Source: Clostridia bacterium (lineage in GTDB: Bacteria > Bacillota > Clostridia > TANB77 > UBA1234). From it: 64,000 nt of DNA. Positions 1 to 64,000 of this stretch are shown in pieces (the first letter of the stretch is position 1; the number at the start of each line of letters is the position of its first letter). The position numbers and the translations under genes are program-made. The DNA lies in the NCBI GenBank assembly GCA_017539905.1, contig JAFYBZ010000014.1, positions 184,312 to 248,311 of the forward strand, read 5' to 3'. The notes under the pieces are model-generated. The model was not told the DNA's origin and searched no databases. It saw only the letters and a program-made list of their open reading frames with translations.

Positions 1-851
1 GAATATGACAATTTCTTATTGCCAAGACCATACAAAACTATTTCATCATCGTGAGTATCATTATTTTCCTCAATTGTTATTTTATCCACTTTTTTATCAA
101 TGATTTTTATAGTTTTGTTAACCATATATTCATCTTTTTTTAACCAATTAAGTAAGTAAAAATACTGCATTGGTATTTGAAGCATACCATCCACCATAAC
201 ATCAGAGTTATCAACGTAATGCTCATAAAATGTCTCATAATATTCCAATTTTGCCTTAATTGCTTCATAAACTTTTTTATCAGTTTTTTCATAATCAGCT
301 AATATATTTTCTCTATAATTGTATTTATACCCCAACTCACTCTCAAGCTTAGTTTGTTTAATGTCAAAAATGATTTTTTTAACATCATTAAATTTTTTTC
401 TAAACTCTAATCTCTCATATGACTTAATATCCGCTTTTGGATTTAAGGTATATTTGAGCATATAAGTATAAAAACCTGTTTTTTTACCTTTGGAAATATA
501 CATATCCATTTCAATTTCAGCAAAAGAATCTGGAGAATTATCGCTTAATTGAGGAAGAATATAATATATGTCATTTTCAATTTTAATATCATCTATGCTG
601 GTAAATTTAAGAGTTGAGTTACCCATTTTTCTATAACCAATAAAAGAACCAACTGCACAAATTGCTTTTATAATACTAGTTTTTCCTGAAGCATTTCCAC
701 CAATGATACCTGCGATTTTGTTCAATGATATTCCTTTATCAATAGGACATACCGTTGTTTTCTTTTCTTTTTTCCTAGGAGTAGCTCTAAAATCTAATTT
801 GATCTCATTATTAATACCCGCTATATTGTTTAGATATATATAATTAAACAT
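1..851 (-). CDS. AAA-family ATPase (AAA_15/AAA_21-like), N-terminal portion; 3' end lies left of the window
   Basis: Translation from ATG at ~851 (RBS GGAGA upstream): MFNYIYLNNIAGINNEIKLDF...IAGIIGGNASGKTSIIKAI. Walker A motif is read directly. Such ATPases are typical defence-island proteins; the exact family is not assignable from this fragment. Confidence 0.55.
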   Translation of the reverse strand, partial: MFNYIYLNNIAGINNEIKLDFRATPRKKEKKTTVCPIDKGISLNKIAGIIGGNASGKTSIIKAICAVGSFIGYRKMGNSTLKFTSIDDIKIENDIYYILPQLSDNSPDSFAEIEMDMYISKGKKTGFYTYMLKYTLNPKADIKSYERLEFRKKFNDVKKIIFDIKQTKLESELGYKYNYRENILADYEKTDKKVYEAIKAKLEYYETFYEHYVDNSDVMVDGMLQIPMQYFYLLNWLKKDEYMVNKTIKIIDKKVDKITIEENNDTHDDEIVLYGLGNKKLSY

Positions 852-904
852 TAATATTCTCCTTTCAAATGACATTTTAAGTCTTTTGTGTACCTTTGTC
901 AATA

Positions 905-930
905 TGCAATACGATTTTTTTCGTATTGCA
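905..930. promoter_or_regulatory. 26-bp palindrome TGCAATACGA-TTTTTT-TCGTATTGCA in the promoter region of the AAA ATPase gene (operator or hairpin)
   Basis: Perfect 10-bp inverted arms read directly from the sequence. Confidence 0.3.
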
Positions 931-1206
931 ATGGCTTTTTTCTAATTACTTAGTCTTTTCTACAGTAATAAATACAATCTCATGCATTATTTGATATACT
1001 TATTATACATTATTTTTTATCAATTCTTTATAGAAAAGCGCTTTGCCATAAACAATAAAATCCCACCTATTTTACACATCAAAATTCATAGTATTTTGTG
1101 TCACTGGGTTACTATTGAATAACACCATGGATATCGTTATGATAAAATTCAATATAATTATATGAAAAAGCCACAGTTCATAAAAAGAACGTGGCCTTTT
1201 TTTTAT

Positions 1207-3054
1207 CTATCCCTCAAATATAAATTTAATAATCCTATCAGCAGCTTTTTGGGTTGCCTTATTAATATCATCTTTCTTCCAATATGGTTTTGTTTCAAAT
1301 TTATATCTTTCTACCAATGCTTTTGCAAGAGGAAACTTACTATTAACATATCCTTTTTTATCTTCAATTGTATTAGACAACTTACTTCTAAACCATTCAT
1401 TACCAATAGAACGATTTATACTTTCTTCTAAAACTATTTTATTACCTAGTTTGTTCACGATGTCTTTAAATTCTTCTTCAGAAGCAATATCTGCGTCGCT
1501 TCTTATAGAAGAGTGGTTCTTTCCACTTAATGGCATAATGTGTTCTATATCGTATTTATCTGTCAAATCAAATATCATATCATTTTCTTTTGCGTATAGA
1601 TATTCATTAACATATACAAGCATATGCTTATCATAATCAAGTATTGCATTTTTAATAATATCCCTGTTCCAGTTTTTATTTATATGATTATCAAAGTCAT
1701 TTTTAATTTCATAATCTAAAATATTAGGATTTATTAATCTTACTTCTTCTCCAAATAAGAAAGTTTTAAAGTACTTGCTTGAATAACCAATATCAGTTAG
1801 TTCGACAATTACAAACAACCTAATAAGACACTCTACTACGACTGTAATCCTTTCTTCTGTTATGTCTTCAACATTATATCTTTTAAAATAACTAGTTAAA
1901 AACAATTTTGCATTTTCATTTAATTTTAATAATACTTGTACGCAAGGATAATATGAAATCTTATTCCAAATTGCCGCAATTTTTATCATATCTTTAGTTA
2001 AATCAATTGGATTGTTAATTAGATTTTTATTTAAATCAATATAATATCTTCTAACGCCTGGTACAGTTACATCTATAGAACCTGTGTTACTAATTGTATC
2101 CCCATTAATTGTTCTTTCATAATACATTTTTTGCATTAAAACCGAGTCTATAGTTGCAATTTTATTGCGAGAAAGTATTTCTATTTGGTTCTTAAGATCC
2201 TCCCAAAGTCCAACAAATTCCTCTTTTTTATTTAATGATTCTGCTACTGCATAAAGTTTTGCAGATATTATATCGGAATCATTTAGAGGTAATCCATCTG
2301 AGTTTAATGAATTAAACATAGTTATAGCTTGTTCAACTTGCCAGCTCTTTATTTCAATAACTTCGCATTTTGATATAACTGTTTTAGCAATTGTGTTTAA
2401 GTTTGTTTCACTTAATTCGGAAGCTTGCTCATAGAAAAATTTAAAATTCTTAAAGAAATTTGTATACTTATTATCTTTTTGCTTATATGGGATTTTAATA
2501 ACTCTTTGTTCAGCTTGATCAAAATCAACTGACTGTAAAATGGTTGTTAAATCATCTTCATACTGCTCATTGATCGAATTATTAACAAGAATTACAGCAT
2601 TTTTAACTAGCTCTTTGTCTTTATCAATATCAGGAATATTAGATACATTCTCAGCTTCGGCTCTGCATAGTATTCCCATTAATTGTCTTCTACGTTCTTC
2701 AAGTCCACTACGCAAACTTGCAGATTCATCATCATTACTTATTTCATTAAGAACATTATTGATCCTAATAAGCAAAGCTTTTAGCAATAACAAAAAAGTT
2801 GTTGTTCTTTGTTGTCCATCTATTAATCCCAAACTCTTATCTTCATCCTGACAATTAATAATAATTGTTCCAAAGAAATAACTATCCTTATTGTCGCCTT
2901 CTGAAAATAAAATGATATCATTCCATAATTTATCGCAATGTTCTATTCCCCATGAATATGCTCTCTGATATTCCGGGATTAAAAAATTAACCTCTTCATC
3001 TAGCTTTAGATAATCCCCAATTTTCTTTAGTTTTGGTTCAATATTTTTTGCCAT
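1207..3054 (-). CDS. brxU: GmrSD-family type IV restriction endonuclease (DUF262 N-terminal + DUF1524/HNH-like C-terminal), BrxU-like
   Basis: N-terminal motifs EYQRAYSW and DGQQRTTT match DUF262. C-terminal HIMPLS...NKIVLEESINRSIGN matches DUF1524. Start re-called at MAKNIEP after GAGGAGG. The ORF-track start at 3084 overlaps the pglZ stop and is the alternative. Confidence 0.75.
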   Translation of the reverse strand: MAKNIEPKLKKIGDYLKLDEEVNFLIPEYQRAYSWGIEHCDKLWNDIILFSEGDNKDSYFFGTIIINCQDEDKSLGLIDGQQRTTTFLLLLKALLIRINNVLNEISNDDESASLRSGLEERRRQLMGILCRAEAENVSNIPDIDKDKELVKNAVILVNNSINEQYEDDLTTILQSVDFDQAEQRVIKIPYKQKDNKYTNFFKNFKFFYEQASELSETNLNTIAKTVISKCEVIEIKSWQVEQAITMFNSLNSDGLPLNDSDIISAKLYAVAESLNKKEEFVGLWEDLKNQIEILSRNKIATIDSVLMQKMYYERTINGDTISNTGSIDVTVPGVRRYYIDLNKNLINNPIDLTKDMIKIAAIWNKISYYPCVQVLLKLNENAKLFLTSYFKRYNVEDITEERITVVVECLIRLFVIVELTDIGYSSKYFKTFLFGEEVRLINPNILDYEIKNDFDNHINKNWNRDIIKNAILDYDKHMLVYVNEYLYAKENDMIFDLTDKYDIEHIMPLSGKNHSSIRSDADIASEEEFKDIVNKLGNKIVLEESINRSIGNEWFRSKLSNTIEDKKGYVNSKFPLAKALVERYKFETKPYWKKDDINKATQKAADRIIKFIFEG

Positions 3055-3070
3055 AATAAGCCTCCTCTTC

Positions 3071-5599
3071 TTATTCAACTCCATCTAATATATCTATAAC
3101 AAACTCTATCTTCTGTTTATCCCCGGTCTTCTCATTTTCTATTACTAAATAGTACTTCTTAGAATCAATATACTTCATGCTCTTAAATACAAATTTTTCT
3201 TTAAATACCCTGTTTTTTACTACGTCGTCTTTATACTCAGCAATTATGGTGGTCTCATCAGAAATTCTATTTTCATCTTCGTCTTCAAATCTTACTAAAT
3301 ACCTACAAGCTTTATGGAATGAATCAACTCTTTGAGCTTGAATAAATGTTAAATATGATACAACATTAGAAATCCTGTTGGAGTTTCCACTATATACTAT
3401 TTCAACATTTTCAGCTTCTGAATTAATATTTCTAGATGATTTAAAGTCAATAACAGGAATAATTATTTCCTGTGGCAAAGCACCACCATGTACATAATTT
3501 CGTCCTCCACCTTGTCTAGAATATATAATCTCACCCTTAGGTATATTAACATATCCACTATCTTCTCCAAATAAGTAATCCATACTAATTGAAAGAATAC
3601 CTTCTTTGTTAACCTTATTCTTAGTATACTCATATCTAAGCTTAGCTACTGATGATTCTTCACCTTTTTCTATAGTGCCAGATTTTTCTATTGCCCCATT
3701 TTTATAGAAGAATCCATGATCTGCTGTAATGAACAAATTAATACCGCCGAATGTTGTATGCAAATTTTCTACTAATTTGTATAGTTCTTCTATTGTATTT
3801 TGACATTCATTAAATACATTTAGCTCATCATGTTCTCCAGCATTATCTATTCTATCATGATAAATATAGATTACTTTTTTACCCGAAAATAATTTTTGCC
3901 ATTCAGCTTTTCTCATTTCTTTGAAATCCGAATATTGTATAGCTATTGAGTCTTCTTGAGCATTGTTTAATATCCTTTCTCTATCTTTAATACCAGAAGA
4001 TTTTATTCCATCAACTAAAATATCTATTTCATTTTTGTCTCTTTTTAATTCTGCATTTGGAAGCAAAGATGCCATTCCAAGCTTGGTATATGATGGTACA
4101 TTTCCCCACATATATTCAACTTTAGTATCAGTAGTAATATCTCTTAATCTCCTGTTTAATTCTTTTGCAACTTCAAATCGCATTGCATCAGATATTATAA
4201 CAATGGTTCTTCCTTTTTTAGAATTAAATGGTTCGACAAATCTTGAATAAAACTTTCTTTGTAAAGGAATTCTAGTATCATCAAAAGAATTCATTTCTTC
4301 AAGAGATAAGCTCCAATTAATAGACAGTGCTTCAATATATAATTTGTTATATATTTTTTCTACAAGTTCTTTTATTTCGCTAAATTTTTCTTTATCTGCT
4401 ACATGATCAAAATCATATGATATCTTTCTATATAAAGTATCTAATTTATATAACTTATCTGTATATAATTTAGCAAAAGAGTCTATATCCATCTCTTTAA
4501 TTGATCCTAAATAATCATTACTCTTCTGATAAAATCTCATTGCTTTCTTTAAGAAATCAAACTCGTGATTCATCTTATTGCCGAAATACTTGCTTTCTCT
4601 AAAACTTAAATATCTATTATATGTATCATAGTTTTTTTCATGATTATTAAGATTTTTAACTACATACATTATTATATACTCATCTATGGCTTTGAAAGCA
4701 TCACACTCGACGAAACTATCAATCTCATGCTCGGAAATTATTTGTGAAATTCCAAACTCAGTTTCTGCATTTCTAGACATATCCTCAAATAGGTTCTGAG
4801 ATTTTAAATCTCTCATCAACTGATCAACAAAAAAGTTGATATTGTTTCTTTTTTTCAACATAAAGGTTGAAAACATAGTCGTATTATCAATAAATGTATT
4901 GCTCTCAAAGTAAGTAATCATGATGCAATTCATTAGATCTCCAATTTCCGAAAATGAATGTATGTCAGAGCCGAAGTAGTCATTTAAAACATTCATAACA
5001 AAATCTTCATTAGCACATTTGGTTAGCTCAACATAACACTTTGAATTGCTTTTATACTCTATAAATAAATTCTTAATAATTTCTTCAATTTGTATACTTT
5101 TAATTCCTAAAAGAGCAGCTATAATCATATACTCAAGGTTTTCTCTTGTCTTTTCTTCATCAAACTTCTTTAAAGATTCCACTCTTTTAGCACTCTTGAA
5201 AAATTTATAGTTTTTTTCAATAATCGGTCTTAAATCTTTATCTAGTTTTAAGTCATTAATAATCTGAGATGCTTTGTCTAATGAAAACTCCAAATCCATA
5301 TTTTTAACATACAAATCCAAAAGAGGGTTATCATAGATATTCTGTTTTCCGTCAGGGAAGAAGATAATAAAGTTGTCCTTAGGTTTTTCAGTTTCAATAT
5401 GATATCTCAAGAAAAAACTATTGTTGTCATATATTAATATCTCTGCATTATTAATATGTAGACTCTCGACAGTCTCAATAGTTTCTCCTTCTTCCCCTTC
5501 TTTATTAAACCAGAATATTATTTTTCTACATCTACCCTCTTTGTTAAAGTCAGTAGTATTATCTATTAACTTTTGCAACAATTCCTGTACATTGTCCAT
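3071..5599 (-). CDS. pglZ: BREX-1 alkaline-phosphatase-superfamily protein PglZ
   Basis: 842 aa. PglZ-like region TIVIISDAMRFEVAKEL...GNVPSYTKLGMASLLPN. Position directly after pglX in the operon. Confidence 0.85.
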   Translation of the reverse strand: MDNVQELLQKLIDNTTDFNKEGRCRKIIFWFNKEGEEGETIETVESLHINNAEILIYDNNSFFLRYHIETEKPKDNFIIFFPDGKQNIYDNPLLDLYVKNMDLEFSLDKASQIINDLKLDKDLRPIIEKNYKFFKSAKRVESLKKFDEEKTRENLEYMIIAALLGIKSIQIEEIIKNLFIEYKSNSKCYVELTKCANEDFVMNVLNDYFGSDIHSFSEIGDLMNCIMITYFESNTFIDNTTMFSTFMLKKRNNINFFVDQLMRDLKSQNLFEDMSRNAETEFGISQIISEHEIDSFVECDAFKAIDEYIIMYVVKNLNNHEKNYDTYNRYLSFRESKYFGNKMNHEFDFLKKAMRFYQKSNDYLGSIKEMDIDSFAKLYTDKLYKLDTLYRKISYDFDHVADKEKFSEIKELVEKIYNKLYIEALSINWSLSLEEMNSFDDTRIPLQRKFYSRFVEPFNSKKGRTIVIISDAMRFEVAKELNRRLRDITTDTKVEYMWGNVPSYTKLGMASLLPNAELKRDKNEIDILVDGIKSSGIKDRERILNNAQEDSIAIQYSDFKEMRKAEWQKLFSGKKVIYIYHDRIDNAGEHDELNVFNECQNTIEELYKLVENLHTTFGGINLFITADHGFFYKNGAIEKSGTIEKGEESSVAKLRYEYTKNKVNKEGILSISMDYLFGEDSGYVNIPKGEIIYSRQGGGRNYVHGGALPQEIIIPVIDFKSSRNINSEAENVEIVYSGNSNRISNVVSYLTFIQAQRVDSFHKACRYLVRFEDEDENRISDETTIIAEYKDDVVKNRVFKEKFVFKSMKYIDSKKYYLVIENEKTGDKQKIEFVIDILDGVE

Positions 5600-5614
5600 G
5601 CGTTTTTCTCCTAA

Positions 5615-8600
5615 TTATTTGATTTTTGCTAATACTTTATCGAATTTTGCGTAATTAACCTTAACGCCGTCATCTAAATCAATTTTGATTCTTTGATCAG
5701 CTAAATGTTTAATTTCTTCATCATAATCTATAATTTCCTGTAGTTTAGATGATAAATCTTGTTTTTGCTTCTCAAGCTTTCTAATTTCAGCACCGCTTTC
5801 TTCTTTCTCTAATCTTTCTTCAATGTCTTTAAGAAGGTTTTCATATGTTTCTTGAACTTTTAGAAGATAATTTGTTCTAATATTAGATACAGTTGCATCA
5901 TCATATCTATGCATATATATTAGACACTTAAAGCCATTATTCTTTCCGCTATCAAACAACCAATAAATTGGTCTTTTTTGATATATCTTGCAATGGTCTT
6001 TGTAAAAGTCATTAACAAAGTATCTTCTAATTGTTTCCTGACTTGTTTCTGTTCCTTTTCTACCAAGAGTTTCTGCTATATAATTAAGATTTTCAGCTAG
6101 ATACTCCTCGCCAAAAGCAACTCTAATGAATTCAACAAATCTTGTAACTATGTCATCACTAAAAAATGCATTATCCACTATTGGAATTACATTATCCATA
6201 TCTGGAGTAAATGATAATTCTATAGCGTCTTCTCCATCTTTTAAAAATATACTGGTTCTATTATCTAATATAATATGACCGCCCGATACTGCTCTTCCAG
6301 CTATCGGTGAAGATACTGCTTGATATACATCACTAAATTTTCCACCAGCATATATAAGCCCTTCTTTATCTAATGAGTATCTTCCAAGCATACAACCAAC
6401 GGCATAACTAATAAGTGATTTAACTTCTCGCTCTCTATCTGCTTTTCTAATAGTAATATCATTATCTGCTACTTCAGGTGTTAGAACATCACGTAGACCA
6501 TATATGTCTATAAAGAGGCGATTTAACTCTTCTTCATTTTGCTTTAAACAATTAAACTTTGATTCACAATTTCTTTTCCATGAATCAAATGAATCTTTAA
6601 TCTTGAAGCTCCTAATATCATTATCAAAACCATTTCTTTTTTTATATTCAAGTAGTGGATGATTAGTGAAATCCCAACTAGTTTCAAATGAATTCCAGTC
6701 TTCTTTTGATACTTCTATAAGTTTCAAAACTACACTTTTAATTGTAGAATTAAAAGAAATACTCTCATGATTAAATGGCAGTGCAAGTAAATTTCCAGGA
6801 GTCAAGTTTAAAGTTGGGTTCAGCATAGATAAATAGTATGTCCCGATTTTTGAATTAAATAACCCCAAAAAATATTCTTCAAACTTGTCTCTACATGAAC
6901 AGATTGGCCCAGCATCATCAAACATATATCCTTCATTGACATATCTGAAAGCATAATTAGATGATGATATTTTTGTCCATGTAATGGCTTTTTTAAATGC
7001 ATACTCTCCATTATAATTATGTGATCTAACTCTATTGGTTATTTTATCATAATTATCATTTTTCATTTCGTAACCATCATCATACCAATTAACAATATAC
7101 TCATTATTTCCATACCATTTTCTATAAGCTCCTCCTTTTTGATAAGGAAACCATTTAATCTTAGACCTTATACTATCCGCATTCGATTTACATCCAAAAT
7201 AAACATTGTATATATTAGGTTCATACCATAACCTTAAAAACCTACTTGTATCACCTGTTACCAATCCGATCCTTGGGTTAATATACTTATTGATATCTTT
7301 ATATTTGAAATTATCAATTCCATTTTTAGGTAGCCAGTAAAGCATTGGACTACCCGGTATTAATTTGAAACTAGATAAATCAGCCAAATATAAGTCATTA
7401 TTAACACCAGATATAGCCTTTAAATACATTTCCTCTTGTTTCTTCATTCCTCCAACATAATCTGTTAGCCTTATATATTTTCCATCTTTTTGGCAATTTG
7501 AAGAATTATAAATAACAAAACTACAAATAGGAACTGTAGCTTCTTGCAAGGCGGAATATTCAAATTGTATTAATGAAGAAATTACCATATTCCTAATAAT
7601 AAATTGCCTTAACTTCTCATATGTTTGAATAAACATCCAAACGTATGGTGTCATAAAACCCAAATATCCTCCTTTTTTATTAATTCTTTGGTTGTTAATA
7701 ATAAAGGCCGAGAAGGTATCACTTTTATACTCGTTGTACTTTTCATTTATATACTCTTTAAGCTTAGGAGGCATTAAACTTGAATTCATATATGGTGGAT
7801 TTGTTACAACTATATCGTATTTGTTAGCAATCAACAGTGCACTTTTTAATACAGGAAGAAATTTATTTTTAATCTCATTTAATTTATCCATATCAAAAAC
7901 ACTTTGCTGTCCATTTAATTTTTCTTCTATTGTTTTTTGAATATCAGAATAATTCTTATCTTCTATTATTAAAAGTGAGCCTATTTCTTTAGCGTCTTTC
8001 ATGTTGTCATATATATAGTTTAAAGCTTCATTATATGTGTAGTTTTCTATATCATCTCCATCCTTTTTAATTACATCTAAAGTTCTTCTATCCATTGTAT
8101 TGGTTTCTGATATACTAATGATGTTCAAACCTTTTGTAACTTTTTTATTAAAAATATCTCTGTCATATTCTCTAGCCTTTAGAAGTACTGAAAGAACGGA
8201 TAACTGAAATGCTCTATCATCTATTTCCAAACCATACAGATTGTTTTCTAATATTGATTCCGGAATAATGGCTTTGCTATAGCCATAAGAAAGATATATT
8301 TGATACAACACCTCAAACAAATAAACTAAAATGTGTCCACTTCCACTACATGGATCTATACACTTTATATCTTTAGGATCTATAGTTTCTTTAAGTTCTA
8401 TGTTGGCGTCTTTAATGTAATACTTCCAATTATCTATTAGTCTTGTATCCCCTCTATGTTCAATCCAATATCTACCTAAAGAGTTCTCAACCATGTATTT
8501 TACTATCCAGTCTGGAGTAAATAGTTGTGTTGCATATGCTATTTCATGTTTTTTGTAAACCTTTTTAGCTGATATTACTCTGTCTTTTTCCGTTTGGTTA

Positions 8601-9265
8601 TAGTATTGATATAGCCACCCTATGATTTCAACTTCACTAAAGTTTTCTTCTGGAACATCAGTCAAAAGTTTTTTTATAATACCAGCACTCAACAATAATC
8701 CATCTGGTATTAATATATCAATATAGTCTGTTACACCATCAAATACTTGAGGAATTACTCTTCCAAGTTTTTTCACTAGTAGAAGCATGATATACTTATA
8801 CTTCTCCTCTTCCAGATTGATAGTACTATACTTTTCGTAATCAAATCCAATATCTAATTCTGGACTTCTTAGATTAGAAAGTTTCATAATTTCTGGATTA
8901 GGGGTATTATCCTTATCAGACAATACTCTTATCCCCAGTGATTGATTATCAGAAGTTAACGGCAAATAATCATGTATTTCCATATATCTTAAAGCAATAA
9001 TTCTATTGAACCAAGTATATGCAGCCTCTTCAACAACTCTCTCCTCAGTAATTTCCTTAATTCTTTCTAGAAGCTTAAGTCGGTTCTTATACTCATTCTG
9101 AGTGTATGTGAATGAATGATGTAATCCTCTTAAAATAACCAAATCACCATTATTGATGACCTCAAATTCTTCATTTAGGAATAGTCTATCAATTTTCTTT
9201 TTAGTTTGGTCCATAAGCAATTTTCTTGATTCAATTGCAAATTTCTTTAAAATATTTTTGTCCAT
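5615..9265 (-). CDS. pglX: BREX-1 N6-adenine DNA methyltransferase PglX
   Basis: 1216 aa. Methyltransferase motif I IDPCSGSGHILVY and motif IV VVTNPPYM. Confidence 0.85.
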   Translation of the reverse strand: MDKNILKKFAIESRKLLMDQTKKKIDRLFLNEEFEVINNGDLVILRGLHHSFTYTQNEYKNRLKLLERIKEITEERVVEEAAYTWFNRIIALRYMEIHDYLPLTSDNQSLGIRVLSDKDNTPNPEIMKLSNLRSPELDIGFDYEKYSTINLEEEKYKYIMLLLVKKLGRVIPQVFDGVTDYIDILIPDGLLLSAGIIKKLLTDVPEENFSEVEIIGWLYQYYNQTEKDRVISAKKVYKKHEIAYATQLFTPDWIVKYMVENSLGRYWIEHRGDTRLIDNWKYYIKDANIELKETIDPKDIKCIDPCSGSGHILVYLFEVLYQIYLSYGYSKAIIPESILENNLYGLEIDDRAFQLSVLSVLLKAREYDRDIFNKKVTKGLNIISISETNTMDRRTLDVIKKDGDDIENYTYNEALNYIYDNMKDAKEIGSLLIIEDKNYSDIQKTIEEKLNGQQSVFDMDKLNEIKNKFLPVLKSALLIANKYDIVVTNPPYMNSSLMPPKLKEYINEKYNEYKSDTFSAFIINNQRINKKGGYLGFMTPYVWMFIQTYEKLRQFIIRNMVISSLIQFEYSALQEATVPICSFVIYNSSNCQKDGKYIRLTDYVGGMKKQEEMYLKAISGVNNDLYLADLSSFKLIPGSPMLYWLPKNGIDNFKYKDINKYINPRIGLVTGDTSRFLRLWYEPNIYNVYFGCKSNADSIRSKIKWFPYQKGGAYRKWYGNNEYIVNWYDDGYEMKNDNYDKITNRVRSHNYNGEYAFKKAITWTKISSSNYAFRYVNEGYMFDDAGPICSCRDKFEEYFLGLFNSKIGTYYLSMLNPTLNLTPGNLLALPFNHESISFNSTIKSVVLKLIEVSKEDWNSFETSWDFTNHPLLEYKKRNGFDNDIRSFKIKDSFDSWKRNCESKFNCLKQNEEELNRLFIDIYGLRDVLTPEVADNDITIRKADREREVKSLISYAVGCMLGRYSLDKEGLIYAGGKFSDVYQAVSSPIAGRAVSGGHIILDNRTSIFLKDGEDAIELSFTPDMDNVIPIVDNAFFSDDIVTRFVEFIRVAFGEEYLAENLNYIAETLGRKGTETSQETIRRYFVNDFYKDHCKIYQKRPIYWLFDSGKNNGFKCLIYMHRYDDATVSNIRTNYLLKVQETYENLLKDIEERLEKEESGAEIRKLEKQKQDLSSKLQEIIDYDEEIKHLADQRIKIDLDDGVKVNYAKFDKVLAKIK

Positions 9266-9269
9266 TTAT

Positions 9270-12200
9270 TTACCCCTCTTTAATTGTAAGCTTGCCATTA
9301 GTAGCAAGTTCTTCTTTAAGTTTGGCCCTAATCTCTTCGACATATTTATCTATGTCCTCTTCGCTGTCAATTTCAAATGAATGATTAATTAATTTACCTA
9401 CTCTAACTACTTTTCTAGGTGTTGGTACTGGTGCAGGATCTCCTGGTTCAGTTGGCTGCTCTGGTTCTTGTAATTTTGCTTTTTCAAGTTCCAACCTGAT
9501 ATCAAATTCTTCTTTTATGTTAGAAATTAATGTCTTTTGAGCAAGTATAATTACAAGTTCGTTTGAAGTCTTAAGCTCATCAATTACAGCTTGTTCTCTT
9601 TTTGCAAACTTTTCAGTAATACCATTATCTAGTTTTGCAACAGCAGCTTCTTTTTGAATGTACTGAATTGCATCATTTGCTTCATCAATAATAGGTTGGC
9701 ATCTCTCATCATATATTGCAGTTAAAGAATCAACAAGTTTTCCTTTAAGTGTAGGTAATTTAAAAATATCACTATATGGTTCTTCTGATTGCATTATAGC
9801 TTTCATTTCGTTAGCTATATCGTCAATTTCTTTATTTTTGCCAATGTACTGCTGATTTTTATCATAAACGTTAAGTGCTGATCTTGCATTGTCAAATATT
9901 TCTCTTTGATTATTCTGTTCATCAAAGAATTCTAAAGCTTTTTCAAGTTTAGGCATATTTTCTTTAAAAAATTCTTCTTTACCATTTACTTCCTCGAAAA
10001 AGTCTTGATTATATTTGATATCTAGTAAACCATTCAAACAAGTGTAAACGCTATTTACCGCTTCTTTAGCAGGATATTCATAAGTTGAATATCTACCATA
10101 GTATCCTTTTGCAAACACAACATTGTTAATGCTTTTTATTTGATCGTTTAAACAATTCTTAAATCCTTCAACCATTTGATCTTCATCTTCGCCGATATCT
10201 GTTTTATTAAAATATTTACGACTAATAGATTTAAGACCATCAAGAAGTTTTTGATCTATTTTAGTTCTAAGTCTAACTGTAGTTCTATCAAAATAGCTTC
10301 TATTTGTAAGCTTATTAACGGTTTCTGTTGCTGCTGGAATCTGAATTTCATTACCATACACAAGATTAATATAACCATCTTTTAATGCTTTGGCCAATAG
10401 ATACAATATATCATCTTCTAAATAACCATATGGCACTTTTTCGAAATCTTGAAGTATAGTTCTAATAGTTAATGATGCAATATCGGAATTTTTGTATTTA
10501 ATATACTCGGCTATTTCATCATATGCTTTTTGGTTTGGAAATTCTTCAATATTAGCAATCTTAGTTTGCAATTTTTTATCTTGAAGCAATGCTTTGATAT
10601 CTTCTTTAGTGTAATTCTTTTGAATAAATGCTAATTTGGTGTACTTGTTACTGATTACTATTGCTAGTGCTTCGTTTATTCTTGTCTTAATGTCTTTACT
10701 CTTTATGCTTTCATACTTGTTACCACCAATAATTATTTCTGAGTTTTCAAGAGCGTTTTTAATATAATCTTTCACGGTAGCTTCAAGGTTTCTCATTTCA
10801 ATGCTTTTTGTTGAAATAATTACATTTAGTTCATCGGACAATGTGTTTTTCTTTTGTTCCTGAAGATACTTTTCAATTTGAAGCTTATATTTCATATCTG
10901 ATAATACTTCATTATTAAGTATCAACTTAATAATTGCATATTTATCATCCTCAAAATACAATGCTTTATCATCTTCATCAGGAGCTAAGGTTCTAATTTT
11001 AAAACCAATATCTGTTTCATTAGTATATAAATAGTCATCAATTGCTTTGGTTATAACAAATGGTTGATTCTTATACATCATTTTAGAATCATTATAAAAA
11101 TCATCTAGGATTATTTTCTTTAGATAGTCAGTCATTGCTTCCCTATCTATTTCTTTGTTTTTAATCTCACGATTAACTTCCTGCTCGTCATCTGTTAGAA
11201 ATGTATATACATCTCCATTTTTTTGAATTAACGTTTGTCTTTCTAGTCTCTTTAATGCATTAGTAATATTTTCTCTCAATACAAGTTTGTCTTCATCAAT
11301 ACTAGATACAAACAATGCTGTAATATTGTCGATGTTTGAAGGAAGAGTTTTTATATTTTTTAATAAAAATAATGTTTTAAGAACATTAACATCAAGTTCT
11401 TCTAAGTGGCCAGATTTTTTAAGCTTTTCTGCACTGTTTATAACATTTCTTACCTTAATACTAAGTTCTCTTTCTGCAGTATTGTAAAATACATATAAAG
11501 GTATAAAAGCTCCTAAATCTTCATCTGCACATGTTTTTACTGCTTCTTGTACAGCACTAATAAGTGTTCTTTCACTTCCTGCTAAGCTAATACCAGCAAA
11601 TCCTTTATCACGAATACTCTCAAATATATCTTGTAACAAAGGAAATTGATATGGAATCATAGGATATGTTCTAGCAAAGTCCTCATTATCTTCATATTCT
11701 CTTTGATGTTGACCACCTTTAAAGAATAACAAATTTTTAATAATAGCATGTTTATCACTATACAATGCCCTTAATGACTCATCGATTGCATCTTTCTTCT
11801 TTAAAAGACGTTCTTTGATTATTTCATCAATGTTTGTTGAAGAAATATCGATTCTAGTATGGAATCTTCCAAGCATTTTTGACATTGTAAGCCCATGAAC
11901 ATTTTTAATTACAACATCAATTGCTTGTTGAGCTGTTGCTATAACCCATGCATTGCCTTGACAAATATCACCCAAGTCTTCAACTATTGTTTGAAGGTCT
12001 AAAACTAATTTGTCATCATTACCAATATATAAGCTTACTTCATCAACAAGAAATACTACTTGATGATTTCCACCCTTTGATTTTATATATTCATTTACTC
12101 TTTCAGCAAAATCTCTAATAGAAATACTATAGTTTCTTTCGGTCTTATCCATAAGTTCTTTTGCATAGTCTTCATTGACATTCATTACCTTAGAATAAGC

Positions 12201-12824
12201 CTTTACAAAGTCTTCTTCTACAAATTGAAATCCATTTCTTTCTTCGTCCCAATTGTTGCCATTAATACTTTTGAATTCTTTCTTAAACTCATCAAACTTA
12301 TTGTTCTTTATTATGTTTCTTTCTATTTCTGCAACAGCAGGATTAGTAGAAAGACCTAATTTCTCATTGAACACTTTTTCAAATACTTCCAATATTGCTT
12401 CTTTATTACCAGTAGCAGAATTATTGTTGGCCTGAGAAGCAATATTAAATAGAATCACATCTGAACTCATTTTTTGAATTTCAGAAATATCTTCCAATAG
12501 AGATTTATCCGAAAACTTGTCTTCGAAATACTCTTTCACACTTTTTCCATTTACTACTTTATTATCAATAATGTAAGATAGCATCTTTAGAAAGTGAGAT
12601 TTTCCGCTTCCAAAGAACCCAGAAATCCAAACGCCAACATTATGGCTATGATCTTTAATGCCTTCTTTATAATTTGTAAAAAACAATTTGAATCGTTTTT
12701 CCATTTCTTCTGTAACAACATATTCTTCTAATTCTTGAACTATGTTTTTCTCGTCTTCAACCGTAATTGCTGCTTTTATAGGTCTGTTAATATCCTTATA
12801 AAATATATTCCCCAATTTTTCCAT
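9270..12824 (-). CDS. brxC: BREX-1 ATPase BrxC/PglY
   Basis: 1184 aa. N-terminal P-loop GFFGSGKSHFLK. Size and position are typical of BrxC. Confidence 0.85.
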   Translation of the reverse strand: MEKLGNIFYKDINRPIKAAITVEDEKNIVQELEEYVVTEEMEKRFKLFFTNYKEGIKDHSHNVGVWISGFFGSGKSHFLKMLSYIIDNKVVNGKSVKEYFEDKFSDKSLLEDISEIQKMSSDVILFNIASQANNNSATGNKEAILEVFEKVFNEKLGLSTNPAVAEIERNIIKNNKFDEFKKEFKSINGNNWDEERNGFQFVEEDFVKAYSKVMNVNEDYAKELMDKTERNYSISIRDFAERVNEYIKSKGGNHQVVFLVDEVSLYIGNDDKLVLDLQTIVEDLGDICQGNAWVIATAQQAIDVVIKNVHGLTMSKMLGRFHTRIDISSTNIDEIIKERLLKKKDAIDESLRALYSDKHAIIKNLLFFKGGQHQREYEDNEDFARTYPMIPYQFPLLQDIFESIRDKGFAGISLAGSERTLISAVQEAVKTCADEDLGAFIPLYVFYNTAERELSIKVRNVINSAEKLKKSGHLEELDVNVLKTLFLLKNIKTLPSNIDNITALFVSSIDEDKLVLRENITNALKRLERQTLIQKNGDVYTFLTDDEQEVNREIKNKEIDREAMTDYLKKIILDDFYNDSKMMYKNQPFVITKAIDDYLYTNETDIGFKIRTLAPDEDDKALYFEDDKYAIIKLILNNEVLSDMKYKLQIEKYLQEQKKNTLSDELNVIISTKSIEMRNLEATVKDYIKNALENSEIIIGGNKYESIKSKDIKTRINEALAIVISNKYTKLAFIQKNYTKEDIKALLQDKKLQTKIANIEEFPNQKAYDEIAEYIKYKNSDIASLTIRTILQDFEKVPYGYLEDDILYLLAKALKDGYINLVYGNEIQIPAATETVNKLTNRSYFDRTTVRLRTKIDQKLLDGLKSISRKYFNKTDIGEDEDQMVEGFKNCLNDQIKSINNVVFAKGYYGRYSTYEYPAKEAVNSVYTCLNGLLDIKYNQDFFEEVNGKEEFFKENMPKLEKALEFFDEQNNQREIFDNARSALNVYDKNQQYIGKNKEIDDIANEMKAIMQSEEPYSDIFKLPTLKGKLVDSLTAIYDERCQPIIDEANDAIQYIQKEAAVAKLDNGITEKFAKREQAVIDELKTSNELVIILAQKTLISNIKEEFDIRLELEKAKLQEPEQPTEPGDPAPVPTPRKVVRVGKLINHSFEIDSEEDIDKYVEEIRAKLKEELATNGKLTIKEG

Positions 12825-12836
12825 CTTAATTCTCCT

Positions 12837-13409
12837 CTACTTTTTATATACTAATTGAATTGCTTTATAATAATCATTTGGCTTTAGTTTATTAAATAGT
12901 CTTAATCCGTTTTCATCATAGCCTCCCGGGTACAACAATAAAACAGGATTTTCATCAACTACTTTTTCAAGATTACTTAGTATAGTATGTGCTCTAACAA
13001 CGCCAAAGCATTTTCCTATACCTTTTAATACTAGTATCTCATCTTTTTTCAAGTCTTTTGTAATTTCATTAAGTAATAGATCTCTAGACGATCCTACGCC
13101 AATAGTACTTGTTATAACGCCATTGGTATAATCAATACCTTTTTCTTTTTCCATTTTGTATACTTTTTCTAGATATCCTTTTTCTTTAAGAATATTAATT
13201 ATGCAGTCATAAACATCAACTATTCTTAAGTGAAAATCATCTTTTACATTTAGATATGTTTCAAAATAATTGTAGACTTTTTCTTCATCTTCAGGATCAT
13301 AATCAAAAATGAAAAATTTTAATCCGTTACCTAAGCTCTGCGTTTCACTTAATTTTTTGGTTTTAAGTTTGTCATAAACTTCTTGAAGTCTATTTTCTAT
13401 AGTCCTCAT
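12837..13409 (-). CDS. brxB: BREX protein BrxB (DUF1788-like)
   Basis: 190 aa. Its start overlaps the brxA stop by 4 nt. Size and position in the BREX operon fit BrxB. Confidence 0.65.
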   Translation of the reverse strand: MRTIENRLQEVYDKLKTKKLSETQSLGNGLKFFIFDYDPEDEEKVYNYFETYLNVKDDFHLRIVDVYDCIINILKEKGYLEKVYKMEKEKGIDYTNGVITSTIGVGSSRDLLLNEITKDLKKDEILVLKGIGKCFGVVRAHTILSNLEKVVDENPVLLLYPGGYDENGLRLFNKLKPNDYYKAIQLVYKK

Positions 13410-14002
13410 CTTAAACCTCCTATCGCTTTTAAGTAGTCTTCATCATTATGCTTCTTTAATAAATCAATATATTCTTCTGTTAATAAAGGTCTTATAATTA
13501 AATATGAATCTTTTTGATATTTAACAAGTCCCGCATCTTTCAAAATCTTTATAAGAACTTGCCTTAATTTATATCTAGTACTGTCGGTACACTTACTTAA
13601 CGTAGGGCTGTTATCGCACTTCTCCTTTATCCAGCCATTAATGTCATAGTCATATATTAAGTCAGATCCTATAAGAATTTTTTCTTTATAAATATCATTA
13701 ACAAAATCGTTAACTAACTTGTTTGTCTTCATAATTATATATAGAAGAATAATTTTGCTTGTATCTACATCACTATTTACGAAATCATATAGAATTTCAT
13801 CATCCATAGCTTGTAACCTATTAAAGATTCCAGAGTTAACTCTCAAAATGCTACTTTTTGTTTTATGCATTATTAAATTTTCATCTACATTTCGTTTTCG
13901 TAGCTCATTAATGTCTTCACCCTGTATTAAGTATTTCGCCAAAATCTTGGTTTCATTATATAAAAACGGCTCACCCGTAAGTCTTGCACTATAATCTTCC
14001 AT
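13406..14002 (-). CDS. brxA: BREX protein BrxA (DUF1819-like)
   Basis: First gene of the operon. Start re-called at MEDYSARL after AAAGGAGAAAACA, by frame arithmetic from the ORF track. The track's longer N-terminus lacks an RBS. Confidence 0.6.
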   Translation of the reverse strand: MEDYSARLTGEPFLYNETKILAKYLIQGEDINELRKRNVDENLIMHKTKSSILRVNSGIFNRLQAMDDEILYDFVNSDVDTSKIILLYIIMKTNKLVNDFVNDIYKEKILIGSDLIYDYDINGWIKEKCDNSPTLSKCTDSTRYKLRQVLIKILKDAGLVKYQKDSYLIIRPLLTEEYIDLLKKHNDEDYLKAIGGLR

Positions 14003-14138
14003 TGTTTTCTCCTTTCGTAACGATATCATGATAACATATTTTATGTACTTTTTCAACGCAAATTACAAAAATTTGCAAAAAAAGTGTATATTTTAAAAAA
14101 TCTTTGCAAAAAGTTGCTTGAAACACAAACTCATGTTC

Positions 14139-14897
14139 TCATTTTCTAATTCGCTTATTCACACATCTCCCCACCAACATCCCCATCAGCTCCTTCACCT
14201 TCTCAAAACCTTCCGTTTTTTCGCCGGTTTCTTCATTCATATACACCTTTTTATTGATCTCTATCATTATAGATTTCACCCTTTTATCTTTGGTCTTATA
14301 ATACTTGTTCGGTATTATAGCTCCTGCAAATGGGTAATTCTCCTTGCAAGTTAATCCATACTCTTTTGCTAATTCTTTAAATCTTTCTATATATGCTTTA
14401 TCGCAAAAGTCTTCTTCATAACCAATACATATGTCTGGATATGGTCCTTTGTTTCCTATCATATCTGCCCACTTTTCAGAAAAACTATGACCATCAATTA
14501 CTATGCATTCTCCTCTTTCTTCTATTATTCTTTCAGCAAAAGAATCTAGCAAAGCATGATGCAAATCATACACCGCTTCTATTATCTTATTCTTATATGC
14601 ATCATCTAGTTTTATCAAATCTTTACCATCCGTTGTTTTAGTATATACTGCTCCCATACCTATTTTGCTCATTACTTCATCTTCATCATTTTTAAATCTT
14701 TCTACATCGCAAATTAGTCTAGAGTATTCACATTTCAAATTGATACAATTCTTGTTTTCAAATATTTCATCTGTATAATAATCTGTCAAAATATTTAGTT
14801 GCTCCTGCAATTCTTCGTGGCTTATCAGCAACCTGTCAAAAAACTCATTTGTAAGCTTAGTAGAACTATGTGGAATATTAATTAAAACTTTTTTCAT
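14139..14897 (-). CDS. N-formylglutamate amidohydrolase family protein
   Basis: Start at MKKVLINIPHSS after AGGGAGG. Motifs INIPHSS and VIDGHSF are characteristic of the FGase family. Confidence 0.65.
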   Translation of the reverse strand: MKKVLINIPHSSTKLTNEFFDRLLISHEELQEQLNILTDYYTDEIFENKNCINLKCEYSRLICDVERFKNDEDEVMSKIGMGAVYTKTTDGKDLIKLDDAYKNKIIEAVYDLHHALLDSFAERIIEERGECIVIDGHSFSEKWADMIGNKGPYPDICIGYEEDFCDKAYIERFKELAKEYGLTCKENYPFAGAIIPNKYYKTKDKRVKSIMIEINKKVYMNEETGEKTEGFEKVKELMGMLVGRCVNKRIRK

Positions 14898-15100
14898 ATA
14901 AAAACCTCCCTTTGTTTCCACAAAGAGAGGCATAAAAATAACTCCCATCGTTTGATGGGAGTTGAATTTAAAATGAATACTGAACAATCCCATCATTCAA
15001 GCTTTAGCACCTTGCCTTTTGGCAGGTTGCTGAAGGGTCGTCGAGCTTGTCTCTCGCCTTCTCTTTATGGTGAGCTTATTATATCATATATTAATATTAA
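14898..15100 (-). promoter_or_regulatory. Leader of the FGase gene: promoter TTGAAT-17-TATAAT followed by a candidate attenuator with mutually exclusive antiterminator and terminator
   Basis: On the minus strand, three segments occur in order: ATGATGGGA, then 26 nt, then CTCCCATCA, then AAC, then GATGGGAG followed by a U-run. Segment 2 can pair with either segment 1 or segment 3, with 8 bp each. Confidence 0.4.
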
Positions 15101-15102
15101 AT

Positions 15103-15972
15103 TCAATCATCTAATTTATAATAATCTTCAAAATTCATAGCATATGGATCACCAATATATATATCATTCAAAAATCCTTGAGCGTTGTATTTTAAAGCAA
15201 CAGCCATTCCAACTTTTTCTCCATCTTCTTTTATCTGTTCAACCACAATTCCTATTGAATCGCCAGGCTGTGGTAGTCTTACTATGGTATTTTTATCTAT
15301 ACTTCCATTTGGTAATTGTAAGCTAGCGACTTTAAATTCAAACCAATCGCCAATATATTTGATTAGAAAATAACTTATTTCTGTATTCTTGATTGATTCA
15401 GATTTTTCTTTATAATACTTCATTATTTCTTGCTTAGAATTATATTTATTGCCACTAAAGAAAGAACACCACTTACAATCTTCTGCTAAGTATTTTTCTA
15501 AAATTGAGAAATCCTTTGTTTCATAACAAGTACCCAATATTTGAGGAATAAACTCAAACATTTCTTCTTTAGTCAAATTCTTTTCAATATCAAGATTAAT
15601 ATCTTCAAAACCAACAAAATTAGCATAATACCCTTCTGGGTCATGCTTTATTAAAAGTTCCTTATCAAATCTCTCAGGATTAGCCGCTCCTAATCCAACT
15701 GATGCATACAAAGGAACTGCATTAAATTTTCTAGCAAACCTCAACATGTCAAAAGTCCTTCTTGTCGAATATTTAGGCTGCTTTCTAACCTCATCGACAT
15801 CTATTATTATTCCGTATAATGTTCCATCTTTTGAAGCTACTATATTAGGATAAGTATTGCAACTGCTGTTCACTCCTTCAATAGTATAGTTTTCTTTTTC
15901 CAAATATTTTACTATTGTATCGGTTGCAACATTCCACATGTCTTGTTTACTCATTAGATTTGATTCATCCAT
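15103..15972 (-). CDS. hypothetical protein (289 aa)
   Basis: Long ORF. A terminator hairpin follows at 14940-14963. No family recognised. Confidence 0.55.
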   Translation of the reverse strand: MDESNLMSKQDMWNVATDTIVKYLEKENYTIEGVNSSCNTYPNIVASKDGTLYGIIIDVDEVRKQPKYSTRRTFDMLRFARKFNAVPLYASVGLGAANPERFDKELLIKHDPEGYYANFVGFEDINLDIEKNLTKEEMFEFIPQILGTCYETKDFSILEKYLAEDCKWCSFFSGNKYNSKQEIMKYYKEKSESIKNTEISYFLIKYIGDWFEFKVASLQLPNGSIDKNTIVRLPQPGDSIGIVVEQIKEDGEKVGMAVALKYNAQGFLNDIYIGDPYAMNFEDYYKLDD

Positions 15973-16021
15973 AATTTTTCCTCCTATGATTTTGGGTACA
16001 GGTCCAAAAAATAATTATAAT

Positions 16022-16243
16022 CTAATCTTCTATAATGCCGTCATAGTCATCCTCATCAGTATCAATTTCTTCATCGCAATTAGAACATACCCAAGTATCA
16101 TCCCAATACATAGTACCACCACAATTAGGACATACTTTATAAGGTCTTTCGCCATATTCTTCTATTAATTCCCCTGAACAATAAGGACATTTACTATATT
16201 CTGATTCATCATAAATTTTGTTACACTCAGGACACATTTGCAT
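16022..16243 (-). CDS. small zinc-ribbon protein with acidic C-terminus
   Basis: CPECN...CPYCSG...CPNCGG...CSNCDEE. Four CxxC pairs. Confidence 0.55.
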   Translation of the reverse strand: MQMCPECNKIYDESEYSKCPYCSGELIEEYGERPYKVCPNCGGTMYWDDTWVCSNCDEEIDTDEDDYDGIIED

Positions 16244-16261
16244 AAATTAATCACTCCTTAA

Positions 16262-16432
16262 TTAAAAATTCTTAGATAATTCTAAATTACCAACTTTCAT
16301 ACCATAGCCGTTTTTCATAGCAAAAAATCCTAATGCTACAATACCTACAACAACTATTGCTACATTTTTAGTATTTTTAACTACCTCTACTATATTGCTA
16401 CCTACAACAGTCAATTGATTCATCTCTCCCAT
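16262..16432 (-). CDS. small hydrophobic protein (56 aa), below the ORF-track size cut-off
   Basis: GAAAGGAG RBS then MGEMNQLTVVGSNIVEVVKNTKNVAIVVVGIVALGFFAMKNGYGMKVGNLELSKNF. Hand-translated. Confidence 0.35.
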   Translation of the reverse strand: MGEMNQLTVVGSNIVEVVKNTKNVAIVVVGIVALGFFAMKNGYGMKVGNLELSKNF

Positions 16433-16446
16433 TTTAAAACTCCTTT

Positions 16447-16932
16447 CTACAACTTTTTAATTCCCTTAAATCCGATTATTCCAATAACGATTGCTCCAAC
16501 AGTAATACCTGCCACTTTTAAAATATCCAAAAAATCTTTACTTGCCTCTTCTCTTGTACTGGTATTATTTATAATCGCTGATGCAAATGCATTGGCTTTT
16601 CGTAGAACAATTTCTCTATCATTATCACTATAATTTTGAGGGTTATCTACAATCATTTCTAAAACCCATGCTAATATATCATCTACTCCTTCTTCTTTTT
16701 TATTTTTTTTCCTATCCATATTTGCATATGGATATGCGATTAATTCTTTTAAAACAAATCTCATAGCTATATATTGTGTTTTACTTAACTTACTCTTATT
16801 ATTTTCTATATTGCTCATAGTTTGCCTAGTTATACCTACTTTATTTGCAAATTCTTCAGCAGTCCAACCAGCAAGTTTTCTAATTAAAACTATATTTTTT
16901 TGAAATCTTTGAATTTCAGCTTCTTCTCCCAT
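16447..16932 (-). CDS. XRE-family HTH transcriptional regulator with C-terminal transmembrane segment
   Basis: AEEFANKVGITRQTMSNIENN is the HTH. The hydrophobic tail is GITVGAIVIGIIGF. Start at MGEEAEIQ after AGAGGTGA. Confidence 0.65.
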   Translation of the reverse strand: MGEEAEIQRFQKNIVLIRKLAGWTAEEFANKVGITRQTMSNIENNKSKLSKTQYIAMRFVLKELIAYPYANMDRKKNKKEEGVDDILAWVLEMIVDNPQNYSDNDREIVLRKANAFASAIINNTSTREEASKDFLDILKVAGITVGAIVIGIIGFKGIKKL

Positions 16933-17116
16933 TTCGATCACCTCTATTGGCATTATAACATATTTTTTGACGAATGTAAATATTTTTTGTCATTAATGTT
17001 AATTTTTTTACATTTAATTTGGAAATAGTATTAAAAAAAGTTGCTTAATTTAGCAACTTTTCTCTTTTCTTTATTCAATTTTACCTTGCTAACCACTTAG
17101 CTTAAGGCTATTTTGA

Positions 17117-17152
17117 GCTTGTTTTTTGGGACAGGTACGAAAAACATTTTTC
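17117..17152. repeat. REP-like palindromic repeat copy 1 (GCTTGTTTTTTGGGACAGGTACGAAAAACATTTTT)
   Basis: Shares the GGGACA..GT(C)C core. Near-identical to copy 2 at 18733. Confidence 0.65.
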
Positions 17153-17188
17153 TTCTTTTAATATACCCATAATTTCGCCTTTTGTCTA

Positions 17189-18118
17189 TTATTTCGAACA
17201 ATGTCTTGGTCTCTTGCTTTTCTTCTTTTCTCCCTTCTTCTCTGTCATTCCTTTTACCACCTTTTTAATATCTCTTACTTTAATCTCAAATCCAAAATCT
17301 ATATCTTCTCGTGGGTAAAATAAAACGTCTGCTCGTAACAAATCTTTTAATTTATATATGTGATAATCATAAAAACCTTTTGCTTCGTCATAAGCTTCAA
17401 AAAGACCTAAGCATTCATCGTCATCTTCATCTTTGAAGTCACTTCCTAAATATCCTACTTTTTTCTTTCCATCCAAAAATTCAATTTTTGCTTTTTGGCC
17501 TGCTACTTTATGAAGTCCTTCTTCATCCATAAATAGTAAATCTTCATCATAATTATCAAAATACACATGAAGTTCTTTTACTTTTTCTTCAGGAACTTCT
17601 GGCATAAATTCCGCCTTAAATAACTCTAATAATTTTTCTGTTTTAGAATCTTTTGTTTTCTTAACAAGATAACCTAAGTAATCGGCATCTGCAAAAGTCA
17701 TATGAAGCCCTACATCTATATCATCTTCGTCTTCAAGTTCTTTTATAGAATATGGAAGATTCAAATCATCTAATTCTTTTCGTTGCTTTTTGGTTAATTT
17801 TACTTTTTCTTTTAAAATAGGTCTTTCATATGGAATTGGATCACCATTAATTACATAGGCTTGCCTAATTAAATCTTTTGCATCATGTTCATCATCGTTG
17901 GTGATATATTCCATTAAATGTATTATATCAATGAAACAATCTCCTAATATGTTAAATATTTGATTCATCTCTTCTTCTGTTAAACAGCTTTTTTGCAAAT
18001 AATTTTCTAAATCATGTTTTAGTTTTGTTTGAAACTCTAGTTCCATTTCTTTTATATTTAACCATTTCATAATATGGTATTTGGTAGATTCCGACATTTT
18101 TAATGTGATTTTTTTCAT
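17189..18118 (-). CDS. hypothetical acidic protein (309 aa)
   Basis: ORF with GGGAG RBS. Translationally coupled to the upstream gene. No family recognised. Confidence 0.55.
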   Translation of the reverse strand: MKKITLKMSESTKYHIMKWLNIKEMELEFQTKLKHDLENYLQKSCLTEEEMNQIFNILGDCFIDIIHLMEYITNDDEHDAKDLIRQAYVINGDPIPYERPILKEKVKLTKKQRKELDDLNLPYSIKELEDEDDIDVGLHMTFADADYLGYLVKKTKDSKTEKLLELFKAEFMPEVPEEKVKELHVYFDNYDEDLLFMDEEGLHKVAGQKAKIEFLDGKKKVGYLGSDFKDEDDDECLGLFEAYDEAKGFYDYHIYKLKDLLRADVLFYPREDIDFGFEIKVRDIKKVVKGMTEKKGEKKKSKRPRHCSK

Positions 18119-18119
18119 T

Positions 18120-18698
18120 TTAACAACTCCCTATTATTACATATAGTGTTTTTTTATTTTTCTTGCAAAAGAAACTATACTCGGCGACTATGGTATCTTC
18201 ATCTATTTCATCAAATTCAATAGGCAGAACCACTTCTCTATTTTGATCTATTACACCCCATTTGTTGTTTTTACAAACTATATATTTCTTGTCGCTTTCA
18301 TCACTTCCAATTTTCCACACTGCTTTTATATGTTCATATTCAAAAGGAATTATTTCGTTTCCTTTTAAATCTATTACTCCACACTTTTGATTATTTGATT
18401 TATATACACCATGTTCTTTTTTCCACAAGTCGCCTTTATATACAACAAATGAGTCAAAATATGCATATCTTGGCTCATATAAAAACTGTGGTTTAAAAAT
18501 GATTTTATTTGTTTTGTTACTTTTTATTCCCCAGATACCTGGGTTCTCAGCTATGGCATTTCCAAAGTGTAATTTATCAAAAACAGCATTATCTTGGTCA
18601 ATATTTTCAACCAATTCATTAATCCCGCAATATTTTAAAGTAAACGATTTAAAATCAAACTTCCATTTTTTAAAAGATTTTTTTGTTTTGGTTTTCAT
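18120..18698 (-). CDS. WG-repeat-containing hypothetical protein
   Basis: Repeated KWGVID/...IPFEY motifs. Start re-called at MKTKTKK after GAGGAGG. The track's N-terminus (NVFWTCPKK) is translation of a repeat copy. Confidence 0.55.
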   Translation of the reverse strand: MKTKTKKSFKKWKFDFKSFTLKYCGINELVENIDQDNAVFDKLHFGNAIAENPGIWGIKSNKTNKIIFKPQFLYEPRYAYFDSFVVYKGDLWKKEHGVYKSNNQKCGVIDLKGNEIIPFEYEHIKAVWKIGSDESDKKYIVCKNNKWGVIDQNREVVLPIEFDEIDEDTIVAEYSFFCKKNKKTLYVIIGSC

Positions 18699-18732
18699 TA
18701 AGATTCCTCCTCTTTTTTCGTGTTTTTTTGTG

Positions 18733-18768
18733 GCTTGTTTTTTGGGGCAGGTCCAAAAAACATTTTTT
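18733..18768. repeat. REP-like repeat copy 2 (GCTTGTTTTTTGGGGCAGGTCCAAAAAACATTTTTT), in the 5' leader of the 18698 gene
   Basis: Read directly. Lies 35 nt upstream of the start codon. Confidence 0.65.
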
Positions 18769-19036
18769 ATTCCGCACAACAACGGCTTCCAAGAACCTCA
18801 ATCTTCACATCATACAAATTGCCTGTCACTTTCAACAAAGCGAGTTCCATTAATTTTTTATATCGTTTTTCTATAACACGTTTTTGATATAGTGAACTTG
18901 CTTCAAAATAAAAATTATCTTCATCTATAAGTAATGGTTTTAACTTCTTTAACCAACAATCAATTTCAACACATTCATTTTCTTGTTCCATAAGTTCTTT
19001 TGCCAACAACCAATCTAAAACTAATTCTTTATTCAT
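18767..19036 (-). CDS. hypothetical protein (89 aa)
   Basis: ORF; long 5' untranslated region upstream. Confidence 0.45.
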   Translation of the reverse strand: MNKELVLDWLLAKELMEQENECVEIDCWLKKLKPLLIDEDNFYFEASSLYQKRVIEKRYKKLMELALLKVTGNLYDVKIEVLGSRCCAE

Positions 19037-19280
19037 AATTATCTCCTCCTTTTTTTTAAAATGAGTTTTTATAGCTATATTTTTAACTCACTTAAAATTT
19101 TATCATCTCAAAGAAGGAATTTTAAAGCGAACAAAACCTTAAATTAAAATTTCAATCGTAAAGACTATATGTTAAATTCGTATGTAAACCTACAATTATT
19201 TTTGCTCATTTTTGTGCTCATAAAAAATGTGTATATTGAATATGTGAAGCAAAAAACTGTAATAATAATTTAATAATCAA

Positions 19281-19309
19281 AAAAGAGGCAACATAAGTTG
19301 CCTCTTTTT
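19281..19309. terminator. bidirectional rho-independent terminator AAAAGAGGCAAC-ataa-GTTGCCTCTTTTT
   Basis: 11-bp GC-containing stem flanked by A and T runs. Confidence 0.5.
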
Positions 19310-19310
19310 A

Positions 19311-19344
19311 ACTTGTTTCTTGGGACAGCTCCCAAAATTTTTTT
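19311..19344. repeat. REP-like repeat copy 3 (ACTTGTTTCTTGGGACAGCTCCCAAAATTTTTTTC)
   Basis: Core GGGACAGCTCCC is a perfect palindrome. Abuts the stop codon of the 19345 gene. Confidence 0.6.
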
Positions 19345-19917
19345 CTACTTTATTTCAAACCTTAAAAACTCACCATTTTTAAGCTTTGGTGTAACACTTA
19401 AGTCTGTCATCGTTTCAAGAGGAATCTTATTAAAGTAGATATACATTGGGACTAGTACTCCACCATGGGATACTATAAGAATTCTTTTCTCATGATATTT
19501 TTCAATTATCTCATCAAGAAAATCGTATATCCTTTTTGCAAATTCTTGGAATGGTTCGATTCCATTATAACCAACATTTCTTTTATAATTCCATATATCA
19601 GTTATTTCAGGATGCTCTAGTTCAAGTTCACGAATTTCTGGTTTGGTAAGTCCTTCACTATTTCCAAAACTTCTCTCCATTAGTCTTGCATCTTCTATTA
19701 TTGGAATATTAAGCGCTTGGTTAATAATATCGGCTGTCTCTCGTGCTCTTTTTAAAGGCGAGGAAATTATTAAATCAAACTTTTCTCCTTTAATAGAATC
19801 TTTAATAGCTCCTGCTTGTTCTCTTCCAGTATCATTTAATTCAATGTCTTTTTGTCCTTGAATTCGATTCTCTGCATTCCAATTAGTTTGTCCATGTCTA
19901 GTAGCCAAAACATACAT
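19345..19917 (-). CDS. histidine phosphatase (phosphoglycerate-mutase-like) family protein
   Basis: MYVLATRHGQTNWN carries the RHGxTxWN catalytic motif. Start after AAAGAGGTGA. The track's N-terminus is repeat translation. Confidence 0.7.
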   Translation of the reverse strand: MYVLATRHGQTNWNAENRIQGQKDIELNDTGREQAGAIKDSIKGEKFDLIISSPLKRARETADIINQALNIPIIEDARLMERSFGNSEGLTKPEIRELELEHPEITDIWNYKRNVGYNGIEPFQEFAKRIYDFLDEIIEKYHEKRILIVSHGGVLVPMYIYFNKIPLETMTDLSVTPKLKNGEFLRFEIK

Positions 19918-19934
19918 ATTAAGTTCACCTCTTT

Positions 19935-19968
19935 CATGTTTTTTGGGACAGGTCCAAAAGCCATTTTC
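19935..19968. repeat. REP-like repeat copy 4 (CATGTTTTTTGGGACAGGTCCAAAAGCCATTTTC) in the 5' UTR
   Basis: About 18 nt upstream of the RBS of the 19917 gene. A putative promoter (TTGCCA-18-TATAGT) lies further upstream. Confidence 0.65.
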
Positions 19969-20143
19969 TCTATTTCTCCTCATTTATTATCTTCACAATT
20001 TCTTTACTATAATAATTTGCTTTTACTTTTGGCAATATATTATATACTTCTACTTGTGTTTTTGGTTTTATTGATATTAGTTTTTCTAGTTATTCATCGT
20101 TAAATATATAATATGGTGGTTTTCTCCTCCCATATTTTAAATT

Positions 20144-20941
20144 CTAAATTCCATAATAACATGCAATTACATGGACCTTACCATCTTTTATTTCAAATCC
20201 ACCCTCAGACATATCTTTAGCATCTATGCGCAATTCTCCTTCAAATGAAGGCGAGCTATTGTAATACGCTTCAACTGTTTTCTCAACCGGAACAAGGTTA
20301 TCATATGTCCCATAAAAATCCTCATAATCTAATGAAATAATATCATCTGGATATAATTCTATTTTTATTGCATCTTTTTCATTAATTGTTGTCACTTCAA
20401 ATGAGTCTATTACTACACCAGCATAACTCCTATATCTTGGATAAATAAATCCATCATTTTCCTCTCTCAAATATACAGGAGAAGCATAGTCATTTTTTAT
20501 TAAATCCATAAACATAGGAAATCCATTTTTATCAACCCATTCCCCTTCCTTTGCTACTTTCCAATCATCACTAAGGTATGCTTCATTCATTCTTTCGGGA
20601 TCAGGATTTTGTGTATAAATTACAAACCTGCCACCATCTAATAATGGAATCTCGTACTCAGATAGATTTTTCTCCTTTATAGTATTTATCCATGAATCAA
20701 TTTCTTCTTTGGTAAGACGATACATTCCTGATGAGTCAGCAACTAGTTCATAGTGAGCTTCATCAATTTTGTTTAGTCTTATATTTGTATAATGCTTTTT
20801 TGTTCTATCTCCACTATTTTCTTGAAGTTGATCATAATATATTTGAGTTCTCTCTTCGAAAGTTTTATTGACAACTTCTGTATTGTTGCTCAAAATAACA
20901 AGCATTGCAACTAATATTACTATTGAAATATATTTTCCCAT
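20144..20941 (-). CDS. secreted or membrane-anchored hypothetical protein (265 aa)
   Basis: N-terminal hydrophobic segment. GGAGG RBS. Confidence 0.55.
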   Translation of the reverse strand: MGKYISIVILVAMLVILSNNTEVVNKTFEERTQIYYDQLQENSGDRTKKHYTNIRLNKIDEAHYELVADSSGMYRLTKEEIDSWINTIKEKNLSEYEIPLLDGGRFVIYTQNPDPERMNEAYLSDDWKVAKEGEWVDKNGFPMFMDLIKNDYASPVYLREENDGFIYPRYRSYAGVVIDSFEVTTINEKDAIKIELYPDDIISLDYEDFYGTYDNLVPVEKTVEAYYNSSPSFEGELRIDAKDMSEGGFEIKDGKVHVIACYYGI

Positions 20942-20969
20942 TCTTTATTTCCTCCAATTAATAATTATT

Positions 20970-20997
20970 GTGTTTTAGGGACAGGTCCAATATTTTC
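20970..20997. repeat. REP-like repeat copy 5 (GTGTTTTAGGGACAGGTCCAATATTTTC) in the 5' leader of the 20941 gene
   Basis: Read directly. Confidence 0.6.
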
Positions 20998-21004
20998 TAT
21001 TTTT

Positions 21005-21307
21005 CTACCCTATACTCTTCTCTATCGTTCTACACATTTTTCTTTGAACTTCTAGATTATTATCTAGCATATTATATATTCCGTCTTCAGATAGCACTCC
21101 ACGTTTTAAATCATTTGGAAGTTTTCCTTTTTCGTCAGCTTCAAAATCATCTTTCCATTCTTTACTAGAATAATATGTAGCAAGTGTATGTATTCCATCT
21201 TGTGCTTTGTTATATTCTTTTAATGCTTTCTGCAAATTTTTAATTGCAGTATTCGAAGCATTTAATAATTCTTCCATCTCTTCTATTCTTTTAATTCTAT
21301 TATTCAT
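21005..21307 (-). CDS. DUF4298-like small protein
   Basis: YYSSKEWKDDFEADEKGKLPNDLKRGVLSEDGIYNML matches my recollection of DUF4298. Start at MNNRIKRIEE after GGGAGAGAG. Confidence 0.55.
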   Translation of the reverse strand: MNNRIKRIEEMEELLNASNTAIKNLQKALKEYNKAQDGIHTLATYYSSKEWKDDFEADEKGKLPNDLKRGVLSEDGIYNMLDNNLEVQRKMCRTIEKSIG

Positions 21308-21320
21308 AATCTCTCTCCCT

Positions 21321-21350
21321 GATTTTTGGGACACTCACCAAAATCACATC
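21321..21350. repeat. REP-like repeat copy 6 (GATTTTTGGGACACTCACCAAAATCACATC), between promoter TTGTAA-17-TAAAAT and the RBS
   Basis: Read directly. Confidence 0.6.
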
Positions 21351-21455
21351 TTTCATCTATGTCTTATTGAATTATCCTATTTTACATGATATAATCCCAA
21401 ATTACAAGATAATGGTTAAACCAAATTAATTGAAATAATTAAGGAGGAATATGAC

Positions 21456-21692
21456 ATGGCAGTTAGAGTTGTTGCTAGAGAACGTTTTTGTCCGAATTGT
21501 CATGAGTGCATTGCATTTATTTCTGATGATGTAAAAAAAGTAATCAAAAAAGAACGTGTCTCTGTTTATGACTCAAATACTAGAAAAAACATCCCTATGA
21601 TTAAAGTGACCGAAGAATGGTATGTTACTTGTCCCACATGCCATAAACAGTTTAAGGCAGATGAATTCAATGGTGGTTATGTTCGAGCATAA
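21456..21692 (+). CDS. small zinc-ribbon protein (CPNCHEC...CPTCHKQF)
   Basis: AAGGAGGA RBS. Followed by a terminator hairpin (AGAAAGACAGGAAAT...TTTCCTGTCTTTCT). Confidence 0.55.
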   Translation: MAVRVVARERFCPNCHECIAFISDDVKKVIKKERVSVYDSNTRKNIPMIKVTEEWYVTCPTCHKQFKADEFNGGYVRA

Positions 21693-21760
21693 TAGAAAGA
21701 CAGGAATTTATTTCCTGTCTTTCTTTATTTTAGTGACACTTCATCAGATTGCCAAAATAA

Positions 21761-21928
21761 TTAAGATTCCATCGTCCCGTCACTACGATATAAGGTACCA
21801 TCTGCACCTTTATAACCATCGCCACATTCTTCAAGATAACCATTTTTAATTGCATCTTCAACTGCAGACTGATTACTAAAATTGCCTGCTTCATCCATGT
21901 CACAATAATATCTCATATATTCGCTCAT
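21761..21928 (-). CDS. small protein (55 aa) co-transcribed with the DHH gene, below the ORF-track cut-off
   Basis: AAGGAGG RBS then MSEYMRYYCDMDEAGNFSNQSAVEDAIKNGYLEECGDGYKGADGTLYRSDGTMES. Confidence 0.4.
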   Translation of the reverse strand: MSEYMRYYCDMDEAGNFSNQSAVEDAIKNGYLEECGDGYKGADGTLYRSDGTMES

Positions 21929-21940
21929 GGTTATACCTCC

Positions 21941-22969
21941 TTAATTGTTCTCGTCATATTTCTGATTAACGATGTACTGTAGAGCTTCTTTTTGGTCGTC
22001 AAATGAATCCATTTTTTCCCTTTGAGTTTTGCTGATCATTACCCTAGCAGAATTTTTGTGTCCTCCTCCATTCATTTTTGCTGTAATTCGGTTTAAGTCA
22101 CATACGCCATCAACCCTCCTAAATGATTTTTGTCCATACTTGCAAACGTCTAGCGAAACTATTATCACATAAGAAATCTCATAAGGCCTATGAGTCTTTC
22201 TTATATAATCCGGTATCTCATTTCTTAAAAAATAAGGTGCAAATAATACTGCTACTTTGTTATTATCTTTATCTACAAAATACTCAATGTTGTTTGTAGC
22301 TTTCTTTAATTCTTCTTTTGCTTTTTCTTCATGACGTTTTATTACTTCTTCATCACTTTTTGAAAACTTCAAGATCGGCTCATATAAAAGCTTCTTGTAA
22401 AAATTATTTATATACTCATTCTCTCCGATTTCATTTAAAAGATAAGAAAGCTTATGCGAGAAATCTCCAAAATCTCCTTTATCTCGCCAGTCCCACGTAT
22501 CATTTTGTCTTACGTGTTCAACGTAATCAAACATTTCACTCAAATCAAATACGAAGCTCTTCATATAAAGCCAACGATAAAAAAGTTCAGTCGCACAAGT
22601 GAATCTTTCATCTAATTTTTCCTGAACAAAACAAAAATCATAATTAGGTGCGCCTTCATCAATAGTCCTAATATGATGATCTATAATTACTACTTTTCTT
22701 CGAAGTTCCTTGGTGTTATTTATCCTTCCAAGGTTTTCTTTAAATACTGGAAGGTCTGTAATAAATACGGAATTATAATTATCTAATTTGTGAGTATTAA
22801 GATCTTCTTCAAGCTTCTTATTTAACTCCTCAGGATTTGCAAAAAGTTCATAATCGACATTTGGAAAAGCTATTATGGCAAGGATTGCACAGCTTACACC
22901 ATCAACGTCAGCACCATGAGTGTAAATTTTTGTCTTAATGATAGTATCAAACGTAGTTGGGTAATACAT
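21941..22969 (-). CDS. DHH/DHHA1-family phosphoesterase (NrnA-like)
   Basis: THGADVDGVSCA, VIIDHH and the C-terminal GGGH motif (MNGGGHKNSA). Confidence 0.7.
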   Translation of the reverse strand: MYYPTTFDTIIKTKIYTHGADVDGVSCAILAIIAFPNVDYELFANPEELNKKLEEDLNTHKLDNYNSVFITDLPVFKENLGRINNTKELRRKVVIIDHHIRTIDEGAPNYDFCFVQEKLDERFTCATELFYRWLYMKSFVFDLSEMFDYVEHVRQNDTWDWRDKGDFGDFSHKLSYLLNEIGENEYINNFYKKLLYEPILKFSKSDEEVIKRHEEKAKEELKKATNNIEYFVDKDNNKVAVLFAPYFLRNEIPDYIRKTHRPYEISYVIIVSLDVCKYGQKSFRRVDGVCDLNRITAKMNGGGHKNSARVMISKTQREKMDSFDDQKEALQYIVNQKYDENN

Positions 22970-23123
22970 AGACTCTTTCTCCTTTCATTTTTCTTAAGAC
23001 ATTCGAAAAATAGCTTTAATGATTTACTTTATACTTGAATTATATGCCCTTTTATGATATAAGTAAAATATGTAGTTTTTATATTAGTTATTTGTTTTAC
23101 TTATATTTAAAAGGAGATTTTTT

Positions 23124-24008
23124 ATGAATAATATTAGTTTTGAATTGTATAAAATTTTTTATGAGGTTGGAAAAACTAAAAACATCACAAAAGCCTCAAA
23201 CAACTTATTCATATCTCAGCCTGCCATCACCCATCAAATCAAAAAATTGGAAAGCGAATTAAATTGTACATTGTTTTATAGAACAAAATATGGCGTTGAA
23301 TTTACAAAAGAAGGCGAGGAAATTTTCAAAATAGTAGAAAATTCTATTTTATCTTTAGAAAACGTTCCAGACTCTTTATCGAAGATAAAAAATGTTTCTA
23401 ATAATATTAATTTTGCAAGTAGTTTTGGAAGCGCTAGAATCATCCTCTCTCCTGCAATTCCAAAGCTTATTAAAAAGTTTCCTGATGTTAATATTAAGTT
23501 AGATATTCTCACAAATGAGCAAATACTAGATAGCATTTTAAATAACTCTACTGACATTGGATTTATTAATAGAAATGACTTATTTAGAGAAAACATCTCT
23601 TATATTGAATGGACACAAGTTGAGAGAGTATTTGTAGCTTCAAAAGAATTTATTGAAAAAAATAAGATTAAAAAAATCACAAAAGAAAACATCACCAATT
23701 ATCCTTTTATTGCAACAGGTAAAAAGTCTGCAACAAGAATTTTATTAGATGAATTTTTATTAGAAAACAATATTTATATCACACCAAAATTAGACATAGA
23801 CTCTTTTGAAATGGCTTTAGATTTAATAGTGCAAGGACATGGCTTTGCTCTATTTAACAAGCCTTATGCAAAAGAATATTTAGAAAAAGGAAAATTAGTT
23901 GAGATTAAAAGCGATATAAAATTCCCAACAAGAACAATCTATTTAGCAGTGAATAAAAATAACGAGAATAATAAATTTATAAAAGATATCATCAAAATAA
24001 TTACTTGA
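23124..24008 (+). CDS. LysR-family transcriptional regulator
   Basis: N-terminal HTH KNITKASNNLFISQPAITHQIKKLE plus a substrate-binding domain of the right size. Divergent from the DHH operon. Confidence 0.8.
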   Translation: MNNISFELYKIFYEVGKTKNITKASNNLFISQPAITHQIKKLESELNCTLFYRTKYGVEFTKEGEEIFKIVENSILSLENVPDSLSKIKNVSNNINFASSFGSARIILSPAIPKLIKKFPDVNIKLDILTNEQILDSILNNSTDIGFINRNDLFRENISYIEWTQVERVFVASKEFIEKNKIKKITKENITNYPFIATGKKSATRILLDEFLLENNIYITPKLDIDSFEMALDLIVQGHGFALFNKPYAKEYLEKGKLVEIKSDIKFPTRTIYLAVNKNNENNKFIKDIIKIIT

Positions 24009-24163
24009 GTTTAATTGGTTCCAAGAATCTAAAATCGATTAAAAAGTGTTATATATTGTTGAATTTTATGTAAACCTATGGTATAATATTACTTGTGTTT
24101 AATCCAACTAAACCTATCTCCCAGTGAAGCATCAAAGTAAATCAACAATTAAGGAGGTTAAAG

Positions 24164-24388
24164 ATGAAGTATCTATGTACGAATTGTGGGGAAATTACTG
24201 AGTTGACAGACAAAATTGAAGTCTACGAAGCCCCCCAGGAAACAAATTATCCCTTTATTGGGCTGAAGCATGTATACAGGATTAAATATTTTCAGTGCCC
24301 AAGATGCATGGATCTTTGTGAGATTGAGAGGCAGCTTATAGAATCCTGGAAGGATGGCAAAAAGGTTGCCCTCGACACCCCACTTTAA
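24164..24388 (+). CDS. YgiT/MqsA-N-type zinc-finger small protein (family member B)
   Basis: CTNCGE...YPF..LKHVY...CPRC...IE. Paralogue of 27365 and 37169. Local GC is clearly higher than the surroundings. AAGGAGG RBS. Terminator hairpin follows. Confidence 0.55.
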   Translation: MKYLCTNCGEITELTDKIEVYEAPQETNYPFIGLKHVYRIKYFQCPRCMDLCEIERQLIESWKDGKKVALDTPL

Positions 24389-24454
24389 GACCTACAAAAC
24401 AAAAAAGGAACAATGATTTTTTCATTGTTCCTTTTTTTTATTCACTAATCACAA

Positions 24455-25171
24455 TTAATCACAGAATATTTGTCCATGTGAATCTATTTCAGCTCCTAAA
24501 TCATAGAATGTACTAGCATATCCATTGTCCCATACATCTACATGAACCTCTGCATCCATTATATAATAGTGATAACCTTTATCCACTACTTCTGCACCTT
24601 GGTATAATCTATTTATAATGGCTTTATTTGATTCAAAACACTCTCCATTTTGCGTTCCTTCTAATGCAAATAATGTTCCTTTATAAATTCCACAAGCATA
24701 TGCTCTTAAGATTCTATTATTCTCATCTAACTTAAATCCTAAGAATACTCTTCTTTGCTTTCCGTCACTTCTTTTAAGTGTAGTAAAATCGGTTGTATAA
24801 TTGTCAAGAACATCTCCAAAAGTTTTTATGCCATCTTTCTTTTGAAAGAATGCAAAAACAAGTCCTTCAGCAGATGGGTCAATTGTTGTTACAACAACAT
24901 CTTCCTCAGGTGGTCTATTTGGTTCATCTTCAAATTCAATAATTTCATCACCAAAAACTACAATTTCATCATCGTTATAATTATTATCTTGTTCAGATGT
25001 GTTTTCTTCTTCTATAACAGGTTGTGATGGTTCTTCAACTGGTTCTTGGTAATTTGGAGTTTCATTATTATTTACATCTCCGTTTGGAACCTTTCCTCTA
25101 TTACCGCCACCACAAGCAGTTAAGCCAATACAAGCAATGATAACAATAGCTAAAAGTAATAATTTTTTCAT
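24455..25171 (-). CDS. lipoprotein (lipobox LTACGG) with acidic Pro/Glu linker
   Basis: MKKLLLLAIVIIACIGLTACGGG. The N-terminal 60 aa are paralogous to 28286..29014. Confidence 0.6.
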   Translation of the reverse strand: MKKLLLLAIVIIACIGLTACGGGNRGKVPNGDVNNNETPNYQEPVEEPSQPVIEEENTSEQDNNYNDDEIVVFGDEIIEFEDEPNRPPEEDVVVTTIDPSAEGLVFAFFQKKDGIKTFGDVLDNYTTDFTTLKRSDGKQRRVFLGFKLDENNRILRAYACGIYKGTLFALEGTQNGECFESNKAIINRLYQGAEVVDKGYHYYIMDAEVHVDVWDNGYASTFYDLGAEIDSHGQIFCD

Positions 25172-25234
25172 TTTAAAATCCCCCTTTTATTTTAATTTTA
25201 TTCTTGATTAATACCTCCTACAATAATTCTAATC

Positions 25235-25266
25235 TACATTTTCTGGGGCACCTCCAAAAAATGTAG
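25235..25266. repeat. REP-like repeat copy 7 (CTACATTTTCTGGGGCACCTCCAAAAAATGTAG)
   Basis: 13-bp stem. Lies between the terminator and the promoter of the 25171 gene. Confidence 0.6.
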
Positions 25267-25268
25267 TA

Positions 25269-25290
25269 GCTCCCATCACAAGATGGGAGC
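25269..25290. terminator. terminator hairpin GCTCCCATC-acaa-GATGGGAGC followed by a T-run
   Basis: Read directly. Same stem sequence as the hairpin at 14940. Confidence 0.45.
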
Positions 25291-25296
25291 TTTTAA

Positions 25297-27075
25297 TTAT
25301 TTATTTAACAAATCATAAGTTGATATATAGCCATCAAATGACTTTTGAATCACCATACTACCACCATAAGCTCCTGACATACCGTCAGTTGAGTATGCTA
25401 GCACATCAACCCATAGTACTATATGCGTGTTATCATAATCTAGCTCTGGATATTTATCACTTTTTATTAATGAATGTATTCCTCCACTTGCTTGCTCAAT
25501 AATATCATTCTTCGCATAGGTTGCAACTATTCCTCTTTTCAATTTCTTGATATCTAACTTAAAGTTTCCATCTTCCATTTCGCTTATTATATCATCACTT
25601 TGCATCTTTGCACTTAACATACCAAATTCTCTTCTTGTTATCATATTGGTATCATGCGTACCATCACCTAAATCTAGGTATAAACTAATTTTTCCGCCTT
25701 CATAATCGTTTAATTTTCTACCAAATTTTACGATTATATCCTCTTTGTTTTTTAATCCATTAGTTAAATCAACGGTAACTTCCATACCATTCTCAATAAT
25801 CAAATTTGTATTAAAAGATTTTGAAGAAATAATTTCATCATTTTTTGATATTTCTACTACAATATCTATATTTAATCCATCAACGTTCTCAGATAATTCC
25901 TTTGCTTTATCATATATATCTTTTGCTTCTATCTCATAAGTTTTATTCTTGTAATTATCATTAAATAAAACTACTTCTTTATCTTGCGATTTAATAGATA
26001 TCTTTAATTTTTCATCATCTTCCAAATTTCTATCAAATCTGATTGTTTTTACGCTTTTTTCACTTGTAACATTAATAATATTTGATGATATTACTACTCC
26101 ATCAGAATTATTCTCTTTAAAAAATGTTTCATGTTCTTTAGTTACAAAATTTTGTCTAATGACTGTGAAAGCCCCTACATTAACTGCTTCTACAAAAACA
26201 ATGTCATTAGGTTGAAGTTCAAAATTATCATGATTTTTACTCATTGATGATTCAAAATTTACCAACTTATTTTCCGAATCTAACTCTGCATAGCACAAAT
26301 ATGAATAATTTGAATAAATATCATCTTTAGAATACGTTGTGGTTTTTCCATTGCTAACTATATCAAATGAGTCTCCATCTACAGAACTTACATATTTTTG
26401 GTTATCTAGTTTATTTGGTCCAATTCCATAAGGTGCAACAAATCCACCATTGCCTCCAGCTGCTGTTAAAAAAACAATTTCTCCAACCTCATGTTCTGGA
26501 AATATTGAAATATAATATTCATTTCCATTTACAGTGAAATATGTTTTATCATCAATAACATTTTTAGATTCAAGCATTCCAATAATATATGTAGAAGTAT
26601 CAAACTGATATATATATGTAACTTCTTGTTCTTCTCCATCAATAACATATTTTACTTTTATATTTAAATTACTATATGGATCATTTACTCCAACACCAGG
26701 TACTGTTGTAGGCAAATCTATTTGTTGTGGCTCATCATTATCAAACCAATACCATGCTTCTTTAATCATATCATATGGAATATTAAGTGAAACTCCAAAG
26801 TCACTATATGAAAATACCATTTTCTTCTCATTAGTAGATAATTGAGTGCCAGCACAAATAACATCAACTATTTCTCCACCATTTTTGATATATTCTGCAT
26901 AATCAATAGGATCAATCCAATCTTCATATCCTTCAAATTCTTTATGTTCTTCTAATCCCTCGGTATTCTCGTACTCAGTAGTAGCTTTATTCTTGTTGAT
27001 ATTATATACTGTAATACCAACAGCACAAACTACAAGAATGACAACAATCAATGATAAAATTAGTACTTTTTTCAT
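25297..27075 (-). CDS. membrane-anchored large extracellular hypothetical protein (592 aa)
   Basis: One N-terminal transmembrane segment, then a long hydrophilic domain. Confidence 0.55.
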   Translation of the reverse strand: MKKVLILSLIVVILVVCAVGITVYNINKNKATTEYENTEGLEEHKEFEGYEDWIDPIDYAEYIKNGGEIVDVICAGTQLSTNEKKMVFSYSDFGVSLNIPYDMIKEAWYWFDNDEPQQIDLPTTVPGVGVNDPYSNLNIKVKYVIDGEEQEVTYIYQFDTSTYIIGMLESKNVIDDKTYFTVNGNEYYISIFPEHEVGEIVFLTAAGGNGGFVAPYGIGPNKLDNQKYVSSVDGDSFDIVSNGKTTTYSKDDIYSNYSYLCYAELDSENKLVNFESSMSKNHDNFELQPNDIVFVEAVNVGAFTVIRQNFVTKEHETFFKENNSDGVVISSNIINVTSEKSVKTIRFDRNLEDDEKLKISIKSQDKEVVLFNDNYKNKTYEIEAKDIYDKAKELSENVDGLNIDIVVEISKNDEIISSKSFNTNLIIENGMEVTVDLTNGLKNKEDIIVKFGRKLNDYEGGKISLYLDLGDGTHDTNMITRREFGMLSAKMQSDDIISEMEDGNFKLDIKKLKRGIVATYAKNDIIEQASGGIHSLIKSDKYPELDYDNTHIVLWVDVLAYSTDGMSGAYGGSMVIQKSFDGYISTYDLLNK

Positions 27076-27160
27076 AATGATTCTCCCTTAAAATAATTTT
27101 GTACATCCAAAAATTATTGTATCATTATCTCAATTTCATTTCAACTTTGCATTCTTTGGT

Positions 27161-27275
27161 GCATTTTTGGGACACATCCAAAAAACCATCTTTTCCTGTC
27201 TTTTGGGAACACGTTCAAAAACCCAAAAAAGTTGGAAAAAAGTAAGTGTCCCCAAAAAGCATCCCCAAAAAGCAC
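27161..27275. repeat. compound REP-like array copy 8: three GGGACA/TGTCCC units plus a CCAAC spacer module
   Basis: gcatttttgggacacatccaaaaaacc...cttttgggaacacgttcaaaaac...gttggaaaaaagtaagtgtccccaaaaagcatccccaaaaagcac. Confidence 0.6.
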
Positions 27276-27364
27276 AATTGACAATATGTAAACTCGTGGT
27301 ATAATTGCCTCAAAAGTAAATCTTGAGATTTCTCTTTTAAATAATTTTCAAAGGAGGCGCTAAA

Positions 27365-27616
27365 ATGGAACGGACTAAAACTTGCCCACATTGCAAACAA
27401 GATGTGACCTACACCGATAAAGACATCATCAAAAAATGTGAGTTTGAAAAACCTGTTCCCTTCTGCCGTATTCTCAATGTTTATTGGGATGTTCTCGTTA
27501 AGTGCCCCAACTGTGGAGAGTCTTTCATTGAAAAAGATATTTACATGAATGACGTGATCTATCACGGAAATGCTCACCACACTCCCAAGCCCCGGGTACC
27601 ATTAACTGAAGACTAA
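27365..27616 (+). CDS. YgiT/MqsA-N-type zinc-finger small protein (family member C)
   Basis: CPHCKQDVTYTDKD...PF...NVY..V..CPNCGESFIEKD. RBS AAAGGAGG. Confidence 0.55.
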   Translation: MERTKTCPHCKQDVTYTDKDIIKKCEFEKPVPFCRILNVYWDVLVKCPNCGESFIEKDIYMNDVIYHGNAHHTPKPRVPLTED

Positions 27617-27620
27617 ATTA

Positions 27621-27662
27621 AAAGATGCTTTTTTGGGACACGTCCAAAAAAGCATCTTTTTT
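27621..27662. repeat. REP-like repeat copy 9 acting as terminator-like hairpin (AAAAGATGCTTTTTTGGGACACGTCCAAAAAAGCATCTTTTTT)
   Basis: 19-bp near-perfect inverted arms plus a T-run. One mismatch from copy 22 at 60737. Confidence 0.65.
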
Positions 27663-28245
27663 ATTCATCTTTTTCTCCTAATACAATATCACAAATTGTT
27701 TTATATTTTTCTCTAAACTCTTCTTTTGTTCTATCACTCAAATCATCAAAATCTTTTTCAAAACAATCCTTTATCCAAGTTCGAGCTTCATTTAGACCCA
27801 AGTGATTTCTATTAAATGCAGAATTAAATAACATTGAAATATTATCAAAATGTGCTAATACATCAGCATCTGCTACACATATTTCTTCAATCGTCTCGGC
27901 ATTTTTGCTACTTCTATGATGTAAAACACATTTTAATACTCTCTCTTTTTTATCTTCTGGATAATCAAAATTTTCTAATACTTTACGTGCCAAAATCTCT
28001 CCATTTATGTGATGATCTTTTCTATCACCAACTTTTTTAACAAGTGCAATATCATGAAGTAGTGCACCAAGTTCCACTATCTCTCTATCGGCATTATATT
28101 TATCTGCAAGTTTAATTGATTCTTCATAAACATATTTAATGTGCTCATTCCAATAATCATATTTATCTTCAGCTTGCGATTTATAGTCTTCACTTGCATC
28201 TATTATTATCTTTTTTACTTCTTCAATTATAAGCAACTCTTCCAC
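27661..28245 (-). CDS. HD-domain phosphohydrolase
   Basis: LGALLHDIALVK...H...DADVLAH. Confidence 0.65.
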   Translation of the reverse strand: MEELLIIEEVKKIIIDASEDYKSQAEDKYDYWNEHIKYVYEESIKLADKYNADREIVELGALLHDIALVKKVGDRKDHHINGEILARKVLENFDYPEDKKERVLKCVLHHRSSKNAETIEEICVADADVLAHFDNISMLFNSAFNRNHLGLNEARTWIKDCFEKDFDDLSDRTKEEFREKYKTICDIVLGEKDE

Positions 28246-28258
28246 TTCCTCTTTTTAC

Positions 28259-28286
28259 TTTTTTTAGGACACGTCCAAGAGTCATC
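28259..28286. repeat. degenerate REP-like copy 10 (TTTTTTAGGACACGTCCAAGAGTCATC)
   Basis: Core GGACACGTCC is retained. Confidence 0.45.
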
Positions 28287-29014
28287 TAATTTGGCAATTC
28301 ATGTGGAAAACTTGCCCCCACACTTGTATCAAATTTTGTTAAGTACCACGCTTGAGCTATATTTTCATATTTAATATTAAATCCTAATTGCTTTGAATAA
28401 TAAACTGTATATTCCGTGCCATTGTAATCTACTAATGTTCCTTTTACTGTATCAACATCGCCAAGACCTTCTACAAATATTGTTTCATGTTCATCTGTAT
28501 AATCTTCTTGAATTACATATTGTCTACCCATGCCAAATGTTTGTGGACTTGATGGATAGTTTCCATGGAAATAATGTTCTTTCCAACCTGTGTCTAAATA
28601 ATGAACATAAGAATCCCATTTATAATCGCCTTTATATTTATAGTAAAAATAATAATTATCTAACCAATATGATTCGCTTTTTGGACGAGCTCCATTTTCC
28701 CATCCTTCGCTTCCAATCATTACATCGTTTCCTCTTTTATATTCTTCATATAAAGAATAATTTGGTGCATTTTTCTCTTCAACTTTCCAATACATATCTA
28801 CATTTTCTGGCAAGCTCATCCAAACCTTGGCTGCTTTCTCTTCTAATGTAAGTGGCTTTGATGTATCTTCTACCGGCTCTTGATTATTTTCTGTTTCTAC
28901 ATTATTTACATCTGCATTTTGAACTTTGCCACCTTTGCCTCCATTGCCAATACCACAAGCAGTTAAACAAACACAAGCAATGATAACAACTGCTAAAAGA
29001 AATAATTTCTTCAT
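28286..29014 (-). CDS. lipoprotein (lipobox LTACG), paralogous leader and linker to 24455..25171
   Basis: Start re-called at MKKLFLLAVVIIACVCLTACG after GGGGGA. Tyr/Trp-rich C-terminal domain. Confidence 0.6.
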   Translation of the reverse strand: MKKLFLLAVVIIACVCLTACGIGNGGKGGKVQNADVNNVETENNQEPVEDTSKPLTLEEKAAKVWMSLPENVDMYWKVEEKNAPNYSLYEEYKRGNDVMIGSEGWENGARPKSESYWLDNYYFYYKYKGDYKWDSYVHYLDTGWKEHYFHGNYPSSPQTFGMGRQYVIQEDYTDEHETIFVEGLGDVDTVKGTLVDYNGTEYTVYYSKQLGFNIKYENIAQAWYLTKFDTSVGASFPHELPN

Positions 29015-29048
29015 ATAAAATCCCCCTTTTTTATGTTGTGCAATTTTT

Positions 29049-29070
29049 GACATGTCCCTAAAAATCACAC
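29049..29070. repeat. REP-like half-site copy 11 (GACATGTCCCTAAAAATCACAC)
   Basis: Matches the right half of full copies (GTGTCCCAAAAATCAC). Confidence 0.3.
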
Positions 29071-29301
29071 TTGAGATAATACTAATAATACTCCACCTAT
29101 TATTAATACTATTACTGCAATTACAAGAATGATTGAACCAATCACTCTAAGCTGATCTTTACTAGCATTTTTAGCACTCACCCATGCACGTCCAAATATA
29201 AATTGATTTTTATGACCAGTAAAAATATATATTCCTGCTAAAGCAAGTAATATTCCAAATATAAATAATAACGTTCCTAATCCAATAAAATCTTCCTGCA
29301 T
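29065..29301 (-). CDS. small membrane protein (two transmembrane segments)
   Basis: Hydrophobic 78-aa ORF within the operon. Confidence 0.5.
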   Translation of the reverse strand: MQEDFIGLGTLLFIFGILLALAGIYIFTGHKNQFIFGRAWVSAKNASKDQLRVIGSIILVIAVIVLIIGGVLLVLSQV

Positions 29302-29321
29302 AGCATCATTCCCCTTATTAT

Positions 29322-30041
29322 TTACTCTTCAAACAATACCTTTTGCATTCCATATGGATTATTTAAAAAGTCTTTATATATTTGATACACTTCAGTATCT
29401 TCATATTTAATTTCTTTCATTCCATTATTCATATCAATTATTTTTCCATGCATATACGATAATAATATTGGTGAATGTGTTGCTATTATAAACTGAGATC
29501 CTTTCTTAGCAAGATCATGAATATGACAAAGTAATATCATTTGTCTTTGCGGTGAAAGTGCTGCTTCTGGCTCATCTAAAATATATAATCCTTTATTCCA
29601 AAACCTATTTTCTACAAGCTTCATAAAAGATTCTCCATGTGAGCATTCGTGCAAATCTCCTCCGTACTGAAAACTTAAGTCTCCACTATTACTAATTTCT
29701 GTTGCAACATTGAAAAATGATTCTGCTCTCAAAAAGAATTTTGTCTTTGGCATCCCAAATTTACTGATTATTAAATACTTATAAAGTTCCGAATAATCAT
29801 CATAATTTGAAAAATTCATATTGTTGCTTCCACCTTCAGGATTTAATCCCAAAGCTATTGCAATTGCTTCAACCAATGTTGACTTACCTACTCCATTCTC
29901 ACCATAAAAAAGCGTAACTGGGTTTGTTATTTCAAGCTCATCAAATTTTTTAAGGCATTTAATATTAAAAGGATATTTTTTACTAGATATTTTTTCTCTA
30001 TTCAGTTTAATTCGTTTTATAAATAACTCGTTCATTTTCAC
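29322..30041 (-). CDS. short ABC/AAA_21-type ATPase
   Basis: Walker A GENGVGKST, signature/D-loop LDEPEAALSP, H-loop ATHSP. Confidence 0.7.
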   Translation of the reverse strand: MKMNELFIKRIKLNREKISSKKYPFNIKCLKKFDELEITNPVTLFYGENGVGKSTLVEAIAIALGLNPEGGSNNMNFSNYDDYSELYKYLIISKFGMPKTKFFLRAESFFNVATEISNSGDLSFQYGGDLHECSHGESFMKLVENRFWNKGLYILDEPEAALSPQRQMILLCHIHDLAKKGSQFIIATHSPILLSYMHGKIIDMNNGMKEIKYEDTEVYQIYKDFLNNPYGMQKVLFEE

Positions 30042-30075
30042 CAGTCTTCAAATACAGATTCTCAAATAATTATCT

Positions 30076-30387
30076 TTAATCTTCTTCATTTAATTTTTCG
30101 TTTGGTCTACTAGCATCTGTTTGTTTTCTTTTATAAGCATTTACAAATTTTATAATGCAAAGAACCGCGAAAACAACTGCAAATATAATTATTCCTACAC
30201 CGAACACAACACTTTCTTTAAGCGTTGTAATACCAAACCAAACTACTAATCCAATAATCATTGCATATATTAAAATCACAGCGGTTAAAATTACATATCT
30301 TAATCCTTTTGGAATTTTCTTGTTTTGACTTGCCTCTATTCCATCTTCCAAAACTAAATCAATTAATAAATCTAAAATAAAATCCAT
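30076..30387 (-). CDS. small membrane protein
   Basis: Two hydrophobic helices. C-terminal KRKQTDASRPNEKLNEED. Confidence 0.5.
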   Translation of the reverse strand: MDFILDLLIDLVLEDGIEASQNKKIPKGLRYVILTAVILIYAMIIGLVVWFGITTLKESVVFGVGIIIFAVVFAVLCIIKFVNAYKRKQTDASRPNEKLNEED

Positions 30388-30391
30388 TTGT

Positions 30392-31114
30392 TTAATTCTC
30401 CTTTATTATAAAATCTACAATTGCTTCTGCAGTTTTATTCTGTTGTTCTTCTTTTGTAATAGTGGCTTGTCCATCACCTTTTTGTTCTCCATAATTTGCG
30501 ATACCAGAGTGATTACCACCTTCAATAATTATTTCAGTATAATCAGCTGGTAAATAATTTTTAGCATTTTCATATGCTTTCCAATCAAGCACTCCATCAT
30601 TTGATGTCACAATTGATAGAACTTTTAAATCATCATCAAGCTTAACATCAGCTCTAGATTCAACCAAAACAAGTCCATCAACTTTATCCATGTTTTCATA
30701 TGCATAATTTCCTGCAATCACTCCACCAAGTGAATGTCCGCCTACATATACTTGTTTATAATTATTCTTTTTAATAATATCGTCTGCACCATTTGCATTA
30801 AAAAGAGCAAGTCTAAATGGAAGCTTTACCAAATAGCAATCAATCCCGTTTTGAGCAATTAGATTCATTAATCTAGCATACGCTTTTTCTTCAACTTTTG
30901 CTCCAGGATAAAAAATTAATGCTACATCTTCTCTGCTTCCATCAAAAAAGAAGTATTCATTTTCTTCACTTATCTTTACTGCATCCGTGCTTTTCATATA
31001 ATCATTTGCAATGTCTTCTGCATCATACCTGTCTGCCAAAAGAATATACAAAGGTATAGCAAAAATAATAATTATAATTATTAGTATTAAAGAAATAATT
31101 AGAACTTTTTTCAT
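30392..31114 (-). CDS. alpha/beta hydrolase with N-terminal membrane anchor
   Basis: GGHSLGG nucleophile elbow. Start at MKKVLIISL after GGAG. The track start uses TTG. Confidence 0.7.
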   Translation of the reverse strand: MKKVLIISLILIIIIIIFAIPLYILLADRYDAEDIANDYMKSTDAVKISEENEYFFFDGSREDVALIFYPGAKVEEKAYARLMNLIAQNGIDCYLVKLPFRLALFNANGADDIIKKNNYKQVYVGGHSLGGVIAGNYAYENMDKVDGLVLVESRADVKLDDDLKVLSIVTSNDGVLDWKAYENAKNYLPADYTEIIIEGGNHSGIANYGEQKGDGQATITKEEQQNKTAEAIVDFIIKEN

Positions 31115-31171
31115 CCTAATCTCCAATCATGTGTTTTTCATTATTATACATTAAAAAAATATACAAAAAAA

Positions 31172-31194
31172 GGGACAACTATAAAAGTTGTCCC
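31172..31194. terminator. terminator hairpin GGGACAACT-ataaa-AGTTGTCCC (minus-strand U-run follows)
   Basis: 9-bp stem. Note the same GGGACA/TGTCCC ends as the REP core. Confidence 0.5.
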
Positions 31195-31213
31195 TATGTG
31201 TTAAACCATAGAA

Positions 31214-32788
31214 TTAATCTTCAGTTGAGTCATCATTTTCAGGTTCATCAGGTTTATCTGTTTTTTCAGAATCACTAGAATCATTGCTGCTCTGAGCATC
31301 AACCAACCCCTTAAGAGCACCCAAGTTCTTTCCAGTGAAATAACCGGCAAGAAGCTGAACGATATTGAGTCCAGTGCTTTCCTCAATGCCACTCAAGACC
31401 TGTGTGGTATTAGTAAGCATTTCTTTGACAAGCTTAGTAGAATTTCCATCGCCGTACATAGTAATCTTGTCGACATTTGAAAGCGGTGCAGAAACAGCTT
31501 TGGCAACTTCAGGAAGTGCCGCAAATGCCATTTCAAGCACAGCAGCCTGGCCGTACTTCTGCATAGCGATAGCTTTCTTGTCGATTGCTTCCGCTTCTGC
31601 CTTACCTTTTGCTTCGATGGCTTCTGCTTCAGCAAGACCGATTGCGCGAATACCTTCTGCTTCCTTCTGCTGCTGAACAAGACGCGCTTCAGCTTCAATC
31701 CGCAGGGCTTCCGCGGCCATCTGCTTTTCATACTTTTCAGCTTCAGCCTGCTTCTGCCGGCGTACAAGATCCGCTTCAGCTTCTTTTTCAGCCTTGAATC
31801 TCGCTGCTTCCGCTTCAGTCTGGACCTTAAACTTCTGAGCCTCAGCAACTTTCTTGATATCAGCTTCCAGAGTACGTTCCTTAAGAGCTACCTGGCGTTC
31901 TGCAAGGTCTGCTTCGCGTTCGCGGCGAGCAATATCTGCATTAACAGTGGTAACTTCGACGTCTCTTCTCTGCATCTGCTCCTGGATTTTATAAGCAGCA
32001 TCTGCTTCTGCCTGCTTGATATCAGAAACCTTCTTGAGTTCAGCCTGACGAATACGAAGTTCGTTTTCGCGTTCAGCAATATTTGTTTCAGAAGCAACTT
32101 CAGCGTTTCTTGCTGCTTCCTGAGCCAGCGCCTGAGCTTTTCTGACTTCCTTTTCGGAATCAGCTCTGGCGATAGCGGCCTGCTGCTTGACCTGAACTTC
32201 GTTTTCAGTACCCAGGGCATCGATTACTCCCTTTTCGTCCTTGAAGTTCTGCACGTTGAATGTCAGAAGTTCAATACCCATGCGGCGAAGGTCAGGAATG
32301 GCATTTTCGCGAACCTTTTCTGCAAAGGCTTTACGGTCATTAACCATTTCCTTGATACCCATCTGGCCGATAATTTCACGTGCGTTACCTTCAAGAACAG
32401 GTGTAACCATCTGAATGCAGTAGTTAGCACTCTGGTTCAGGAAGTTCTTCGCTGCAAGGTCCATGAGGTCATACTTCACGCCATCAATTTCGGTTTCGCC
32501 ACGTGCAACCTGCATTGTAACGACACCATCAATAGTAACATTGATAAATTCTTTTGTCGGAACAGGTACTTGTGTTTTGACATCAACAGAAATGATAGAA
32601 AGCTGTAATTTGTCGATTCTTTCAAGGAAAGGAATTCTTATGCCGGCTTTACCAATAAGTACTTTCCGTCTTTTAAAACCAGTAATGATGTACGCAGTAT
32701 CCGGTGGAGCTTTTACGTAGCTGAGGCTGATGAAAACGATAAATAGTACGACAACCAACGCAATGCCACCGATCAGGAAAAAGTTCAT
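31214..32788 (-). CDS. flotillin-like SPFH-domain protein
   Basis: N-terminal transmembrane segment plus SPFH domain. Long Ala/Glu/Lys/Arg-rich coiled coil. Gene GC about 45-48 % versus about 28 % for the flanks. Confidence 0.8.
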   Translation of the reverse strand: MNFFLIGGIALVVVLFIVFISLSYVKAPPDTAYIITGFKRRKVLIGKAGIRIPFLERIDKLQLSIISVDVKTQVPVPTKEFINVTIDGVVTMQVARGETEIDGVKYDLMDLAAKNFLNQSANYCIQMVTPVLEGNAREIIGQMGIKEMVNDRKAFAEKVRENAIPDLRRMGIELLTFNVQNFKDEKGVIDALGTENEVQVKQQAAIARADSEKEVRKAQALAQEAARNAEVASETNIAERENELRIRQAELKKVSDIKQAEADAAYKIQEQMQRRDVEVTTVNADIARREREADLAERQVALKERTLEADIKKVAEAQKFKVQTEAEAARFKAEKEAEADLVRRQKQAEAEKYEKQMAAEALRIEAEARLVQQQKEAEGIRAIGLAEAEAIEAKGKAEAEAIDKKAIAMQKYGQAAVLEMAFAALPEVAKAVSAPLSNVDKITMYGDGNSTKLVKEMLTNTTQVLSGIEESTGLNIVQLLAGYFTGKNLGALKGLVDAQSSNDSSDSEKTDKPDEPENDDSTED

Positions 32789-32942
32789 AGTTTAGCCCTC
32801 CTACAATAAATTATTAGGCCTTCAATGAAGACCGAACTGTAGCTTAGTCATTTTCCCTTCTTGATTGGAAAGGGGGATTTCAGGTATGTATTGCGTTGCG
32901 ATTATAGCACGGCATTATGTAAATTGCAATATGAAAAATATA

Positions 32943-32972
32943 AAAAAGCTCGGCAATTTCTGCCGGGCTTTT
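32943..32972. terminator. GC-rich terminator hairpin (AGCTCGGCA-atttc-TGCCGGGCT) for the minus-strand pit operon
   Basis: Stem plus U-run on the minus strand. Confidence 0.45.
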
Positions 32973-32986
32973 ACTCTATCTCCAGT

Positions 32987-33054
32987 GTGCTTTTTTGGGA
33001 CACTTACAAAAAGTCACCATTTTATGACTTTTTGTAAGTGTCCCAAAAAGTCAC
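32987..33054. repeat. REPIN-like inverted doublet copy 12: GTGCTTTTTTGGGACACTTACAAAAAGTCAC / GACTTTTTGTAAGTGTCCCAAAAAGTCAC
   Basis: Two REP units in inverted orientation around an 8-nt centre. Overlaps the stop codon of the 33051 gene. Confidence 0.7.
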
Positions 33055-33671
33055 GCGTTTTTCATGAAAGCTGCATCTACATACTCCGCTACATGTTCAA
33101 CAGAGTCAAAGCAATCTTCTAATTTATTATAAATAGCTGTCCACCTAATTACTTCAACAGCATCCGTTTCATTAGTGTACAAATCTCTAAGCGATTCTTG
33201 ATAAAGTTTATCGCCTTGCTCCTCCATTCCATTTAAAGCAACACATATTTTTTGTACCTCATCATAATTTTTCATATCTTTAAATGCAACTAGCAACTCA
33301 CTCATTTTATTCGTAGCAACTTCCATAAGATCAACATACTTTCCAATGTTTGGTCTCATTTCTTTTATTGCCAAAATATCAAAGTCGATCATTACCTCAT
33401 CAATGTTATCTACAACATCATCTAGCCTTCTCGTAAGAGTAATGATATCCTCTCTTTCAATTGGTGGAACAAAATCTTTTATTAAATAATTTAAAATTTT
33501 GTGTTGTGTTTTATCTGCCTCACGCTCTTTTTCATGAACTTTCTTTTCTTGCTCGCGAGATTCATCGTATGTATATGATTCAACAAGTTTTCTAAAAGTT
33601 TTTGAAATATCTATCGCACATTTTGACATGTTTATAAATTCATCATAATAGTTTAATTCTTCTTTTTTCAT
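33051..33671 (-). CDS. DUF47-family (PhoU-like) phosphate transport accessory protein
   Basis: 206 aa helical protein directly downstream of the PiT transporter gene, which is the classic pairing. Confidence 0.7.
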   Translation of the reverse strand: MKKEELNYYDEFINMSKCAIDISKTFRKLVESYTYDESREQEKKVHEKEREADKTQHKILNYLIKDFVPPIEREDIITLTRRLDDVVDNIDEVMIDFDILAIKEMRPNIGKYVDLMEVATNKMSELLVAFKDMKNYDEVQKICVALNGMEEQGDKLYQESLRDLYTNETDAVEVIRWTAIYNKLEDCFDSVEHVAEYVDAAFMKNA

Positions 33672-33686
33672 TTTGCATCCTCCAAT

Positions 33687-34736
33687 CTAACCAGCTATTT
33701 TTAGTAAAACTATCGTTAATAAATATCCTAAAAATCCGCATCCTGGAAAAACTAAAAACCACGAAACAATCAAATTCTTTACGATTTTCCAATTTACATT
33801 AGACAATCTTTTTGCAGCGCCAACACCCATGATTGCAGTTGTTTTTGTATGTGTTGTACTTACTGGCATACCAAAAACACTTGATAATAGCAAGCACGAT
33901 GCTCCAGCTAAGTCAGCACACATTCCTTCATAAGGTTCTATTTTTACCATTTTAATTCCAACTGTTTTTATAATTTTATAACCGCCGATTGAAACTCCGA
34001 TTCCCATAGTTAGGCTACAAAGTATAATTAACCAAACTGGAATTACCATCTCCCCTTGATTTCCACCAAGAGCAGCAAACGAAATTGCTAATAAAAATAT
34101 TCCCATGAATTTTTGTCCATCTTGTGCACCATGCATGAATGCCATAAATGCACCACTTAAAACTTGTCCTTTTTTAAAAACTTTATTTGCTTTTAATCTA
34201 TTAACTTTTTTAAATGTTACTTTAATAATTTTTGCTATTACAAATCCTAATAAAAATCCAATTACTAAAGATAAAAGTAATCCATAAATAACTTTTTTCC
34301 ATTCATCAATATTTACACCAGAGAATCCGTGATTAATTGCTATAGCTGCACCAGTGATTCCTGCAATCAACGCATGACTTTCTGATGATGGGATTCCAAA
34401 TTTTGTAGCTAAGACTGCCCACAAAATTGCACCTACTATTCCTGCGCTCAATGCAATCAATGCATAAGTTTTATTATCTCCGTAGTCCACTAAATTTGAC
34501 ATTGTAGATACGACATTCGAACTAATAAAACTCATTATTAAAACACCAGCGGCATCAAATATAGCTGCCATAATAATAGCATTTCGCGGCTTGATAGTTC
34601 TTGTAGAAACGCAAGTAGCTATTGCATTTGGTGCATCAGTCATACCATTTACAAGCATTAATCCAAGAACTAATAATGAAATGATAAGCAATATTGGATT
34701 ACTTAACACATTATTAAAATACTCTAAAATTGTCAT
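33687..34736 (-). CDS. pitA: inorganic phosphate transporter, PiT family
   Basis: MTILEYFNN...GMTDAPNAIATCVSTR and the duplicated GANDGQK-type motif (MAFMHGAQDGQKFMG). Start after GGGAGAG. The track's N-terminal 45 aa are repeat translation. Confidence 0.8.
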   Translation of the reverse strand: MTILEYFNNVLSNPILLIISLLVLGLMLVNGMTDAPNAIATCVSTRTIKPRNAIIMAAIFDAAGVLIMSFISSNVVSTMSNLVDYGDNKTYALIALSAGIVGAILWAVLATKFGIPSSESHALIAGITGAAIAINHGFSGVNIDEWKKVIYGLLLSLVIGFLLGFVIAKIIKVTFKKVNRLKANKVFKKGQVLSGAFMAFMHGAQDGQKFMGIFLLAISFAALGGNQGEMVIPVWLIILCSLTMGIGVSIGGYKIIKTVGIKMVKIEPYEGMCADLAGASCLLLSSVFGMPVSTTHTKTTAIMGVGAAKRLSNVNWKIVKNLIVSWFLVFPGCGFLGYLLTIVLLKIAG

Positions 34737-34759
34737 TCGTCTCTCCCACTTTTTTCCTT

Positions 34760-34825
34760 GGAATTTGGGGACACTTACTTTTTTCCAACTTTTTTGGTTT
34801 TTTTGGAAGTGTCCCAAAAAAGCAC
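34760..34825. repeat. REPIN-like element copy 13 (GGGGACACTTAC-TTTTTTCCAACTTTTTTGG-TTTTTTTGGAAGTGTCCCAAAAAAGCAC) in the pit leader
   Basis: Inverted REP arms GGGACACTTAC / GGAAGTGTCCC around a CCAAC spacer. Confidence 0.7.
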
Positions 34826-35114
34826 ATTCATTAACTTCTATTATACCAATCAAAATTTTTCTCTTCAACAAAGCATTTTTTGATGATTTCCTTTATAAGC
34901 ACAACTAATGTATAGTATTATGATTAATTATTTTACATTATGTTAAATTCATAGTATAATAAAATTGTACAAAGGTACAATAAAAATCAACATTTCGGAA
35001 TCAGACACATTCGATTAATCTCATATTACTAAAAAATATGAGTAGAGCATTTGTTAATTGAAATCGTGTATGGTCGCTGAGAAATGTTGTGCAAGAAAGG
35101 AAAGCATTTTTCTA

Positions 35115-35309
35115 ATGAGTATGATCCCCTTCCTCATGGCTAAGGCTGCTTACGATAAGCGGCATGGTAAATCACATAGTGCTGCTGGCGATGCTTTAGA
35201 CAACACCGGAACGGTTATCGCCATGATCTTTATTGCCATTATTCCTCTGTGTATTGTTGGCGGCATTATTGAACTAATCCTTATGCTTTGCGGCGTTATT
35301 ACCCCGTAA
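35115..35309 (+). CDS. small membrane protein (64 aa) at the start of the GC-rich block
   Basis: MSMIPFLMAKAAYDKRHGKSHSAAGDALDNTGTVIAMIFIAIIPLCIVGG. Terminator hairpin at 35323-35352. Confidence 0.35.
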   Translation: MSMIPFLMAKAAYDKRHGKSHSAAGDALDNTGTVIAMIFIAIIPLCIVGGIIELILMLCGVITP

Positions 35310-35361
35310 AGTAGGAAAAAAAGCAAGGTGAGCTCTACACCTTGCCTTTTTTTGTTTGGAC

Positions 35362-35476
35362 TTGAGTTGGCTTTTTGGGACAATTCTATTTTTCCAACTT
35401 TTTTTGCTTTTTTGTAATTGTCCCCAAATTCCAGAAAAAGTTGGAAAAATAGCAGTGTCCCAAAAAGCCAACTCAA
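35362..35476. repeat. MITE-like compound REP element copy 14 with perfect 21-bp terminal inverted repeats (TTGAGTTGGCTTTTTGGGACA ... TGTCCCAAAAAGCCAACTCAA)
   Basis: Terminal inverted repeats at 35362-35382 and 35456-35476. The interior has two more GGGACA/TGTCCCC units and CCAAC/GTTGG modules. Confidence 0.7.
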
Positions 35477-35586
35477 TTCTAAATAATTATGTTTACCTGT
35501 TGAATTTTTCCGTATTTGGTGGTATAATTCTCGCGAAAAATAGATTTTGCACTGGTCTCTCGATTAACTAATAGGGGGTAATTCAA

Positions 35587-36909
35587 ATGAAACTGTCTCG
35601 TTTTTCCAAAATCAAACTTGTTAAGCCCGATGTTTATGCTGTGTTCAATACTCTCATGATGAAGGTGCTTTTCCTTTCGGATGAAGAAAAAACTGCTCTT
35701 GAAAATCTGGATTTTTCACCTGATGACAAGAAAACCTATCTGGAATGCGGAATCATCGTCGATGATGATCAGAAGGATGACCTGGCCCTGGGTAGCGTGA
35801 TGCGTGAATTCGAAGCCATGGAAAAAGAAATCGCGGTCTTGTACCTCATTCTTTCCAGTGGCTGCAATCTCGCCTGCCGCTACTGCTTCATTGAAAACAG
35901 CATGTACAACAACAAGTGCGAACTCAACATGTCGCTTGATGTTGTGGATGCCGCTGTCAATAAGTACTGCGACTATGTGAAGGCCAAGAAAATTGACAAG
36001 CCTCTCATCCTCTTCTACGGCGGTGAACCGCTTCTCAACTGGGCCGCTATCGAGCGGACTATGTCCATCGTAAAATCCAAAGGCGTCTACATGGAATATT
36101 CTATCGTGACGAATGCTACTCTGCTCGATGAAGACAAAGTGAAATTCCTTGCGGAGCACGAAGTCGAAATCGGTATTTCTATCGATGGCCCCAAGGACCT
36201 GAACGACAAGAACCGGATTTATCGCAACTCGTCCAGCAGCGTGTACGACAAGGTGACTGAAAAGATTCAGCTGCTTAAAAAGTACAACGCGAAGTTCGGC
36301 TTGTCGATTACCGTTTCTCAGGATCTTCTGGACCACAAGGCCGAATTCTTCGAGTGGATCAAGCAGTACGGAGTGAAGGACATCTTCTACAACCTGTACC
36401 ATTTCACCGACAAGGCGGAATGGGAAGACTACTACAAGCAGGCGTGCCAATTCTTGTTTGAATCGCATGAGATTCTCTCAGGGCTTGGCATTCACGACGG
36501 AAGGCTTCAGAGAAAACTTGATAGTTTCTTCGATGGGTCTTTCAAATTTGCCGACTGTGCATCTATCGGTGCCAACCAGCTGACCATCAAACCGAATGGC
36601 GATATGTGCGTGTGTCAGGGCTATCACAAATCTGACCAGTATGTTATCGGAAACATTCGTGATGTTGATCTGGAAAAACTTCAGGACACCGATGAATTCT
36701 CTTTCTGGGTAAGTCGTGCACCACTCAAGAATCCCAAGTGTCTCGATTGTGAAGCACTTTTTATCTGCGGTGGTGGTTGTGCGATGCAAGCCGAAGCGCT
36801 TTTTGGAAATCGTGCAGAACTCGATATTCCTTTCTGCCAGCATTCCAAGAGTGCTCTCGAATGGTTGCTTCTTAGGAGCTACGAGTTGGCTCTTGAGGAT
36901 AAAAATTGA
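35587..36909 (+). CDS. radical SAM / SPASM-domain peptide-modifying maturase
   Basis: Cx3Cx2C radical-SAM cluster motif CNLACRYC. GGEPLL. C-terminal SPASM signature CLDCEALFICGGGC (Cx2Cx5Cx3C). About 44 % GC. Confidence 0.85.
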   Translation: MKLSRFSKIKLVKPDVYAVFNTLMMKVLFLSDEEKTALENLDFSPDDKKTYLECGIIVDDDQKDDLALGSVMREFEAMEKEIAVLYLILSSGCNLACRYCFIENSMYNNKCELNMSLDVVDAAVNKYCDYVKAKKIDKPLILFYGGEPLLNWAAIERTMSIVKSKGVYMEYSIVTNATLLDEDKVKFLAEHEVEIGISIDGPKDLNDKNRIYRNSSSSVYDKVTEKIQLLKKYNAKFGLSITVSQDLLDHKAEFFEWIKQYGVKDIFYNLYHFTDKAEWEDYYKQACQFLFESHEILSGLGIHDGRLQRKLDSFFDGSFKFADCASIGANQLTIKPNGDMCVCQGYHKSDQYVIGNIRDVDLEKLQDTDEFSFWVSRAPLKNPKCLDCEALFICGGGCAMQAEALFGNRAELDIPFCQHSKSALEWLLLRSYELALEDKN

Positions 36910-36925
36910 AAGGAGGATTTCGCCC

Positions 36926-37111
36926 ATGCGGAAGCTTGACAAGAAAAAGGTGGCCGTGCAGCTGAATAGCTCCCCCACCGCCGGAATGTCTGTCTGCAAC
37001 TCTTGCGCCAAATGTGGCGGCTGCGGAAGTCGCTGCGTGTCCACTTGCAAGGGATGCCATGACAAGGACGTGAAGGTACAGAGCGTCGAGGAAGTTTACT
37101 CCAGCGAGTAA
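36926..37111 (+). CDS. Cys-rich precursor peptide (61 aa; 7 Cys in 21 residues), probable substrate of the rSAM maturase (ranthipeptide/SCIFF-like)
   Basis: GAAAGGAGG RBS then MRKLDKKKVAVQLNSSPTAGMSVCNSCAKCGGCGSRCVSTCKGCHDKDVKVQSVEEVYSSE. Starts 17 nt after the maturase stop. Confidence 0.6.
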   Translation: MRKLDKKKVAVQLNSSPTAGMSVCNSCAKCGGCGSRCVSTCKGCHDKDVKVQSVEEVYSSE

Positions 37112-37123
37112 AGGGAAAAAGCG

Positions 37124-37148
37124 ATGGCCGGGATTCTTTCCCGGCCAT
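37124..37148 (+). terminator. perfect GC-rich hairpin ATGGCCGGGA-ttctt-TCCCGGCCAT immediately after the precursor gene (partial terminator or attenuator)
   Basis: 10-bp perfect stem. A weak T-tract follows. Confidence 0.45.
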
Positions 37149-37168
37149 TGTATTATGGAGGTAGATTC

Positions 37169-37402
37169 ATGGAGAAAAGTACGATGACTCGCATCTGTCC
37201 AACGTGTAAGCAACTCTTTTACTACACCGAAGACAAAGTCACTCGCACAAAAGTGAATAAATGCTATCCTTTTATGAATCTTGTTCACGTTTACGAAGTC
37301 GAGTATCTTGAGTGTCCTAATTGTAAAACAACTTTCGAACTTCGGCGTGCGTTGATCGAAGCGCAAAAAAATGGCAAGCCACTTCACCCACCGATTCACT
37401 AA
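37169..37402 (+). CDS. YgiT/MqsA-N-type zinc-finger small protein (family member D)
   Basis: GGAGG RBS. CPTCKQLFYYTEDK...YPF..LVHVY..EYLECPNCKTTFELRR. Strongly similar to members B and C. Confidence 0.55.
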   Translation: MEKSTMTRICPTCKQLFYYTEDKVTRTKVNKCYPFMNLVHVYEVEYLECPNCKTTFELRRALIEAQKNGKPLHPPIH

Positions 37403-37423
37403 ATAATTTCTCAACGATTCGCG

Positions 37424-37458
37424 AAAAAAAGACAAGGATTTTTCTCCTTGTCTTTTTT
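37424..37458 (+). terminator. rho-independent terminator GACAAGGA-tttttc-TCCTTGTC followed by TTTTTT
   Basis: Read directly. Confidence 0.5.
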
Positions 37459-37459
37459 A

Positions 37460-37492
37460 GTGCTTTTTTGGGACACTTACAAAAAGTCTCAC
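37460..37492. repeat. REP-like copy 15 (GTGCTTTTTTGGGACACTTACAAAAAGTCTCAC)
   Basis: Identical, apart from one extra G, to copy 16. Direct orientation. Confidence 0.7.
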
Positions 37493-38559
37493 TTCAAAAG
37501 CTTTGCCACTCTCTCCGGAATACTCCTTGGCGCTCTTATAAAACTACATCCATGCTCTTTTAAAAAGCTATATGGATATTCGTTGTTTTTATATTTTTTA
37601 ATCAGCTTTAATTCCATGTCTCTTGCTGAATATATTTTTAAATTTGTTTTTATAATTTCGCATTTATATAAAATTTGTGAATATGGTGCACCAACATAAA
37701 TATAAACAAGATCCCCCACTTTTGCTTCTTTAGGCTGCTTATGCCACACAAAAGTTTTATTATTATCAACGTAACTTACCACATCAAACACATTTATATT
37801 CGACGGAATAATAAACGCACCCGACTTAACTGTCATTTGATAACTATCATCTAAAAGTCTGTATGTATCTTTTAGTTTTGTATTTTTATCGAGAATAATT
37901 GTTATCCAGCTTTCTTTATTCATGTGATAACCAGGAAAAACATTTTGATAATCAATTACCTCTTTTGATTTTTCTTTATCTATATGCAAGTCCAAAACTT
38001 CGATATAATCATCATCCGAAAAATCTTTTATATTTAAAAGTGGATGATCAGAAATCACGCCATCTATTTTCATTCTTTTTAATGTAGATGTGACAAAACT
38101 TTTTTCTCTAACTTTCATGATAACGCCATACCATTTTTTGTTGTCTTGATTTCTAAATACAGCGCCATCGTAATCATCCCACAAAAATTCTAATTCACCA
38201 TCAAATTTTTCTTTTACATATGAAATGATTTTCTTTGCGGATGGCGATTTAAAAGTATCTAAATACGTGCATTTTTCAACGAACTTTTCTAACACTTCTT
38301 CGTATTCTTCTTTAATGCTACCAACAAATTGTCCACTCGATTCTTCAACATCTACGAGAGCATATTCTGATTCATCAAAATTGTCTAGCACTTTTGAAAT
38401 CGCTTTTTTCTTATCGACTTCAATAACAACTTTAAACTCTCCATCTTTTATATCTTTGATGTAAGTATATTTATCTTTATTTTTCTTAAAGCCAAACTTA
38501 GTAAGTTTGGCTTCATCAATTGATCGACTTTTCAAATACGCCTTATACAAATCTCTCAT
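37489..38559 (-). CDS. hypothetical protein with MmcQ/YjbR-like segment (PGYHMNKESW) and C-terminal EVE/PUA-like region
   Basis: 356 aa ORF. AGGAG RBS. The family assignment is weak. Confidence 0.45.
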   Translation of the reverse strand: MRDLYKAYLKSRSIDEAKLTKFGFKKNKDKYTYIKDIKDGEFKVVIEVDKKKAISKVLDNFDESEYALVDVEESSGQFVGSIKEEYEEVLEKFVEKCTYLDTFKSPSAKKIISYVKEKFDGELEFLWDDYDGAVFRNQDNKKWYGVIMKVREKSFVTSTLKRMKIDGVISDHPLLNIKDFSDDDYIEVLDLHIDKEKSKEVIDYQNVFPGYHMNKESWITIILDKNTKLKDTYRLLDDSYQMTVKSGAFIIPSNINVFDVVSYVDNNKTFVWHKQPKEAKVGDLVYIYVGAPYSQILYKCEIIKTNLKIYSARDMELKLIKKYKNNEYPYSFLKEHGCSFIRAPRSIPERVAKLLK

Positions 38560-38600
38560 TTAATTCTCCTATAAATAAAATCTTCCGCTGTTAACGTGTT

Positions 38601-38633
38601 GTGCTTTTTGGGGACACTTACAAAAAGTCTCAC
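38601..38633. repeat. REP-like copy 16 (GTGCTTTTTGGGGACACTTACAAAAAGTCTCAC)
   Basis: Direct repeat of copy 15. Together they bracket the single gene 37489..38559. Confidence 0.7.
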
Positions 38634-39082
38634 TTTATTTTTCTAATAAAATCTTCCAATCCCTCTGGCATATTTTCTTTTGAAATCATAAAGCCTTGAT
38701 TATTTGCAATCATCAAATAAAAATTTGTTTTTGTCTCGATGATTTCGCTTAGTTTTTCATAAGGAACTTTGGCTTCTCCGCCATCGTGTTTTTCATACAA
38801 GTAGTCCTTATAAAACTCATACGAAACATCAACATTTTGCATCAATTTGTTTGAATTAAAAACTCTGTGCACGCCTATCTTTAAGGCTATATAAAACAAG
38901 ATTGGATAAATAATCGCGAAAATAACTAGCACATTATTTTGTAATAAATATCCACTTACAAAAAGACAAATACAAGCAATTATCGAAAGCAAAACTATAT
39001 GTCTCTTTTTAATTAGCGCCCAGTTAAATTTTTTATATTCATCAATTGTAAATTTAGTTGTCGTTTTAAATAAATAATCCAT
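38630..39082 (-). CDS. YcxB-like membrane protein
   Basis: Start at MDYLFKTTTKF after GGAGAA. Two transmembrane helices then a PH-like domain. The track's N-terminus is repeat translation. Confidence 0.5.
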   Translation of the reverse strand: MDYLFKTTTKFTIDEYKKFNWALIKKRHIVLLSIIACICLFVSGYLLQNNVLVIFAIIYPILFYIALKIGVHRVFNSNKLMQNVDVSYEFYKDYLYEKHDGGEAKVPYEKLSEIIETKTNFYLMIANNQGFMISKENMPEGLEDFIRKIK

Positions 39083-39094
39083 CTTTTCTCCTTC

Positions 39095-39161
39095 TGCTTT
39101 TTGGGGACACTTACTTTTTTCCAACTTTTTCGGGTTTTTTGGACGTGTCCCAAAAAATCAC
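39095..39161. repeat. REPIN-like element copy 17 (..GGGGACACTTAC-TTTTTTCCAACTTTTTCGGG-TTTTTTGGACGTGTCCCAAAAAATCAC)
   Basis: Lies between the exonuclease stop and the RBS of the 39082 gene. Confidence 0.7.
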
Positions 39162-39745
39162 TTAAATAATTTTTTGAATTCATCAAAGCTATCATATTCA
39201 CTGCAAATTGATTTGCACATTTTCTTATAGACCTTGTTAGTTAAATCGCAATCATTTAGCGCTCTATGTTTGTTACGCACCTTTATTCCATAGTAATCCG
39301 TTAAATCATCTAATTTATGATGATCCAAATCCTTGATGTGTTTTCTTGCAATTTTTAAAGTGTCAACAAAATCATTTGTCAAAGGTTCATCTAAAACCTC
39401 TTCGAAATTATCATACAAAAAATTTACATCAAAATTTACGTTGTGACCAAGTATAATATCGTCTTCTAAAAAATCCCTGAAATCATACAAAACATCTTCG
39501 AGCTCATCGCCCTCATCCTCAACCATCCTTGTAGTAATTCCTGTTAGATTACTTATAAAATACGGAATCCTTTCGTGCGGATTAATAAGTCTCGAAAATG
39601 TGTCAATTTCTTTTCCATCTCTAACCTTAATTGCACTTATTTCAATTATTTTATTATAACTTGGGCTCATGCCTGTTGTTTCAATATCAAGCACCGTATA
39701 ATCCTTAAGCTTTTCCACGATGCTTTTGCCTTTCAAATCTCTCAT
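39158..39745 (-). CDS. DnaQ-like DEDDh 3'-5' exonuclease
   Basis: Exo I LDIETTG, Exo II HNVNFD, Exo III HRALNDC. Start at MRDLKGK after AAGGAAA. The alternative start is 39763. Confidence 0.75.
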   Translation of the reverse strand: MRDLKGKSIVEKLKDYTVLDIETTGMSPSYNKIIEISAIKVRDGKEIDTFSRLINPHERIPYFISNLTGITTRMVEDEGDELEDVLYDFRDFLEDDIILGHNVNFDVNFLYDNFEEVLDEPLTNDFVDTLKIARKHIKDLDHHKLDDLTDYYGIKVRNKHRALNDCDLTNKVYKKMCKSICSEYDSFDEFKKLFK

Positions 39746-39763
39746 TTTTATTTCCTTTTCCAT

Positions 39764-40777
39764 CTAGTTATTATCAAAGTATTCACTAATTTTCTGTTCA
39801 AACTTATTTTTACTTCCAATTCCTTTGATACTATTTACTTTTTTATCAATTACGCAGAACAATTCTCCATTTGAGTTAATTGATCCTAATAAGCTTGGGA
39901 AAGCAGTTAGCATTATAAGTAGAAAACAAACTAAAAAAACTGTCATGCAAACTATAATAAGATATTTTGATAAATCCAAATTAAATCTTGCTACAAACAT
40001 GCTTAAAATCAATATAACTGGCGCAAGTATTAGTCCAAGAGCAATGAGGAAAAAAGTTGCATCTTTTACCTTTAAGTTTGCGCCACTTACATTCCCATTT
40101 ACATCATTAATATAATAAGTGTATGGTTTTCCATTTTGCTCAGCAGTAACAATCCAAACTGGATAATAATATCTATTAGTCTCTGTTACCTCATAATCAA
40201 TTCTTGATTTATAGCTTCTTCCATCCCCACTTAGTTGGTTACTAGTAAACACGATTTTTTGAATTGAATCTAAAATCGCTTTATCTCCTTTTCGATGTGC
40301 TTTTTCTTTTTCACTTAATTCAATACTACTTGTGTAGATACTATCTGCTACAGAGCTACACTCTACTACTCCATCGTTATCAACAAAATCTAAAAATTCA
40401 CAATCAGAATAATTTGAATAATCAATCATTGGCTTATAGCTTTTATCTGTAAATGGAGCTATCACTTTAAATTGATTTATATCAATATCTTTGTGATTTG
40501 CACAAAGCATTAAACTAAATTTTGATTCAGTATCTGCTTCATAATAAGCTGGAACCGGGCCGTTTTTTCCTCCATTAAGCATTTTCTCATAAAACGAATT
40601 TGCTTTGGATTCAATGATGTATTTATAGAATGGAACATATACTTTTTTTGCACTTGTCATTTTTATATCACGTGCATTTAGCGCCCATCCATTATGACAG
40701 ATAAATCTTTTAGCTTTTTTCTTTGCCCATCTTTCAGTATGTGCAAATTTTATTATTCCATCAACATTTTGCATCAT
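39764..40777 (-). CDS. membrane protein with C-terminal transmembrane helices, translationally coupled to the exonuclease
   Basis: 337 aa. Its stop abuts the exonuclease ORF. Confidence 0.5.
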   Translation of the reverse strand: MMQNVDGIIKFAHTERWAKKKAKRFICHNGWALNARDIKMTSAKKVYVPFYKYIIESKANSFYEKMLNGGKNGPVPAYYEADTESKFSLMLCANHKDIDINQFKVIAPFTDKSYKPMIDYSNYSDCEFLDFVDNDGVVECSSVADSIYTSSIELSEKEKAHRKGDKAILDSIQKIVFTSNQLSGDGRSYKSRIDYEVTETNRYYYPVWIVTAEQNGKPYTYYINDVNGNVSGANLKVKDATFFLIALGLILAPVILILSMFVARFNLDLSKYLIIVCMTVFLVCFLLIMLTAFPSLLGSINSNGELFCVIDKKVNSIKGIGSKNKFEQKISEYFDNN

Positions 40778-40830
40778 TTTCCCCCTTAATTTCGCTACTT
40801 ATTTTATCATTTTTTTGCCTATTTTTCAAT

Positions 40831-40869
40831 AAAAAAAGCTTTTTTGGAACACGTCCAAAAAAGCATCAC
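40831..40869. repeat. REP-like copy 18 (AAAAAAAGCTTTTTTGGAACACGTCCAAAAAAGCATCAC)
   Basis: Read directly. Confidence 0.6.
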
Positions 40870-41339
40870 ACACAAATTTCAGCTAGTTGAAATTCAATCA
40901 CTTTCTTCAAATCTTCTAAACTCACTTCAACTTGATATCCGATCTTTCCTGCGCTAAAAATTATTGTATCAAAATTTGAAGCAGAACTATCAATTGTTGT
41001 TTTAAAAAACTTCTTCATTCCGATTGGTGAACATCCGCCGTGAATATATCCCGTTAACATGAGCAAATCTTTTTGCTTTAACATCTCTATGTTTTTTTCT
41101 CCAACAGCTTTCGCAGCCTTTTTTAAATCAAGTTCCTCTGCAACAGGAATCACAAATACATAGTGTTCTCTTGAATGACCAGTCGTAACCAAAGTTTTAA
41201 AAACTTGCGCCTCATTTTGATCTAGCACCTTCGCAACCTCCACTCCCGAGATAGCATCCGTACTTGCATAACTATATGATTTATATTCAATTTTATTCGC
41301 ATCCAAAATACGCATCACGTTCGTTTTTTCTTGTTTCAT
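40866..41339 (-). CDS. ybaK: YbaK/Cys-tRNA(Pro) deacylase-like protein
   Basis: MKQEKTNVMRILD...HGGCSPIGMKK. The start is uncertain because of a weak RBS. The track start lies inside a repeat. Confidence 0.6.
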   Translation of the reverse strand: MKQEKTNVMRILDANKIEYKSYSYASTDAISGVEVAKVLDQNEAQVFKTLVTTGHSREHYVFVIPVAEELDLKKAAKAVGEKNIEMLKQKDLLMLTGYIHGGCSPIGMKKFFKTTIDSSASNFDTIIFSAGKIGYQVEVSLEDLKKVIEFQLAEICV

Positions 41340-41372
41340 CCTAAACTTCACCGCCATCATTATACCACAAAG

Positions 41373-41478
41373 TGCTTTTTTGGGACACGTCCATTTTTCC
41401 AACTATTTCTGGAATTTTGGGACACTTCCATTTTTCCAACTTTTTCTGGTTTTTTGTATGTGTCCCAAAAATCCAACC
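41373..41478. repeat. compound REP array copy 19, 3' flank of the RAYT gene
   Basis: gtgcttttttgggacacgtccatttttccaactatttctgg aattttgggacacttccatttttccaactttttctgg ttttttgtatgtgtcccaaaaatccaacc. Two direct units plus one inverted. Confidence 0.7.
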
Positions 41479-41483
41479 CAAAA

Positions 41484-42248
41484 TTACAATTTCACTTTAT
41501 AATTCTCATCAAGTATTGCTTTAGAAACACTAAGCCAATTGATAATATCTTTTTGTTTCAATTTGCATTCTTGATTCAAATATACAATCAATTTTTGCAA
41601 TACTGCTCGAACGCTAAAGATTTCAATCAAAGAATGATTATACTCCGCGATAAAACTTCTAACGCCATCTTCAAAGTACTCATGACTAATCTTTGTCGAA
41701 TCAAGATCCATAAACACTCTGTCATAAGCTTCGTCTATCGCTTTCAAATAATTCACATTTTCTCCGAACACTTCTTTCAAAATCTCACACTTTGCACAAC
41801 CTTGTCCACGCAAATAATCTTGATACGATGAGTACGAATAAGCCTCACAACAGGTTGCTATTCCTGCCTTTACAGGATTGTTGTGAATATACTTTATGCA
41901 ATTTACTAAATGCGACATTTCATAAATCGGTTCCAATTGATATCTATTTCTAAATACAACTCCTACTCTATCTTCGCTTTTATTATAAAAGTTAGCAAAA
42001 TTTTGATTCACTGATTTCATAAATTGTCCAAAGCATTCGATATCTTTCACATAGAATAAAAAATGTGCGTGATTATTCATCATGCAATAAGCAAGCAAAT
42101 CAAATTCTTTGTAGTGTGATTCACTCTTTATACTCTTTAAATAATAATTTAGATTTTTGGGATTATCAAAAACATATTCTTTATTTACACCTTGAACCAT
42201 AACATGAATGAATGGTGTATTAATTTTTTTGCGTGCAACACGTGACAT
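41484..42248 (-). CDS. HUH-Y1 transposase-like protein, REP-associated tyrosine transposase (RAYT/TnpA-REP)-like
   Basis: HUH motif MMNNHAHFLFYV and Tyr motif YIHNNPVKAGI, as in IS200/RAYT Y1 enzymes. GGAGG RBS. Flanked on both sides by compound repeat arrays. Confidence 0.7.
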   Translation of the reverse strand: MSRVARKKINTPFIHVMVQGVNKEYVFDNPKNLNYYLKSIKSESHYKEFDLLAYCMMNNHAHFLFYVKDIECFGQFMKSVNQNFANFYNKSEDRVGVVFRNRYQLEPIYEMSHLVNCIKYIHNNPVKAGIATCCEAYSYSSYQDYLRGQGCAKCEILKEVFGENVNYLKAIDEAYDRVFMDLDSTKISHEYFEDGVRSFIAEYNHSLIEIFSVRAVLQKLIVYLNQECKLKQKDIINWLSVSKAILDENYKVKL

Positions 42249-42364
42249 TAGAAATCCTCCTTATATGCAAAAAGGGAGTTAGATTCATACTCAATCTAAC
42301 CCCCACACTTATTTTACAGCTTCATATTACCATTATCTATAAAAATTGCAATACCTTTTTACTT

Positions 42365-42469
42365 GGAATTTTGGGACAGGTCCAAAATTCCAACTTTTCT
42401 TGGATTTTTGTAAGTGTCCCAAAATCCCAACTTTTTCTGGATTTTTGTAAGTGTCCCCAAAAGTCACAC
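42365..42469. repeat. compound REP array copy 20, 5' flank of the RAYT gene
   Basis: ggaattttgggacaggtccaaaattccaacttttcttgg atttttgtaagtgtcccaaaatcccaactttttctgg atttttgtaagtgtccccaaaagtcacac. Confidence 0.7.
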
Positions 42470-42730
42470 TTTATCGCCCATGGCAAGAAGATCATTCATG
42501 GTCAAACTGCCCCACATTCTTTCCATAAGCCGCACAGCATCATACGTAATCACGCCATACTTGAAATAGTGAATCACAATGTAGCCATCATGCGCACCCA
42601 TCGTTGTGCCGATGAGTTTATCATCCAGATATACATTGTATTCCAGATAACTTCCATCACTGAGCTGCGTCCGACTCACCAGCAAATTCTGCTGATCGTC
42701 TTTGTTTTTCGAACCAAACTTTAGAACCAC
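42464..42730 (-). CDS. small hypothetical protein (88 aa), GC-rich
   Basis: Last gene of the 44924-42464 operon. Its stop overlaps the repeat. Confidence 0.4.
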   Translation of the reverse strand: MVLKFGSKNKDDQQNLLVSRTQLSDGSYLEYNVYLDDKLIGTTMGAHDGYIVIHYFKYGVITYDAVRLMERMWGSLTMNDLLAMGDKV

Positions 42731-42756
42731 CAGCTGTCACTCCCTTACGATGTTTT

Positions 42757-43848
42757 CTATCTATTATTCTTTTGCTTCGGAATTTCGGGAAGCTGTCGTC
42801 CAACAATATTAATGTCTTTAAGCAGTTCCGGATCTTTGCTCATCATAATACTTCCATGCCCACGCAAATTCAAAACATAAGCAACTCGTTCAAAATTTCC
42901 GTTATAGAATTTTTTCACAGCACGCTCGATTTCATCGACTTCTTCAATTGCTCCGCACGGCACTATCCTATCCGTAAACAACGCATTTTTAATATAGCAA
43001 TGCGAATGAATCATAAAGTTGATATTCGGAAACATCTTATAAAGTCGGACCTGAATCGGCGTATCGACCGATGGCTTATTTTCACCGATGTAATAAATTT
43101 TTCCATCCTTCATATAAACCGGCACAAAATCCTGCGCGCTAATGAATTCTTTATTCACATTTCTTCGACTTACAAAAATCAAATCGCCTTGCCTAAAAGA
43201 AGGAAATCCTTTTGGACATCTGAACGATGCATTGCCCAAAAATCTTTTAACATCTTTTGTCTGGAAAATTGCCTCAGCAAAAACATTTGCATAGTTTCGA
43301 ACAATGCCCAAAAAATCTTCATTAAAAGTATCGTCACTCAAATTTAAATCTTCAAGTTTGATATCAGAAGAAATTGTCGGCTCACGAGTAATCGTAGATA
43401 AAAATTCAAGTCGCTTTTGCATCTTTTCTGCGCAACTAATGATGCTCGCCCCATCGTACCAAAGATTTCCGAGCGGATCAAAAAGTCTCATGTTGAAAAC
43501 TTTACCCTTCTCACTAAACTCAATTGTGAGGTTCGCCTTCGCTTCAAGCGACCGCTGAAGTAATTCTTCAAAAGTATATTCACCATTATTTCTTTTCGAT
43601 GTAACAAGCAATGCCTTATAATTTATCTCTTTGACATTTCTAACCTTCGGCATATCATTCGGCACATTTGCCCACCAAAGAACAACATCAAAATAAATAC
43701 TCGTTTCAATTATCCGATGCAAATCAAAATAGTATCCACCGTTATAAACCGTGACATACGAAAACTCTCTCGCAAATTTTTCAACTACTCTTGATTTCTT
43801 TCCACCTTGAAAATCCCATGTTCCGCCAACAAGAAGAATGCTGTTCAT
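42757..43848 (-). CDS. two-domain protein with C-terminal class II aldolase/adducin-like domain
   Basis: MIHSHCY...NLRGHGSIMM carries the HSH and GHG zinc-ligand motifs. N-terminal domain unknown. Confidence 0.55.
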   Translation of the reverse strand: MNSILLVGGTWDFQGGKKSRVVEKFAREFSYVTVYNGGYYFDLHRIIETSIYFDVVLWWANVPNDMPKVRNVKEINYKALLVTSKRNNGEYTFEELLQRSLEAKANLTIEFSEKGKVFNMRLFDPLGNLWYDGASIISCAEKMQKRLEFLSTITREPTISSDIKLEDLNLSDDTFNEDFLGIVRNYANVFAEAIFQTKDVKRFLGNASFRCPKGFPSFRQGDLIFVSRRNVNKEFISAQDFVPVYMKDGKIYYIGENKPSVDTPIQVRLYKMFPNINFMIHSHCYIKNALFTDRIVPCGAIEEVDEIERAVKKFYNGNFERVAYVLNLRGHGSIMMSKDPELLKDINIVGRQLPEIPKQKNNR

Positions 43849-43865
43849 TTTAACTCCCCCTTTTA

Positions 43866-44924
43866 TTACGGCTTAAAGTCAAAATCAAAATAAGTATAGT
43901 AGCCTCCTTTTGGCAAAGCTAAATAATCCTCAATCTTTTGATTTGCAAGATAATCAAGATTTGAAATTCGAGTAATGCCATTGTAATAGAATGCGAGCGG
44001 ATTAACATACCGAGTTTTTACGGATGTATTAATGCAATAAACTCCTTCAACAGGACAATCGCTTCGATACACCTTATCCGCCTTTTGAAATTTTCGAAAA
44101 CTCTCTTCCAAATACGGATCACCGCAATGCAAGATTTTTTCGATCACTTCTTTTTCTGATAGAGTATATAAATCATCAATTAATAAATATCCACGCTGAT
44201 TCATCGCCTTGCACATATCCGCAATAAACTGCATAACTGTTCTATCTTTGTCACTTACCCATTCCGGCCAAATCTTTGCAGCAAAATGAATATACTCCGC
44301 ACAAATTTCTTTGTGCCTAAAAGTAAACTCATCAAGTCCGTCTTCATTTTTCGCAATCGTAATATCATTATAAACTCTTCGAATAGTATCTAAATCCCAA
44401 ATTCTAAAAAAAGAAAGCCCACTTGAAAAAGTATATTCGAATCTGTCTGCCGAAAGCCGCGGTGTCTCATTATCCGCCAAAGGATAAATTTTATAGTCCT
44501 TCACTTCTTCAAGCTTAATTCCGTCACGTTTTAAAAGCGTCATTATTTCTATGGAATTCTTTATAAAATCTGTCGTTTTTTCTTCGGTCGATTCCTGCGT
44601 TAAAGAATCGCCATTCATAAAATCAATGCAATGCTTAAAAACCGGTGTCGCAATATCATGGAAAAGTCCGGCCAAAGTCTGCTTTTTGTCATGCGTAAAA
44701 TGCCACAAAATGAGTGCAACACCCACACTATGCTCAAGATTAGAATACCAATACCGAATGTTATAACACCCAGAGTAATCCGTTCCGCAACTGATACTGA
44801 TTTTACCTATGCGCTGCATCTCCGGTGTGTTGATATATTCCATCATCCATTCCGGGAACTCAGGCGACAAAATCCGAAAATATTCACGAATTTCCTCGTT
44901 CAAACTTTGTAAGTACGAATTCAT
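43866..44924 (-). CDS. HD-domain phosphohydrolase
   Basis: HSVGVALILWHF...AGLFHDIATPVFKH. Start at MNSYLQSL after AAAGGAGG. Confidence 0.65.
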   Translation of the reverse strand: MNSYLQSLNEEIREYFRILSPEFPEWMMEYINTPEMQRIGKISISCGTDYSGCYNIRYWYSNLEHSVGVALILWHFTHDKKQTLAGLFHDIATPVFKHCIDFMNGDSLTQESTEEKTTDFIKNSIEIMTLLKRDGIKLEEVKDYKIYPLADNETPRLSADRFEYTFSSGLSFFRIWDLDTIRRVYNDITIAKNEDGLDEFTFRHKEICAEYIHFAAKIWPEWVSDKDRTVMQFIADMCKAMNQRGYLLIDDLYTLSEKEVIEKILHCGDPYLEESFRKFQKADKVYRSDCPVEGVYCINTSVKTRYVNPLAFYYNGITRISNLDYLANQKIEDYLALPKGGYYTYFDFDFKP

Positions 44925-45033
44925 CTTATTCCTGCCTCCTTTATTAATTGAAAAGGATTTTCTCAAATAATCCACTTTGCGAGAGCATAATACCACGGAT
45001 TTGCCGATTTTTCAACCGATTTTGTGGTTTTAG

Positions 45034-45111
45034 GGCGGGTGCTTTTTGGGGACACTGCTAAAAAACCAGGAAATCCTGGTTTTTTAGCAGTGTCCCCAAA
45101 AAGCACCCGCC
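45034..45111. repeat. perfect 78-bp palindromic REPIN copy 21 (38-bp arms GGCGGGTGCTTTTTGGGGACACTGCTAAAAAACCAGGA with a 2-nt centre)
   Basis: Both arms are identical as reverse complements, suggesting recent duplication or mobilisation. Confidence 0.75.
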
Positions 45112-45221
45112 TCAAAAAAGCACCCCCTGTAACACAAACTTAACATTGTAATACCGCTAAAACAATTGTCGCAGCTGGCCAAATATAATATCATTGTTAG
45201 TATAGAAAGGAGCGGACAATC

Positions 45222-45362
45222 ATGGAATATGAAGAAAGCGAAAACTATAAAAAACTAATGGCTTTAAACAAAGAAGAATTAGACAGAATTTTTTCTGAGA
45301 TGACAATTGCCGAAGTAGCTAAGCTATTAGAATCTATAAATGGGGTGAGCACAAATGACTAA
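45222..45362 (+). CDS. small protein (46 aa) overlapping the start of the downstream gene (ATGACTAA), below the ORF-track cut-off
   Basis: GAAAGGAG RBS then MEYEESENYKKLMALNKEELDRIFSEMTIAEVAKLLESINGVSTND. Confidence 0.4.
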   Translation: MEYEESENYKKLMALNKEELDRIFSEMTIAEVAKLLESINGVSTND

Positions 45363-47106
45363 AGAAGAATTTTTTGGATTAGTTAGCGCTACCATTAAAG
45401 AGTTGTCACGTGACTTACGAAAAATCGATAGCGATTTGGCTACAATTGAAGAAAAGCAAAAGATACTTCCGTATCCTACTTATGAAAGAGATAAAAGAGA
45501 AGCTGAGGCAAGGCACAATGTTCTTCGTGGTAGAATAGTTGCTCTTAAAACTATGATAGAGGCTCCCGCCTACTTCGCAATCAAAAACCTATCTGATGAA
45601 GAATTATCTCAATACAAAGATCAACTTATTCAAGAAGTCGATAATGAACAAAAATCAATTATTGAAGAAAGAGATAAAAAAGTTGCTGAGCGCGATGAGC
45701 TTAAAAACCAAGATGATGCTCAAAGGGATGCATACGCTGACACAGATGATAAGGACGAACAAGAAAGAATTATTCTTGCTAGAACAGAATTAGATAAAAA
45801 AATTACAAGATTAAATGATGAAATCAAGAGACTTAATCAAAAAATTTCCGATCTTGATTTGAAAAGAGAAAAAATCAGTGCCAGACCTTTAGAAAGCGTT
45901 CGTGAAGATTTATTAAGCAAAATCGAAAGTCGTAAGACCATTGAAAAAAGCATGGATCTTTCTCAAGAAATAGATGAAGTTTCTGAAATCATTTTTGAAT
46001 TGGGCGAAAATGAAAAGACTCATACAGCTGCACAATTACTAAACGAATACATTAAGCTTGCCGAAGAAAGAGAAAATGCTGCTGCAAATTATGGCGACAA
46101 CGTGTATGCTTATCCATTCTATTCAAGAGGAAATCCAGATGAAACCGAATACTTTATTAATAGACCATTAGCAAGAATACTAATAGATCATTCTTTTAAA
46201 GTTGAAGACACTCATTTTCATACAGAATCAAATAATTCTAAAGTAAGAATTTATATCAAAGATGTTGCTGGTTGTAAAGAAGATATTAGCAAATATGAAG
46301 AACAGTTACTTCAATTTGAACACGATTTTGAAAACAAATATTCTAAAGAAGATTTAGAAAACTTGTTTACTAAACTTGAAAAAGGAATTGGTTCAGACAA
46401 AGAAACTAAAGAACAGTATTTCTTACTACTAGATCAGTATAAAGAAAAAGTTGCAGATTTAGATAAAGACATTCAAGAGCTTAAAAATCTATTAGCTGAA
46501 AAAGAAGCATTAGAAAGTAAACGTTTTGCTTTAGGCAAAGATAAAAAAATTGCCGAATTAAATGAAAAAATCGATGCAAAAAGATTATCTATTAACGATA
46601 AAATAATTGAAGTAAATAGAAAAGAGTACAATAAAGTTTGTGAAACAGCTAAAAAAGTGTATGGATTAAGTTTTACTCGATTCCCTAAAAACTCTGCAGA
46701 GATTGATAAGATTTGTACTTACAATCAAGGACAATTCAATAGTGCAATAAATGATATTACACAGGCACAAACTCGTTTAGATGAATGTCAAAAGCAAATA
46801 GATTCACAACGAAAAGCTCTCGACATAGATTTGGACAGAATAATTGAAGAAATGAGACCAATGCTAAAACCAGAATTTCAACAAAAATCTACAGCTGAAA
46901 TTAGAGAATTCTTTGCTAAGAGAATTCAATATAGAGGTCATTCACAAACAGCAAGAATGGACGTAAAAGGGTTATATGACACAGCACAGGATGTTGAAAT
47001 TGATAAAGCAACTAAAAAGATTGAAGCAAATGTAGGATCTGTTACTTTAGGTGATATTCTACAAGCTGTAGATGGTGATAAAAAACAAAAAGAAGAAGAA
47101 AAATAA
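45355..47106 (+). CDS. long coiled-coil hypothetical protein (583 aa)
   Basis: Lys/Glu-rich heptad-like sequence. No catalytic motif seen. Confidence 0.6.
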   Translation: MTKEEFFGLVSATIKELSRDLRKIDSDLATIEEKQKILPYPTYERDKREAEARHNVLRGRIVALKTMIEAPAYFAIKNLSDEELSQYKDQLIQEVDNEQKSIIEERDKKVAERDELKNQDDAQRDAYADTDDKDEQERIILARTELDKKITRLNDEIKRLNQKISDLDLKREKISARPLESVREDLLSKIESRKTIEKSMDLSQEIDEVSEIIFELGENEKTHTAAQLLNEYIKLAEERENAAANYGDNVYAYPFYSRGNPDETEYFINRPLARILIDHSFKVEDTHFHTESNNSKVRIYIKDVAGCKEDISKYEEQLLQFEHDFENKYSKEDLENLFTKLEKGIGSDKETKEQYFLLLDQYKEKVADLDKDIQELKNLLAEKEALESKRFALGKDKKIAELNEKIDAKRLSINDKIIEVNRKEYNKVCETAKKVYGLSFTRFPKNSAEIDKICTYNQGQFNSAINDITQAQTRLDECQKQIDSQRKALDIDLDRIIEEMRPMLKPEFQQKSTAEIREFFAKRIQYRGHSQTARMDVKGLYDTAQDVEIDKATKKIEANVGSVTLGDILQAVDGDKKQKEEEK

Positions 47107-47110
47107 AATT

Positions 47111-47140
47111 AAAAGACAACCATTAAATGGTTGTCTTTTA
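47111..47140 (+). terminator. terminator AGACAACCA-ttaaa-TGGTTGTCT followed by TTT
   Basis: Read directly. Confidence 0.5.
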
Positions 47141-47143
47141 TTG

Positions 47144-47590
47144 TTAAAGAACGAACAAATTCAAAATTGCAACTAAATAACAAACTGATATTAGAATCAA
47201 AAAGCCACCAATAATAGTAATTAAAGCAAGTGGAAGCCCTCTAATTCTTTTATAAGTTAATACTCTATTATATACAAATGTTTCTATCATTATTGGAATT
47301 ACTATCAGTAATATAACAGATATGATTTCAGTAATATAATTCATACTTATTAGGCCAAGAAATTTAATAATAAAGTAATCTATAAATGCAAACATAAAAT
47401 TCAGTACAGCAATCACAGCTCTGTCTTTTGATTTCATTTTCATAAACAAAGTAGGCAACACAATAAACAAGCAAATAAACATTCCTAGAATTATTGCGAC
47501 AAAAGCATCCAAAAAAGCACCCACAGCAGTATTAAATAAAAAACTTGCTGCAAAAGATGTACTTGGTACAGACACCATCCCAATTCCCAT
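47144..47590 (-). CDS. polytopic membrane protein
   Basis: 148 aa, four hydrophobic segments. Confidence 0.5.
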   Translation of the reverse strand: MGIGMVSVPSTSFAASFLFNTAVGAFLDAFVAIILGMFICLFIVLPTLFMKMKSKDRAVIAVLNFMFAFIDYFIIKFLGLISMNYITEIISVILLIVIPIMIETFVYNRVLTYKRIRGLPLALITIIGGFLILISVCYLVAILNLFVL

Positions 47591-47593
47591 ATA

Positions 47594-47938
47594 CTATTCT
47601 CCCCCTTGTTCTTCACTTGAGCCTTCAGATGATTCTCCAGCTGGAGTTTCGTCAGTTGCTTCTTTTGGAGCTTCAACATGTTCTTTTGCAGGTTCTTCTT
47701 TTACTTCTTCCTTATTTTCCGCATTCTTTTTATTACTTCTATAAATTAAAACAATTATTAAAATACATATAAATAATACAAGTGCAATGATTCCAACCAT
47801 AGCATAATAATATGATGCAGTATAATCACTTATTGTTGGTACAGCAACATGATCTGCATATATAACGCTAGTACCTAAAATTGCACTCATAACCAGTATT
47901 AATAAAACACTACTAAAAATTCTTTTAAAATTTTTCAT
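47594..47938 (-). CDS. membrane-anchored protein with acidic Glu/Pro tail
   Basis: Two transmembrane segments then EEVKEEPAKEHVEAPKEATDE. Confidence 0.45.
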   Translation of the reverse strand: MKNFKRIFSSVLLILVMSAILGTSVIYADHVAVPTISDYTASYYYAMVGIIALVLFICILIIVLIYRSNKKNAENKEEVKEEPAKEHVEAPKEATDETPAGESSEGSSEEQGGE

Positions 47939-48055
47939 TTTAATTCCCCCGTTTTTAAGAATTCATTAAAATTATATCACAACACTAGTATATTCAATGA
48001 AAATATGTGTAAAATTAATATAAAATAAACAATAATGTTACATTGGAGTACTAAA

Positions 48056-48946
48056 ATGAAAAAAACTATAATTATGAAAGTGCTGGGCGCTATTATAATC
48101 ATCACTTTAATTGCAATCTTGTTAAATATTCTAAGCTACTTACCAAAAGAAGTAGATTATAATGCCTATGCCCCATTTTCACTGTTTTCCTATAATATAA
48201 AAGCAGATAGATTTACAAAGATAGATTCAAATATTCCTAAAATAAATGCAGCTGTTGCTACATACCCTTTTGCATCATCGCTTGTTGAAAGCACTATTAG
48301 TAAAGAATCTTATAATAATGAATTACAGCATGTTTCAACTACGCAAGCTTATCAAGATATTATTAATAATGTTGTGGATATTTCAATTGCATCTGAAACA
48401 AATCAAGAGAATCGAGATGCTGTAGAATTAGATTCAGATATTGTGCTAGTTCCAATCGCAAAAGAAGAATTAGTAATCTATGTGAATAAAGATAATCCTA
48501 TATCCTTTATATCGATTGAGGAGTTAAACAACATTTATAGTGGAAAAATTTCTAATTGGAAAGGACTTGGCGGAAAGGATGAAAAAATCTATCCTTATCA
48601 ATTAAAGCCAAACGTTGGCGGTAGTGAAGAATGTTTTGCAAGAGCAGTTCCAAAGAATACTACATATAATAATTCCGAATTGGTTGCGTACGACATGAAA
48701 AACATCATCGATTTAACTGCAGGCAGTAAAGGCGGAATCGGATATGCATTTAACCTTTTCTATTCAAAGCTTTATAATCAAAAAATGCTTAAAAAAATAG
48801 CAACGGATACACCATTGCTATATAATGTTTATTTTATTTATCGAAAATCAAATGCTAATCCAAATATCGAAAAAATCCTAACTTGGCTTTTATCAGATGA
48901 TGGACAAAACTTCGTCACTAAATGCGGCTACGCGCCAATTAAATAA
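48056..48946 (+). CDS. PstS-like phosphate-binding (PBP superfamily) lipoprotein or anchored protein
   Basis: ELNNIYSGKISNWKGLGGKDEKI resembles the PstS signature. GGAG RBS. Confidence 0.55.
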   Translation: MKKTIIMKVLGAIIIITLIAILLNILSYLPKEVDYNAYAPFSLFSYNIKADRFTKIDSNIPKINAAVATYPFASSLVESTISKESYNNELQHVSTTQAYQDIINNVVDISIASETNQENRDAVELDSDIVLVPIAKEELVIYVNKDNPISFISIEELNNIYSGKISNWKGLGGKDEKIYPYQLKPNVGGSEECFARAVPKNTTYNNSELVAYDMKNIIDLTAGSKGGIGYAFNLFYSKLYNQKMLKKIATDTPLLYNVYFIYRKSNANPNIEKILTWLLSDDGQNFVTKCGYAPIK

Positions 48947-48950
48947 TATG

Positions 48951-49505
48951 CTAAAAATCGCCTGATTCGCCGCTAAAATCGCCTGATTCGCCGCTTATCT
49001 GTATGTCCATTACTTGCTGATTATCTAAATACTTTCCCTCTTCGTTCATTCTAATTGTACAAAGTTCATCACCAGATAATCCAGCAAGTATCCACAAATC
49101 TTCACCGGAGTTTAAGCCTACTTTAATGTTTACACTTCCAGGATATGCAACTACTAATGGATCACCAGACTTTGTATAATATCCATCGTAATAAGGAATA
49201 TCATCTAATCTATATCCATTTGAAAATTCAACATCTACACTGTCACCATACTCAAAACCAAGTGCATTAAAATATGGAATTGATGTTTTAACATATACTC
49301 CACCAAATTTAGTATCATATAAAATGTTTGCATCTTCAAGAGCTATGCTACTCTTTTTCTCTACTTCTCCTGAGTCAACACTAGTATCTTTATATAATTT
49401 CGCAGGCTCTTTATGATTAATAATATACATTCCCGTTGCAATTATTATTGCAAAAACAATTATATAGATAATCTTTGCAAAATTTTTGTTATCATTTGTA
49501 TCCAT
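48951..49505 (-). CDS. membrane-anchored hypothetical protein ending in tandem SGESGDF repeats
   Basis: The 3' end contains a 21-bp perfect tandem duplication at 48955-48996. Confidence 0.5.
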   Translation of the reverse strand: MDTNDNKNFAKIIYIIVFAIIIATGMYIINHKEPAKLYKDTSVDSGEVEKKSSIALEDANILYDTKFGGVYVKTSIPYFNALGFEYGDSVDVEFSNGYRLDDIPYYDGYYTKSGDPLVVAYPGSVNIKVGLNSGEDLWILAGLSGDELCTIRMNEEGKYLDNQQVMDIQISGESGDFSGESGDF

Positions 49506-49565
49506 AAGTTGATTTCTCCTTTGTTATTATTTTTCCATTACTCTTTCTAGTGTTAAAAGTAGCTT

Positions 49566-50105
49566 TTATAAATCTTTTCTTAAAACTAGTCTTGGTCCTC
49601 TTTTCAATTCTACTTTTGTCGAAATCTCAAAATTTTTCTTTAAAAGATTTCTCAACGAATAAACATTTTCTGGATCAACTGTTCCTAAGCAGTGCTTATA
49701 TCCTTGTCCCACAGCAATTCTTTCTAAGTATTCTAAAACATCCATTTGTAGTCCATTGCCGATATAATCTGGATGAACCATCTCAGGGCCAAAGTCCACT
49801 ACTTCTTTATATTCCAAATCATCTTGCATGAATTTTGTTAAATCTTTCTTTCTAGCTGGAATTAACATGCCACAAGCAACAAATTGATCTATACTTGTAA
49901 ACTTTTTATTCATATTTTCAAAATTTGTCCATATATAAATTGCTGCGCCATTGTTAAACATTCTAATGTAGTCTCTTTTAACGAATTCACCTAACCACTC
50001 TGGATGCTCCATGTTCTTTTTAACATGTCTTACAAATTTCATATATGTACTTAATTCATCTTCTTTTAATTTTCTAACAAATAATTTAGATTTATCTATT
50101 TTCAT
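49566..50105 (-). CDS. GNAT-family N-acetyltransferase
   Basis: 179 aa with the acetyl-CoA-binding region ...RIAVGQGYKHCLGTV.... Confidence 0.6.
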   Translation of the reverse strand: MKIDKSKLFVRKLKEDELSTYMKFVRHVKKNMEHPEWLGEFVKRDYIRMFNNGAAIYIWTNFENMNKKFTSIDQFVACGMLIPARKKDLTKFMQDDLEYKEVVDFGPEMVHPDYIGNGLQMDVLEYLERIAVGQGYKHCLGTVDPENVYSLRNLLKKNFEISTKVELKRGPRLVLRKDL

Positions 50106-50283
50106 TTCTTACTTCCTTTTGGCTATTGGCCACACTTCTTATTATATAAAATTATACTTTACAGCCCAAAAGTTTACAAGAAAAGTTGTACAAAAACCTG
50201 TTGGATTCCTATTTTTTTCTTTATTTTTGGCAAATTTCATGCTATAATGATGCTCGATGACTGAATAAAAAGGAGTTTTGAGA

Positions 50284-51129
50284 ATGAAAAAATTTATATT
50301 TGCTTTATGTGTTTTATTTATCCTTTCTTCTTGTGCCTTCGCACTTGAGCTTACAATTGATGGTGAGACAAAAGAATATACTGGTCCTAACGTTACATTA
50401 GTATTAAATGACTTTGTATTCGAAGTTGGAGAAAACCAAATGCCTCCCGTTATCATAGACGGAAGGACTCTAGTTCCAGTAAGAGAAATCTTTGAAACTC
50501 TTGGTGGAAAAGTTGATTGGGACAAAGAAGCTAAAAAAGCTACTATTTGGATGGGTGAAAACACTATTGAACTAGAAATAAATAGCAATTTAGCTGGTGT
50601 TAACGGAGTTGCAAAAGACTTAGATGTACCTGCTAAAATAATTAATAACAAGACTATGGTTCCTGTTAGATTCATTTCAGAAAATTGTGGATTATTAGTT
50701 GAGTGGGATTCAGAAACAAAAACAGTATCTGTTAATAAGCCTTCTAAAGAAGTACAACCTTCTGGAGAAGAATTAATTGAAATTGAAACTTCTGGCGAAG
50801 AAAACATCGTAATTGCTGAAGAAATCCCATTCAATATTAGAAACTTTAATGAGAAGTTTTCAAAGAGCTTTGGTACTAATAAGAGCATTAACAGCACCTA
50901 TCAACTATGTGACTATGTTGCAATTAGTAACCAAATGACTGAAGGAAATGACATCACAGTAGAATATACTGATGAAAAAGGTAATGTTACCTCTTCTAGT
51001 GACTTTGCAGTCATTAAAGATATTAAAGTAAGAATATTAAAAACAACAAATACAAGATATGATGTTTCTGGTGAATATCGTGAAGATGGTTATCTAGATA
51101 AAATCATCATTAAATATGTAGTTAAATAA
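50284..51129 (+). CDS. secreted protein with copper-amine-oxidase N-terminal-like (stalk) repeats
   Basis: Signal peptide. Repeated RTLVPVREI...LGGKVDWD and KTMVPVRFISE...VEWD. Extended -10 TGCTATAAT and GGAG RBS. Confidence 0.65.
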   Translation: MKKFIFALCVLFILSSCAFALELTIDGETKEYTGPNVTLVLNDFVFEVGENQMPPVIIDGRTLVPVREIFETLGGKVDWDKEAKKATIWMGENTIELEINSNLAGVNGVAKDLDVPAKIINNKTMVPVRFISENCGLLVEWDSETKTVSVNKPSKEVQPSGEELIEIETSGEENIVIAEEIPFNIRNFNEKFSKSFGTNKSINSTYQLCDYVAISNQMTEGNDITVEYTDEKGNVTSSSDFAVIKDIKVRILKTTNTRYDVSGEYREDGYLDKIIIKYVVK

Positions 51130-51164
51130 AAATAAAAGGTGTCTATTTCTAGACACCTTTTTTA

Positions 51165-51839
51165 TTATATTGAATAACCTAAATTAAAAATCAAATCGTA
51201 TAGTTTATATGTTGGAACTAATGATGTAGATACTGAATCACCTAGAGTGACAATTCCTACTACTTCTCCATTCTCGTTTAATGCAGGTCCACCACTATTT
51301 CCACTATATACAACATTTGTAATATCAATATAAGAATTATTTTTATACTGTGCATTTGTATCAATAACTTTTCCACTTGTTACTGTATAGTTTGTCGAAT
51401 AACCACATGTATAAATATTCTCATTCTTTTTAACATCAAATGATAATGGCAACTTTTTATAATCAAATTCATCGTCTGATGTAATTATTGCAATATCATT
51501 TTTCTCATCAAATGCAACAATTTTTGCTCTATATGCATATTCATCTTCTCTTATTGTTATAAAAATCTTTTCTGCATCTCTTACAACATGATAATTAGTT
51601 ACAATTGTTTTTTTATCATCAATAAAGAAACCTGTTCCAAAAGAGCCTCCACTATTTCTTACTGTGATAATTTGAACAACAGACTTTTGTAAGTTTTCAA
51701 AGTAATACATTTCTTTTTGAGTATTTACTTGTGATTTGTATTCTAAGTTATCTTTAGTATAACCTCTTCCACCAGAAATTATTAAAAATAATATCATTAG
51801 TATAAAAGAGGTAAAAAAAGCTAAAGACAACTTTTTCAT
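51165..51839 (-). CDS. trypsin-like (S1) serine protease with N-terminal anchor
   Basis: TNYHVV (His) and GNSGGP (Ser) motifs. Confidence 0.7.
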   Translation of the reverse strand: MKKLSLAFFTSFILMILFLIISGGRGYTKDNLEYKSQVNTQKEMYYFENLQKSVVQIITVRNSGGSFGTGFFIDDKKTIVTNYHVVRDAEKIFITIREDEYAYRAKIVAFDEKNDIAIITSDDEFDYKKLPLSFDVKKNENIYTCGYSTNYTVTSGKVIDTNAQYKNNSYIDITNVVYSGNSGGPALNENGEVVGIVTLGDSVSTSLVPTYKLYDLIFNLGYSI

Positions 51840-51925
51840 CTTTAAACTACCCCCAAACGTGAGGCAATTATATAACGTGTTTACATAATTTGCAAGCATT
51901 ATTTACATTTTTTTAACAAAAGCTC

Positions 51926-51956
51926 AAAAAAAAGCGCCGTTTTAGGCGCTTTTTAA
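51926..51956. terminator. bidirectional terminator AAAAAAGCGCC-gtttta-GGCGCTTTTT
   Basis: Read directly. Confidence 0.5.
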
Positions 51957-51972
51957 TCATTTTTTGCTGTTT

Positions 51973-53085
51973 TTATGCAGCTGCTTGTGTACCCTTCTTC
52001 TTTTTAAGTAGTACTACGATTCCAACAATAGCAGCTATTATTATAGCTATAAATATAATAGCTAGTACTGGTCTATAAATGAACCAGAATACGATTATAA
52101 TTACTAATGAGTGAATTACTGCTAGTAAGAAAGCTATACCGCTTAAAGCCCAACCAACAATTGATCCAAGAACTGGAATCTTGTTAGTAAATCTAGTAAT
52201 GAAGCTAATTAATGATAGATATCCAAATAGAATCATAAGTGCTCCAACAGCTCTTAAAATCCACTTTAACATGTTGTTTTCATTTTGTTGATTTCTGCAT
52301 AGCTCATCTTTTGATAGTAAGCCCTTGTCTACTCTATTAATTGAATTAGCACTATCACTTGATTTGAAATCTTTAAATGAATTTCCTGCTACTGTTGCTG
52401 CTACACTTGCTTCTGTCCAATCATTATACTTCCAAATAATTCTTATATCTCCAATATTTGGATTTTCTAGGTTTCTAGCGTTAGTCATATAGTGACCTTG
52501 CTTTGTGTATCCATCAATGATTGCATCTTGTGAGAAATCATATTCTGCATCAATTGCAATATACTCAATTTGATCTGCACTTAAATTATATGCTCCAACT
52601 TTTACATCTTTTGCAAAATATTCATCTGTTTTAAATGGCATTGATTTTGGATTTTCTGCATTCTTTTGAGTATCGTGAGAAACATCTAAAACTTTATCTG
52701 ACCAAACTTTGCTGTAACGATATGTTGTACGGCCATCATCGTTTTCTTCTTTTTCTTCCCATTGATACATTTCAACAATTCTCTTTAAACGAGCTGTCTT
52801 AACTGCAACATTGAATTCATCATCTTGTAATGGCTCATCAACTACTGTTAATTTACCATTAGTAGTAACTGCTTTTCCATCATATTGTGGATCAACTGTT
52901 TCACTACTAATTTCAACAGCTTCTTTTTCAAAAGCAGCAAGCACTTTAATATTTTGAACATTATTGTACTCATTCCAAGCTAATAGAATTGTACCTATTA
53001 GAATTAATAATAATGCTCCTAAAAAGCTATTGCCTTTTTTCTTTTGACCATTACCTGCTGTAAAATTGTTTAAATTAATTTCCAT
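51973..53085 (-). CDS. membrane protein (N-terminal and C-terminal transmembrane regions, large extracytoplasmic domain)
   Basis: 370 aa. No family recognised. Confidence 0.5.
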   Translation of the reverse strand: MEINLNNFTAGNGQKKKGNSFLGALLLILIGTILLAWNEYNNVQNIKVLAAFEKEAVEISSETVDPQYDGKAVTTNGKLTVVDEPLQDDEFNVAVKTARLKRIVEMYQWEEKEENDDGRTTYRYSKVWSDKVLDVSHDTQKNAENPKSMPFKTDEYFAKDVKVGAYNLSADQIEYIAIDAEYDFSQDAIIDGYTKQGHYMTNARNLENPNIGDIRIIWKYNDWTEASVAATVAGNSFKDFKSSDSANSINRVDKGLLSKDELCRNQQNENNMLKWILRAVGALMILFGYLSLISFITRFTNKIPVLGSIVGWALSGIAFLLAVIHSLVIIIVFWFIYRPVLAIIFIAIIIAAIVGIVVLLKKKKGTQAAA

Positions 53086-53185
53086 ATTCCATCCTCCCCA
53101 GGATTTAATTTATCAATTTTTATTCTATAATAATATAAAAATAAAAACAATACGCCTTTACACATTTTTGTAAAGGCGTATTGCT

Positions 53186-54382
53186 TTAAGCCAATAGTTC
53201 ATTCATTTCGTCAATGATTTGTTGCTTGTCCATATTTTTTCCAATGAATACAAGCTTAATCATTCTATCGCCAACTTCTTCATCCCATTCTTTTAATGCA
53301 TCTGGTTGAGAAGCTATAAGTTTTTTAAGTTCATCTTTTGGTGCAGTTGCTAGCCAAAATCCTGCTTCATTTAATTTCATTTGTTTTCCTGCTTGTTCAA
53401 ATAAATATGACATATCATAATCATTTGCAAACCAAACTAATCCTTTGCAACGAATTACTTCTTTTGGAAATCTTGTATTAACATACTCTTCGAATTTTCT
53501 AGAATTAAATGGTTTTCTAGACATATATACGAAAGTAGAAATACCATACTCCTCTGCTTCACCTTCATCGTTGTGCTCGTGGTGATGATGGTGGTGTTCA
53601 TGATGCTCATGTTCATCTTTACTATGGTCTTCGTTTACTTCTTTATCTAATCCTGCAACCCATCCTGCTGATGATGCAGTTTTTTCAAAATCGAAATTGT
53701 TAGTATCAATTACTGCTTCTACATTGACTTTTGCATAATTTGTCTCGATAATTTTTGCTTCTGGGTGAAGATTCTTAATTACTTCTTTTACTTCTTCTAG
53801 TTGTTCTTTTGTTACTTCATCAATTTTATTTAGAATAATCAAGTCACAAAACTCAATTTGTTGAATTAGAAGATTTTCAATATCTTCATCATCTAAATCA
53901 TCTTTTTCTAAATCTCTTCCTGAGCCAAATTCATCAACTAATCTTAGAGCATCTACAACTGTAACAACATTATCCAATTTGCAAATCTTTCTTCCTGCTT
54001 GTTTTTCTAATTGATCTTCTAGGAAAGAAATTGTTTGTGCAATTGGAAGTGGTTCGCAAATACCAGAAGCCTCGATTAAAATGTAATCAAATTTTTGAGT
54101 TTTTAAGATATCTACTATTTGATTTATTAAATCTTCTTTTAATGTACAACAAATACATCCATTTGAAAGTGGAACTACATTGCCTTTATCCTCTTCATTT
54201 ATTAGTCCGCCATCTGCAATTAATTTTGCATCTATATTTACTTCACCAATATCATTTACAATTACAGCTACTTTATAACCTTCTTGATTTGTTAGGATAT
54301 GATTCATAAGTGTAGTTTTTCCAGCACCTAAGTAACCTGTTAAAACTGTAATTGGAACTACTTTGTTCATTTTATTTGCCAC
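53186..54382 (-). CDS. CobW/COG0523-family GTPase (putative zinc metallochaperone) with His-rich insert
   Basis: P-loop GYLGAGKTT. GCICCTLKEDL contains the CxCC motif. HHEHHHHHHEH stretch. Confidence 0.8.
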   Translation of the reverse strand: MANKMNKVVPITVLTGYLGAGKTTLMNHILTNQEGYKVAVIVNDIGEVNIDAKLIADGGLINEEDKGNVVPLSNGCICCTLKEDLINQIVDILKTQKFDYILIEASGICEPLPIAQTISFLEDQLEKQAGRKICKLDNVVTVVDALRLVDEFGSGRDLEKDDLDDEDIENLLIQQIEFCDLIILNKIDEVTKEQLEEVKEVIKNLHPEAKIIETNYAKVNVEAVIDTNNFDFEKTASSAGWVAGLDKEVNEDHSKDEHEHHEHHHHHHEHNDEGEAEEYGISTFVYMSRKPFNSRKFEEYVNTRFPKEVIRCKGLVWFANDYDMSYLFEQAGKQMKLNEAGFWLATAPKDELKKLIASQPDALKEWDEEVGDRMIKLVFIGKNMDKQQIIDEMNELLA

Positions 54383-54511
54383 CTTTCTATATTATATGTC
54401 GATTAATAATCGCCGCTACATTTCATTTAAAAAGCCAAATGATAATTTATCATTTGGCTTACTTTATTAATGCATAATAGCACTTTTGGACATCATTTTC
54501 AAGTGATTAGC

Positions 54512-55018
54512 TTAAATTCCAGATTTCTTAACAGCCAATTCCACCATACTATCAATGTCCAGATTATCTGGGTGATCAATCATTCTAAGGAATTCACACT
54601 CGAATTTTTCTCTCCTTTTCGGAGTGAGCATCTTACCCATCATGGTATCTTTGATTGTTCTATAGTAGTCTTTGACAAATACTTTTCCACCTTTTTGACT
54701 TCTTAGTACAACCTTATATACGGGATCAACATTCACATATTCAGAGCCAGAAGATTCTAGAAAAGTTCGATGAGAACCTCCACAATAAATAAACTCTGCT
54801 GTAAATTTCGGAATCTTGGCAAAATCACAATTCCTGAATACCACTTTGTTTCCACATTTAATAGTAACAATATCTTTCAAAGAAAATCTCGCAGTATTAT
54901 TTTTGGGACCAAAAACAAAACTAATTTTTGAACCATTTCGAAGGTCAAAAACATAGCTCTTATTCCTTGCCTCACTCAGAATGCTTTTTAGATACCGTTC
55001 CTTATTGTGGTTCACCAT
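54512..55018 (-). CDS. hypothetical protein
   Basis: Start at MVNHNKERY after AAAGGAGAG. Confidence 0.45.
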   Translation of the reverse strand: MVNHNKERYLKSILSEARNKSYVFDLRNGSKISFVFGPKNNTARFSLKDIVTIKCGNKVVFRNCDFAKIPKFTAEFIYCGGSHRTFLESSGSEYVNVDPVYKVVLRSQKGGKVFVKDYYRTIKDTMMGKMLTPKRREKFECEFLRMIDHPDNLDIDSMVELAVKKSGI

Positions 55019-55134
55019 GCATCTCTCCTTTTGTGCTAATTCTTCACCAGCCAAATTGCTGGCGAGTTAGATAATGAAAAAACCAAGAGTAATTTTAACA
55101 CTCTTGGCTCTTTATGTCAACATTATGTATACTA

Positions 55135-56142
55135 CTATTTTAAGCTCATTTCTAAGCTTCCCTTACCATCTTTTGATTTAAAATGCCCAATTGCTCCATT
55201 AATTAAACAAAATCTTGGCTTAATATGGCTTACTTCTGTTTCCATTATTATTGGAATTTCTGTTCCTAATGCTCTTTGAACTGCTTCAACGTATGTAGTT
55301 CCTGTATGTGTGCTTTCAAACATTGTTCTTCCAAAAACAAATCCTTTTGCATATTTAAACCAACCTGATTCTCTAAGAGTCCACAATTCCGAATACAAAT
55401 CTTCTGTGCTTAAACCAAAATTATCAAAGTACCAAATTATTCCATCATCTTTATAGCGCTCGATAAAATCTTTAACAAAATCAAATCTCGTTCCATGAAA
55501 GAAAACTAAAGTATCAATACAACCGCCTATAAGTCTGCCTTCTATATCTACTTCACCATTTGGCGTTATCCACTTTGAATCTGTATTTAAAATTAGTCCT
55601 TCTTCACTTTCTTCATCGAAAGAAATTCTTTCGCATTTATCAAAGCTTTCTTGAACTGGAATATCACCCTTTATAATCTTTAAAGCATCTTGCAAACTTT
55701 TGTGAAGATTTTTATAACTAAATGCACCTGAATTGCATCCGTACATTGTAGCTATATCAAACTTTGTTGTTAAGTACATTAATAATAATGTTGGGTTAGA
55801 AAAACCAGAAAACCATTTTGTTTTATTGTTTGCTATTGTTTCCTTAATTATTTCATCATCAACATATGGAAGCATTTCCATTAAAAACTCTCCACCAGCT
55901 GCAGCAAATATAAAATCAATATCATCTCTTTTCATGAGCTCATTGAAATCATTTGCTCTAGTAGTTGGATCTGCAGATGGCTTCTTACCAGTTCTTACAT
56001 TTGGAGTTTCATATACATTATAACCTTCTTCTTTAAGATAATTTAAGGAAATATCATAAGAAGTATCATCTGGATTTTTTCCATCACTAGGTGCACAAAT
56101 TCCAATTGTGTCTCCTGGTTTTAAAAACTTTGGATAAATCAT
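55135..56142 (-). CDS. LD-carboxypeptidase (S66 family)
   Basis: GDTIGICAPS...FSGFSNPT(L) carries the Ser nucleophile motif. Size about 335 aa. Confidence 0.7.
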   Translation of the reverse strand: MIYPKFLKPGDTIGICAPSDGKNPDDTSYDISLNYLKEEGYNVYETPNVRTGKKPSADPTTRANDFNELMKRDDIDFIFAAAGGEFLMEMLPYVDDEIIKETIANNKTKWFSGFSNPTLLLMYLTTKFDIATMYGCNSGAFSYKNLHKSLQDALKIIKGDIPVQESFDKCERISFDEESEEGLILNTDSKWITPNGEVDIEGRLIGGCIDTLVFFHGTRFDFVKDFIERYKDDGIIWYFDNFGLSTEDLYSELWTLRESGWFKYAKGFVFGRTMFESTHTGTTYVEAVQRALGTEIPIIMETEVSHIKPRFCLINGAIGHFKSKDGKGSLEMSLK

Positions 56143-56546
56143 TTATTTGCCTCCTTACTTCTTTCAAGTGATGAAAGCAACTTTTGACAATACTCTTTAT
56201 TTAATACTACTTGATTTAAATTATTGTCATGATTTAAACACATGCCACTACAAAGTGGAGTCATAACAACATATTCTAATATCTCTTTTATTGTTAAATA
56301 AACATACGAAACATCATCTTCTTTTTTGCTGTCATCTGTGCAAGCAATTAAATACTTTCCACCATCTTCCGCAGTTAAAGTTTTGATATCATATCCATCT
56401 CCACTCTCTTTACATGGAAGATATAATCCAAGATTTTTTTGAGTACATTCATTAAGTTGTAAAATGATTTCACTATAGTTATCTTGAATACTATGTGATT
56501 TATATGTTTCTATTAATCTTTCTAATTGAACTAATTCTTCTCTCAT
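56139..56546 (-). CDS. hypothetical protein (135 aa)
   Basis: ORF overlapping the downstream start by 4 nt. Confidence 0.45.
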   Translation of the reverse strand: MREELVQLERLIETYKSHSIQDNYSEIILQLNECTQKNLGLYLPCKESGDGYDIKTLTAEDGGKYLIACTDDSKKEDDVSYVYLTIKEILEYVVMTPLCSGMCLNHDNNLNQVVLNKEYCQKLLSSLERSKEANK

Positions 56547-56664
56547 AAAACACCTCGTAAGAATTATATACTATATTCCCTATTTCAACAACTTACATAA
56601 ATAAAAAAGTCATGCTTCAATTGAAGCATGACTACAATTATTATTTAGTAATAAATTCTTACAA

Positions 56665-58488
56665 TTATCTAAAGAACTTCTCAATTTCATATTTTGAGAG
56701 AGTTTCTTTATCCAAAAGTTCCCTAGAAAGCCGCCTCAACAAGGTTCTTTTCGACATAAGAATCTTCTTTGTTTCTTGATAGCATGTCTTCAAGAATTTG
56801 TTCATTCCATCATAGGATTCATCTACAATTACTCCATTAAGATCGATATCATCTGTAAGCACCATGCTAACACCTAGCTTGTCACTCATCGAATATCTTA
56901 AGAACATATCTCTTACAATTGTAGACGCTCTTTCTAAGTCATTAGAAGCACCAGCAGAAACTTCATTATAGATTTCTTCCTCAGCAGCACGACCAGCAAG
57001 AAGTATCATAATCTGATGTTTCATCTCGTTAAAGCTAAATTCTGAATCTTCATCAAATGGAGACAAATTATATCCTGCTGCGCTACCTCGAGAAATAATA
57101 GATATTTCCGAAATAGTTTGACCAAAATAATTAGAAACAATAGCATGACCAGCTTCGTGAGTTGCTGTTCTCTTAAGCTGTTCCTTTGACTTATGATTGA
57201 AATTATTTTCAGAACCAATTTCCACTTTTCTAAAAGCTTCCATTATTGATTCTTCCGAAATACTTTCTTCTTCTTTTCTTACACTAAGTAATGCCGCTTC
57301 ATTTAGAATTGTCTTAATATCTGCACCAGTAAGTCCTGTTGTGATATCAACAAGTCTATCAAGATTTACAGAACTACCAATCTTTTTCCCACCGGAATAA
57401 TAATCAATGAGTTCTCTTCTTGCCTTTTTATCCGGAGTATGAATAAAGATCTTTCTATCAAATCTACCGCTTCTCAAAAGTGCATCATCAAGTTCACGCA
57501 TATGATTGGTAGCAGCAATTACTATTACATTTGTATCTTTAGAAAAACCATCCATACAAGCAAGAAGCTGATTTAATATACTTGCTCCATACTTATTTGA
57601 ATTTTCTGTATATCTTTGAACCGCAATAGAATCGATTTCATCAATGTAGATAATTGCTGGCGCTTCTTTTTCAGCAGCAGCAAAAATTGATCTCACTCTC
57701 TCTTCGGATTCGCCAAGATATTTTGCATTAATCTCAGATGCAGAGATTTCGAAAAAAGGAACATCAGCTTCACCTGCTATTGCCCGAGCAATATGTGTCT
57801 TACCTACACCAGGCTTACCAAAAAGAAGAATTCCTTTAGGAAGTGTTGCTCCTATTTCTTCATATTTTTCAGGTTCTTTTAAAAATTTAACGATGTCTCG
57901 AAGTTCATCCATCTGCTTATCGAGACCAATAACATCTTTAAAAGTAATACCTGTACTCTCTACTTTTCGTGGTTGGAAACCATTCAATAATCCAAAGCTT
58001 CCACCAGCAAAGAGTTTACTAGAATCTTTCTTACCTTTTTTACTATCATTGTATTCTTTGAAATTCACTTTGCCTTTTTTCTTTTCACGAACTTTCTGAT
58101 AAATCTTAGACCATATCGTATAGCCTATTACATTAAACATTAAAGTAATCGAAAGCTGTGCATATAAGCTCAACTCAACTGGAGCTTCATATTTTCCAAA
58201 AACAAAATTTTCAGCATTTAAAGAATACTCATAAACATCTTTTTCAAAACTTTCCTTTGATACTATATTTACTTTATATTCAATGTCCTCTGTTCCATTT
58301 TTTACAATAGCAAATTTATCATTTTCGTTATAGCTAATAGAAATTACTTCACCAGCTTCCAAGTCACCTTTAAAAGTATAATAGCTTTCTATTGGGTATT
58401 TCTTTTCTACTGGTGTCAAAAAATAAATCAAAGTAATAGTAAGGAAATACATTACAAATATCCGAAATAGTCTATGCCTCAATGACAT
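56665..58488 (-). CDS. ftsH: ATP-dependent zinc metalloprotease FtsH-family protein
   Basis: AAA Walker A GKPGVGKT and zinc-binding HEAGHAI. N-terminal transmembrane segments. Confidence 0.85.
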   Translation of the reverse strand: MSLRHRLFRIFVMYFLTITLIYFLTPVEKKYPIESYYTFKGDLEAGEVISISYNENDKFAIVKNGTEDIEYKVNIVSKESFEKDVYEYSLNAENFVFGKYEAPVELSLYAQLSITLMFNVIGYTIWSKIYQKVREKKKGKVNFKEYNDSKKGKKDSSKLFAGGSFGLLNGFQPRKVESTGITFKDVIGLDKQMDELRDIVKFLKEPEKYEEIGATLPKGILLFGKPGVGKTHIARAIAGEADVPFFEISASEINAKYLGESEERVRSIFAAAEKEAPAIIYIDEIDSIAVQRYTENSNKYGASILNQLLACMDGFSKDTNVIVIAATNHMRELDDALLRSGRFDRKIFIHTPDKKARRELIDYYSGGKKIGSSVNLDRLVDITTGLTGADIKTILNEAALLSVRKEEESISEESIMEAFRKVEIGSENNFNHKSKEQLKRTATHEAGHAIVSNYFGQTISEISIISRGSAAGYNLSPFDEDSEFSFNEMKHQIMILLAGRAAEEEIYNEVSAGASNDLERASTIVRDMFLRYSMSDKLGVSMVLTDDIDLNGVIVDESYDGMNKFLKTCYQETKKILMSKRTLLRRLSRELLDKETLSKYEIEKFFR

Positions 58489-58601
58489 AAATCTTACCTC
58501 CTTCAGTTTTAGAAAATTTTATTGTATTTTCCCCAAAAGTCTATTTAACGCCAGAATTTTAACACGATTTTGCTATTCGGTCAACATAAAAGGCTAAAAA
58601 C

Positions 58602-59264
58602 CTATGGTTTTAGCCTTTCTATATTATTCAATTTCCATGTTTTTGGAGCTATATCTATAAGTCCTGAATTACAGTATGGACACACTTTATGGCCAAGTCC
58701 TTTAATCGGTGCTCCACAACTTGGGCAGTGTAAACTGATTGATTCATTAGCTTTTAAATTCTTATCATCAAAGATATAAATAAATTCTGTATTAATTCTA
58801 TCTTCTACTCTCTTTGAAGAACCATTTTTAATAAAATCATATCCGATTGATGTTTGAAAAATTAATGTGCATATACTTCCACTTTTTGTATATTTATTAA
58901 TTACTGTTTTATGAATATCAATATTTTCAATTTCGATTTTTTCTTTAGGATTTTGACTACCTGTTTTAAAATAATTAACTATACTCTCCTCTGCTAATGA
59001 CTTCATCTCATCTATATGCATATAAGGAAAATCTTTTTGAAGATCTGGCATGATTAAACTATCCATTCCATATGGAGTTTTTGGTTCAGCCTGAAGCTCA
59101 TCTTTTTGAGCACTGATTCCTTCAAAGAAATCTTTAAACTCAAATACTGTATTTGTTACTTTTTTAAATTTATCCTTAAGATAAACAAATATTCCAATAG
59201 CTACTATCATTATTATAAGAATTAATACTAATATCACTATTAGGCCAACAATAATCATGCTCAT
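58602..59264 (-). CDS. membrane protein with C-terminal zinc ribbon (CPSCG...CPYCN)
   Basis: Read from translation. Confidence 0.5.
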   Translation of the reverse strand: MSMIIVGLIVILVLILIIMIVAIGIFVYLKDKFKKVTNTVFEFKDFFEGISAQKDELQAEPKTPYGMDSLIMPDLQKDFPYMHIDEMKSLAEESIVNYFKTGSQNPKEKIEIENIDIHKTVINKYTKSGSICTLIFQTSIGYDFIKNGSSKRVEDRINTEFIYIFDDKNLKANESISLHCPSCGAPIKGLGHKVCPYCNSGLIDIAPKTWKLNNIERLKP

Positions 59265-59407
59265 TTTTCATCACCTTCATAAATTTTACCATTTATTCCA
59301 TAAAAAAGCCACTATCAATTGACATAAAAGGGCCGAGATTATATAATACACCCGAAATTTAAAGCGTTACGCTTACCTATAAATCGACTGATTAGGAGGG
59401 AAAAAAG

Positions 59408-60517
59408 ATGCGGACACTTTCTTATTTTGAAATCGTAGATCTCAAAAGAATCGCTTCCAGCTTTGATATTTGTGCCGGCGAAATTACTCACGTGCTTCCT
59501 GTTAATGTTGGAAAAACTAATGCTACTTACAAAATTGTTGTCTCTCATGAGACTGATACTACTTCTTATATGCTTCAGAAAATTAATGAAGCTGTTTTCA
59601 AAAATGTTGGTATCATCGTTAACAATGCTCGTCTAGTTACTGAGCACCTTCGTGCAAAAGGATTTGATACACTGGAGTTTGTGATGAACAAACAAAATCA
59701 TACTCCTCTATACAAAGATGCTACGGGAACATACAGAATGACAAAGTTTATTCATGCTGAAGTTTTCCAAACAATTACTCGGCCTGAAGATATGAAAATG
59801 CTTGGTATTGCAATTGGTAAATTTTTGATTGGGCTTTCTGATTTTGATGCAAATCTTTTGGAAGATACTATTCCTAATTTTCACAATACTTCAGTTCGTT
59901 ATCAAGATTTGATTTTGAGTGCACTTGAATGCTCTCTTAGTGATCAACGTCAAAAAGTAATTGATACTCAAAATGATTTGATGTTTGTGAATAAAAATCG
60001 CTACTGCACTGGTATTATTGTTGAAGCTCTTTTGAAGGGAGATATTCCCTATCGAGTTACACACAATGATACCAAGCTTAGCAACGTGTTGTTTGATCGT
60101 AAGACAAATCTTCCTCGATGCATGATTGATCTTGATACTGTTATGAAAGGTTCTGTTCTTTTTGATTTGGCCGATGCAATTCGTTCTGGAGCTAATACTC
60201 GTTCTGGTCAGGAAAAAGAATATGATAAAGCACAAATTGATCTTGAGCTTTTGAAAAATTTCCTGATTGGTTTTTCGGAAGGTGCTCCTGGACTTTTGAC
60301 AGAAAAAGAAAAGTATTTACTGCCTACTGCTATTAAAATTATTCCTTTGGAACTTGGTATGAGATATCTTACTGACTATTATAAAGGTAATCGTTACTTC
60401 AATTATTCTTATGAAGAGCAAAATCTTTATAGAGCTCGTCTTCAGTTTGCTCTCGTAAAAGATGTCGATACAAAAATGGATTCTATTATTCAGATTGTTG
60501 AAGAAATATTTGGATAA
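59408..60517 (+). CDS. APH-like phosphotransferase (aminoglycoside/N-acetylhexosamine-kinase family)
   Basis: Brenner motif VTHNDTKLSNVLFD and IDLDTV. Confidence 0.65.
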   Translation: MRTLSYFEIVDLKRIASSFDICAGEITHVLPVNVGKTNATYKIVVSHETDTTSYMLQKINEAVFKNVGIIVNNARLVTEHLRAKGFDTLEFVMNKQNHTPLYKDATGTYRMTKFIHAEVFQTITRPEDMKMLGIAIGKFLIGLSDFDANLLEDTIPNFHNTSVRYQDLILSALECSLSDQRQKVIDTQNDLMFVNKNRYCTGIIVEALLKGDIPYRVTHNDTKLSNVLFDRKTNLPRCMIDLDTVMKGSVLFDLADAIRSGANTRSGQEKEYDKAQIDLELLKNFLIGFSEGAPGLLTEKEKYLLPTAIKIIPLELGMRYLTDYYKGNRYFNYSYEEQNLYRARLQFALVKDVDTKMDSIIQIVEEIFG

Positions 60518-60532
60518 TAAGGAGGTTTACAA

Positions 60533-60733
60533 ATGGACCAAAAAATGGATTATGTATTATTACATGAAGATATGCTTGATTTATACAAAGCATTAAACGG
60601 ACTTCAAGAAAAAGTAAAAAAGTATATTTCTTTTGGATACGTTCCTCAGGGTGGCGTTTCTATTTGTGCTGTTGGCGATAATAACTACCATCATTATTCT
60701 GCTGCTCAGGCCATGGTTAGAGTAAATAAATAA
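60533..60733 (+). CDS. small hypothetical protein (66 aa)
   Basis: AAGGAGG RBS. Followed by a REP-type terminator. Confidence 0.4.
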   Translation: MDQKMDYVLLHEDMLDLYKALNGLQEKVKKYISFGYVPQGGVSICAVGDNNYHHYSAAQAMVRVNK

Positions 60734-60736
60734 AAT

Positions 60737-60782
60737 AAAGATGCTTTTTTGGGACACCTCCAAAAAAGCATCTTTTTTTTCT
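60737..60782. repeat. REP-like copy 22 (AAAGATGCTTTTTTGGGACACCTCCAAAAAAGCATCTTTTTTTTC), terminator-like
   Basis: One mismatch from copy 9 at 27621, about 33 kb away. Confidence 0.65.
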
Positions 60783-60785
60783 AAC

Positions 60786-61196
60786 CTAAAACATCGCTCC
60801 TGCGAATACAACACCTACTGCCATTCCTTCTGGAATATTATGAAGCGTAACAGCAAGAACCATCATTGTAGTTTTTTCTAGTTTTGCTTTTAATCCTTCT
60901 GGCTTATCACTATTTAAATGTAAGTGAGGAATCAAACTATCTAGTAAAAGCAAAAACAAAATACCTAATAGAAAACCAACTGTTGCTGGTAACCACTCTA
61001 TCACACTTTGTTCTTTTGCCATATCCATTGATGGTATCAAAAGTGACCAAACAGATGCGGCAATCATAACTCCAGATGCAAAACCAAGTAATAATTTTTC
61101 AACTTTTTTATTTATTTTGTTCTTCATAAAGAAGACCATTGCAGAACCTAACGCAGTACCTAAAAAAGGTATCGCAAGTCCATATACTAATTCCAT
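60786..61196 (-). pseudogene. ZIP-family zinc transporter fragment (N-terminal ~half; ends 17 aa after the HNIPEGMAVG motif)
   Basis: ZupT-type proteins are about 260 aa with HNxPEG mid-protein. This ORF stops at 136 aa, 4 nt from REP copy 22. Confidence 0.45.
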
Positions 61197-61217
61197 AAAA
61201 GCCTCCTCTAAAATTTA

Positions 61218-61613
61218 TTATTCATCGATTTTAGATTTCGGAATTGTAATCGGTGCTACAATACAAATTTGTCTTTCATCATATTCTTCATCAAAACCAA
61301 TATCACCAACTATTTCTCCATCATTAACTGTTATAGTAGTTTCTTCACTAAATGCAATTTCTTCATCTTTTGTTCTAAACATCATTAAACAATAATATGT
61401 TTTTCCTTCTTCAAACTGACCATTAAAAATAGTATCTTCAACTGTCGATGGATCTGTATACCAAAAACCATAGTCATAATAATAATCAACACCTTCTGGT
61501 ATTGTAACAACAGGTTGAGGTGTTTGTGTATTAAAATTATTATCTGTAACTGTGACCATATCACCTACTTTAGGTATAGTTAAGTTTGCTTTTACTTCTA
61601 AAATGGTATTCAT
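61218..61613 (-). CDS. hypothetical protein (131 aa)
   Basis: ORF only. Confidence 0.45.
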   Translation of the reverse strand: MNTILEVKANLTIPKVGDMVTVTDNNFNTQTPQPVVTIPEGVDYYYDYGFWYTDPSTVEDTIFNGQFEEGKTYYCLMMFRTKDEEIAFSEETTITVNDGEIVGDIGFDEEYDERQICIVAPITIPKSKIDE

Positions 61614-61822
61614 ATAGCTTCCTCCATTCTTTATCCGGCATAACGCCTTTACATAATTTCATTCATTTAAATTATATAAATGTCTCCCCTATTTTTCAAG
61701 TGCTTTAAAGCACACATTAAGTCAAAAATAATATGTCTATTTTTTGTTAAAAAAATTTGCAAATCGCTTTACTTGTAACTTTTTATCATTATATAATGTA
61801 AGTATCTATTGGGGAATAATAT

Positions 61823-62623
61823 ATGAAAAAACAAACAAAAAAAGTTATTGTTATTTCGGGTGCTAGCAGTGGTATTGGTCTTACTACAGCCAACTATTTC
61901 CTAGAAAATGGTTGGGTGGTTTATGGAATTGCTAGAAAACCATCTGAAGAAATTAAAGCAGATTTTAATTATTATCAAGGTGACATTTGTGACTCTACTC
62001 TTATGCAAAAAATAGCAAAGGAAATATTTGATAAAGAGGGACAAATTGACATCCTGTTTAATAATGCTGGATTTGGAATATCTGGTGCCATCGAATTTAC
62101 AGAAAAAGAAAAAGTCGAAAAGATTTTTGATGTAAATACTATTGCTCAAATTGATATGTGCAAAATATATATTCCTTATTTGCGCAAAACAAAAGGCAAA
62201 ATTATATTTACAAGTTCTGTTGCAGCACCAGCTGCAATTCCATTTCAAGCTTGCTATTCTGCAACAAAAGCCGCAATTGAAAGTTTTGCTTTAGCTCTTT
62301 CAAAAGAAGTGCGAAACCAAGGAATCAAAATTGCTTGCGTTCGTCCAGGCGATATCAAAACAGGTTTTACCGAAGCTCGAGATAAAAATGAACAAACAAG
62401 TGAAAACTACGGCGATATTATTGAAAAGAAAACTTCTAATATGGAGAAGTGTGAAAACAATGGTATGCAACCAATTACTGTTTCAAAACTAGTTTATAAA
62501 GTAGCAAATAGAAAAAATCCTCCACTAATTTCTTCAGTGGGCTTAGGATATAAATGCATTTCTAGTATGCTAAAAATTGTACCAGTTAGATGGTCAAACT
62601 ATCTTGTTTATAAATTTTATTAG
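61823..62623 (+). CDS. SDR-family short-chain dehydrogenase/reductase
   Basis: GASSGIG Rossmann motif and catalytic YSATKAA. Confidence 0.8.
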   Translation: MKKQTKKVIVISGASSGIGLTTANYFLENGWVVYGIARKPSEEIKADFNYYQGDICDSTLMQKIAKEIFDKEGQIDILFNNAGFGISGAIEFTEKEKVEKIFDVNTIAQIDMCKIYIPYLRKTKGKIIFTSSVAAPAAIPFQACYSATKAAIESFALALSKEVRNQGIKIACVRPGDIKTGFTEARDKNEQTSENYGDIIEKKTSNMEKCENNGMQPITVSKLVYKVANRKNPPLISSVGLGYKCISSMLKIVPVRWSNYLVYKFY

Positions 62624-62639
62624 TATTGGAGAAATAATT

Positions 62640-63821
62640 ATGGATTTATTTGAAAAAATGTACAAGGAACAAGCATATGATATTGGTAAAAGAGAAGGAT
62701 ATTACCCATATTTTCATGTGTTAACGACTGGTCAAGATACCGAAGTTGAAATGGAAGGTATTCATACTATCATGATTGGATCAAATAACTATCTTGGATT
62801 AACGAGTGATCCTAGTGTTATTGAAGCTGGTATAGAAGCTCTTAAAAAATATGGTTCTGGAAATAGTGGTTCACGTTTCTTAAATGGAACACTGGATATA
62901 CACATTGAACTTGAAAAAGAACTTGCAGATTTTTTGCATAAAGATGCATGTCTTACCTTCTCTACTGGATTTCAATCAAACCTAGCTATCATAAGCGCTG
63001 TTTGTGGAAGAAATGACTATGTTGTTTGTGATAAAGAAAACCATGCTAGTATCTATGATGCAATTAAATTAAGTTATGCTACAATGCTTCGTTATAAACA
63101 TAGCGATATGGCTGACTTAGAAGAAAAATTAAAGTCTATCCCTGAAGAAAGCGGAATTTTAATTGTTACTGATGGTGTATTTAGTATGAGTGGTGAGATT
63201 TGTAAATTGCCAGAAATCGTAGCACTTGCTAAAAAATATGGTGCACGTGTAATGGTTGATGATGCTCATGCTCTTGGTGTTCTTGGAGAACATGGTAGAG
63301 GTACTGCTGAACACTTTAATCTTGAAAAAGATGTTGATATTATTATGGGTACATTTTCAAAATCACTTGCATCACTTGGCGGTTATATGGCTGCAGATGA
63401 AAGAGTTGTTGAATGGGTTAAGCATACTTCTCGCCCATATATATTTAGTGCAAGTATCACACCTGCAAGTGTGGCATGTGCTAGACAAAGTTTAAAAATA
63501 ATTCGTGAACATCCAGAACGTATTAAAGCTCTAGCTGATATTTCCGAATATATGAGAAACGGGCTTAAAAAACTTGGTGTAAAAATTATAGATAGTACAA
63601 CACCAATTATTCCAATATATGTTTATGATGATATGAAAGCATTCTTAGCTTGCAAAATGCTTCTTGAAAGAGGTGTATATGTAAATCCAGTTATTAGCCC
63701 TGCTACACCTCCAGGATATGCCCTACTTCGTACATCATATACAGCTACTCATACAAAAGAGCAAATGGATAAAGCTATGGTTGCCATTAAAGAAGTTTTA
63801 GATGAACTTGATGTACATTAA
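62640..63821 (+). CDS. alpha-oxoamine synthase family PLP enzyme (Kbl/BioF/serine-palmitoyltransferase-like)
   Basis: PLP-lysine context GTFSKSLASLGG. Start at MDLFEKMYKE after GGAG. The track start overlaps the SDR gene. Confidence 0.8.
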   Translation: MDLFEKMYKEQAYDIGKREGYYPYFHVLTTGQDTEVEMEGIHTIMIGSNNYLGLTSDPSVIEAGIEALKKYGSGNSGSRFLNGTLDIHIELEKELADFLHKDACLTFSTGFQSNLAIISAVCGRNDYVVCDKENHASIYDAIKLSYATMLRYKHSDMADLEEKLKSIPEESGILIVTDGVFSMSGEICKLPEIVALAKKYGARVMVDDAHALGVLGEHGRGTAEHFNLEKDVDIIMGTFSKSLASLGGYMAADERVVEWVKHTSRPYIFSASITPASVACARQSLKIIREHPERIKALADISEYMRNGLKKLGVKIIDSTTPIIPIYVYDDMKAFLACKMLLERGVYVNPVISPATPPGYALLRTSYTATHTKEQMDKAMVAIKEVLDELDVH

Positions 63822-63825
63822 ATAT

Positions 63826-63860
63826 AAAAAACACAACTGTAAAACAGTTGTGTTTTTATT
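63826..63860 (+). terminator. terminator ACACAACTG-taaaa-CAGTTGTGT followed by TTTTATTTT
   Basis: Read directly. Confidence 0.55.
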
Positions 63861-64000
63861 TTATACTTGATCATCTTCAATTATTTTTTCTGGTGCAGAC
63901 TCTAACAATTCTGGATTTAAGAATAAGTGCCTCATATATTTTAAAAATGATGCTAGATACAATCCATCTGCGATTCTTTCATCTGCAGTAAATCTTGTTT
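63861..64000 (-). CDS. C-terminal fragment of a gene running off the window (tail ...FTADERIADGLYLASFLKYMRHLFLNPELLESAPEKIIEDDQV, 2-oxoacid-dehydrogenase-E2/CAT-like acyltransferase fold possible)
   Basis: Hand translation. Resembles the DHRxxDGxxxxxFL...LExP...LL C-terminus of E2 acyltransferases but with Glu in place of His. Confidence 0.3.
   Translation of the reverse strand, partial: TRFTADERIADGLYLASFLKYMRHLFLNPELLESAPEKIIEDDQV

What the first reader, a model, noticed from the sequence alone, without database searches (positions are those of the whole stretch)
35362..45111. Each transcription unit in the 35-45 kb segment is delimited by a repeat copy: a REP-bounded cassette-like array of heterogeneous GC
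The order is: REP(35362-35476), the rSAM block, REP(37460), one gene, REP(38601), one gene, REPIN(39095), exonuclease plus membrane gene, REP(40831), ybaK, REP array, RAYT, REP array, the HD/aldolase/small-gene operon, then the perfect REPIN at 45034. The modules differ markedly in GC (about 28 % to 45 %) and in function, as expected for independently acquired cargo. Copies 15 and 16 are direct, near-identical 33-bp repeats bracketing a single gene. The layout resembles integron cassette arrays or pdif modules, but the boundary elements are REP-like palindromes. REPs may therefore serve as recombination or mobilisation boundaries for gene cassettes here. I am not aware of this having been described.
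Basis: inference. Interest (0 to 1): 0.75.

Follow-up and report, generated by a model that had tools for sequence, protein, structure and literature searches.

The report
REP repeats crowding around their transposase
The repeats that separate every gene block here are ordinary REP/REPIN elements that have spread into the spacers around their own RAYT transposase gene in an uncultured rumen Clostridia bacterium, and comparison with related strains shows the repeats changing while the genes stay put, so this is not a new REP-bounded gene-cassette system.

Summary
A hairpin repeat with the core TTTTGGGACAC occurs 27 times in the window, always between genes. It fills all 10 spacers of at least 60 nt between 32.7 and 45.4 kb, against 6 of 27 elsewhere. 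At the centre lies a RAYT gene (41484-42248, minus strand) flanked by inverted REP arrays, which is a REPtron.

The cassette interpretation fails its tests.
- Strains 96.5-98.9% identical, from other studies, keep the gene order. The variation sits in the REPs: one REPIN doublet is replaced by a single REP.
- In the nearest other species, YcxB and YjbR abut with no REP, so the REP between them here is a plain insertion.
- A 2.4-kb three-gene indel has no REP at its edges.
- The high-GC rSAM/precursor module occurs in REP-free genomes, and its homology ends are not at REPs.
- The exonuclease ORF sits in eight different contexts. REPs next to it are absent or differ in position and orientation.
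- The window encodes no integrase.

Gene order is scrambled between species, and several breakpoints fall in REP-bearing spacers. Because every spacer here carries a REP, that coincidence is uninformative. REP-REP recombination remains a minor possibility.

Verdict: a new member of a known kind, of modest interest.

The parts
41484..42248 (-). RAYT (REP-associated tyrosine transposase, Y1/HUH), 254 aa, with a C-terminal helical extension of about 100 aa
   Evidence: Pfam Y1_Tnp 7e-6. NCBIfam REP_Tyr_transpos 7e-17, 61.6 bits, below the 80-bit cut-off. H60, H62 (HUH) and Y120 are invariant in 35 homologues. AF2 model pLDDT 82.7. Best PDB fold hit is 4ER8, E. coli TnpA_REP on a REP hairpin, E = 5e-5. 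JGI names homologues RayT.
41364..41484 (.). REP array (+,+,-) directly downstream of the RAYT stop, between ybaK and the RAYT
   Evidence: Conserved with 4 substitutions in strain L093.
42355..42475 (.). REP array (+,-,-) upstream of the RAYT. With the previous array it forms the inverted flanks of a REPtron.
45028..45117 (.). Near-perfect REPIN (44-nt arms, 95% complementary) in the divergent spacer between the HD operon and the 583-aa gene
   Evidence: I5. ssDNA fold -50.5 kcal/mol, z = -14.8.
40829..40869 (+). Solitary REP (core TTGGAACAC) between the ybaK stop and the promoter of the membrane-protein/exonuclease pair. On the minus strand it reads as a hairpin plus T-run terminator.
   Evidence: (z = -7.6). 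An orthologous REP lies upstream of the membrane gene in L036.
39086..39169 (.). REPIN doublet between the exonuclease stop and the YcxB start
   Evidence: The exonuclease-proximal half has a counterpart in L036/L040.
38593..38633 (+). Solitary REP ('copy 16') inserted between YcxB and YjbR. It supplies the YcxB stop codon.
   Evidence: Absent in L036, where the two genes overlap at TAATG.
37452..37492 (+). Solitary REP ('copy 15') between the convergent Zn-ribbon and YjbR genes. It overlaps the YjbR stop codon.
35352..35486 (.). 135-nt palindromic REP structure with three cores. It lies between the terminator of the 83-aa gene and the rSAM promoter.
   Evidence: I1; -44.1 kcal/mol, z = -12.6
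34750..34833 (.). REPIN doublet upstream of PHO4. In strains L090/L091 it is replaced by one solitary REP.
32979..33062 (.). REPIN doublet between the flotillin and PhoU_div genes (same family, outside the stated range)
27151..27657 (.). Further copies of the same family: an array at 27151-27270 and a solitary REP at 27617-27657 after the HD194 gene
60733..60773 (+). Most distant solitary REP of the family in the window. Others are at about 17125, 19942 and 21325.
35587..37112 (+). Foreign RiPP-type module: rSAM/SPASM peptide maturase (35587-36909) plus a 61-aa Cys-rich precursor (36927-37112). GC is 46-56%.
   Evidence: The unit 35561-37111 is shared with REP-free loci L080-L083.
37489..39082 (-). 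YcxB (38630-39082) and YjbR (37489-38559): a conserved gene pair, not two cassettes
39158..40774 (-). Membrane protein (39764-40774, orphan family) plus DEDDh exonuclease (39158-39745)
40866..41360 (-). YbaK/ProX-type aminoacyl-tRNA editing domain gene
42464..44924 (-). Operon of an HD-like protein, a class II aldolase-domain protein and an 88-aa protein. GC is moderately raised.
   Evidence: Collinear in strain L093.

Best explanation
This is a REPtron, with its REP/REPIN progeny saturating the neighbouring spacers of a variable accessory region of the chromosome.

The window comes from an uncultured rumen Clostridia bacterium. A type 1 BREX system and a GmrSD gene lie at 1-14 kb, and FtsH lies at 57 kb.

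Proposed mechanism. The RAYT is an HUH/Y1 single-strand DNA endonuclease. It is inferred to bind the folded REP hairpin, in which the conserved GGG-ACAC forms the top of the stem and the loop. It would then copy REPs or REPINs in trans into extragenic DNA, preferentially nearby. This would explain why 20 of 27 copies lie within 9 kb of the gene.

Insertions survive only where they do no harm. That means just after stop codons or terminators and ahead of the next promoter. Once a neighbourhood is saturated, every transcription unit looks 'delimited'. Some copies probably double as terminators.

The genes between the repeats are ordinary accessory genes, plus one horizontally acquired RiPP module. 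They came and went by processes that do not depend on the REPs.

Shown here: the repeat family, its extragenic placement, its clustering around the RAYT, the RAYT fold and motifs, REP turnover between strains with fixed gene order, and REP-independent indels.

Inferred: RAYT-catalysed copying, local preference, and terminator use.
For: Repeat family and placement.

RAYT identity.

The same architecture occurs around RAYT homologues of about 50% identity in unrelated contexts. Their REPs keep the GGGACAC core and lie in inverted orientation on the two sides (L032, L033).

Strain level:
- Same-strain contigs from at least 6 samples are 99.9-100% identical.
- L089 (98.4%), L090/L091 (96.5%) and L093 (98.9%) are collinear with the window.
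- In L091, 25 of 38 substitutions and the only indel in this stretch fall within 34700-34899, where a REPIN is swapped for a solitary REP.

Species level:
- There is a clean REP insertion inside the YcxB-YjbR pair.
- A three-gene indel has no REP at its edges.
- The rSAM module boundaries are not at REPs, and its relatives are REP-free.
- The relatives L003 and L004 have no REPs in the 17-19 kb held for each, yet different PHO4 neighbours.

REP 40838-40864 scores as an intrinsic terminator and is followed by a promoter-like site.

Literature: REPtrons and local amplification of BIMEs (PMC3333891); REPINs almost always flank RAYTs (PMC5581495); Group 1 RAYTs occur in Clostridia (PMC5581495).
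Against: Between the window and L036/L040, four of six broken adjacencies have a REP at the junction in both genomes. The two gene orders are circular permutations of each other, which REP-REP exchange could produce.

All eight solitary REPs share one orientation (p = 0.008). This superficially resembles an attC array.

Only 64 kb of the genome was available. Genome-wide REP density and RAYT copy number are therefore unknown, and 'local preference' rests on this window plus L033.

The RAYT scores below the NCBIfam equivalog cut-off. RAYT activity has not been tested for this family.
Confidence: 0.8

Rival explanations
1. REPs act as recombination hot spots. The exchange could be host homologous recombination between similar REP copies, or RAYT strand transfer at REPs. 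It would excise, duplicate or translocate the DNA between two REPs, so REPs really are the joints at which modules get shuffled between species. They would not be a dedicated cassette system.
For: A complete REP sits just after the exonuclease stop in both the window and L036/L040, but the next gene differs: YcxB versus HD194. A REP in the same orientation sits upstream of the membrane gene in both, with different upstream neighbours. REPs follow YjbR in both. The window order mem337-exo|YcxB-YjbR is a circular permutation of the L036 order YcxB-YjbR...mem336...exo. Precedent: the F'128 plasmid formed by recombination between chromosomal REPs (Kofoid 2003, cited in PMC1428787). TnpA_REP catalyses cleavage and recombination in vitro (PMC3333891).
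Against: Every spacer in this zone has a REP, so coincidence with breakpoints is guaranteed. The mem337|exo breakpoint and the 2.4-kb indel are REP-free. REP-free relatives are just as rearranged. Orthologous REPs are different subtypes, so no exchange point can be traced. No rearrangement was seen among strains at 96.5-100% identity. In E. coli amplification junctions, REPs were not preferentially used (PMC1428787).
Confidence: 0.13
2. Genes flanked by two REPs are cassettes mobilised by the RAYT, by analogy with IS200/IS605 'peel and paste' between two hairpins in the same orientation. The array would be a RAYT-based counterpart of an integron or pdif array.
For: There is a series of same-orientation solitary REPs at 37467, 38608, 40843 and 41379, with single genes between them. 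Copies 15 and 16 match at 34 of 35 positions and bracket YjbR. In L043 the exonuclease gene is bracketed by REPs on both sides, in another context. The RAYT is related to IS608-type TnpA.
Against: Homology between contexts stops at the ORF ends and does not include the REPs. The REP position and orientation next to the exonuclease gene differ, or the REP is absent, in 5 of 8 contexts. YjbR is half of a conserved, translationally coupled pair. The rSAM module lies in REP-free DNA elsewhere. No module presence/absence was seen among strains. Solitary REPs far from the array have the same orientation, so the bias is genome-wide rather than array-specific.
Confidence: 0.04
3. The repeats are primarily functional punctuation, such as intrinsic terminators or mRNA 3'-end stabilisers. 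They would be selected at the end of each transcription unit, and their link to the RAYT would be secondary.
For: Several copies are stable hairpins flanked by T-runs. REP 40838-40864 and the REP at 42363-42393 pass the terminator scan. Most lie immediately after stop codons. Roles in termination and mRNA stability are known for REPs (PMC3733652).
Against: Many copies are weak hairpins (z = -0.9 to -1.1 for copies 15 and 16). Others lie upstream of genes or in divergent spacers (34750-34833, 45028-45117). Separate conventional terminators exist next to REPs at 35323-35345 and 37425-37458. Density falls with distance from the RAYT rather than tracking operon ends. This explains retention, not origin, and is compatible with the best explanation.
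Confidence: 0.03

Closest known systems
E. coli REPtron (tnpA_REP/yafM flanked by REP/BIME; PMC3333891, PMC8266576; PDB 4ER8)
   Same: It has a single Y1/HUH gene flanked on both sides by variable numbers of REPs in inverted orientation. The REPs are imperfect palindromes with a conserved short motif. The locus is stable between strains while REP numbers and types vary. The best structural match of the RAYT model is 4ER8.
   Different: The conserved motif is GGGACAC, at the top of the stem and in the loop, rather than GTAG 5' of the stem. The stems are AT-rich. The protein has an extra C-terminal helical domain of about 100 aa and only about 16% identity to the E. coli protein. REPs also fill about 10 consecutive neighbouring spacers. 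The host is a Clostridia bacterium.
REPIN-RAYT systems of Pseudomonas and Enterobacteria (PMC3116915, PMC5581495)
   Same: There are REP doublets in inverted orientation (REPINs) of about 85-135 nt. They are extragenic, flank the RAYT, and evolve as a within-genome population whose subtype differs between related genomes.
   Different: The published view is that only Group 2 and 3 RAYTs are REPIN-associated, and that Group 1 is the group found in Clostridia. The group of this RAYT was not determined here. Copy number is known only for 64 kb.
IS200/IS605 family (IS608, ISDra2)
   Same: They share the HUH/Y1 fold and recognition of subterminal hairpins on single-stranded DNA. The orientation bias of copies could reflect lagging-strand targeting.
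   Different: There is no sign that the RAYT moves with its flanks: the locus is the same in strains at 98.9% identity. There is no TnpB. The hairpins are dispersed on their own.
Integron cassette arrays and pdif modules
   Same: There is a superficial resemblance: small units of mixed function separated by a recurring, structured DNA site that folds as a hairpin.
   Different: No integrase or Xer gene is in the window. The sites occur as singlets, doublets or triplets in both orientations and on either side of genes. Units have their own promoters and include an opposite-strand block. Strains show no cassette presence/absence.
REP-mediated rearrangements in enterobacteria (F'128 formation, Kofoid 2003, cited in PMC1428787)
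   Same: Similar short palindromes at many spacers could serve as substrates for occasional ectopic recombination. This would fit the circular permutation seen against L036.
   Different: No exchange point can be demonstrated here, and REP-free breakpoints also exist.

Membership tests
RAYT/REP system (REPtron) | Y1 transposase fold with an HUH motif and a single catalytic tyrosine | tested here: met
   H60-A-H62 and Y120 (KYIHNNPV) are invariant in 35 homologues. Pfam Y1_Tnp is above its cut-off. The AF2 model's best PDB hit is 4ER8, followed by IS608 and ISDra2 TnpA.
RAYT/REP system (REPtron) | Score above the curated NCBIfam equivalog cut-off (REP_Tyr_transpos) | tested here: not met
   61.6 bits against a cut-off of 80 (E = 7e-17). 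phmmer against PDB sequences finds nothing. It is therefore a distant subfamily, recognisable by fold and motifs.
RAYT/REP system (REPtron) | Gene flanked on both sides by copies of the repeat in inverted orientation | tested here: met
   Arrays at 41364-41484 and 42355-42475. In RAYT orientation they read [+ + -] gene [+ - -]. Homologues L032 and L033 show the same arrangement.
RAYT/REP system (REPtron) | The flanking repeat is a short imperfect palindrome, over-represented and extragenic | tested here: met
   23 matches against 0.39 expected. All 27 of 27 cores are intergenic. Hairpin z-scores reach -7 to -15 for several copies. Genome-wide abundance was not available.
RAYT/REP system (REPtron) | Single-copy, vertically inherited RAYT at a fixed locus within the species | tested here: inconclusive
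   There is one copy in the 64 kb, and the locus is the same in strain L093 at 98.9% identity. Homologues of 50-63% identity sit in unrelated contexts. The whole genome was not available.
RAYT/REP system (REPtron) | RAYT binds and cleaves single-stranded REP DNA | not testable with these tools
   This needs a biochemical assay.
Integron | IntI tyrosine recombinase and attI next to the array | tested here: not met
   Pfam scans of the 65 ORFs examined found no Phage_integrase or recombinase family.
Integron | One attC at the 3' end of each cassette, all in one orientation; cassettes mostly promoterless and co-oriented | tested here: not met
   The sites are singlets, doublets or triplets in both orientations. 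Some are 5' of genes or in divergent spacers. The rSAM block is on the opposite strand and has its own promoter-like site.
Integron / pdif modules | Presence/absence or reshuffling of whole site-to-site modules between close strains | tested here: not met
   At least 10 contigs of the same strain and four contigs at 96.5-98.9% identity are collinear. Only the REPs differ.
pdif modules | 28-bp XerC/XerD binding sites in alternating orientation flanking each module | not tested
   No Xer-site model was run. The recurring element is a RAYT-type hairpin with a GGGACAC core, and no Xer gene is in the window.
IS200/IS605 insertion sequence carrying passenger genes | The unit (hairpin ends plus cargo) recurs as a whole at other loci | tested here: not met
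   Homology between contexts is confined to the ORFs. For the exonuclease gene this holds in 8 contexts, and for the rSAM pair. The flanking REPs are not shared.

The most novel reading that the evidence does not exclude
In this lineage of rumen Clostridia the REPs would be more than passengers. Because they occupy almost every spacer of the accessory region around the RAYT, REP-REP exchange (RecA- or RAYT-mediated) would excise and reinsert REP-to-REP segments. Single genes such as the exonuclease would then be shuffled between contexts. The window and L036 orders would be circular permutations produced through a REP-joined circle or a tandem duplication. This would be a hairpin/HUH-based functional analogue of an integron.
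Probability: 0.1. Interest if true: 0.75.

Novelty: new member of a known kind. Interest (0 to 1): 0.3.

Why it matters
REP/RAYT systems have been studied almost entirely in Proteobacteria. Here is a clear REPtron in an uncultured rumen Clostridia lineage. It has true REPIN doublets and a different conserved core (GGGACAC), which is kept across RAYTs that are only about 50% identical. Density is strongly local. This extends the known range of such systems and gives a natural case for asking whether RAYTs act preferentially in cis or nearby.

It also has a practical side. These repeats break short-read metagenome assemblies exactly at the spacers, and they mimic cassette arrays. Annotators of MAGs should recognise the pattern. 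It does not establish a new gene-mobilisation mechanism.

Tried and rejected
- **Same-strain contigs** (L001, L002, L037-39, L085-88) were 99.9-100% identical, so they gave no variation to analyse.
- **The genome scan with PHO4** found relatives of 83% identity or less. Their PHO4 neighbours differ and they contain no REPs, so they serve only as a REP-free control.
- **RAYT homologue contexts** share no neighbours with the window, so RAYT synteny could not be used.
- **phmmer of the RAYT against PDB sequences** found nothing. A fold search was needed instead.
- **Rfam at a permissive threshold** gave only sub-threshold eukaryotic miRNA-hairpin hits on the long palindromes. These are artefacts of hairpin shape.
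- **One literature search** on REPs and synteny breakpoints returned only eukaryotic papers.
- **Assembly chimerism at repeats** was considered and rejected. The window order is reproduced in at least 10 contigs from several samples and assemblers, and the L036 order is reproduced in L040.
- **A minus-strand ORF in the rSAM block** (36872-37435) had been called as a gene in one assembly. It has no family hit, and the plus-strand reading (Cys-rich precursor plus Zn-ribbon) is conserved in relatives.
- **Integron and pdif membership** was rejected, as set out in the membership table.

Full report
**The observation**

A repeat with the core TTTTGGGACAC is highly over-represented. The pattern TTTGGGGACAC with up to one mismatch occurs 23 times, against 0.39 expected. 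A slightly wider pattern finds 27 cores, all between genes.

An alignment of 26 copies gives the consensus TGCTTTTTTGGGACACTTCCAAAAAnCCAAC, with TTT-GG-ACA invariant.

Folded as single-stranded DNA, several solitary copies form stable hairpins:
- 27617-27657: -14.2 kcal/mol, z = -7.8
- 40829-40869: z = -7.6
- 60733-60773: z = -7.1

The doublets form long palindromes: 45025-45120 at -50.5 kcal/mol (z = -14.8) and 35352-35486 at -44.1 kcal/mol (z = -12.6). Copies '15' and '16' are weak hairpins (z about -1).

Between 32.7 and 45.4 kb, all 10 spacers of at least 60 nt carry one to three copies. Elsewhere 6 of 27 do (Fisher p = 2e-5). Twenty of the 27 copies lie within 9 kb of the RAYT gene.

Several spacers (38560-38629, 39083-39157, 40775-40865) consist of little more than the repeat itself.

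**The genes**

- an rSAM/SPASM peptide maturase, closest to the FibroRumin and PapB RiPP maturases
- a YjbR-domain protein and a YcxB-domain protein
- an RNase_T (DEDDh) exonuclease
- an orphan protein with two C-terminal transmembrane segments
- a YbaK/tRNA_edit protein
- a Y1_Tnp protein
- an operon of an Aldolase_II-domain protein, a weak-HD protein and an 88-aa protein.

Just downstream of the rSAM gene lies a 61-aa Cys-rich ORF (36927-37112) with a good ribosome-binding site. It is the likely precursor peptide.

Per-gene composition shows two atypical blocks. The first is the rSAM block (GC 42-56%, GC3 47-57%). The second is the 88-aa gene (44%) with the aldolase and HD genes (37%). YjbR, YcxB, the exonuclease, the membrane protein and the RAYT are host-like (28-32%, against a window mean of 31%). 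The GC claim is therefore half right.

The rest of the window holds a type 1 BREX system (BrxA, BrxB, BrxC, PglX, PglZ) and a GmrSD gene at 1-14 kb. It also holds assorted accessory genes, together with FtsH and an aminotransferase. No integrase or Xer recombinase was found.

The organism is an uncultured rumen Clostridia bacterium.

**The transposase**

The 254-aa protein at 41484-42248(-) matches Pfam Y1_Tnp. It matches NCBIfam 'REP-associated tyrosine transposase' at E = 7e-17, but below the curated cut-off.

Hundreds of homologues exist in uncultured Clostridia, and JGI names some of them RayT.

H60-A-H62 and Y120 (in KYIHNNPV) are invariant in an alignment of 35 homologues. An AlphaFold model (pLDDT 82.7) has as its best PDB match 4ER8, the E. 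coli TnpA_REP bound to a REP hairpin (E = 5e-5, TM 0.63 over the target). The IS608 and ISDra2 transposases follow.

The gene is flanked by REP arrays in inverted orientation. The region 41364-42475 is thus a REPtron in the sense of PMC3333891.

RAYT homologues of only about 50% identity, in quite different gene contexts (L032, L033-35), are flanked in the same way by REPs that keep the GGGACAC core. In L033 REPs also occupy several neighbouring spacers, while the adjacent nusA-infB-rbfA-truB operon has none.

**Test 1: strains**

At least ten contigs of the same strain, from several samples and assemblers, are 99.9-100% identical to the window.

Four contigs from other studies are more divergent and still collinear:
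- L093 is 98.9% identical over ybaK-RAYT-88aa-aldolase-HD. Both REP arrays are retained.
- L089 is 98.4% identical.
- L090 and L091 are 96.5% identical over PhoU-PHO4-83aa-REP array(-rSAM).

In L090 and L091, the REPIN doublet at 34757-34826 is replaced by one solitary REP of another subtype and orientation. In L091, 25 of the 38 substitutions and the only indel fall in that 200-nt stretch.

So genes are fixed and REPs turn over. The stated refutation criterion is met at this depth of divergence.

**Test 2: the nearest other species**

L036 (confirmed by the independent assembly L040) shares five of the genes at 75-86% nucleotide identity, but in a different order:

YcxB-YjbR | GT2, a 222-aa gene, GH3, DUF1015 | membrane gene | NADase_transloc, an 86-aa gene, ADP-ribosylglycohydrolase | exonuclease-HD194.

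It has its own REP subtype (ACTTTTGGGGACACGAACCAAAAGGGACA) in many spacers. Three points argue against REP-bounded cassettes.

- YcxB and YjbR overlap at TAATG in L036, with no REP. The window carries a roughly 65-nt insertion there, containing 'copy 16', which also replaces the last YcxB codons. The gene 'bracketed by copies 15 and 16' is therefore half of a conserved pair.
- The 2.4-kb three-gene segment between the membrane gene and the exonuclease in L036 is absent from the window. Its breakpoints are at the stop codon of the membrane gene and 25 nt upstream of the exonuclease ATG. No REP is at either edge in either genome.
- Where both genomes have a REP at the same junction, each has its own subtype. 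This holds after the exonuclease, upstream of the membrane gene, and after YjbR and HD194. After YjbR the proximal copies are in opposite orientation. The REPs were therefore not inherited or moved together with the gene.

**Test 3: the same genes elsewhere**

The exonuclease ORF occurs at 79-91% amino-acid identity in seven further metagenome contexts. Homology is confined to the ORF plus about 25 nt upstream. The only exceptions are one shared upstream neighbour (L042 and L044) and a 400-nt stretch further upstream shared by L044 and L045.

Downstream of the stop codon the contexts differ:
- The window and L036/L040 have a REP immediately after the stop.
- L043 has a REP in the opposite orientation, 8 nt away, and another upstream.
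- L044 has a REP-like hairpin without the core.
- L045 has an ordinary terminator.
- L042, L046 and L047 have nothing adjacent.

The rSAM plus precursor pair occurs at 77% and 68% nucleotide identity in L080/L081 and L082/L083. The shared unit is window 35561-37111. It starts 82 nt to the right of the REP structure and ends about 340 nt before the next REP. It excludes the 83-aa and Zn-ribbon genes, and those loci contain no REPs.

PHO4-PhoU relatives at 83% identity (L003, L004) have different neighbours from the window and from each other. They have no REPs in the 17-19 kb held for each. Gene-order scrambling in this group therefore does not need REPs.

**What remains in favour of a REP role**

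Of six adjacencies broken between the window and L036/L040, four have a REP at the junction in both genomes. The two orders are circular permutations of each other. REP-REP recombination followed by reinsertion, or tandem duplication followed by loss, could produce this. REP-REP recombination forming F'128 is a precedent (cited in PMC1428787). TnpA_REP recombines REP substrates in vitro (PMC3333891).

However, every spacer in this zone carries a REP, so coincidence with breakpoints has no discriminating power. I keep this as a minority rival (about 0.13). The full cassette-mobilisation model is lower, at about 0.04.

All eight solitary REPs in the window point the same way (p = 0.008). This includes copies 14-25 kb from the array, so the bias is a property of the genome or of the replication or transcription direction. 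It is not a property of a cassette array.

**Mechanism proposed**

Shown: the repeat family, its extragenic placement and clustering around the RAYT, the RAYT fold and motifs, REP turnover with fixed gene order, and REP-independent gene flux.

Inferred from the IS200/IS605 and TnpA_REP literature (PMC3333891, PMC8266576): the RAYT binds the folded single-stranded REP, in which GGG-ACAC forms the top of the stem and the loop. It cleaves nearby and copies REPs or REPINs in trans into other extragenic sites, preferentially close by. Only insertions between a stop codon or terminator and the next promoter persist, so a saturated neighbourhood looks punctuated.

Some copies may serve as terminators. 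REP 40838-40864 passes the terminator scan and is followed by a promoter-like site, TTGAAA-17-TAAAAT. Conventional terminators also sit next to REPs at 35323-35345 and 37425-37458. A separate hairpin plus T-run (42274-42304) lies between the upstream array and the RAYT start.

**Comparison and novelty**

The anatomy is that of a REPtron with REP/REPIN progeny (PMC3333891, PMC3116915). Group 1 RAYTs are reported in Clostridia (PMC5581495).

New here are the host lineage, the GGGACAC-type REP conserved across distant RAYTs, the C-terminal extension of the protein, and the unusually dense local colonisation. I rate it a new member of a known kind, with interest about 0.3.

The integron/pdif resemblance is superficial. 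There is no recombinase, the site orientation and multiplicity are mixed, the units have their own promoters, and strains show no cassette polymorphism.

Noticed in passing
window 35587-37112 (with 35071-35309 and 37170-37402): This is a likely RiPP module: an rSAM/SPASM maturase (best NCBIfam match FibroRumin/PapB type) followed by a 61-aa Cys-rich precursor (MRKLDKKK...CNSCAKCGGCGSRCVSTCKGCHDKD...). GC is 46-56% in a 31% genome. The pair is conserved in L081 and L082, also with 61-aa ORFs. One assembly's gene caller instead called a spurious 187-aa ORF on the opposite strand.
   Followed up: partly
window 39158-39745; loci L036, L040, L042-L047: The DEDDh exonuclease ORF is conserved at 79-91% amino-acid identity in eight different gene contexts, and homology ends at the ORF boundaries. 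That is unusual for a gene of this kind. It suggests the gene lives in a hypervariable region in all these genomes.
   Followed up: partly
window 1207-14056: A complete type 1 BREX system (BrxA, BrxB, BrxC, PglX/Eco57I-type methylase, PglZ) lies here, followed by a GmrSD type IV restriction gene. The left third of the window is a defence island with no REPs.
   Followed up: partly
window 17125, 19942, 21325, 27632, 37467, 38608, 40843, 60748: All eight solitary REPs are in the '+' orientation (binomial p = 0.008), while nearly all genes are on the '-' strand and GC skew is negative. This may reflect strand-specific (lagging-strand template) insertion, as in IS608, or selection relative to transcription.
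   Followed up: no
ends of L002, L038, L086, L088, L090, L091 (window 45063, 39101, 39124, 35447, 35441, 35402): Short-read contigs of this organism repeatedly end inside REP or REPIN copies. The repeats fragment metagenome assemblies, which also explains why most RAYT homologues sit on contigs of 1-4 kb.
   Followed up: partly
L032 795-2421; L033 7984-18986; L036; L042; L043; L078: The GGGACAC core is kept in the REPs next to RAYT homologues that are only 45-63% identical, while stems and tails differ per genome. It behaves like the GTAG/CGTC 'tags' described for proteobacterial REPs.
   Followed up: partly
L036 8258-10657 (= L040 3856-6256): A three-gene insert sits between the membrane gene and the exonuclease in the related species. 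It comprises a NADase_transloc-domain protein, an 86-aa ORF on the opposite strand, and an ADP-ribosylglycohydrolase. It looks like a toxin/antidote or defence pair, and two REPs lie inside it rather than at its ends.
   Followed up: no
window 37489-37494 and 38630-38635: The stop codons of both YjbR and YcxB lie inside the shared tail (GTCTCACTT) of REP copies 15 and 16. The REP insertion rewrote the last codons of YcxB relative to L036.
   Followed up: yes
window 41484-41800 (RAYT residues about 150-254) and 42274-42304: The RAYT family here carries a conserved helical C-terminal domain of about 100 aa that the 165-aa E. coli enzyme lacks. A strong hairpin plus T-run lies between the upstream REP array and the RAYT start. 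It may insulate the gene from read-through.
   Followed up: no
window 31214-32788 and 27290-27580: The flotillin/SPFH gene (GC 45.7%) and a small ORF (GC 37.5%, GC3 43%) are also compositional outliers outside the reported range. Each has a REP or REPIN next to it.
   Followed up: no
window 32975-33065, 35360-35478, 45027-45119: Permissive Rfam scans report sub-threshold matches to plant and animal miRNA precursor models exactly on the long REP palindromes. This is a hairpin-shape artefact that could mislead automated annotation.
   Followed up: yes

What the first reader, a model, noticed from the sequence alone, without database searches (positions are those of the whole stretch)
41373..42469. 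HUH-Y1 (RAYT-like) transposase gene bracketed by compound arrays of the repeat
The 254-aa ORF carries an HUH motif (NNHAHFLF) and the Tyr motif YIHNNPVKAGI typical of IS200/RAYT Y1 enzymes. It lacks IS200-type terminal hairpins. It is instead flanked by two roughly 105-bp arrays, each holding three units of the repeat. The downstream array has two direct units plus one inverted, and the upstream array mirrors it. A RAYT flanked by inverted REP clusters is the diagnostic arrangement of REP-RAYT systems, with the RAYT as the presumed REP-mobilising enzyme. This links the dispersed repeats to a candidate cognate enzyme.
Basis: partly seen in the sequence, partly recalled or inferred. Interest (0 to 1): 0.85.

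Follow-up and report, generated by a model that had tools for sequence, protein, structure and literature searches.

The report
RAYT-type transposase flanked by its repeats
A single, intact HUH-tyrosine (RAYT-class) nuclease gene in an uncultured low-GC gut or rumen Clostridia genome is bracketed by mirror-image triplets of the same small hairpin repeat that litters the neighbouring intergenic DNA, so this is a real example, in a new host group, of a known kind of system.

Summary

Two 106-bp arrays flank the gene: 41372-41477 (units + + -) and 42363-42468 (units + - -). Each holds three ~30-nt hairpin units with an invariant GGGACA core. The window holds 33 units in 21 clusters, all outside ORFs apart from stop-codon overlaps and one unit in the 5' end of an uncertain ORF call (core motif: 27 hits against 0.9 expected).

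In 75 related loci from Clostridia MAGs, 69% carry a >=12-nt inverted match across the gene, against 3.3% of control ORFs. The repeat core co-varies with the protein clade (p = 2e-8). Paralogues within one genome have different repeats.

The precise label is not a classical GTAG-REP RAYT. It has a C-terminal helix-turn-helix domain, the GGGG[AT][CG]A[CG] flank motif, no GTAG foot and none of the GTAG-reading residues. That is the described TIRYT / TnpA_Y1 subclass 2.1 type. Di Nocera 2013 reported at most moderately abundant repeat families for TIRYTs. Quentin 2018 found no REPs for subclass 2.1.

Single-copy status is supported but not proven. Mobilisation of the repeats is inferred. Verdict: a new member of a known kind, of moderate interest.

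The parts
41484..42248 (-). 254-aa Y1 HUH endonuclease gene (RAYT / TnpA_REP class). The catalytic domain is about residues 1-145 (H60, H62, Y120). The C-terminal helical HTH-like domain is about residues 185-250.
41372..41477 (.). Array on the 3' side of the gene: three repeat units at 41372-41402 (+), 41409-41439 (+) and 41447-41477 (-). It ends 6 nt from the RAYT stop codon. Units 2 and 3 form a REPIN-like inverted pair.
42363..42468 (.). Array on the 5' side of the gene: three repeat units at 42363-42393 (+), 42400-42431 (-) and 42438-42468 (-), the mirror image of the other array. The outermost unit supplies the TGA stop (42464-42466) of the upstream 88-aa ORF.
42274..42304 (-). Terminator-like leader hairpin (GGGGGTTAGATT ... 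AATCTAACTCCC followed by TTTTT). It lies between a promoter-like site (42311-42339) and the RBS (42256-42262), and probably keeps RAYT expression low.
   Evidence: The structure is conserved, with compensatory changes at all 11 pairs, in 18 clade members.
15988..21346 (+). Seven dispersed singlet units, all in + orientation: 15988-16011, 17117-17146, 18733-18762, 19313-19338, 19938-19962, 20973-20993, 21321-21346.
27158..28278 (.). A triplet at 27158-27262 (+ + -) plus singlets at 27625-27655 (+) and 28261-28278 (+).
32986..35472 (.). Inverted doublets at 32986-33054 and 34759-34826 (+ -), and a triplet at 35366-35472 (+ - -).
37460..40866 (.). Singlets at 37460-37488, 38600-38629 and 40838-40866 (all +), and a doublet at 39094-39161 (+ -). 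All abut the stop codons of minus-strand genes.
45038..45107 (.). A perfect 70-nt REPIN-like palindrome (+ -). DNA fold energy is -45.7 kcal/mol, z = -16.7.
60740..60771 (+). An outlying singlet unit, 98% identical to the unit at 27621-27662.

Best explanation
This is a REPtron-like locus. A catalytically intact Y1 HUH endonuclease of the RAYT/TnpA_REP class, apparently single-copy, is bracketed by mirror-image triplets of its cognate repeat.

The repeat is a ~30-nt hairpin. It has an A/T-rich stem of variable sequence (TG-N2-3-T4-6 paired with A5-6-N-CA) and an invariant GGGACA, mostly GGGACAC, at the top of the 5' arm and in the loop. The same repeat populates the surrounding extragenic DNA as singlets, inverted doublets (REPIN-like long hairpins) and triplets.

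The enzyme has the TIRYT / TnpA_Y1 subclass 2.1 architecture: a catalytic core plus a C-terminal helix-turn-helix domain.

The most likely mechanism is inferred from E. coli TnpA_REP and IS608 TnpA. The protein binds the folded repeat on transiently single-stranded DNA, then cleaves and rejoins next to it through Tyr120, with His60 and His62 holding the metal. This creates and maintains the repeat population. The HTH domain probably adds recognition of the conserved GGGAC box or targets the enzyme. A terminator-like leader hairpin keeps expression low.

Shown here: the fold, the motifs, the flank architecture, the dispersal, and the family-wide co-variation of repeat with protein. Inferred: cleavage, the strand used, and the mobilisation itself.
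For: - Motifs and homology: Pfam Y1_Tnp 26.6 bits against a cut-off of 23. NCBIfam REP_Tyr_transpos E = 7e-17 for this protein, matched by 26 of 26 family members, with only 7 of 26 weak IS200 hits. The family profile hits only 4ER8 TnpA_REP in the PDB, at E = 7.6e-4.
- Flanks and dispersal. There are 33 units in 21 clusters, all outside ORFs apart from stop-codon overlaps and one unit (19938-19962) inside the 5' end of a longest-ATG ORF call. The core motif gives 27 hits against 0.9 expected.
- Unit hairpin: 72% of cells are paired, against 36-59% when partners are slid. The covariation score is 0.19 against 0.10, reached by 0 of 500 shuffles. Folding z-scores run from -9 to -17 for singlets and palindromic doublets.
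- Family-wide linkage: 52 of 75 homologue loci have a >=12-nt exact inverted match between their 250-bp flanks, against 16 of 481 control ORFs. GGGAC density is 4.1/kb in the flanks and 0.44/kb elsewhere.
- Co-variation: the GGGACAC core goes with the window's clade, and GGGACGG, GGGACAG or GGGACGT with other clades (Fisher p = 2e-8).
- Paralogues: copies in one MAG are 36-64% identical, and their flanking inverted repeats differ where both were recovered.
- Not IS-like: there is one copy in the window. The contigs carrying it share one context. No close relatives occur on 72,556 plasmids or 50,697 phages.
Against: - No biochemical evidence exists for this subclass. No insertion polymorphism was seen, because the only other strains available (98.9-100% identical) carry identical arrays.
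- The GTAG foot is absent, and so are the E. coli GTAG-reading residues. W94, Q95, E100, H101 and R104 align to V, F, Q, L and I. Recognition must therefore differ from the one solved example.
- Only 64 kb of this genome was available, so genome-wide copy numbers of the gene and of the repeat are extrapolations.
- In most relatives the repeat is sparse: a median of about 1 extra copy per 10 kb, and 20 of 68 loci with 3 or more. Proliferation is therefore not a constant property of the family.
- All 12 singlets place GGGACAC on the strand that is the leading-strand template. That is not the orientation expected if the GGGACAC strand were attacked on the lagging-strand template, as in IS608.
Confidence: 0.75

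Rival explanations
1. The whole 1.1-kb cassette (arrays plus gene) is itself an autonomous IS200-like or 'TIRtron' mobile element. It moves as a unit, and the dispersed repeats are its solo ends or MITE-like derivatives.
For: - The outermost units are inverted, like terminal inverted repeats.
- Cassette position is not syntenic in relatives.
- In a related organism whose LysR gene is 90.7% identical in nucleotide sequence to window 23590-23998, a 63%-identical RAYT with its own repeats sits directly beside that gene. The window has neither a RAYT nor a repeat at that site.
Against: - No second copy occurs in the window, and the contigs carrying the protein share one context.
- The locus and arrays are unchanged in a strain that differs by 1.1%.
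- Paralogues in one genome are 36-64% identical, not recent copies.
- The family is essentially absent from plasmids and phages.
- The flanks are multi-unit arrays of the dispersed repeat, not unique ends.
Confidence: 0.15
2. The repeats are primarily host regulatory hairpins (intrinsic terminators or 3'-end mRNA stabilisers) that spread or arose independently of the gene. The gene is a domesticated HUH protein that merely sits among them or binds them for a host function.
For: - 12 of 21 clusters lie within 15 nt of, or overlap, a stop codon.
- All 12 singlets share one orientation relative to the co-directional genes.
- Singlets are hairpins followed by T runs, and the terminator scan flags one unit.
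Against: - A purely regulatory origin does not explain why the gene is bracketed by the repeat in 69% of 75 homologue loci, against 3.3% of controls.
- It does not explain why the repeat core changes with the protein clade, or why paralogues in one genome carry different flanking repeats.
- A terminator role and RAYT-driven spread are not mutually exclusive.
Confidence: 0.08
3. An ordinary IS200/IS605 TnpA gene with degenerate ends that lies in a repeat-rich region by chance.
For: The Pfam Y1_Tnp hit is the generic IS200-like model. Seven of 26 family members weakly hit NCBIfam IS200.
Against: - REP_Tyr_transpos scores far higher in all 26 members, and 4ER8 is the best match by both sequence and fold.
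- The Tyr motif is YIHNNPV, as in RAYTs.
- There is no TnpB neighbour.
- The flanks are the dispersed repeat, in mirror order.
Confidence: 0.02

Closest known systems
TIRYT / TIRtron (Di Nocera et al. 2013, PMC3733652), equated with TnpA_Y1 subclass 2.1 (Quentin et al. 2018, PMC6006769)
   Same: - A RAYT-like Y1 core plus a C-terminal HTH-type extension.
- The gene is flanked by inverted repeats that carry GGGG[AT][CG]A[CG]. Here that motif is GGGGACAC in 8 of 26 aligned units, including the outermost 5'-side unit, and TGGGACAC in most others.
- No GTAG foot, and the GTAG-reading residues are replaced.
- Some TIR families were reported as dimers or clusters, like REPs.
   Different: - The host is an uncultured low-GC Clostridia lineage, which the text of the 2013 paper never mentions (word search).
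- The flanks are arrays of three short hairpin units rather than one long TIR.
- The repeat is dense (33 units in 64 kb) and behaves like REP/REPIN, whereas Quentin et al. state that no REP-like sequences were found for subclass 2.1.
- The C-terminal domain is not recognised by Pfam Bac_DnaA_C, HTH_23 or HTH_28 in this protein. Its profile finds only 97 representatives among 1.84 billion proteins.
E. coli TnpA_REP (RAYT, PDB 4ER8) and its REPtron
   Same: - HUH and Tyr lie in the same places, and the Tyr helix motif Y-I-x-x-N-P-V-K is shared.
- The gene is flanked on both sides by multiple inverted copies of a genome-wide extragenic hairpin repeat. The E. coli REPtron holds three REP pairs (PMC6006769).
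   Different: - 13% identity, and 254 aa against 165 aa because of the extra HTH domain.
- The repeat has no GT[AG]G foot. Its conserved element is apical (GGGACAC) rather than at the foot, and its stem is A/T-rich.
- The residues that read GTAG are not conserved.
REPIN-RAYT systems of Pseudomonas and Enterobacteria (Bertels & Rainey 2011, PMC3116915; Bertels et al. 2017, PMC5581495, Groups 2 and 3)
   Same: - An apparently single-copy gene.
- Inverted doublets that fold into long hairpins (REPIN-like).
- Several diverged RAYT paralogues per genome, each with its own repeat family.
- Chromosomal, with no close relatives on plasmids.
   Different: - A different protein clade and a different host phylum.
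- Bertels et al. found abundant flanking 16-mers only for Groups 2 and 3, and mention Clostridia only for the less REP-associated Group 1.
- Synteny of the gene is not conserved among the relatives sampled here.
IS200/IS608 TnpA (PDB 2VHG)
   Different: This gene is not multi-copy, has no private subterminal LE/RE ends, has no TnpB partner, carries a different Tyr-helix motif, and is closer to RAYT by every score.

Membership tests
Y1 HUH transposase superfamily (Pfam PF01797) | HUH metal-binding motif and a single catalytic Tyr on the following helix | tested here: met
   H60, H62 and Y120 are invariant in 26 sequences. HxH and Y-x-x-x-N-P are present in all full-length homologues. The Pfam score of 26.6 exceeds the cut-off of 23.
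Y1 HUH transposase superfamily (Pfam PF01797) | Y1 transposase fold | tested here: met
   [not shown]
RAYT / TnpA_REP (class 2 TnpA_Y1) | Closer to TnpA_REP than to IS200 TnpA | tested here: met
   [not shown]
RAYT / TnpA_REP (class 2 TnpA_Y1) | Gene flanked on both sides by inverted copies of a repeat | tested here: met
   for the window. In relatives, 52 of 75 loci meet this against 3.3% of controls.
RAYT / TnpA_REP (class 2 TnpA_Y1) | The same repeat is dispersed at high copy number in extragenic space | tested here: met
   33 units in 21 clusters, all outside ORFs apart from stop-codon overlaps and one unit in the 5' end of an uncertain ORF call. The core motif gives 27 hits against 0.9 expected. 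This covers only 64 kb.
RAYT / TnpA_REP (class 2 TnpA_Y1) | Single or low copy per genome, with no identical duplicates and not plasmid-borne | tested here: inconclusive
   There is one copy in the window. Nine contigs carry the exact protein. The four returned map to the window's locus, and the other five were reported as having mostly the same neighbours. Paralogues in relatives are 36-64% identical. No close plasmid or phage relatives were found. The whole genome was not available.
Classical GTAG-REP RAYT (subclasses 2.2, 2.4, 2.5, 2.7, 2.8; Bertels Groups 2 and 3) | The repeat carries a 5' GT[AG]G foot at the base of the hairpin | tested here: not met
   In the unit alignment the positions 5' of the stem are not conserved. 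The conserved block is T-run plus GGGACAC at the apex.
Classical GTAG-REP RAYT (subclasses 2.2, 2.4, 2.5, 2.7, 2.8; Bertels Groups 2 and 3) | Conservation of the GTAG-reading residues (E. coli W94, Q95, E100, H101, R104) | tested here: not met
   The profile alignment to 4ER8 places V, F, Q, L and I at those positions. The family instead has an invariant F-R-N-R-Y.
TIRYT / TnpA_Y1 subclass 2.1 | C-terminal HTH extension (Bac_DnaA_C, HTH_23 or HTH_28-like) | tested here: inconclusive
   [not shown]
TIRYT / TnpA_Y1 subclass 2.1 | Flanking inverted repeats contain GGGG[AT][CG]A[CG] | tested here: met
   GGGGACAC occurs in 8 of 26 units, including the unit at 42438-42468. The other units differ at one position (TGGGACAC). 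GGGGACAC is also the flank core in most close relatives.
TIRYT / TnpA_Y1 subclass 2.1 | Clusters with subclass 2.1 reference sequences or HMMs | not tested
RAYT Groups 1-6 (Bertels et al. 2017) | MCL cluster membership | not tested
   No reference sequences were available. Only the published note that Group 1 also occurs in Clostridia applies.
Any RAYT | Sequence- and structure-specific cleavage of the cognate repeat as single-stranded DNA | not testable with these tools
   This needs purified protein and oligonucleotides.

The most novel reading that the evidence does not exclude
HTH-bearing subclass 2.1 / TIRYT enzymes, which the 2018 survey reported as REP-less, would in fact be bona fide REP/REPIN mobilisers. 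They would use a different recognition logic: an apical GGGAC box read with the help of the C-terminal HTH domain, instead of a GTAG foot. In small, low-GC gut and rumen Clostridia genomes they would have produced a dense population of hairpins that is strand-biased and abuts stop codons, and that now doubles as gene-end punctuation. The rapidly diverging C-terminal domain would set repeat specificity. Its similarity separates the GGGACAC clade more cleanly than the catalytic core does.
Probability: 0.4. Interest if true: 0.6.

Novelty: new member of a known kind. Interest (0 to 1): 0.45.

Why it matters
REP/REPIN-RAYT systems have been studied almost entirely in Proteobacteria and with GTAG-footed repeats.

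This locus and its roughly 75 relatives show the same gene-plus-cognate-repeat partnership in uncultured Clostridia, with an enzyme subclass for which the published survey found no associated REPs.

The natural co-variation set offers many protein clades, each with its own GGGAC-type hairpin, and several pairs within single genomes. It could be used to work out how a Y1 nuclease with an added HTH domain recognises its hairpin.

It also explains a conspicuous repeat family that fragments metagenomic assemblies of these organisms and sits on gene ends.

It does not reveal a new kind of system.

Tried and rejected
- Synteny as a test of vertical inheritance. Proteins encoded around the RAYT (window about 33-51 kb) were searched in all 80 related loci. 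None lies next to a homologue's RAYT. The contexts of the 56% and 52% relatives also differ. So neither vertical fixation nor transfer can be concluded at this depth.\n- Insertion polymorphism as direct evidence of mobility. The other contigs of this organism are 99.98-100% identical with no indels. A strain 98.9% identical has the same arrays with point changes only. This was uninformative.\n- L087 (the '92% identical' protein P0005) looks like a chimeric contig. It matches the window at 100% over locus positions 34-570, then becomes unrelated high-GC sequence. It was discarded.\n- Sequence identification of the C-terminal domain. Pfam at E <= 10 found nothing consistent. A PDB profile search found nothing below E = 0.48. 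A profile search of 1.84 billion representatives found only this family and fragments of it, with no bridge to DnaA or to other HTH proteins.\n- Rfam has no family for the repeat. Its only window hit is a SAM riboswitch. There are no tRNAs.\n- A first attempt to split the N- and C-terminal domains by regex cut at the wrong Tyr. It was redone.\n- Considered and rejected: a CRISPR-like array (no constant spacing and no spacers), and a second degraded RAYT inside the ORF-poor stretch 27075-28286 (no tblastn signal).

Full report
**Observation**

The ORF at 41484-42248 on the minus strand encodes 254 aa. It has a canonical RBS (AAGGAGG, 42256-42262) 7 nt from the ATG. Its sequence contains NNHAHFLF and YIHNNPVKAGI, as reported.

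In an alignment with 25 homologues that are 44-62% identical, H60, H62 and Y120 are invariant. All full-length relatives recovered from genomes keep HxH and the Tyr motif.

A profile built from 26 in-register repeat units places three units on each side of the gene:
- 3' side: 41372-41402 (+), 41409-41439 (+), 41447-41477 (-).
- 5' side: 42363-42393 (+), 42400-42431 (-), 42438-42468 (-).

All six have E <= 5e-7. The core TTTTGGGACAC (<=1 mismatch) occurs 27 times in the window, against 0.9 expected from shuffles.

**The repeat**

The unit is about 30 nt with the consensus TG-n-TTTTTT-GGGACAC-TT-aC-AAAAA-n-CCA, and GGGACA is invariant.

It folds as an 11-bp, A/T-rich stem of variable sequence. 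The conserved GGGACAC occupies the top of the 5' arm and the 7-nt loop.
- 72% of cells pair in register, against 36-59% when the partners are slid.
- The covariation score is 0.19 against 0.10, reached by 0 of 500 shuffles.
- Singlets and palindromic doublets fold far better than shuffles, with z from -9 to -17.

The window holds 33 units (E <= 0.05) in 21 clusters:
- 12 singlets, all in + orientation.
- 5 inverted doublets, all '+ -' (REPIN-like).
- 4 triplets, two '+ + -' and two '+ - -'.

The clusters lie outside ORFs, apart from short overlaps with stop codons and one unit (19938-19962) that falls in the 5' end of a longest-ATG ORF call, whose start may be mis-assigned. Twelve of the 21 clusters lie within 15 nt of, or overlap, a stop codon. 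The doublets next to the RAYT belong to the same ~70-nt doublet population found at five other sites. Rfam has no family for the repeat.

**The protein**

- Pfam Y1_Tnp scores just above its cut-off.
- NCBIfam REP_Tyr_transpos gives E = 7e-17 but 61.6 bits, below the 80-bit equivalog cut-off.
- All 26 aligned family members hit that model, whereas only 7 hit IS200 weakly.
- The family profile finds a single PDB sequence, E. coli TnpA_REP 4ER8.

Residues about 146-254 have no counterpart in the 165-aa E. coli enzyme.
- They are conserved across the family but invisible to Pfam and to PDB sequence searches.
- Their profile finds only 97 representatives among 1.84 billion proteins, all ~250-aa proteins of this type or fragments of them.
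- In more distant family members the homologous last ~25 residues give weak HTH_7, HTH_23, HTH_28 or Sigma70_r4 hits.

I therefore read the C-terminal domain as a divergent helix-turn-helix.

**Is the gene-repeat link real?**

A scan of one genome per species returned 80 loci from about 73 uncultured Clostridia MAGs from rumen and gut.
- Of the 75 loci with both flanks available, 52 (69%) have an exact inverted match of >=12 nt between the 250 bp upstream and the 250 bp downstream. Only 16 of 481 (3.3%) control ORFs in the same loci do.
- In many loci the shared flank k-mers are also the most frequent k-mers of the locus.
- GGGAC is nine times denser in the flanks than in the rest of the loci.
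- The sequence after GGGAC tracks the protein clade. GGGACAC goes with the window's clade, and GGGACGG, GGGACAG or GGGACGT with the others (Fisher p = 2e-8).
- Similarity of the C-terminal domain separates the GGGACAC clade more cleanly than the catalytic core does. This is only suggestive, because that domain simply evolves faster.
- Six MAGs carry two or three paralogues that are 36-64% identical, and where both flanking repeats were recovered they differ.

This is the pattern expected of cognate enzyme-repeat pairs. A chance location in a repeat-rich region does not explain it.

**IS or domesticated gene?**

- No second copy is present in the window.
- Nine contigs in public assemblies carry the exact protein. 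The four returned map to the window's locus at 99.98-100% identity, and the other five were reported as having mostly the same neighbours.
- A strain differing by 1.1% has the same locus and arrays.
- Neither plasmids nor phages hold close relatives.
- No TnpB-like neighbour is present. The flanking genes are a YbaK-type tRNA-editing protein, an 88-aa ORF and an aldolase-II-like protein.

Against strict vertical fixation, cassette position is not syntenic in the relatives sampled. A related organism, whose LysR gene is 90.7% identical to the window's, has a 63%-identical RAYT with its own GGGGACACTCCC repeats directly beside that gene. The window has neither at that site. The cassettes have therefore been gained, lost or moved over evolutionary time.

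**Comparison with the literature**

Di Nocera et al. 2013 (PMC3733652) described RAYT-like genes flanked by inverted repeats that share GGGGWSAS. They named these TIRYT/TIRtrons and noted that some TIR families are moderately abundant and arranged as dimers or clusters.

Quentin et al. 2018 (PMC6006769) placed most TIRYTs in TnpA_Y1 subclass 2.1. That subclass is defined by a C-terminal HTH extension (Bac_DnaA_C, HTH_23 or HTH_28). They state that neither automatic nor manual searches found REP-like sequences for it, and that its motif in the GTAG-reading region differs.

The present protein fits that description:
- It has an HTH-like C-terminus.
- GGGGACAC matches GGGG[AT][CG]A[CG].
- There is no GT[AG]G foot.
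- E. coli W94, Q95, E100, H101 and R104 are replaced by V, F, Q, L and I.

Membership by clustering could not be tested. Bertels et al. 2017 (PMC5581495) found abundant flanking repeats only for RAYT Groups 2 and 3, and mention Clostridia only under Group 1.

What this locus adds is a new host lineage, flanks built from arrays of short hairpin units, and a dense REP/REPIN-like dispersal for this enzyme type.

**Mechanism (inferred)**

By analogy with E. coli TnpA_REP and IS608 TnpA, the enzyme should bind the folded unit on single-stranded DNA. It should then cut and rejoin beside it through Tyr120, with His60 and His62 co-ordinating the metal. The invariance of GGGAC across all clades makes it the likely protein-read element.

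GC skew is negative along almost the whole window, so the minus strand is the leading strand. All singlets therefore carry GGGACAC on the leading-strand template. That is the opposite of the simple IS608-style expectation. Either the complementary strand is the substrate, or the bias reflects selection at gene ends. The data cannot separate these, because transcription and replication run in the same direction here.

A terminator-like hairpin lies between a promoter-like site and the RBS (42274-42304). It is conserved as a structure, with compensatory changes at all 11 pairs, in 18 clade members. It probably keeps expression low, as is known for IS200 (my own knowledge).

**Verdict**

This is a new member of a known kind. 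Interest is moderate (0.45). It is a clean, well-replicated natural dataset for an understudied enzyme subclass, but not a new category of system.

Noticed in passing
window 42274-42304 (-), with promoter-like site 42311-42339 and RBS 42256-42262: A terminator-like hairpin plus T-run sits in the RAYT leader, immediately before the RBS. The structure is conserved in 18 members of the clade, with compensatory changes at all 11 pairs, although the stem sequences differ. More distant clades instead share a GGGGCAAA-type box about 25-30 nt upstream of the start.
   Followed up: partly
window, 21 repeat clusters (e.g. 33025-33054, 37460-37488, 38600-38629, 39132-39161, 40838-40866, 42438-42468): Twelve of 21 clusters lie within 15 nt of, or overlap, a stop codon, almost all of minus-strand genes. 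The unit's GTGA(C) foot supplies the TGA of the 88-aa ORF 42464-42730. All 12 singlets are in + orientation and all 5 doublets are '+ -'.
   Followed up: partly
window 27158-27262 and 35366-35472: Two further triplet arrays have the same polarity as those flanking the RAYT ('+ + -' on the left, '+ - -' on the right). They bracket an 8-kb, multi-gene segment that contains no RAYT. Whether this is coincidence or the footprint of a larger REP-bounded unit is unknown.
   Followed up: no
L088 1-1496 versus window 23590-24455: A related organism has a 63%-identical RAYT, with its own GGGGACACTCCC repeats, directly downstream of a LysR gene that is 90.7% identical in nucleotide sequence to the window's. 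The window has a small ORF and no repeat at that site. The cassette has therefore been gained, lost or relocated between close relatives.
   Followed up: partly
window 27075-28286: About 1.2 kb has no ORF of 90 aa or more. It holds five repeat units and shows no tblastn trace of a decayed RAYT.
   Followed up: partly
window 14987-15073 (-): A SAM (S-box) riboswitch, 53.3 bits against a gathering score of 44.4, lies upstream of the gene at 14139-14996.
   Followed up: no
window 5615-9265 (-) and 9270-12824 (-): A 1216-aa protein with Eco57I/MmeI-type methylase domains lies next to a 1184-aa ORF, probably a type IIG/IIL restriction-modification or defence locus. The first 16 kb of the window contains no repeat unit.
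   Followed up: no
window 25002-25207 versus 28836-29050: A direct repeat of about 200 bp at 71-77% identity covers the 5' ends and upstream regions of two paralogous minus-strand genes (24455-25171 and 28286-29053).
   Followed up: no
L087 (ERZ28653885 scaffold_250891): This contig matches the window at 100% over locus positions 34-570, then switches to unrelated high-GC sequence inside the RAYT ORF. It is probably an assembly chimera, and it accounts for the '92% identity, 57% coverage' database protein P0005.
   Followed up: yes
L048 10001-10240: One homologue is truncated to 79 aa in frame, by a frameshift or as a pseudogene, yet GGGACAC-type repeats remain frequent in its locus.
   Followed up: no

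What the first reader, a model, noticed from the sequence alone, without database searches (positions are those of the whole stretch)
45034..45111. Perfect 78-bp palindrome (38-bp arms) REPIN copy
Both arms, GGCGGGTGCTTTTTGGGGACACTGCTAAAAAACCAGGA, are exact reverse complements, separated by 2 nt. Other doublets show several arm mismatches. Perfect symmetry implies a very recent duplication or gene-conversion event, so the family is probably still active. The arms are also unusually GC-rich at their outer ends (GGGCGGG).
Basis: seen in the sequence. Interest (0 to 1): 0.55.

Follow-up and report, generated by a model that had tools for sequence, protein, structure and literature searches.

The report
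Perfect palindrome from transposase-linked repeat family
The 78-bp perfect palindrome is real; it is one unusually symmetrical copy of a family of short hairpin repeats tied to a nearby RAYT/TIRYT-type transposase gene in an uncultured gut Clostridia bacterium, so it is an ordinary kind of miniature mobile-element relic from a little-studied branch, and it is old at this site rather than newly inserted.

Summary
Observation confirmed: 45034-45111 is an exact inverted repeat (38-nt arms, 2-nt spacer), supported by independent assemblies, and not an artefact. It belongs to a family of about 30 intergenic units (core TTTTGGG(G)ACAC inside a T-run/A-run hairpin). The family clusters on both flanks of a single HUH/Y1 transposase gene (41484-42248, minus strand) 2.8 kb away. 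That protein's best sequence and fold match is E. coli TnpA_REP (PDB 4ER8), but it lacks the GTAG-reading residues and the repeats lack a GTAG tag. The core instead fits the GGGGWSAS motif of "TIRYT/TIRtron" repeats (Di Nocera 2013). Homologous transposases (50-56% identity) in three other Clostridia MAGs carry the same core on their flanks, with co-varying stems.

The "REPIN" label is therefore right in kind and wrong in detail. Most doublets here are asymmetric by design; this copy is a mirrored variant. "Very recent / still active" is not supported. Five strain haplotypes all carry the element at this site, every difference breaks a pair, and the perfect form is probably ancestral. No presence/absence polymorphism was seen, and no second identical copy was found in the data searchable here. 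The element mutates faster than its surroundings. It sits upstream of two divergent promoters and is probably untranscribed. Verdict: new member of a known kind, of modest interest.

The parts
45034..45111 (.). Perfect 78-bp palindrome (the finding): two 38-nt arms and a 2-nt spacer
   Evidence: DNA fold -49.9 kcal/mol
45034..45071 (+). Left arm. It is an 'A-type' family unit (TGC-T5-GGGGACAC-TGCT-A6-CCAG) with GGCGG added at its outer end
45074..45111 (-). Right arm, the exact reverse complement of the left arm. A canonical doublet would carry a different (B-type) half here
45021..45033 (+). Degenerate partial outer unit, left side (GTGGTTTTAGGG...). It aligns with the partial-unit duplications seen at other copies
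45112..45131 (-). Degenerate partial outer unit, right side (reverse complement GTGCTTTTTTGAGG...)
   Evidence: (I2)
41484..42248 (-). RAYT/TIRYT-like HUH/Y1 transposase, 254 aa. It has HUH (H60-A-H62), a Y120-x3-N124-P125 motif and a helical C-terminal domain
   Evidence: Pfam Y1_Tnp; NCBIfam RayT E=7e-17, below cut-off; the profile's only PDB hit is 4ER8; AlphaFold model pLDDT 85; Foldseek top hit 4ER8
42359..42472 (.). Repeat cluster upstream of the transposase gene (three cores: 42458-, 42420-, 42373+)
41368..41484 (.). Repeat cluster directly downstream of the transposase stop codon (three cores: 41466-, 41419+, 41382+). The outermost units of the two clusters are mutually inverted, like TIRs
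32983..33062 (.). Second symmetric (A+A) doublet: perfect 25-nt arms, 8-nt spacer
   Evidence: -29.1 kcal/mol
35352..35486 (.). Long symmetric (B+B) element: 55-nt arms at 89%, with a third core in the loop
   Evidence: I1; -44.1 kcal/mol
34750..34835 (.). Canonical asymmetric doublet (cores 34767+/34815-)
39088..39170 (.). Canonical asymmetric doublet (cores 39103+/39151-)
27155..27275 (.). Cluster of three cores (27169+, 27205+, 27253-). It includes the 13-nt partial duplication GGGGA|TGCTTTTTGGGGACAC
27618..27665 (+). Single unit, a strong hairpin GATGCTTTTTTGG-GACACGT-CCAAAAAAGCATC. It is terminator-like on both strands
60734..60781 (+). Single unit, 98% identical to the one at 27621-27662
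   Evidence: (D3)
37456..37500 (+). Single unit just after the stop of the YjbR-domain gene
38596..38640 (+). Single unit
40832..40873 (+). Single unit with variant core GGAACAC; terminator-like
   Evidence: (D3)
15987..21350 (+). Region holding six more single units of a GGGACAGG / GGGACAC sub-type (about 15994, 17128, 18744, 19322, 19945, 21328), all on the + strand
   Evidence: (D4)
43866..44924 (-). HD-domain gene, left neighbour. Its promoter-like site TTGAAA-17-(TG)TATTAT lies at 45015-44987, abutting the element
45222..45362 (+). 46-aa ORF, right neighbour, followed by a 583-aa orphan gene (45355-47106). Its promoter-like site lies at 45166-45194

Best explanation
The palindrome is a non-autonomous, REPIN-like doublet. 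It belongs to a hairpin-repeat family that is recognised in single-stranded DNA by the one RAYT/TIRYT-type HUH tyrosine transposase encoded 2.8 kb away (41484-42248, minus strand).

The basic unit is a hairpin: a variable outer stem, a T-run/A-run stem and a conserved (G)GACAC loop. The canonical doublet is GC-T6-GGGACAC-N4-A6-[CCAG-A5-GTTGG]-A6-N4-GTGTCCC-A6-GC, with an asymmetric A-rich centre. This copy is a symmetrised variant in which the left half has been mirrored exactly. A6 faces T6 and the centre is CCAGGA-AA-TCCTGG. That difference needs a templated event, such as fold-back or template-switch copying of one arm, or head-to-head joining of two identical units. Point mutation cannot produce it.

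The event predates the split of the sampled strains. Since then the element has only decayed, through pair-breaking substitutions and one 13-nt partial duplication, and it has done so faster than its surroundings.

Because the long hairpin vastly out-competes the two weak unit hairpins, this copy is probably a poor transposase substrate and is now immobile. It lies between two divergent promoters, upstream of both -35 boxes. It is probably not transcribed and has no demonstrated host function.

Shown: the palindrome, family membership, the link to the transposase, conservation of that link across species, and the haplotype series. Inferred: the polarity of the series, the mirroring mechanism, and immobility.
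For: Family: about 30 cores at about 20 intergenic sites. TTTGGGRACA occurs 9 times against 0.22 expected. Doublet core-to-core spacing is uniform at 47-49 nt.

Transposase: Pfam Y1_Tnp. The best NCBIfam hit is 'REP-associated tyrosine transposase', E=7e-17. A 50-sequence profile hits only PDB 4ER8, with HUH and Y-x3-NP aligned. The model has pLDDT 85 and its Foldseek top hit is 4ER8, E=3e-5, followed by IS608/ISDra2 TnpA. Repeat clusters lie on both flanks of the gene, with mutually inverted outer units.

Cross-species link: homologues at 50-56% identity in L025, L026 and L027 are flanked by units with the same TTTTGGGGACAC core. Their stems differ and are compensated, e.g. GTGAGATTTTGG/CCAAAATCTCAC, and GATGTTTTTGG/CCAAAAACATC versus GATGCTTTTGG/CCAAAAGCATC.

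Literature: TIRYT flanking repeats share GGGGWSAS and occur as dimers or clusters (PMC3733652; PMC6006769).

Age and decay: haplotypes H1-H5. 4 of 15 substitutions fall in 92 nt (P=0.007). All 4 intergenic substitutions fall in 92 of 297 nt (P=0.009). 10 of 12 polarisable window-to-L013 differences are GC-to-AT (P=0.019).

Structure: -49.9 kcal/mol for the palindrome against -8 to -17 for canonical doublets. Each arm alone forms only 6 pairs.

Position: promoter-like sites at 45015-44987 (minus strand) and 45166-45194 (plus strand) bracket the element. There is no terminator-like site and no Rfam match.
Against: No biochemical or read-level evidence here shows that this transposase binds, cuts or moves these units. 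The link rests on adjacency and on its conservation across species.

The polarity of the haplotype series has no true outgroup. The closest other species have a different gene order at this site. Repeated re-symmetrisation in the window lineage therefore cannot be excluded.

Only 64 kb of this genome could be examined, so genome-wide copy number, identical copies elsewhere and the number of transposase genes are unknown.

Assignment to Quentin's subclass 2.1 / TIRYT is indirect: length, a C-terminal helical domain and the motif in the repeats. Pfam HTH hits on the C-terminal domain are weak.

The faster change inside the element is compared with promoter and coding DNA, which are under constraint. 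It may reflect relaxed constraint and not hypermutability.
Confidence: 0.72

Rival explanations
1. One reading: a canonical REPIN that was duplicated or inserted very recently by a still-active RAYT, with the perfect arms reflecting that youth.
For: It is an inverted doublet of a family that flanks a RAYT-like gene. The transposase ORF is intact, with its catalytic motifs conserved across 50 homologues. Two single units 33 kb apart are 98% identical (D3), so some spread was not ancient.
Against: The element occupies the same site in five haplotypes up to 1.6% divergent. No second copy of the 38-nt arm exists in the window, the GTDB representatives, the JGI metagenomes (only this locus) or IMG/VR. 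No family copy is gained or lost over the 9.4 kb shared with L017. There is no GT[AG]G tag and the GTAG-reading residues are absent. Its architecture (A+A) is atypical for the family.
Confidence: 0.1
2. The symmetry is actively maintained. Quasi-palindrome correction (intrastrand template switching) or arm-to-arm gene conversion repeatedly restores a perfect hairpin, so the window haplotype is derived and not ancestral.
For: The A6-to-T6 mirror difference from canonical doublets requires at least one templated event. The symmetry extends into sequence outside the family consensus (GGCGG). Three separate long symmetric elements occur in 64 kb. The region changes faster than its flanks.
Against: The two outer-arm differences (45039, 45109) are not partners of each other. 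Going from H5 to H1 would need two conversions in opposite directions plus a precise loss of the 13-nt duplication. The GC-to-AT excess on the L013 branch suggests that branch is the derived one. No compensatory (double) change is seen in any haplotype.
Confidence: 0.15
3. A host-functional DNA element in the divergent promoter region: an operator for a dimeric regulator, a cruciform/insulator, or an A/T-tract UP element for the HD-gene promoter.
For: It lies almost exactly midway between the two start codons (109 and 110 nt away) and abuts the -35 box of the HD promoter-like site. It is retained in all sampled strains.
Against: It evolves faster than the rest of the intergenic region, and every change breaks pairing. 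38-nt arms are far longer than any operator. The sequence is fully explained as a family member. HD orthologues in other species have a different upstream region without it.
Confidence: 0.08
4. An RNA-level element (bidirectional intrinsic terminator or mRNA-stabilising hairpin), as proposed for many REPs.
For: Some single units of the family are terminator-like and sit right after stop codons: 27620-27660 on both strands, and 40838-40864.
Against: This copy lies between divergently transcribed genes, upstream of both promoter-like sites. There is no T-tail, no terminator-like hit and no Rfam match.
Confidence: 0.03
5. Assembly artefact (palindromic collapse or chimeric fold-back).
For: Short-read assemblers do break here (L002, L021, L016). 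One low-coverage contig (L033) is joined to unrelated sequence at 45081.
Against: The flanks differ and are unique. The Logan break points fall exactly at the k=31 branch positions predicted for a true perfect inverted repeat. Independent samples carry variant versions with arm-specific mutations.
Confidence: 0.01

Closest known systems
TIRtron / TIRYT repeats (Di Nocera, De Gregorio & Rocco 2013, PMC3733652). They probably correspond to TnpA_Y1 subclass 2.1 of Quentin et al. 2018, PMC6006769
   Same: A RAYT-like Y1 transposase, longer than canonical RAYTs and with an extra C-terminal domain. The gene is flanked by inverted repeats carrying GGGGWSAS (here GGGGACAC). The repeats form a moderately abundant dispersed family organised as singles, dimers and clusters. 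There is no GTAG tag.
   Different: The examples discussed in the passages read are from Proteobacteria and Acidobacteria (e.g. Stenotrophomonas, Koribacter), and the paper's main text never mentions Clostridia or Firmicutes; here the host is an uncultured Clostridia MAG. Here each unit is itself a good hairpin with co-varying stems and a fixed loop, whereas Quentin et al. found no REP-like secondary structures for subclass 2.1. Subclass assignment could not be tested directly.
REPIN-RAYT systems of Pseudomonas and Enterobacteria (Bertels & Rainey 2011, PMC3116915)
   Same: Inverted doublets with fixed spacing that form hairpins in single-stranded DNA. They are extragenic and dispersed, and doublets predominate over singlets. 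They flank a RAYT-family gene that is single-copy within the 64-kb window (genome-wide copy number not testable here). Stems show compensatory variation.
   Different: No 5' GT[AG]G. The transposase lacks the GTAG-reading residues and falls below the NCBIfam RayT cut-off. The canonical doublet centre is asymmetric (A-rich). No evidence of excision or recent spread.
E. coli REP/BIME with TnpA_REP (PDB 4ER8; Messing et al. 2012, Ton-Hoang et al. 2012)
   Same: It is the best structural and sequence match for the catalytic domain (HUH, Y-x3-NP). The gene is embedded in a 'REPtron'-like cluster of its own repeats.
   Different: Only 17% identity. W94, Q95, E100, H101 and R104 are replaced by V, F, Q, L and I. 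This protein carries a C-terminal helical domain of about 110 aa that is absent from the 165-aa E. coli protein.
IS200/IS605 elements (IS608, ISDra2 TnpA)
   Same: The HUH/Y1 fold. By analogy, recognition of subterminal hairpins in single-stranded DNA. A terminator-like hairpin upstream of the transposase RBS, as in IS200.
   Different: Within the 64-kb window the gene is single-copy and is not itself repeated (genome-wide not testable here). What is amplified is the short hairpin unit.
Quasi-palindrome correction by template switching (Ripley 1982 model; from my own knowledge, not checked in a paper here)
   Same: It gives a mechanism that turns an imperfect inverted repeat into a perfect one in a single templated step. 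That matches the A6-to-T6 mirror difference.
   Different: It is a general mutational process, not an element family. It is not shown here.

Membership tests
REPIN (Bertels & Rainey 2011) | Two REP units in inverted orientation with a short spacer, predicted to form a hairpin in single-stranded DNA | tested here: met
   38-nt arms, 2-nt spacer, -49.9 kcal/mol
REPIN (Bertels & Rainey 2011) | Units are extragenic and dispersed, and mostly in doublets (singlet:doublet ratio below 2) with fixed spacing | tested here: met
   Within the window: about 12 singlets against 8 doublets or clusters. Core spacing is 47-49 nt. All copies are intergenic. Genome-wide figures are not available.
REPIN (Bertels & Rainey 2011) | The repeat family flanks a RAYT gene | tested here: met
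   Clusters at 42359-42472 and 41368-41484 flank ORF 41484-42248
REPIN (Bertels & Rainey 2011) | Canonical REP: a 5' GT[AG]G tetranucleotide at the foot of the hairpin | tested here: not met
   Units begin (R)TGC-T-run. No GTAG or GTGG tag is conserved.
REPIN (Bertels & Rainey 2011) | Evidence of replication or mobility (identical copies, presence/absence, excision reads) | tested here: not met
   No second copy of the arm. Same site in five haplotypes. No gain or loss across 9.4 kb in L017. Reads were not available.
RAYT / TnpA_REP (TnpA_Y1 class 2) | HUH motif and the Y-x3-N-P tyrosine motif | tested here: met
   H60-A-H62 and Y120-IHN-N124-P125, invariant in 50 homologues. They align to H59/H61, Y115 and N119 of 4ER8.
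RAYT / TnpA_REP (TnpA_Y1 class 2) | Fold of the catalytic domain like TnpA_REP | tested here: met
   Foldseek top hit 4ER8_A: E=3.3e-5, TM 0.64 on the target, 157 columns. Model pLDDT 85.
RAYT / TnpA_REP (TnpA_Y1 class 2) | Passes the NCBIfam NF047646 equivalog cut-off (80 bits) | tested here: not met
   61.6 bits, E=7e-17
RAYT / TnpA_REP (TnpA_Y1 class 2) | GTAG-recognition residues (E. coli W94, Q95, E100, H101, R104) conserved | tested here: not met
   They align to V, F, Q, L, I within the invariant GV.FRNRYQ.EPI block
TIRYT / TIRtron (Di Nocera 2013) | Flanking inverted repeats carry the GGGGWSAS motif | tested here: met
   GGGGACAC / GGGACAC in every flanking unit here, and also in L025, L026 and L027
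TIRYT / TIRtron (Di Nocera 2013) | Repeats on the two sides of the gene are in inverted orientation | tested here: met
   Outermost units 42458(-) and 41382(+). The same holds in L025 and L027.
TIRYT / TIRtron (Di Nocera 2013) | Protein longer than RAYTs, with an extra C-terminal HTH / DnaA_C-like domain (subclass 2.1 of Quentin 2018) | tested here: inconclusive
   254 aa against 165 aa. The model shows an all-helical domain at about 142-253. Only weak Pfam HTH_40/HTH_24/HTH_23 hits, in 2-3 of 50 members, and no Bac_DnaA_C hit. The subclass HMMs were not available.
Rho-independent terminator | GC-containing stem followed by a T-tract, downstream of a gene | tested here: not met
   No terminator-like site in 44800-45400, and the element lies between divergent promoters. 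Some other family units do qualify.
Known RNA family (Rfam 15) | Match at the gathering threshold | tested here: not met
   The only hit in the window is the SAM riboswitch at 14987-15073

The most novel reading that the evidence does not exclude
This Clostridia clade of TIRYT-like (subclass-2.1-type) transposases runs a true REPIN-like system. Its recognition element would be a hairpin with a fixed (G)GACAC loop instead of a GTAG foot, which would overturn the 2018 conclusion that this, the second-largest TnpA_Y1 subclass, has no REP-like partners. On this reading the enzyme itself creates the perfect palindromes and the recurrent GGGGA|TGC partial duplications, by cleaving in or next to the loop (after GGGGA) and rejoining strands.
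Probability: 0.2. Interest if true: 0.6.

Novelty: new member of a known kind. Interest (0 to 1): 0.35.

Why it matters
Knowledge of RAYT/REPIN biology rests almost entirely on Pseudomonas and Enterobacteria. The TIRYT branch is mentioned in only two papers of the searched library, and one of them reports no hairpin partners for subclass 2.1. Here a Clostridia lineage shows a clear hairpin-repeat family tied to such a gene. The same loop motif is conserved and the stems co-vary across at least four species. That gives concrete substrates for testing what these widespread 'orphan' Y1 transposases recognise.

The five-haplotype series at one site is also a small natural record of how a perfect 78-bp palindrome decays in a bacterial chromosome. 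For annotation, the practical point is that short-read assemblers break contigs at this element, and they left an N-gap next to a repeat unit in a related scaffold (L027).

Tried and rejected
Phage or crAss-like promoter motif, my first thought given 30% GC and a recurring motif: rejected. The window is chromosomal, with BREX, FtsH, CobW and PHO4, and IMG/VR holds no match.

Protelomerase / telomere-resolution site, or a replication origin: rejected. The sequence is one member of a dispersed family and no such enzyme was found among the neighbouring genes scanned.

Empty-site test in other species: attempted through HD-gene orthologues at 79-85% identity (L022-L024). Gene order upstream of HD differs there, so the test is uninformative. 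The other neighbour (583 aa) is an orphan with no homologues. P0133's contig could not be fetched.

Genome-wide census: the family pattern gave only 2 chance singletons in 185,579 species genomes. This organism is therefore not in that collection and its full genome could not be scanned.

Direct PDB sequence search with the single protein found nothing relevant. Only the 50-sequence profile reached 4ER8.

Quentin et al.'s supplements contain no Clostridial entries in the text held, so the subclass could not be read off.

L032 (starts inside the left arm) and L033 (33 nt of unrelated sequence joined at 45081, coverage 1.8) were set aside as uninformative or probably chimeric. L001 was discounted as the window's own source.

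Full report
1. The observation

Positions 45034-45111 read GGCGGGTGCTTTTTGGGGACACTGCTAAAAAACCAGGA-AA-TCCTGGTTTTTTAGCAGTGTCCCCAAAAAGCACCCGCC. The 38-nt arm occurs once on each strand with no mismatch, and no shuffle of the window gives even one match. The symmetry continues imperfectly to 45028-45117. As single-stranded DNA the 90-nt stretch folds at -49.9 kcal/mol (z = -15).

It is not an assembly artefact:
- The two flanks are different, unique and gene-bearing.
- Logan (k=31) contigs from run SRR12529282 end at 45063 and restart at 45082. Those are the only two positions where a de Bruijn graph must branch if a perfect inverted repeat spans exactly 45034-45111.
- Four other samples carry the element at the same place with arm-specific mutations.
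- L001 is 100% identical to the window over 13.7 kb. It is presumably the window's source, so I do not count it as independent.

2. Context

The window is a low-GC (about 30%) bacterial chromosome segment. It carries a BREX system and GmrSD at 1.2-12.8 kb, plus FtsH, CobW, a PHO4 transporter and other housekeeping genes. NCBI holds the same proteins as 'MAG: Clostridia bacterium', MBR6253044-49. The sample names (XIEF21-1...) suggest a ruminant-gut MAG catalogue; that is my inference only.

The palindrome lies in the 297-nt spacer between the divergent HD-domain gene (43866-44924, minus strand) and a 46-aa ORF (45222-45362, plus strand) that is followed by a 583-aa orphan gene. Promoter-like sites at 45015-44987 (minus strand; TTGAAA-17-TGnTATTAT) and 45166-45194 (plus strand) bracket it. 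It therefore sits upstream of both -35 boxes and is probably untranscribed. No terminator-like site and no Rfam family matches there.

3. The repeat family

A core T-run + GGG(G)ACAC + N4 + A-run occurs about 30 times at about 20 intergenic sites between 15.9 and 45.1 kb, plus one site at 60.7 kb. TTTGGGRACA alone occurs 9 times against 0.22 expected.
- Singles are hairpins, e.g. GATGCTTTTTTGG-GACACGT-CCAAAAAAGCATC (-17 kcal/mol). All 12 lie on the + strand.
- Eight sites hold inverted doublets or triplets, with a uniform core-to-core spacing of 47-49 nt.
- The canonical doublet is not a simple palindrome. It reads GC-T6-GGGACAC-N4-A6-[CCAG-A5-GTTGG]-A6-N4-GTGTCCC-A6-GC. Only the outer 20 nt or so are inverted repeats, and the centre is A-rich on one strand. 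These doublets fold weakly, at -8 to -17 kcal/mol.
- The finding is a mirrored variant: its left half is canonical up to CCAG, and its right half is the exact complement (T6 where A6 is expected).
- Two other long symmetric elements exist: 32992-33059 (perfect 25-nt arms) and 35352-35486 (55-nt arms at 89%).
The whole element is therefore about 45021-45131.

4. The transposase

ORF 41484-42248 (minus strand, 254 aa), 2.8 kb from the palindrome, hits Pfam Y1_Tnp. Its only NCBIfam match is 'REP-associated tyrosine transposase' (E=7e-17), but at 61.6 bits it is under the 80-bit cut-off.
- It has HUH (H60-A-H62) and Y120-x3-N124-P125, both invariant among 50 homologues.
- A profile of those homologues hits a single PDB sequence, E. 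coli TnpA_REP (4ER8), with both motifs aligned.
- An AlphaFold model (pLDDT 85, pTM 0.81) has 4ER8 as its top Foldseek hit (E=3e-5, TM 0.64 on the target). Apart from tRNA-His guanylyltransferase (Thg1) structures aligned at rmsd above 13 Å, the next transposase hits are IS608 and ISDra2 TnpA. The model also carries an extra all-helical C-terminal domain.
- In the alignment, the residues that read GTAG in E. coli (W94, Q95, E100, H101, R104) correspond to V, F, Q, L and I. This matches the absence of a GTAG tag on the repeats.
- Repeat clusters lie on both sides of the gene (42359-42472 and 41368-41484), and their outermost units are mutually inverted.

5. The link is conserved across species

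The protein has 387 relatives, mostly at 44-63% identity, in uncultured Clostridia. JGI labels several of them RayT. I fetched three contexts (56%, 50% and 51% identity; L025, L026, L027). In each, the gene is flanked by hairpin units with the same TTTTGGGGACAC core. The outer stems differ and are compensated:
- GTGAGATTTTGG/CCAAAATCTCAC in L025;
- GATGTTTTTGG/CCAAAAACATC and GATGCTTTTGG/CCAAAAGCATC in L027;
- GATGC.../...GCATC in the window.

A fixed loop with co-varying stems is what a hairpin recognition element for a single-stranded-DNA enzyme should look like.

The exact family pattern is otherwise absent. It gives two chance singletons in 185,579 species-representative genomes and none in IMG/VR. 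In the JGI metagenomes there are a few loci, among them this same locus in another strain (L013) and a separate symmetric doublet with 39-nt arms and one mismatch (L007).

6. What is known

Quentin et al. 2018 (PMC6006769) divide the RAYT-like proteins into subclasses. For the large subclass 2.1 they found no REP-like sequences. That subclass corresponds to Bertels' Group 1, the RAYT group that Bertels et al. report in Clostridia, and its members are long proteins with a C-terminal HTH/DnaA_C-like domain. They equate it with the 'TIRYTs' of Di Nocera et al. 2013 (PMC3733652). TIRYT flanking inverted repeats share GGGGWSAS and form moderately abundant families 'organized as REPs in dimers or clusters'.

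GGGGACAC fits GGGGWSAS. The closest known system is therefore a TIRtron-type repeat family. The REPIN concept (Bertels & Rainey 2011, PMC3116915) applies in architecture but not in its defining GTAG/RAYT details. Only those two papers in the searched library mention TIRYTs.

7. Age and dynamics at this site

Five haplotypes were recovered (window coordinates):
- H1, the window: perfect.
- H2 (L017): 45052 A>T, which breaks the left core.
- H3 (L035): 45039 G>A.
- H4 (L034): H3 plus a 13-nt tandem duplication TGCTTTTTGGGGA in the left arm.
- H5 (L013): H4 plus 45109 G>A and 45119 A>T.

They form a nested chain H2-H1-H3-H4-H5. Every change breaks a pair and none is compensatory. The element is present in all five.

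Of the 15 substitution events in the 1.7 kb shared with L013, four fall in the 92 nt at 45028-45119 (P=0.007). Within the intergenic spacer all four fall in 92 of 297 nt (P=0.009). Ten of the twelve polarisable window-to-L013 differences are GC-to-AT (P=0.019). Given the usual GC-to-AT mutation bias, this suggests that the L013 branch is the derived one and the perfect form ancestral.

Across the 9.4 kb shared with L017 (99.95% identity), all 12 family cores are retained. The perfect symmetry therefore records a templated mirroring event older than these strains. It does not record current activity, and if anything the element is a mutational hot spot.

Bertels & Rainey argued that the very stable long-hairpin fold is the form least likely to be recognised by the transposase (legend of their Figure S11). 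Here each arm alone forms only 6 pairs, against 38 in the long hairpin. I therefore infer that this copy is now immobile.

8. Limits

Only 64 kb of this genome was accessible. No true outgroup for the site exists, because related species have a different gene order there. No reads or biochemistry were available. Subclass membership is indirect.

9. Verdict

It is a new member of a known kind (a TIRYT/RAYT-associated hairpin repeat). It has some specialist value because it documents hairpin partners for a TIRYT-like transposase clade in Clostridia.

Noticed in passing
window 27245-27275; L013 1156-1186; L034 (same locus as L013); L027 about 7975-8000 and about 10780-10815: The same partial tandem duplication, ...TTTTTGGGGA | TG(C/T)TTTTTGGGGACAC, recurs at independent loci and in two species. 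The junction is always right after GGGGA and shows no microhomology. This may mark a transposase cleavage/rejoining point, or a slippage hot spot.
   Followed up: partly
window 42274-42304 (-); L025 about 2925-2957; L027 about 9953-9977: A conserved GC-rich hairpin followed by a T-run (GGGGGTTAGA...TCTAAC(T/C)CCC-TTTTTG) sits just upstream of the transposase RBS in three species, with compensatory changes. It looks like a read-through-blocking terminator, as in IS200.
   Followed up: partly
window 15987-60781: All 12 single units lie on the + strand. That strand is the non-coding strand of most genes here and has negative GC skew, so it is the lagging-strand sequence. Two-sided binomial P is about 0.0005 (my arithmetic). 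This suggests strand-specific insertion or retention, as is known for IS608-type elements.
   Followed up: no
window 37489-38559 and 43866-44924, compared with L022: In a species with an 85%-identical HD gene, the YjbR-domain gene and a 42-aa membrane ORF lie directly upstream of HD. In the window that adjacency is broken: YjbR lies 5.3 kb away on the other side, and family repeats sit at both broken ends. The repeats may mark or mediate rearrangement junctions.
   Followed up: partly
window 45222-47106: The 46-aa ORF and the overlapping 583-aa ORF next to the palindrome have no Pfam or NCBIfam hit. Apart from itself, the 583-aa protein has no homologue among 5.8 billion proteins. This is an orphan module, possibly a recent acquisition.
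   Followed up: partly
window 1207-12824: A BREX defence system (BrxC 9270-12824, PglX methyltransferase 5615-9265, PglZ 3071-5599) is followed by a GmrSD-type nuclease (1207-3084). No family repeat occurs anywhere in 1-15.9 kb, which is consistent with this island being a later arrival than the spread of the repeats.
   Followed up: no
window 14987-15073 (-): SAM riboswitch (RF00162, 53.3 bits) upstream of the gene at 14139-14996.
   Followed up: no
This is probably a chimeric contig end at the palindrome's k-mer branch. A centre-deleted or rearranged strain cannot be excluded.
   Followed up: partly
L027 about 9770-9860: A run of N (a scaffolding gap) lies immediately upstream of the second of two direct repeat units ahead of the homologous transposase gene, the first unit lying about 60 nt before the gap. 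This is another place where the repeats disrupt short-read assembly.
   Followed up: no
L005 and L010 (JGI Ga0326511 contigs): Another organism carries a related family, (CAG)CTTTTTTGGGACACCCCAAAAAAACAAGG, in which GGG/CCC join the stem and ACAC is the loop. The motif class therefore extends beyond the species studied.
   Followed up: no
window 25002-25207 and 28836-29050: Two direct repeats of about 110 nt (71-77% identity), 3.8 kb apart, overlap the 5' ends of the minus-strand ORFs 24455-25171 and 28286-29068. These probably reflect paralogous gene starts or leaders (D5/D6).
   Followed up: no
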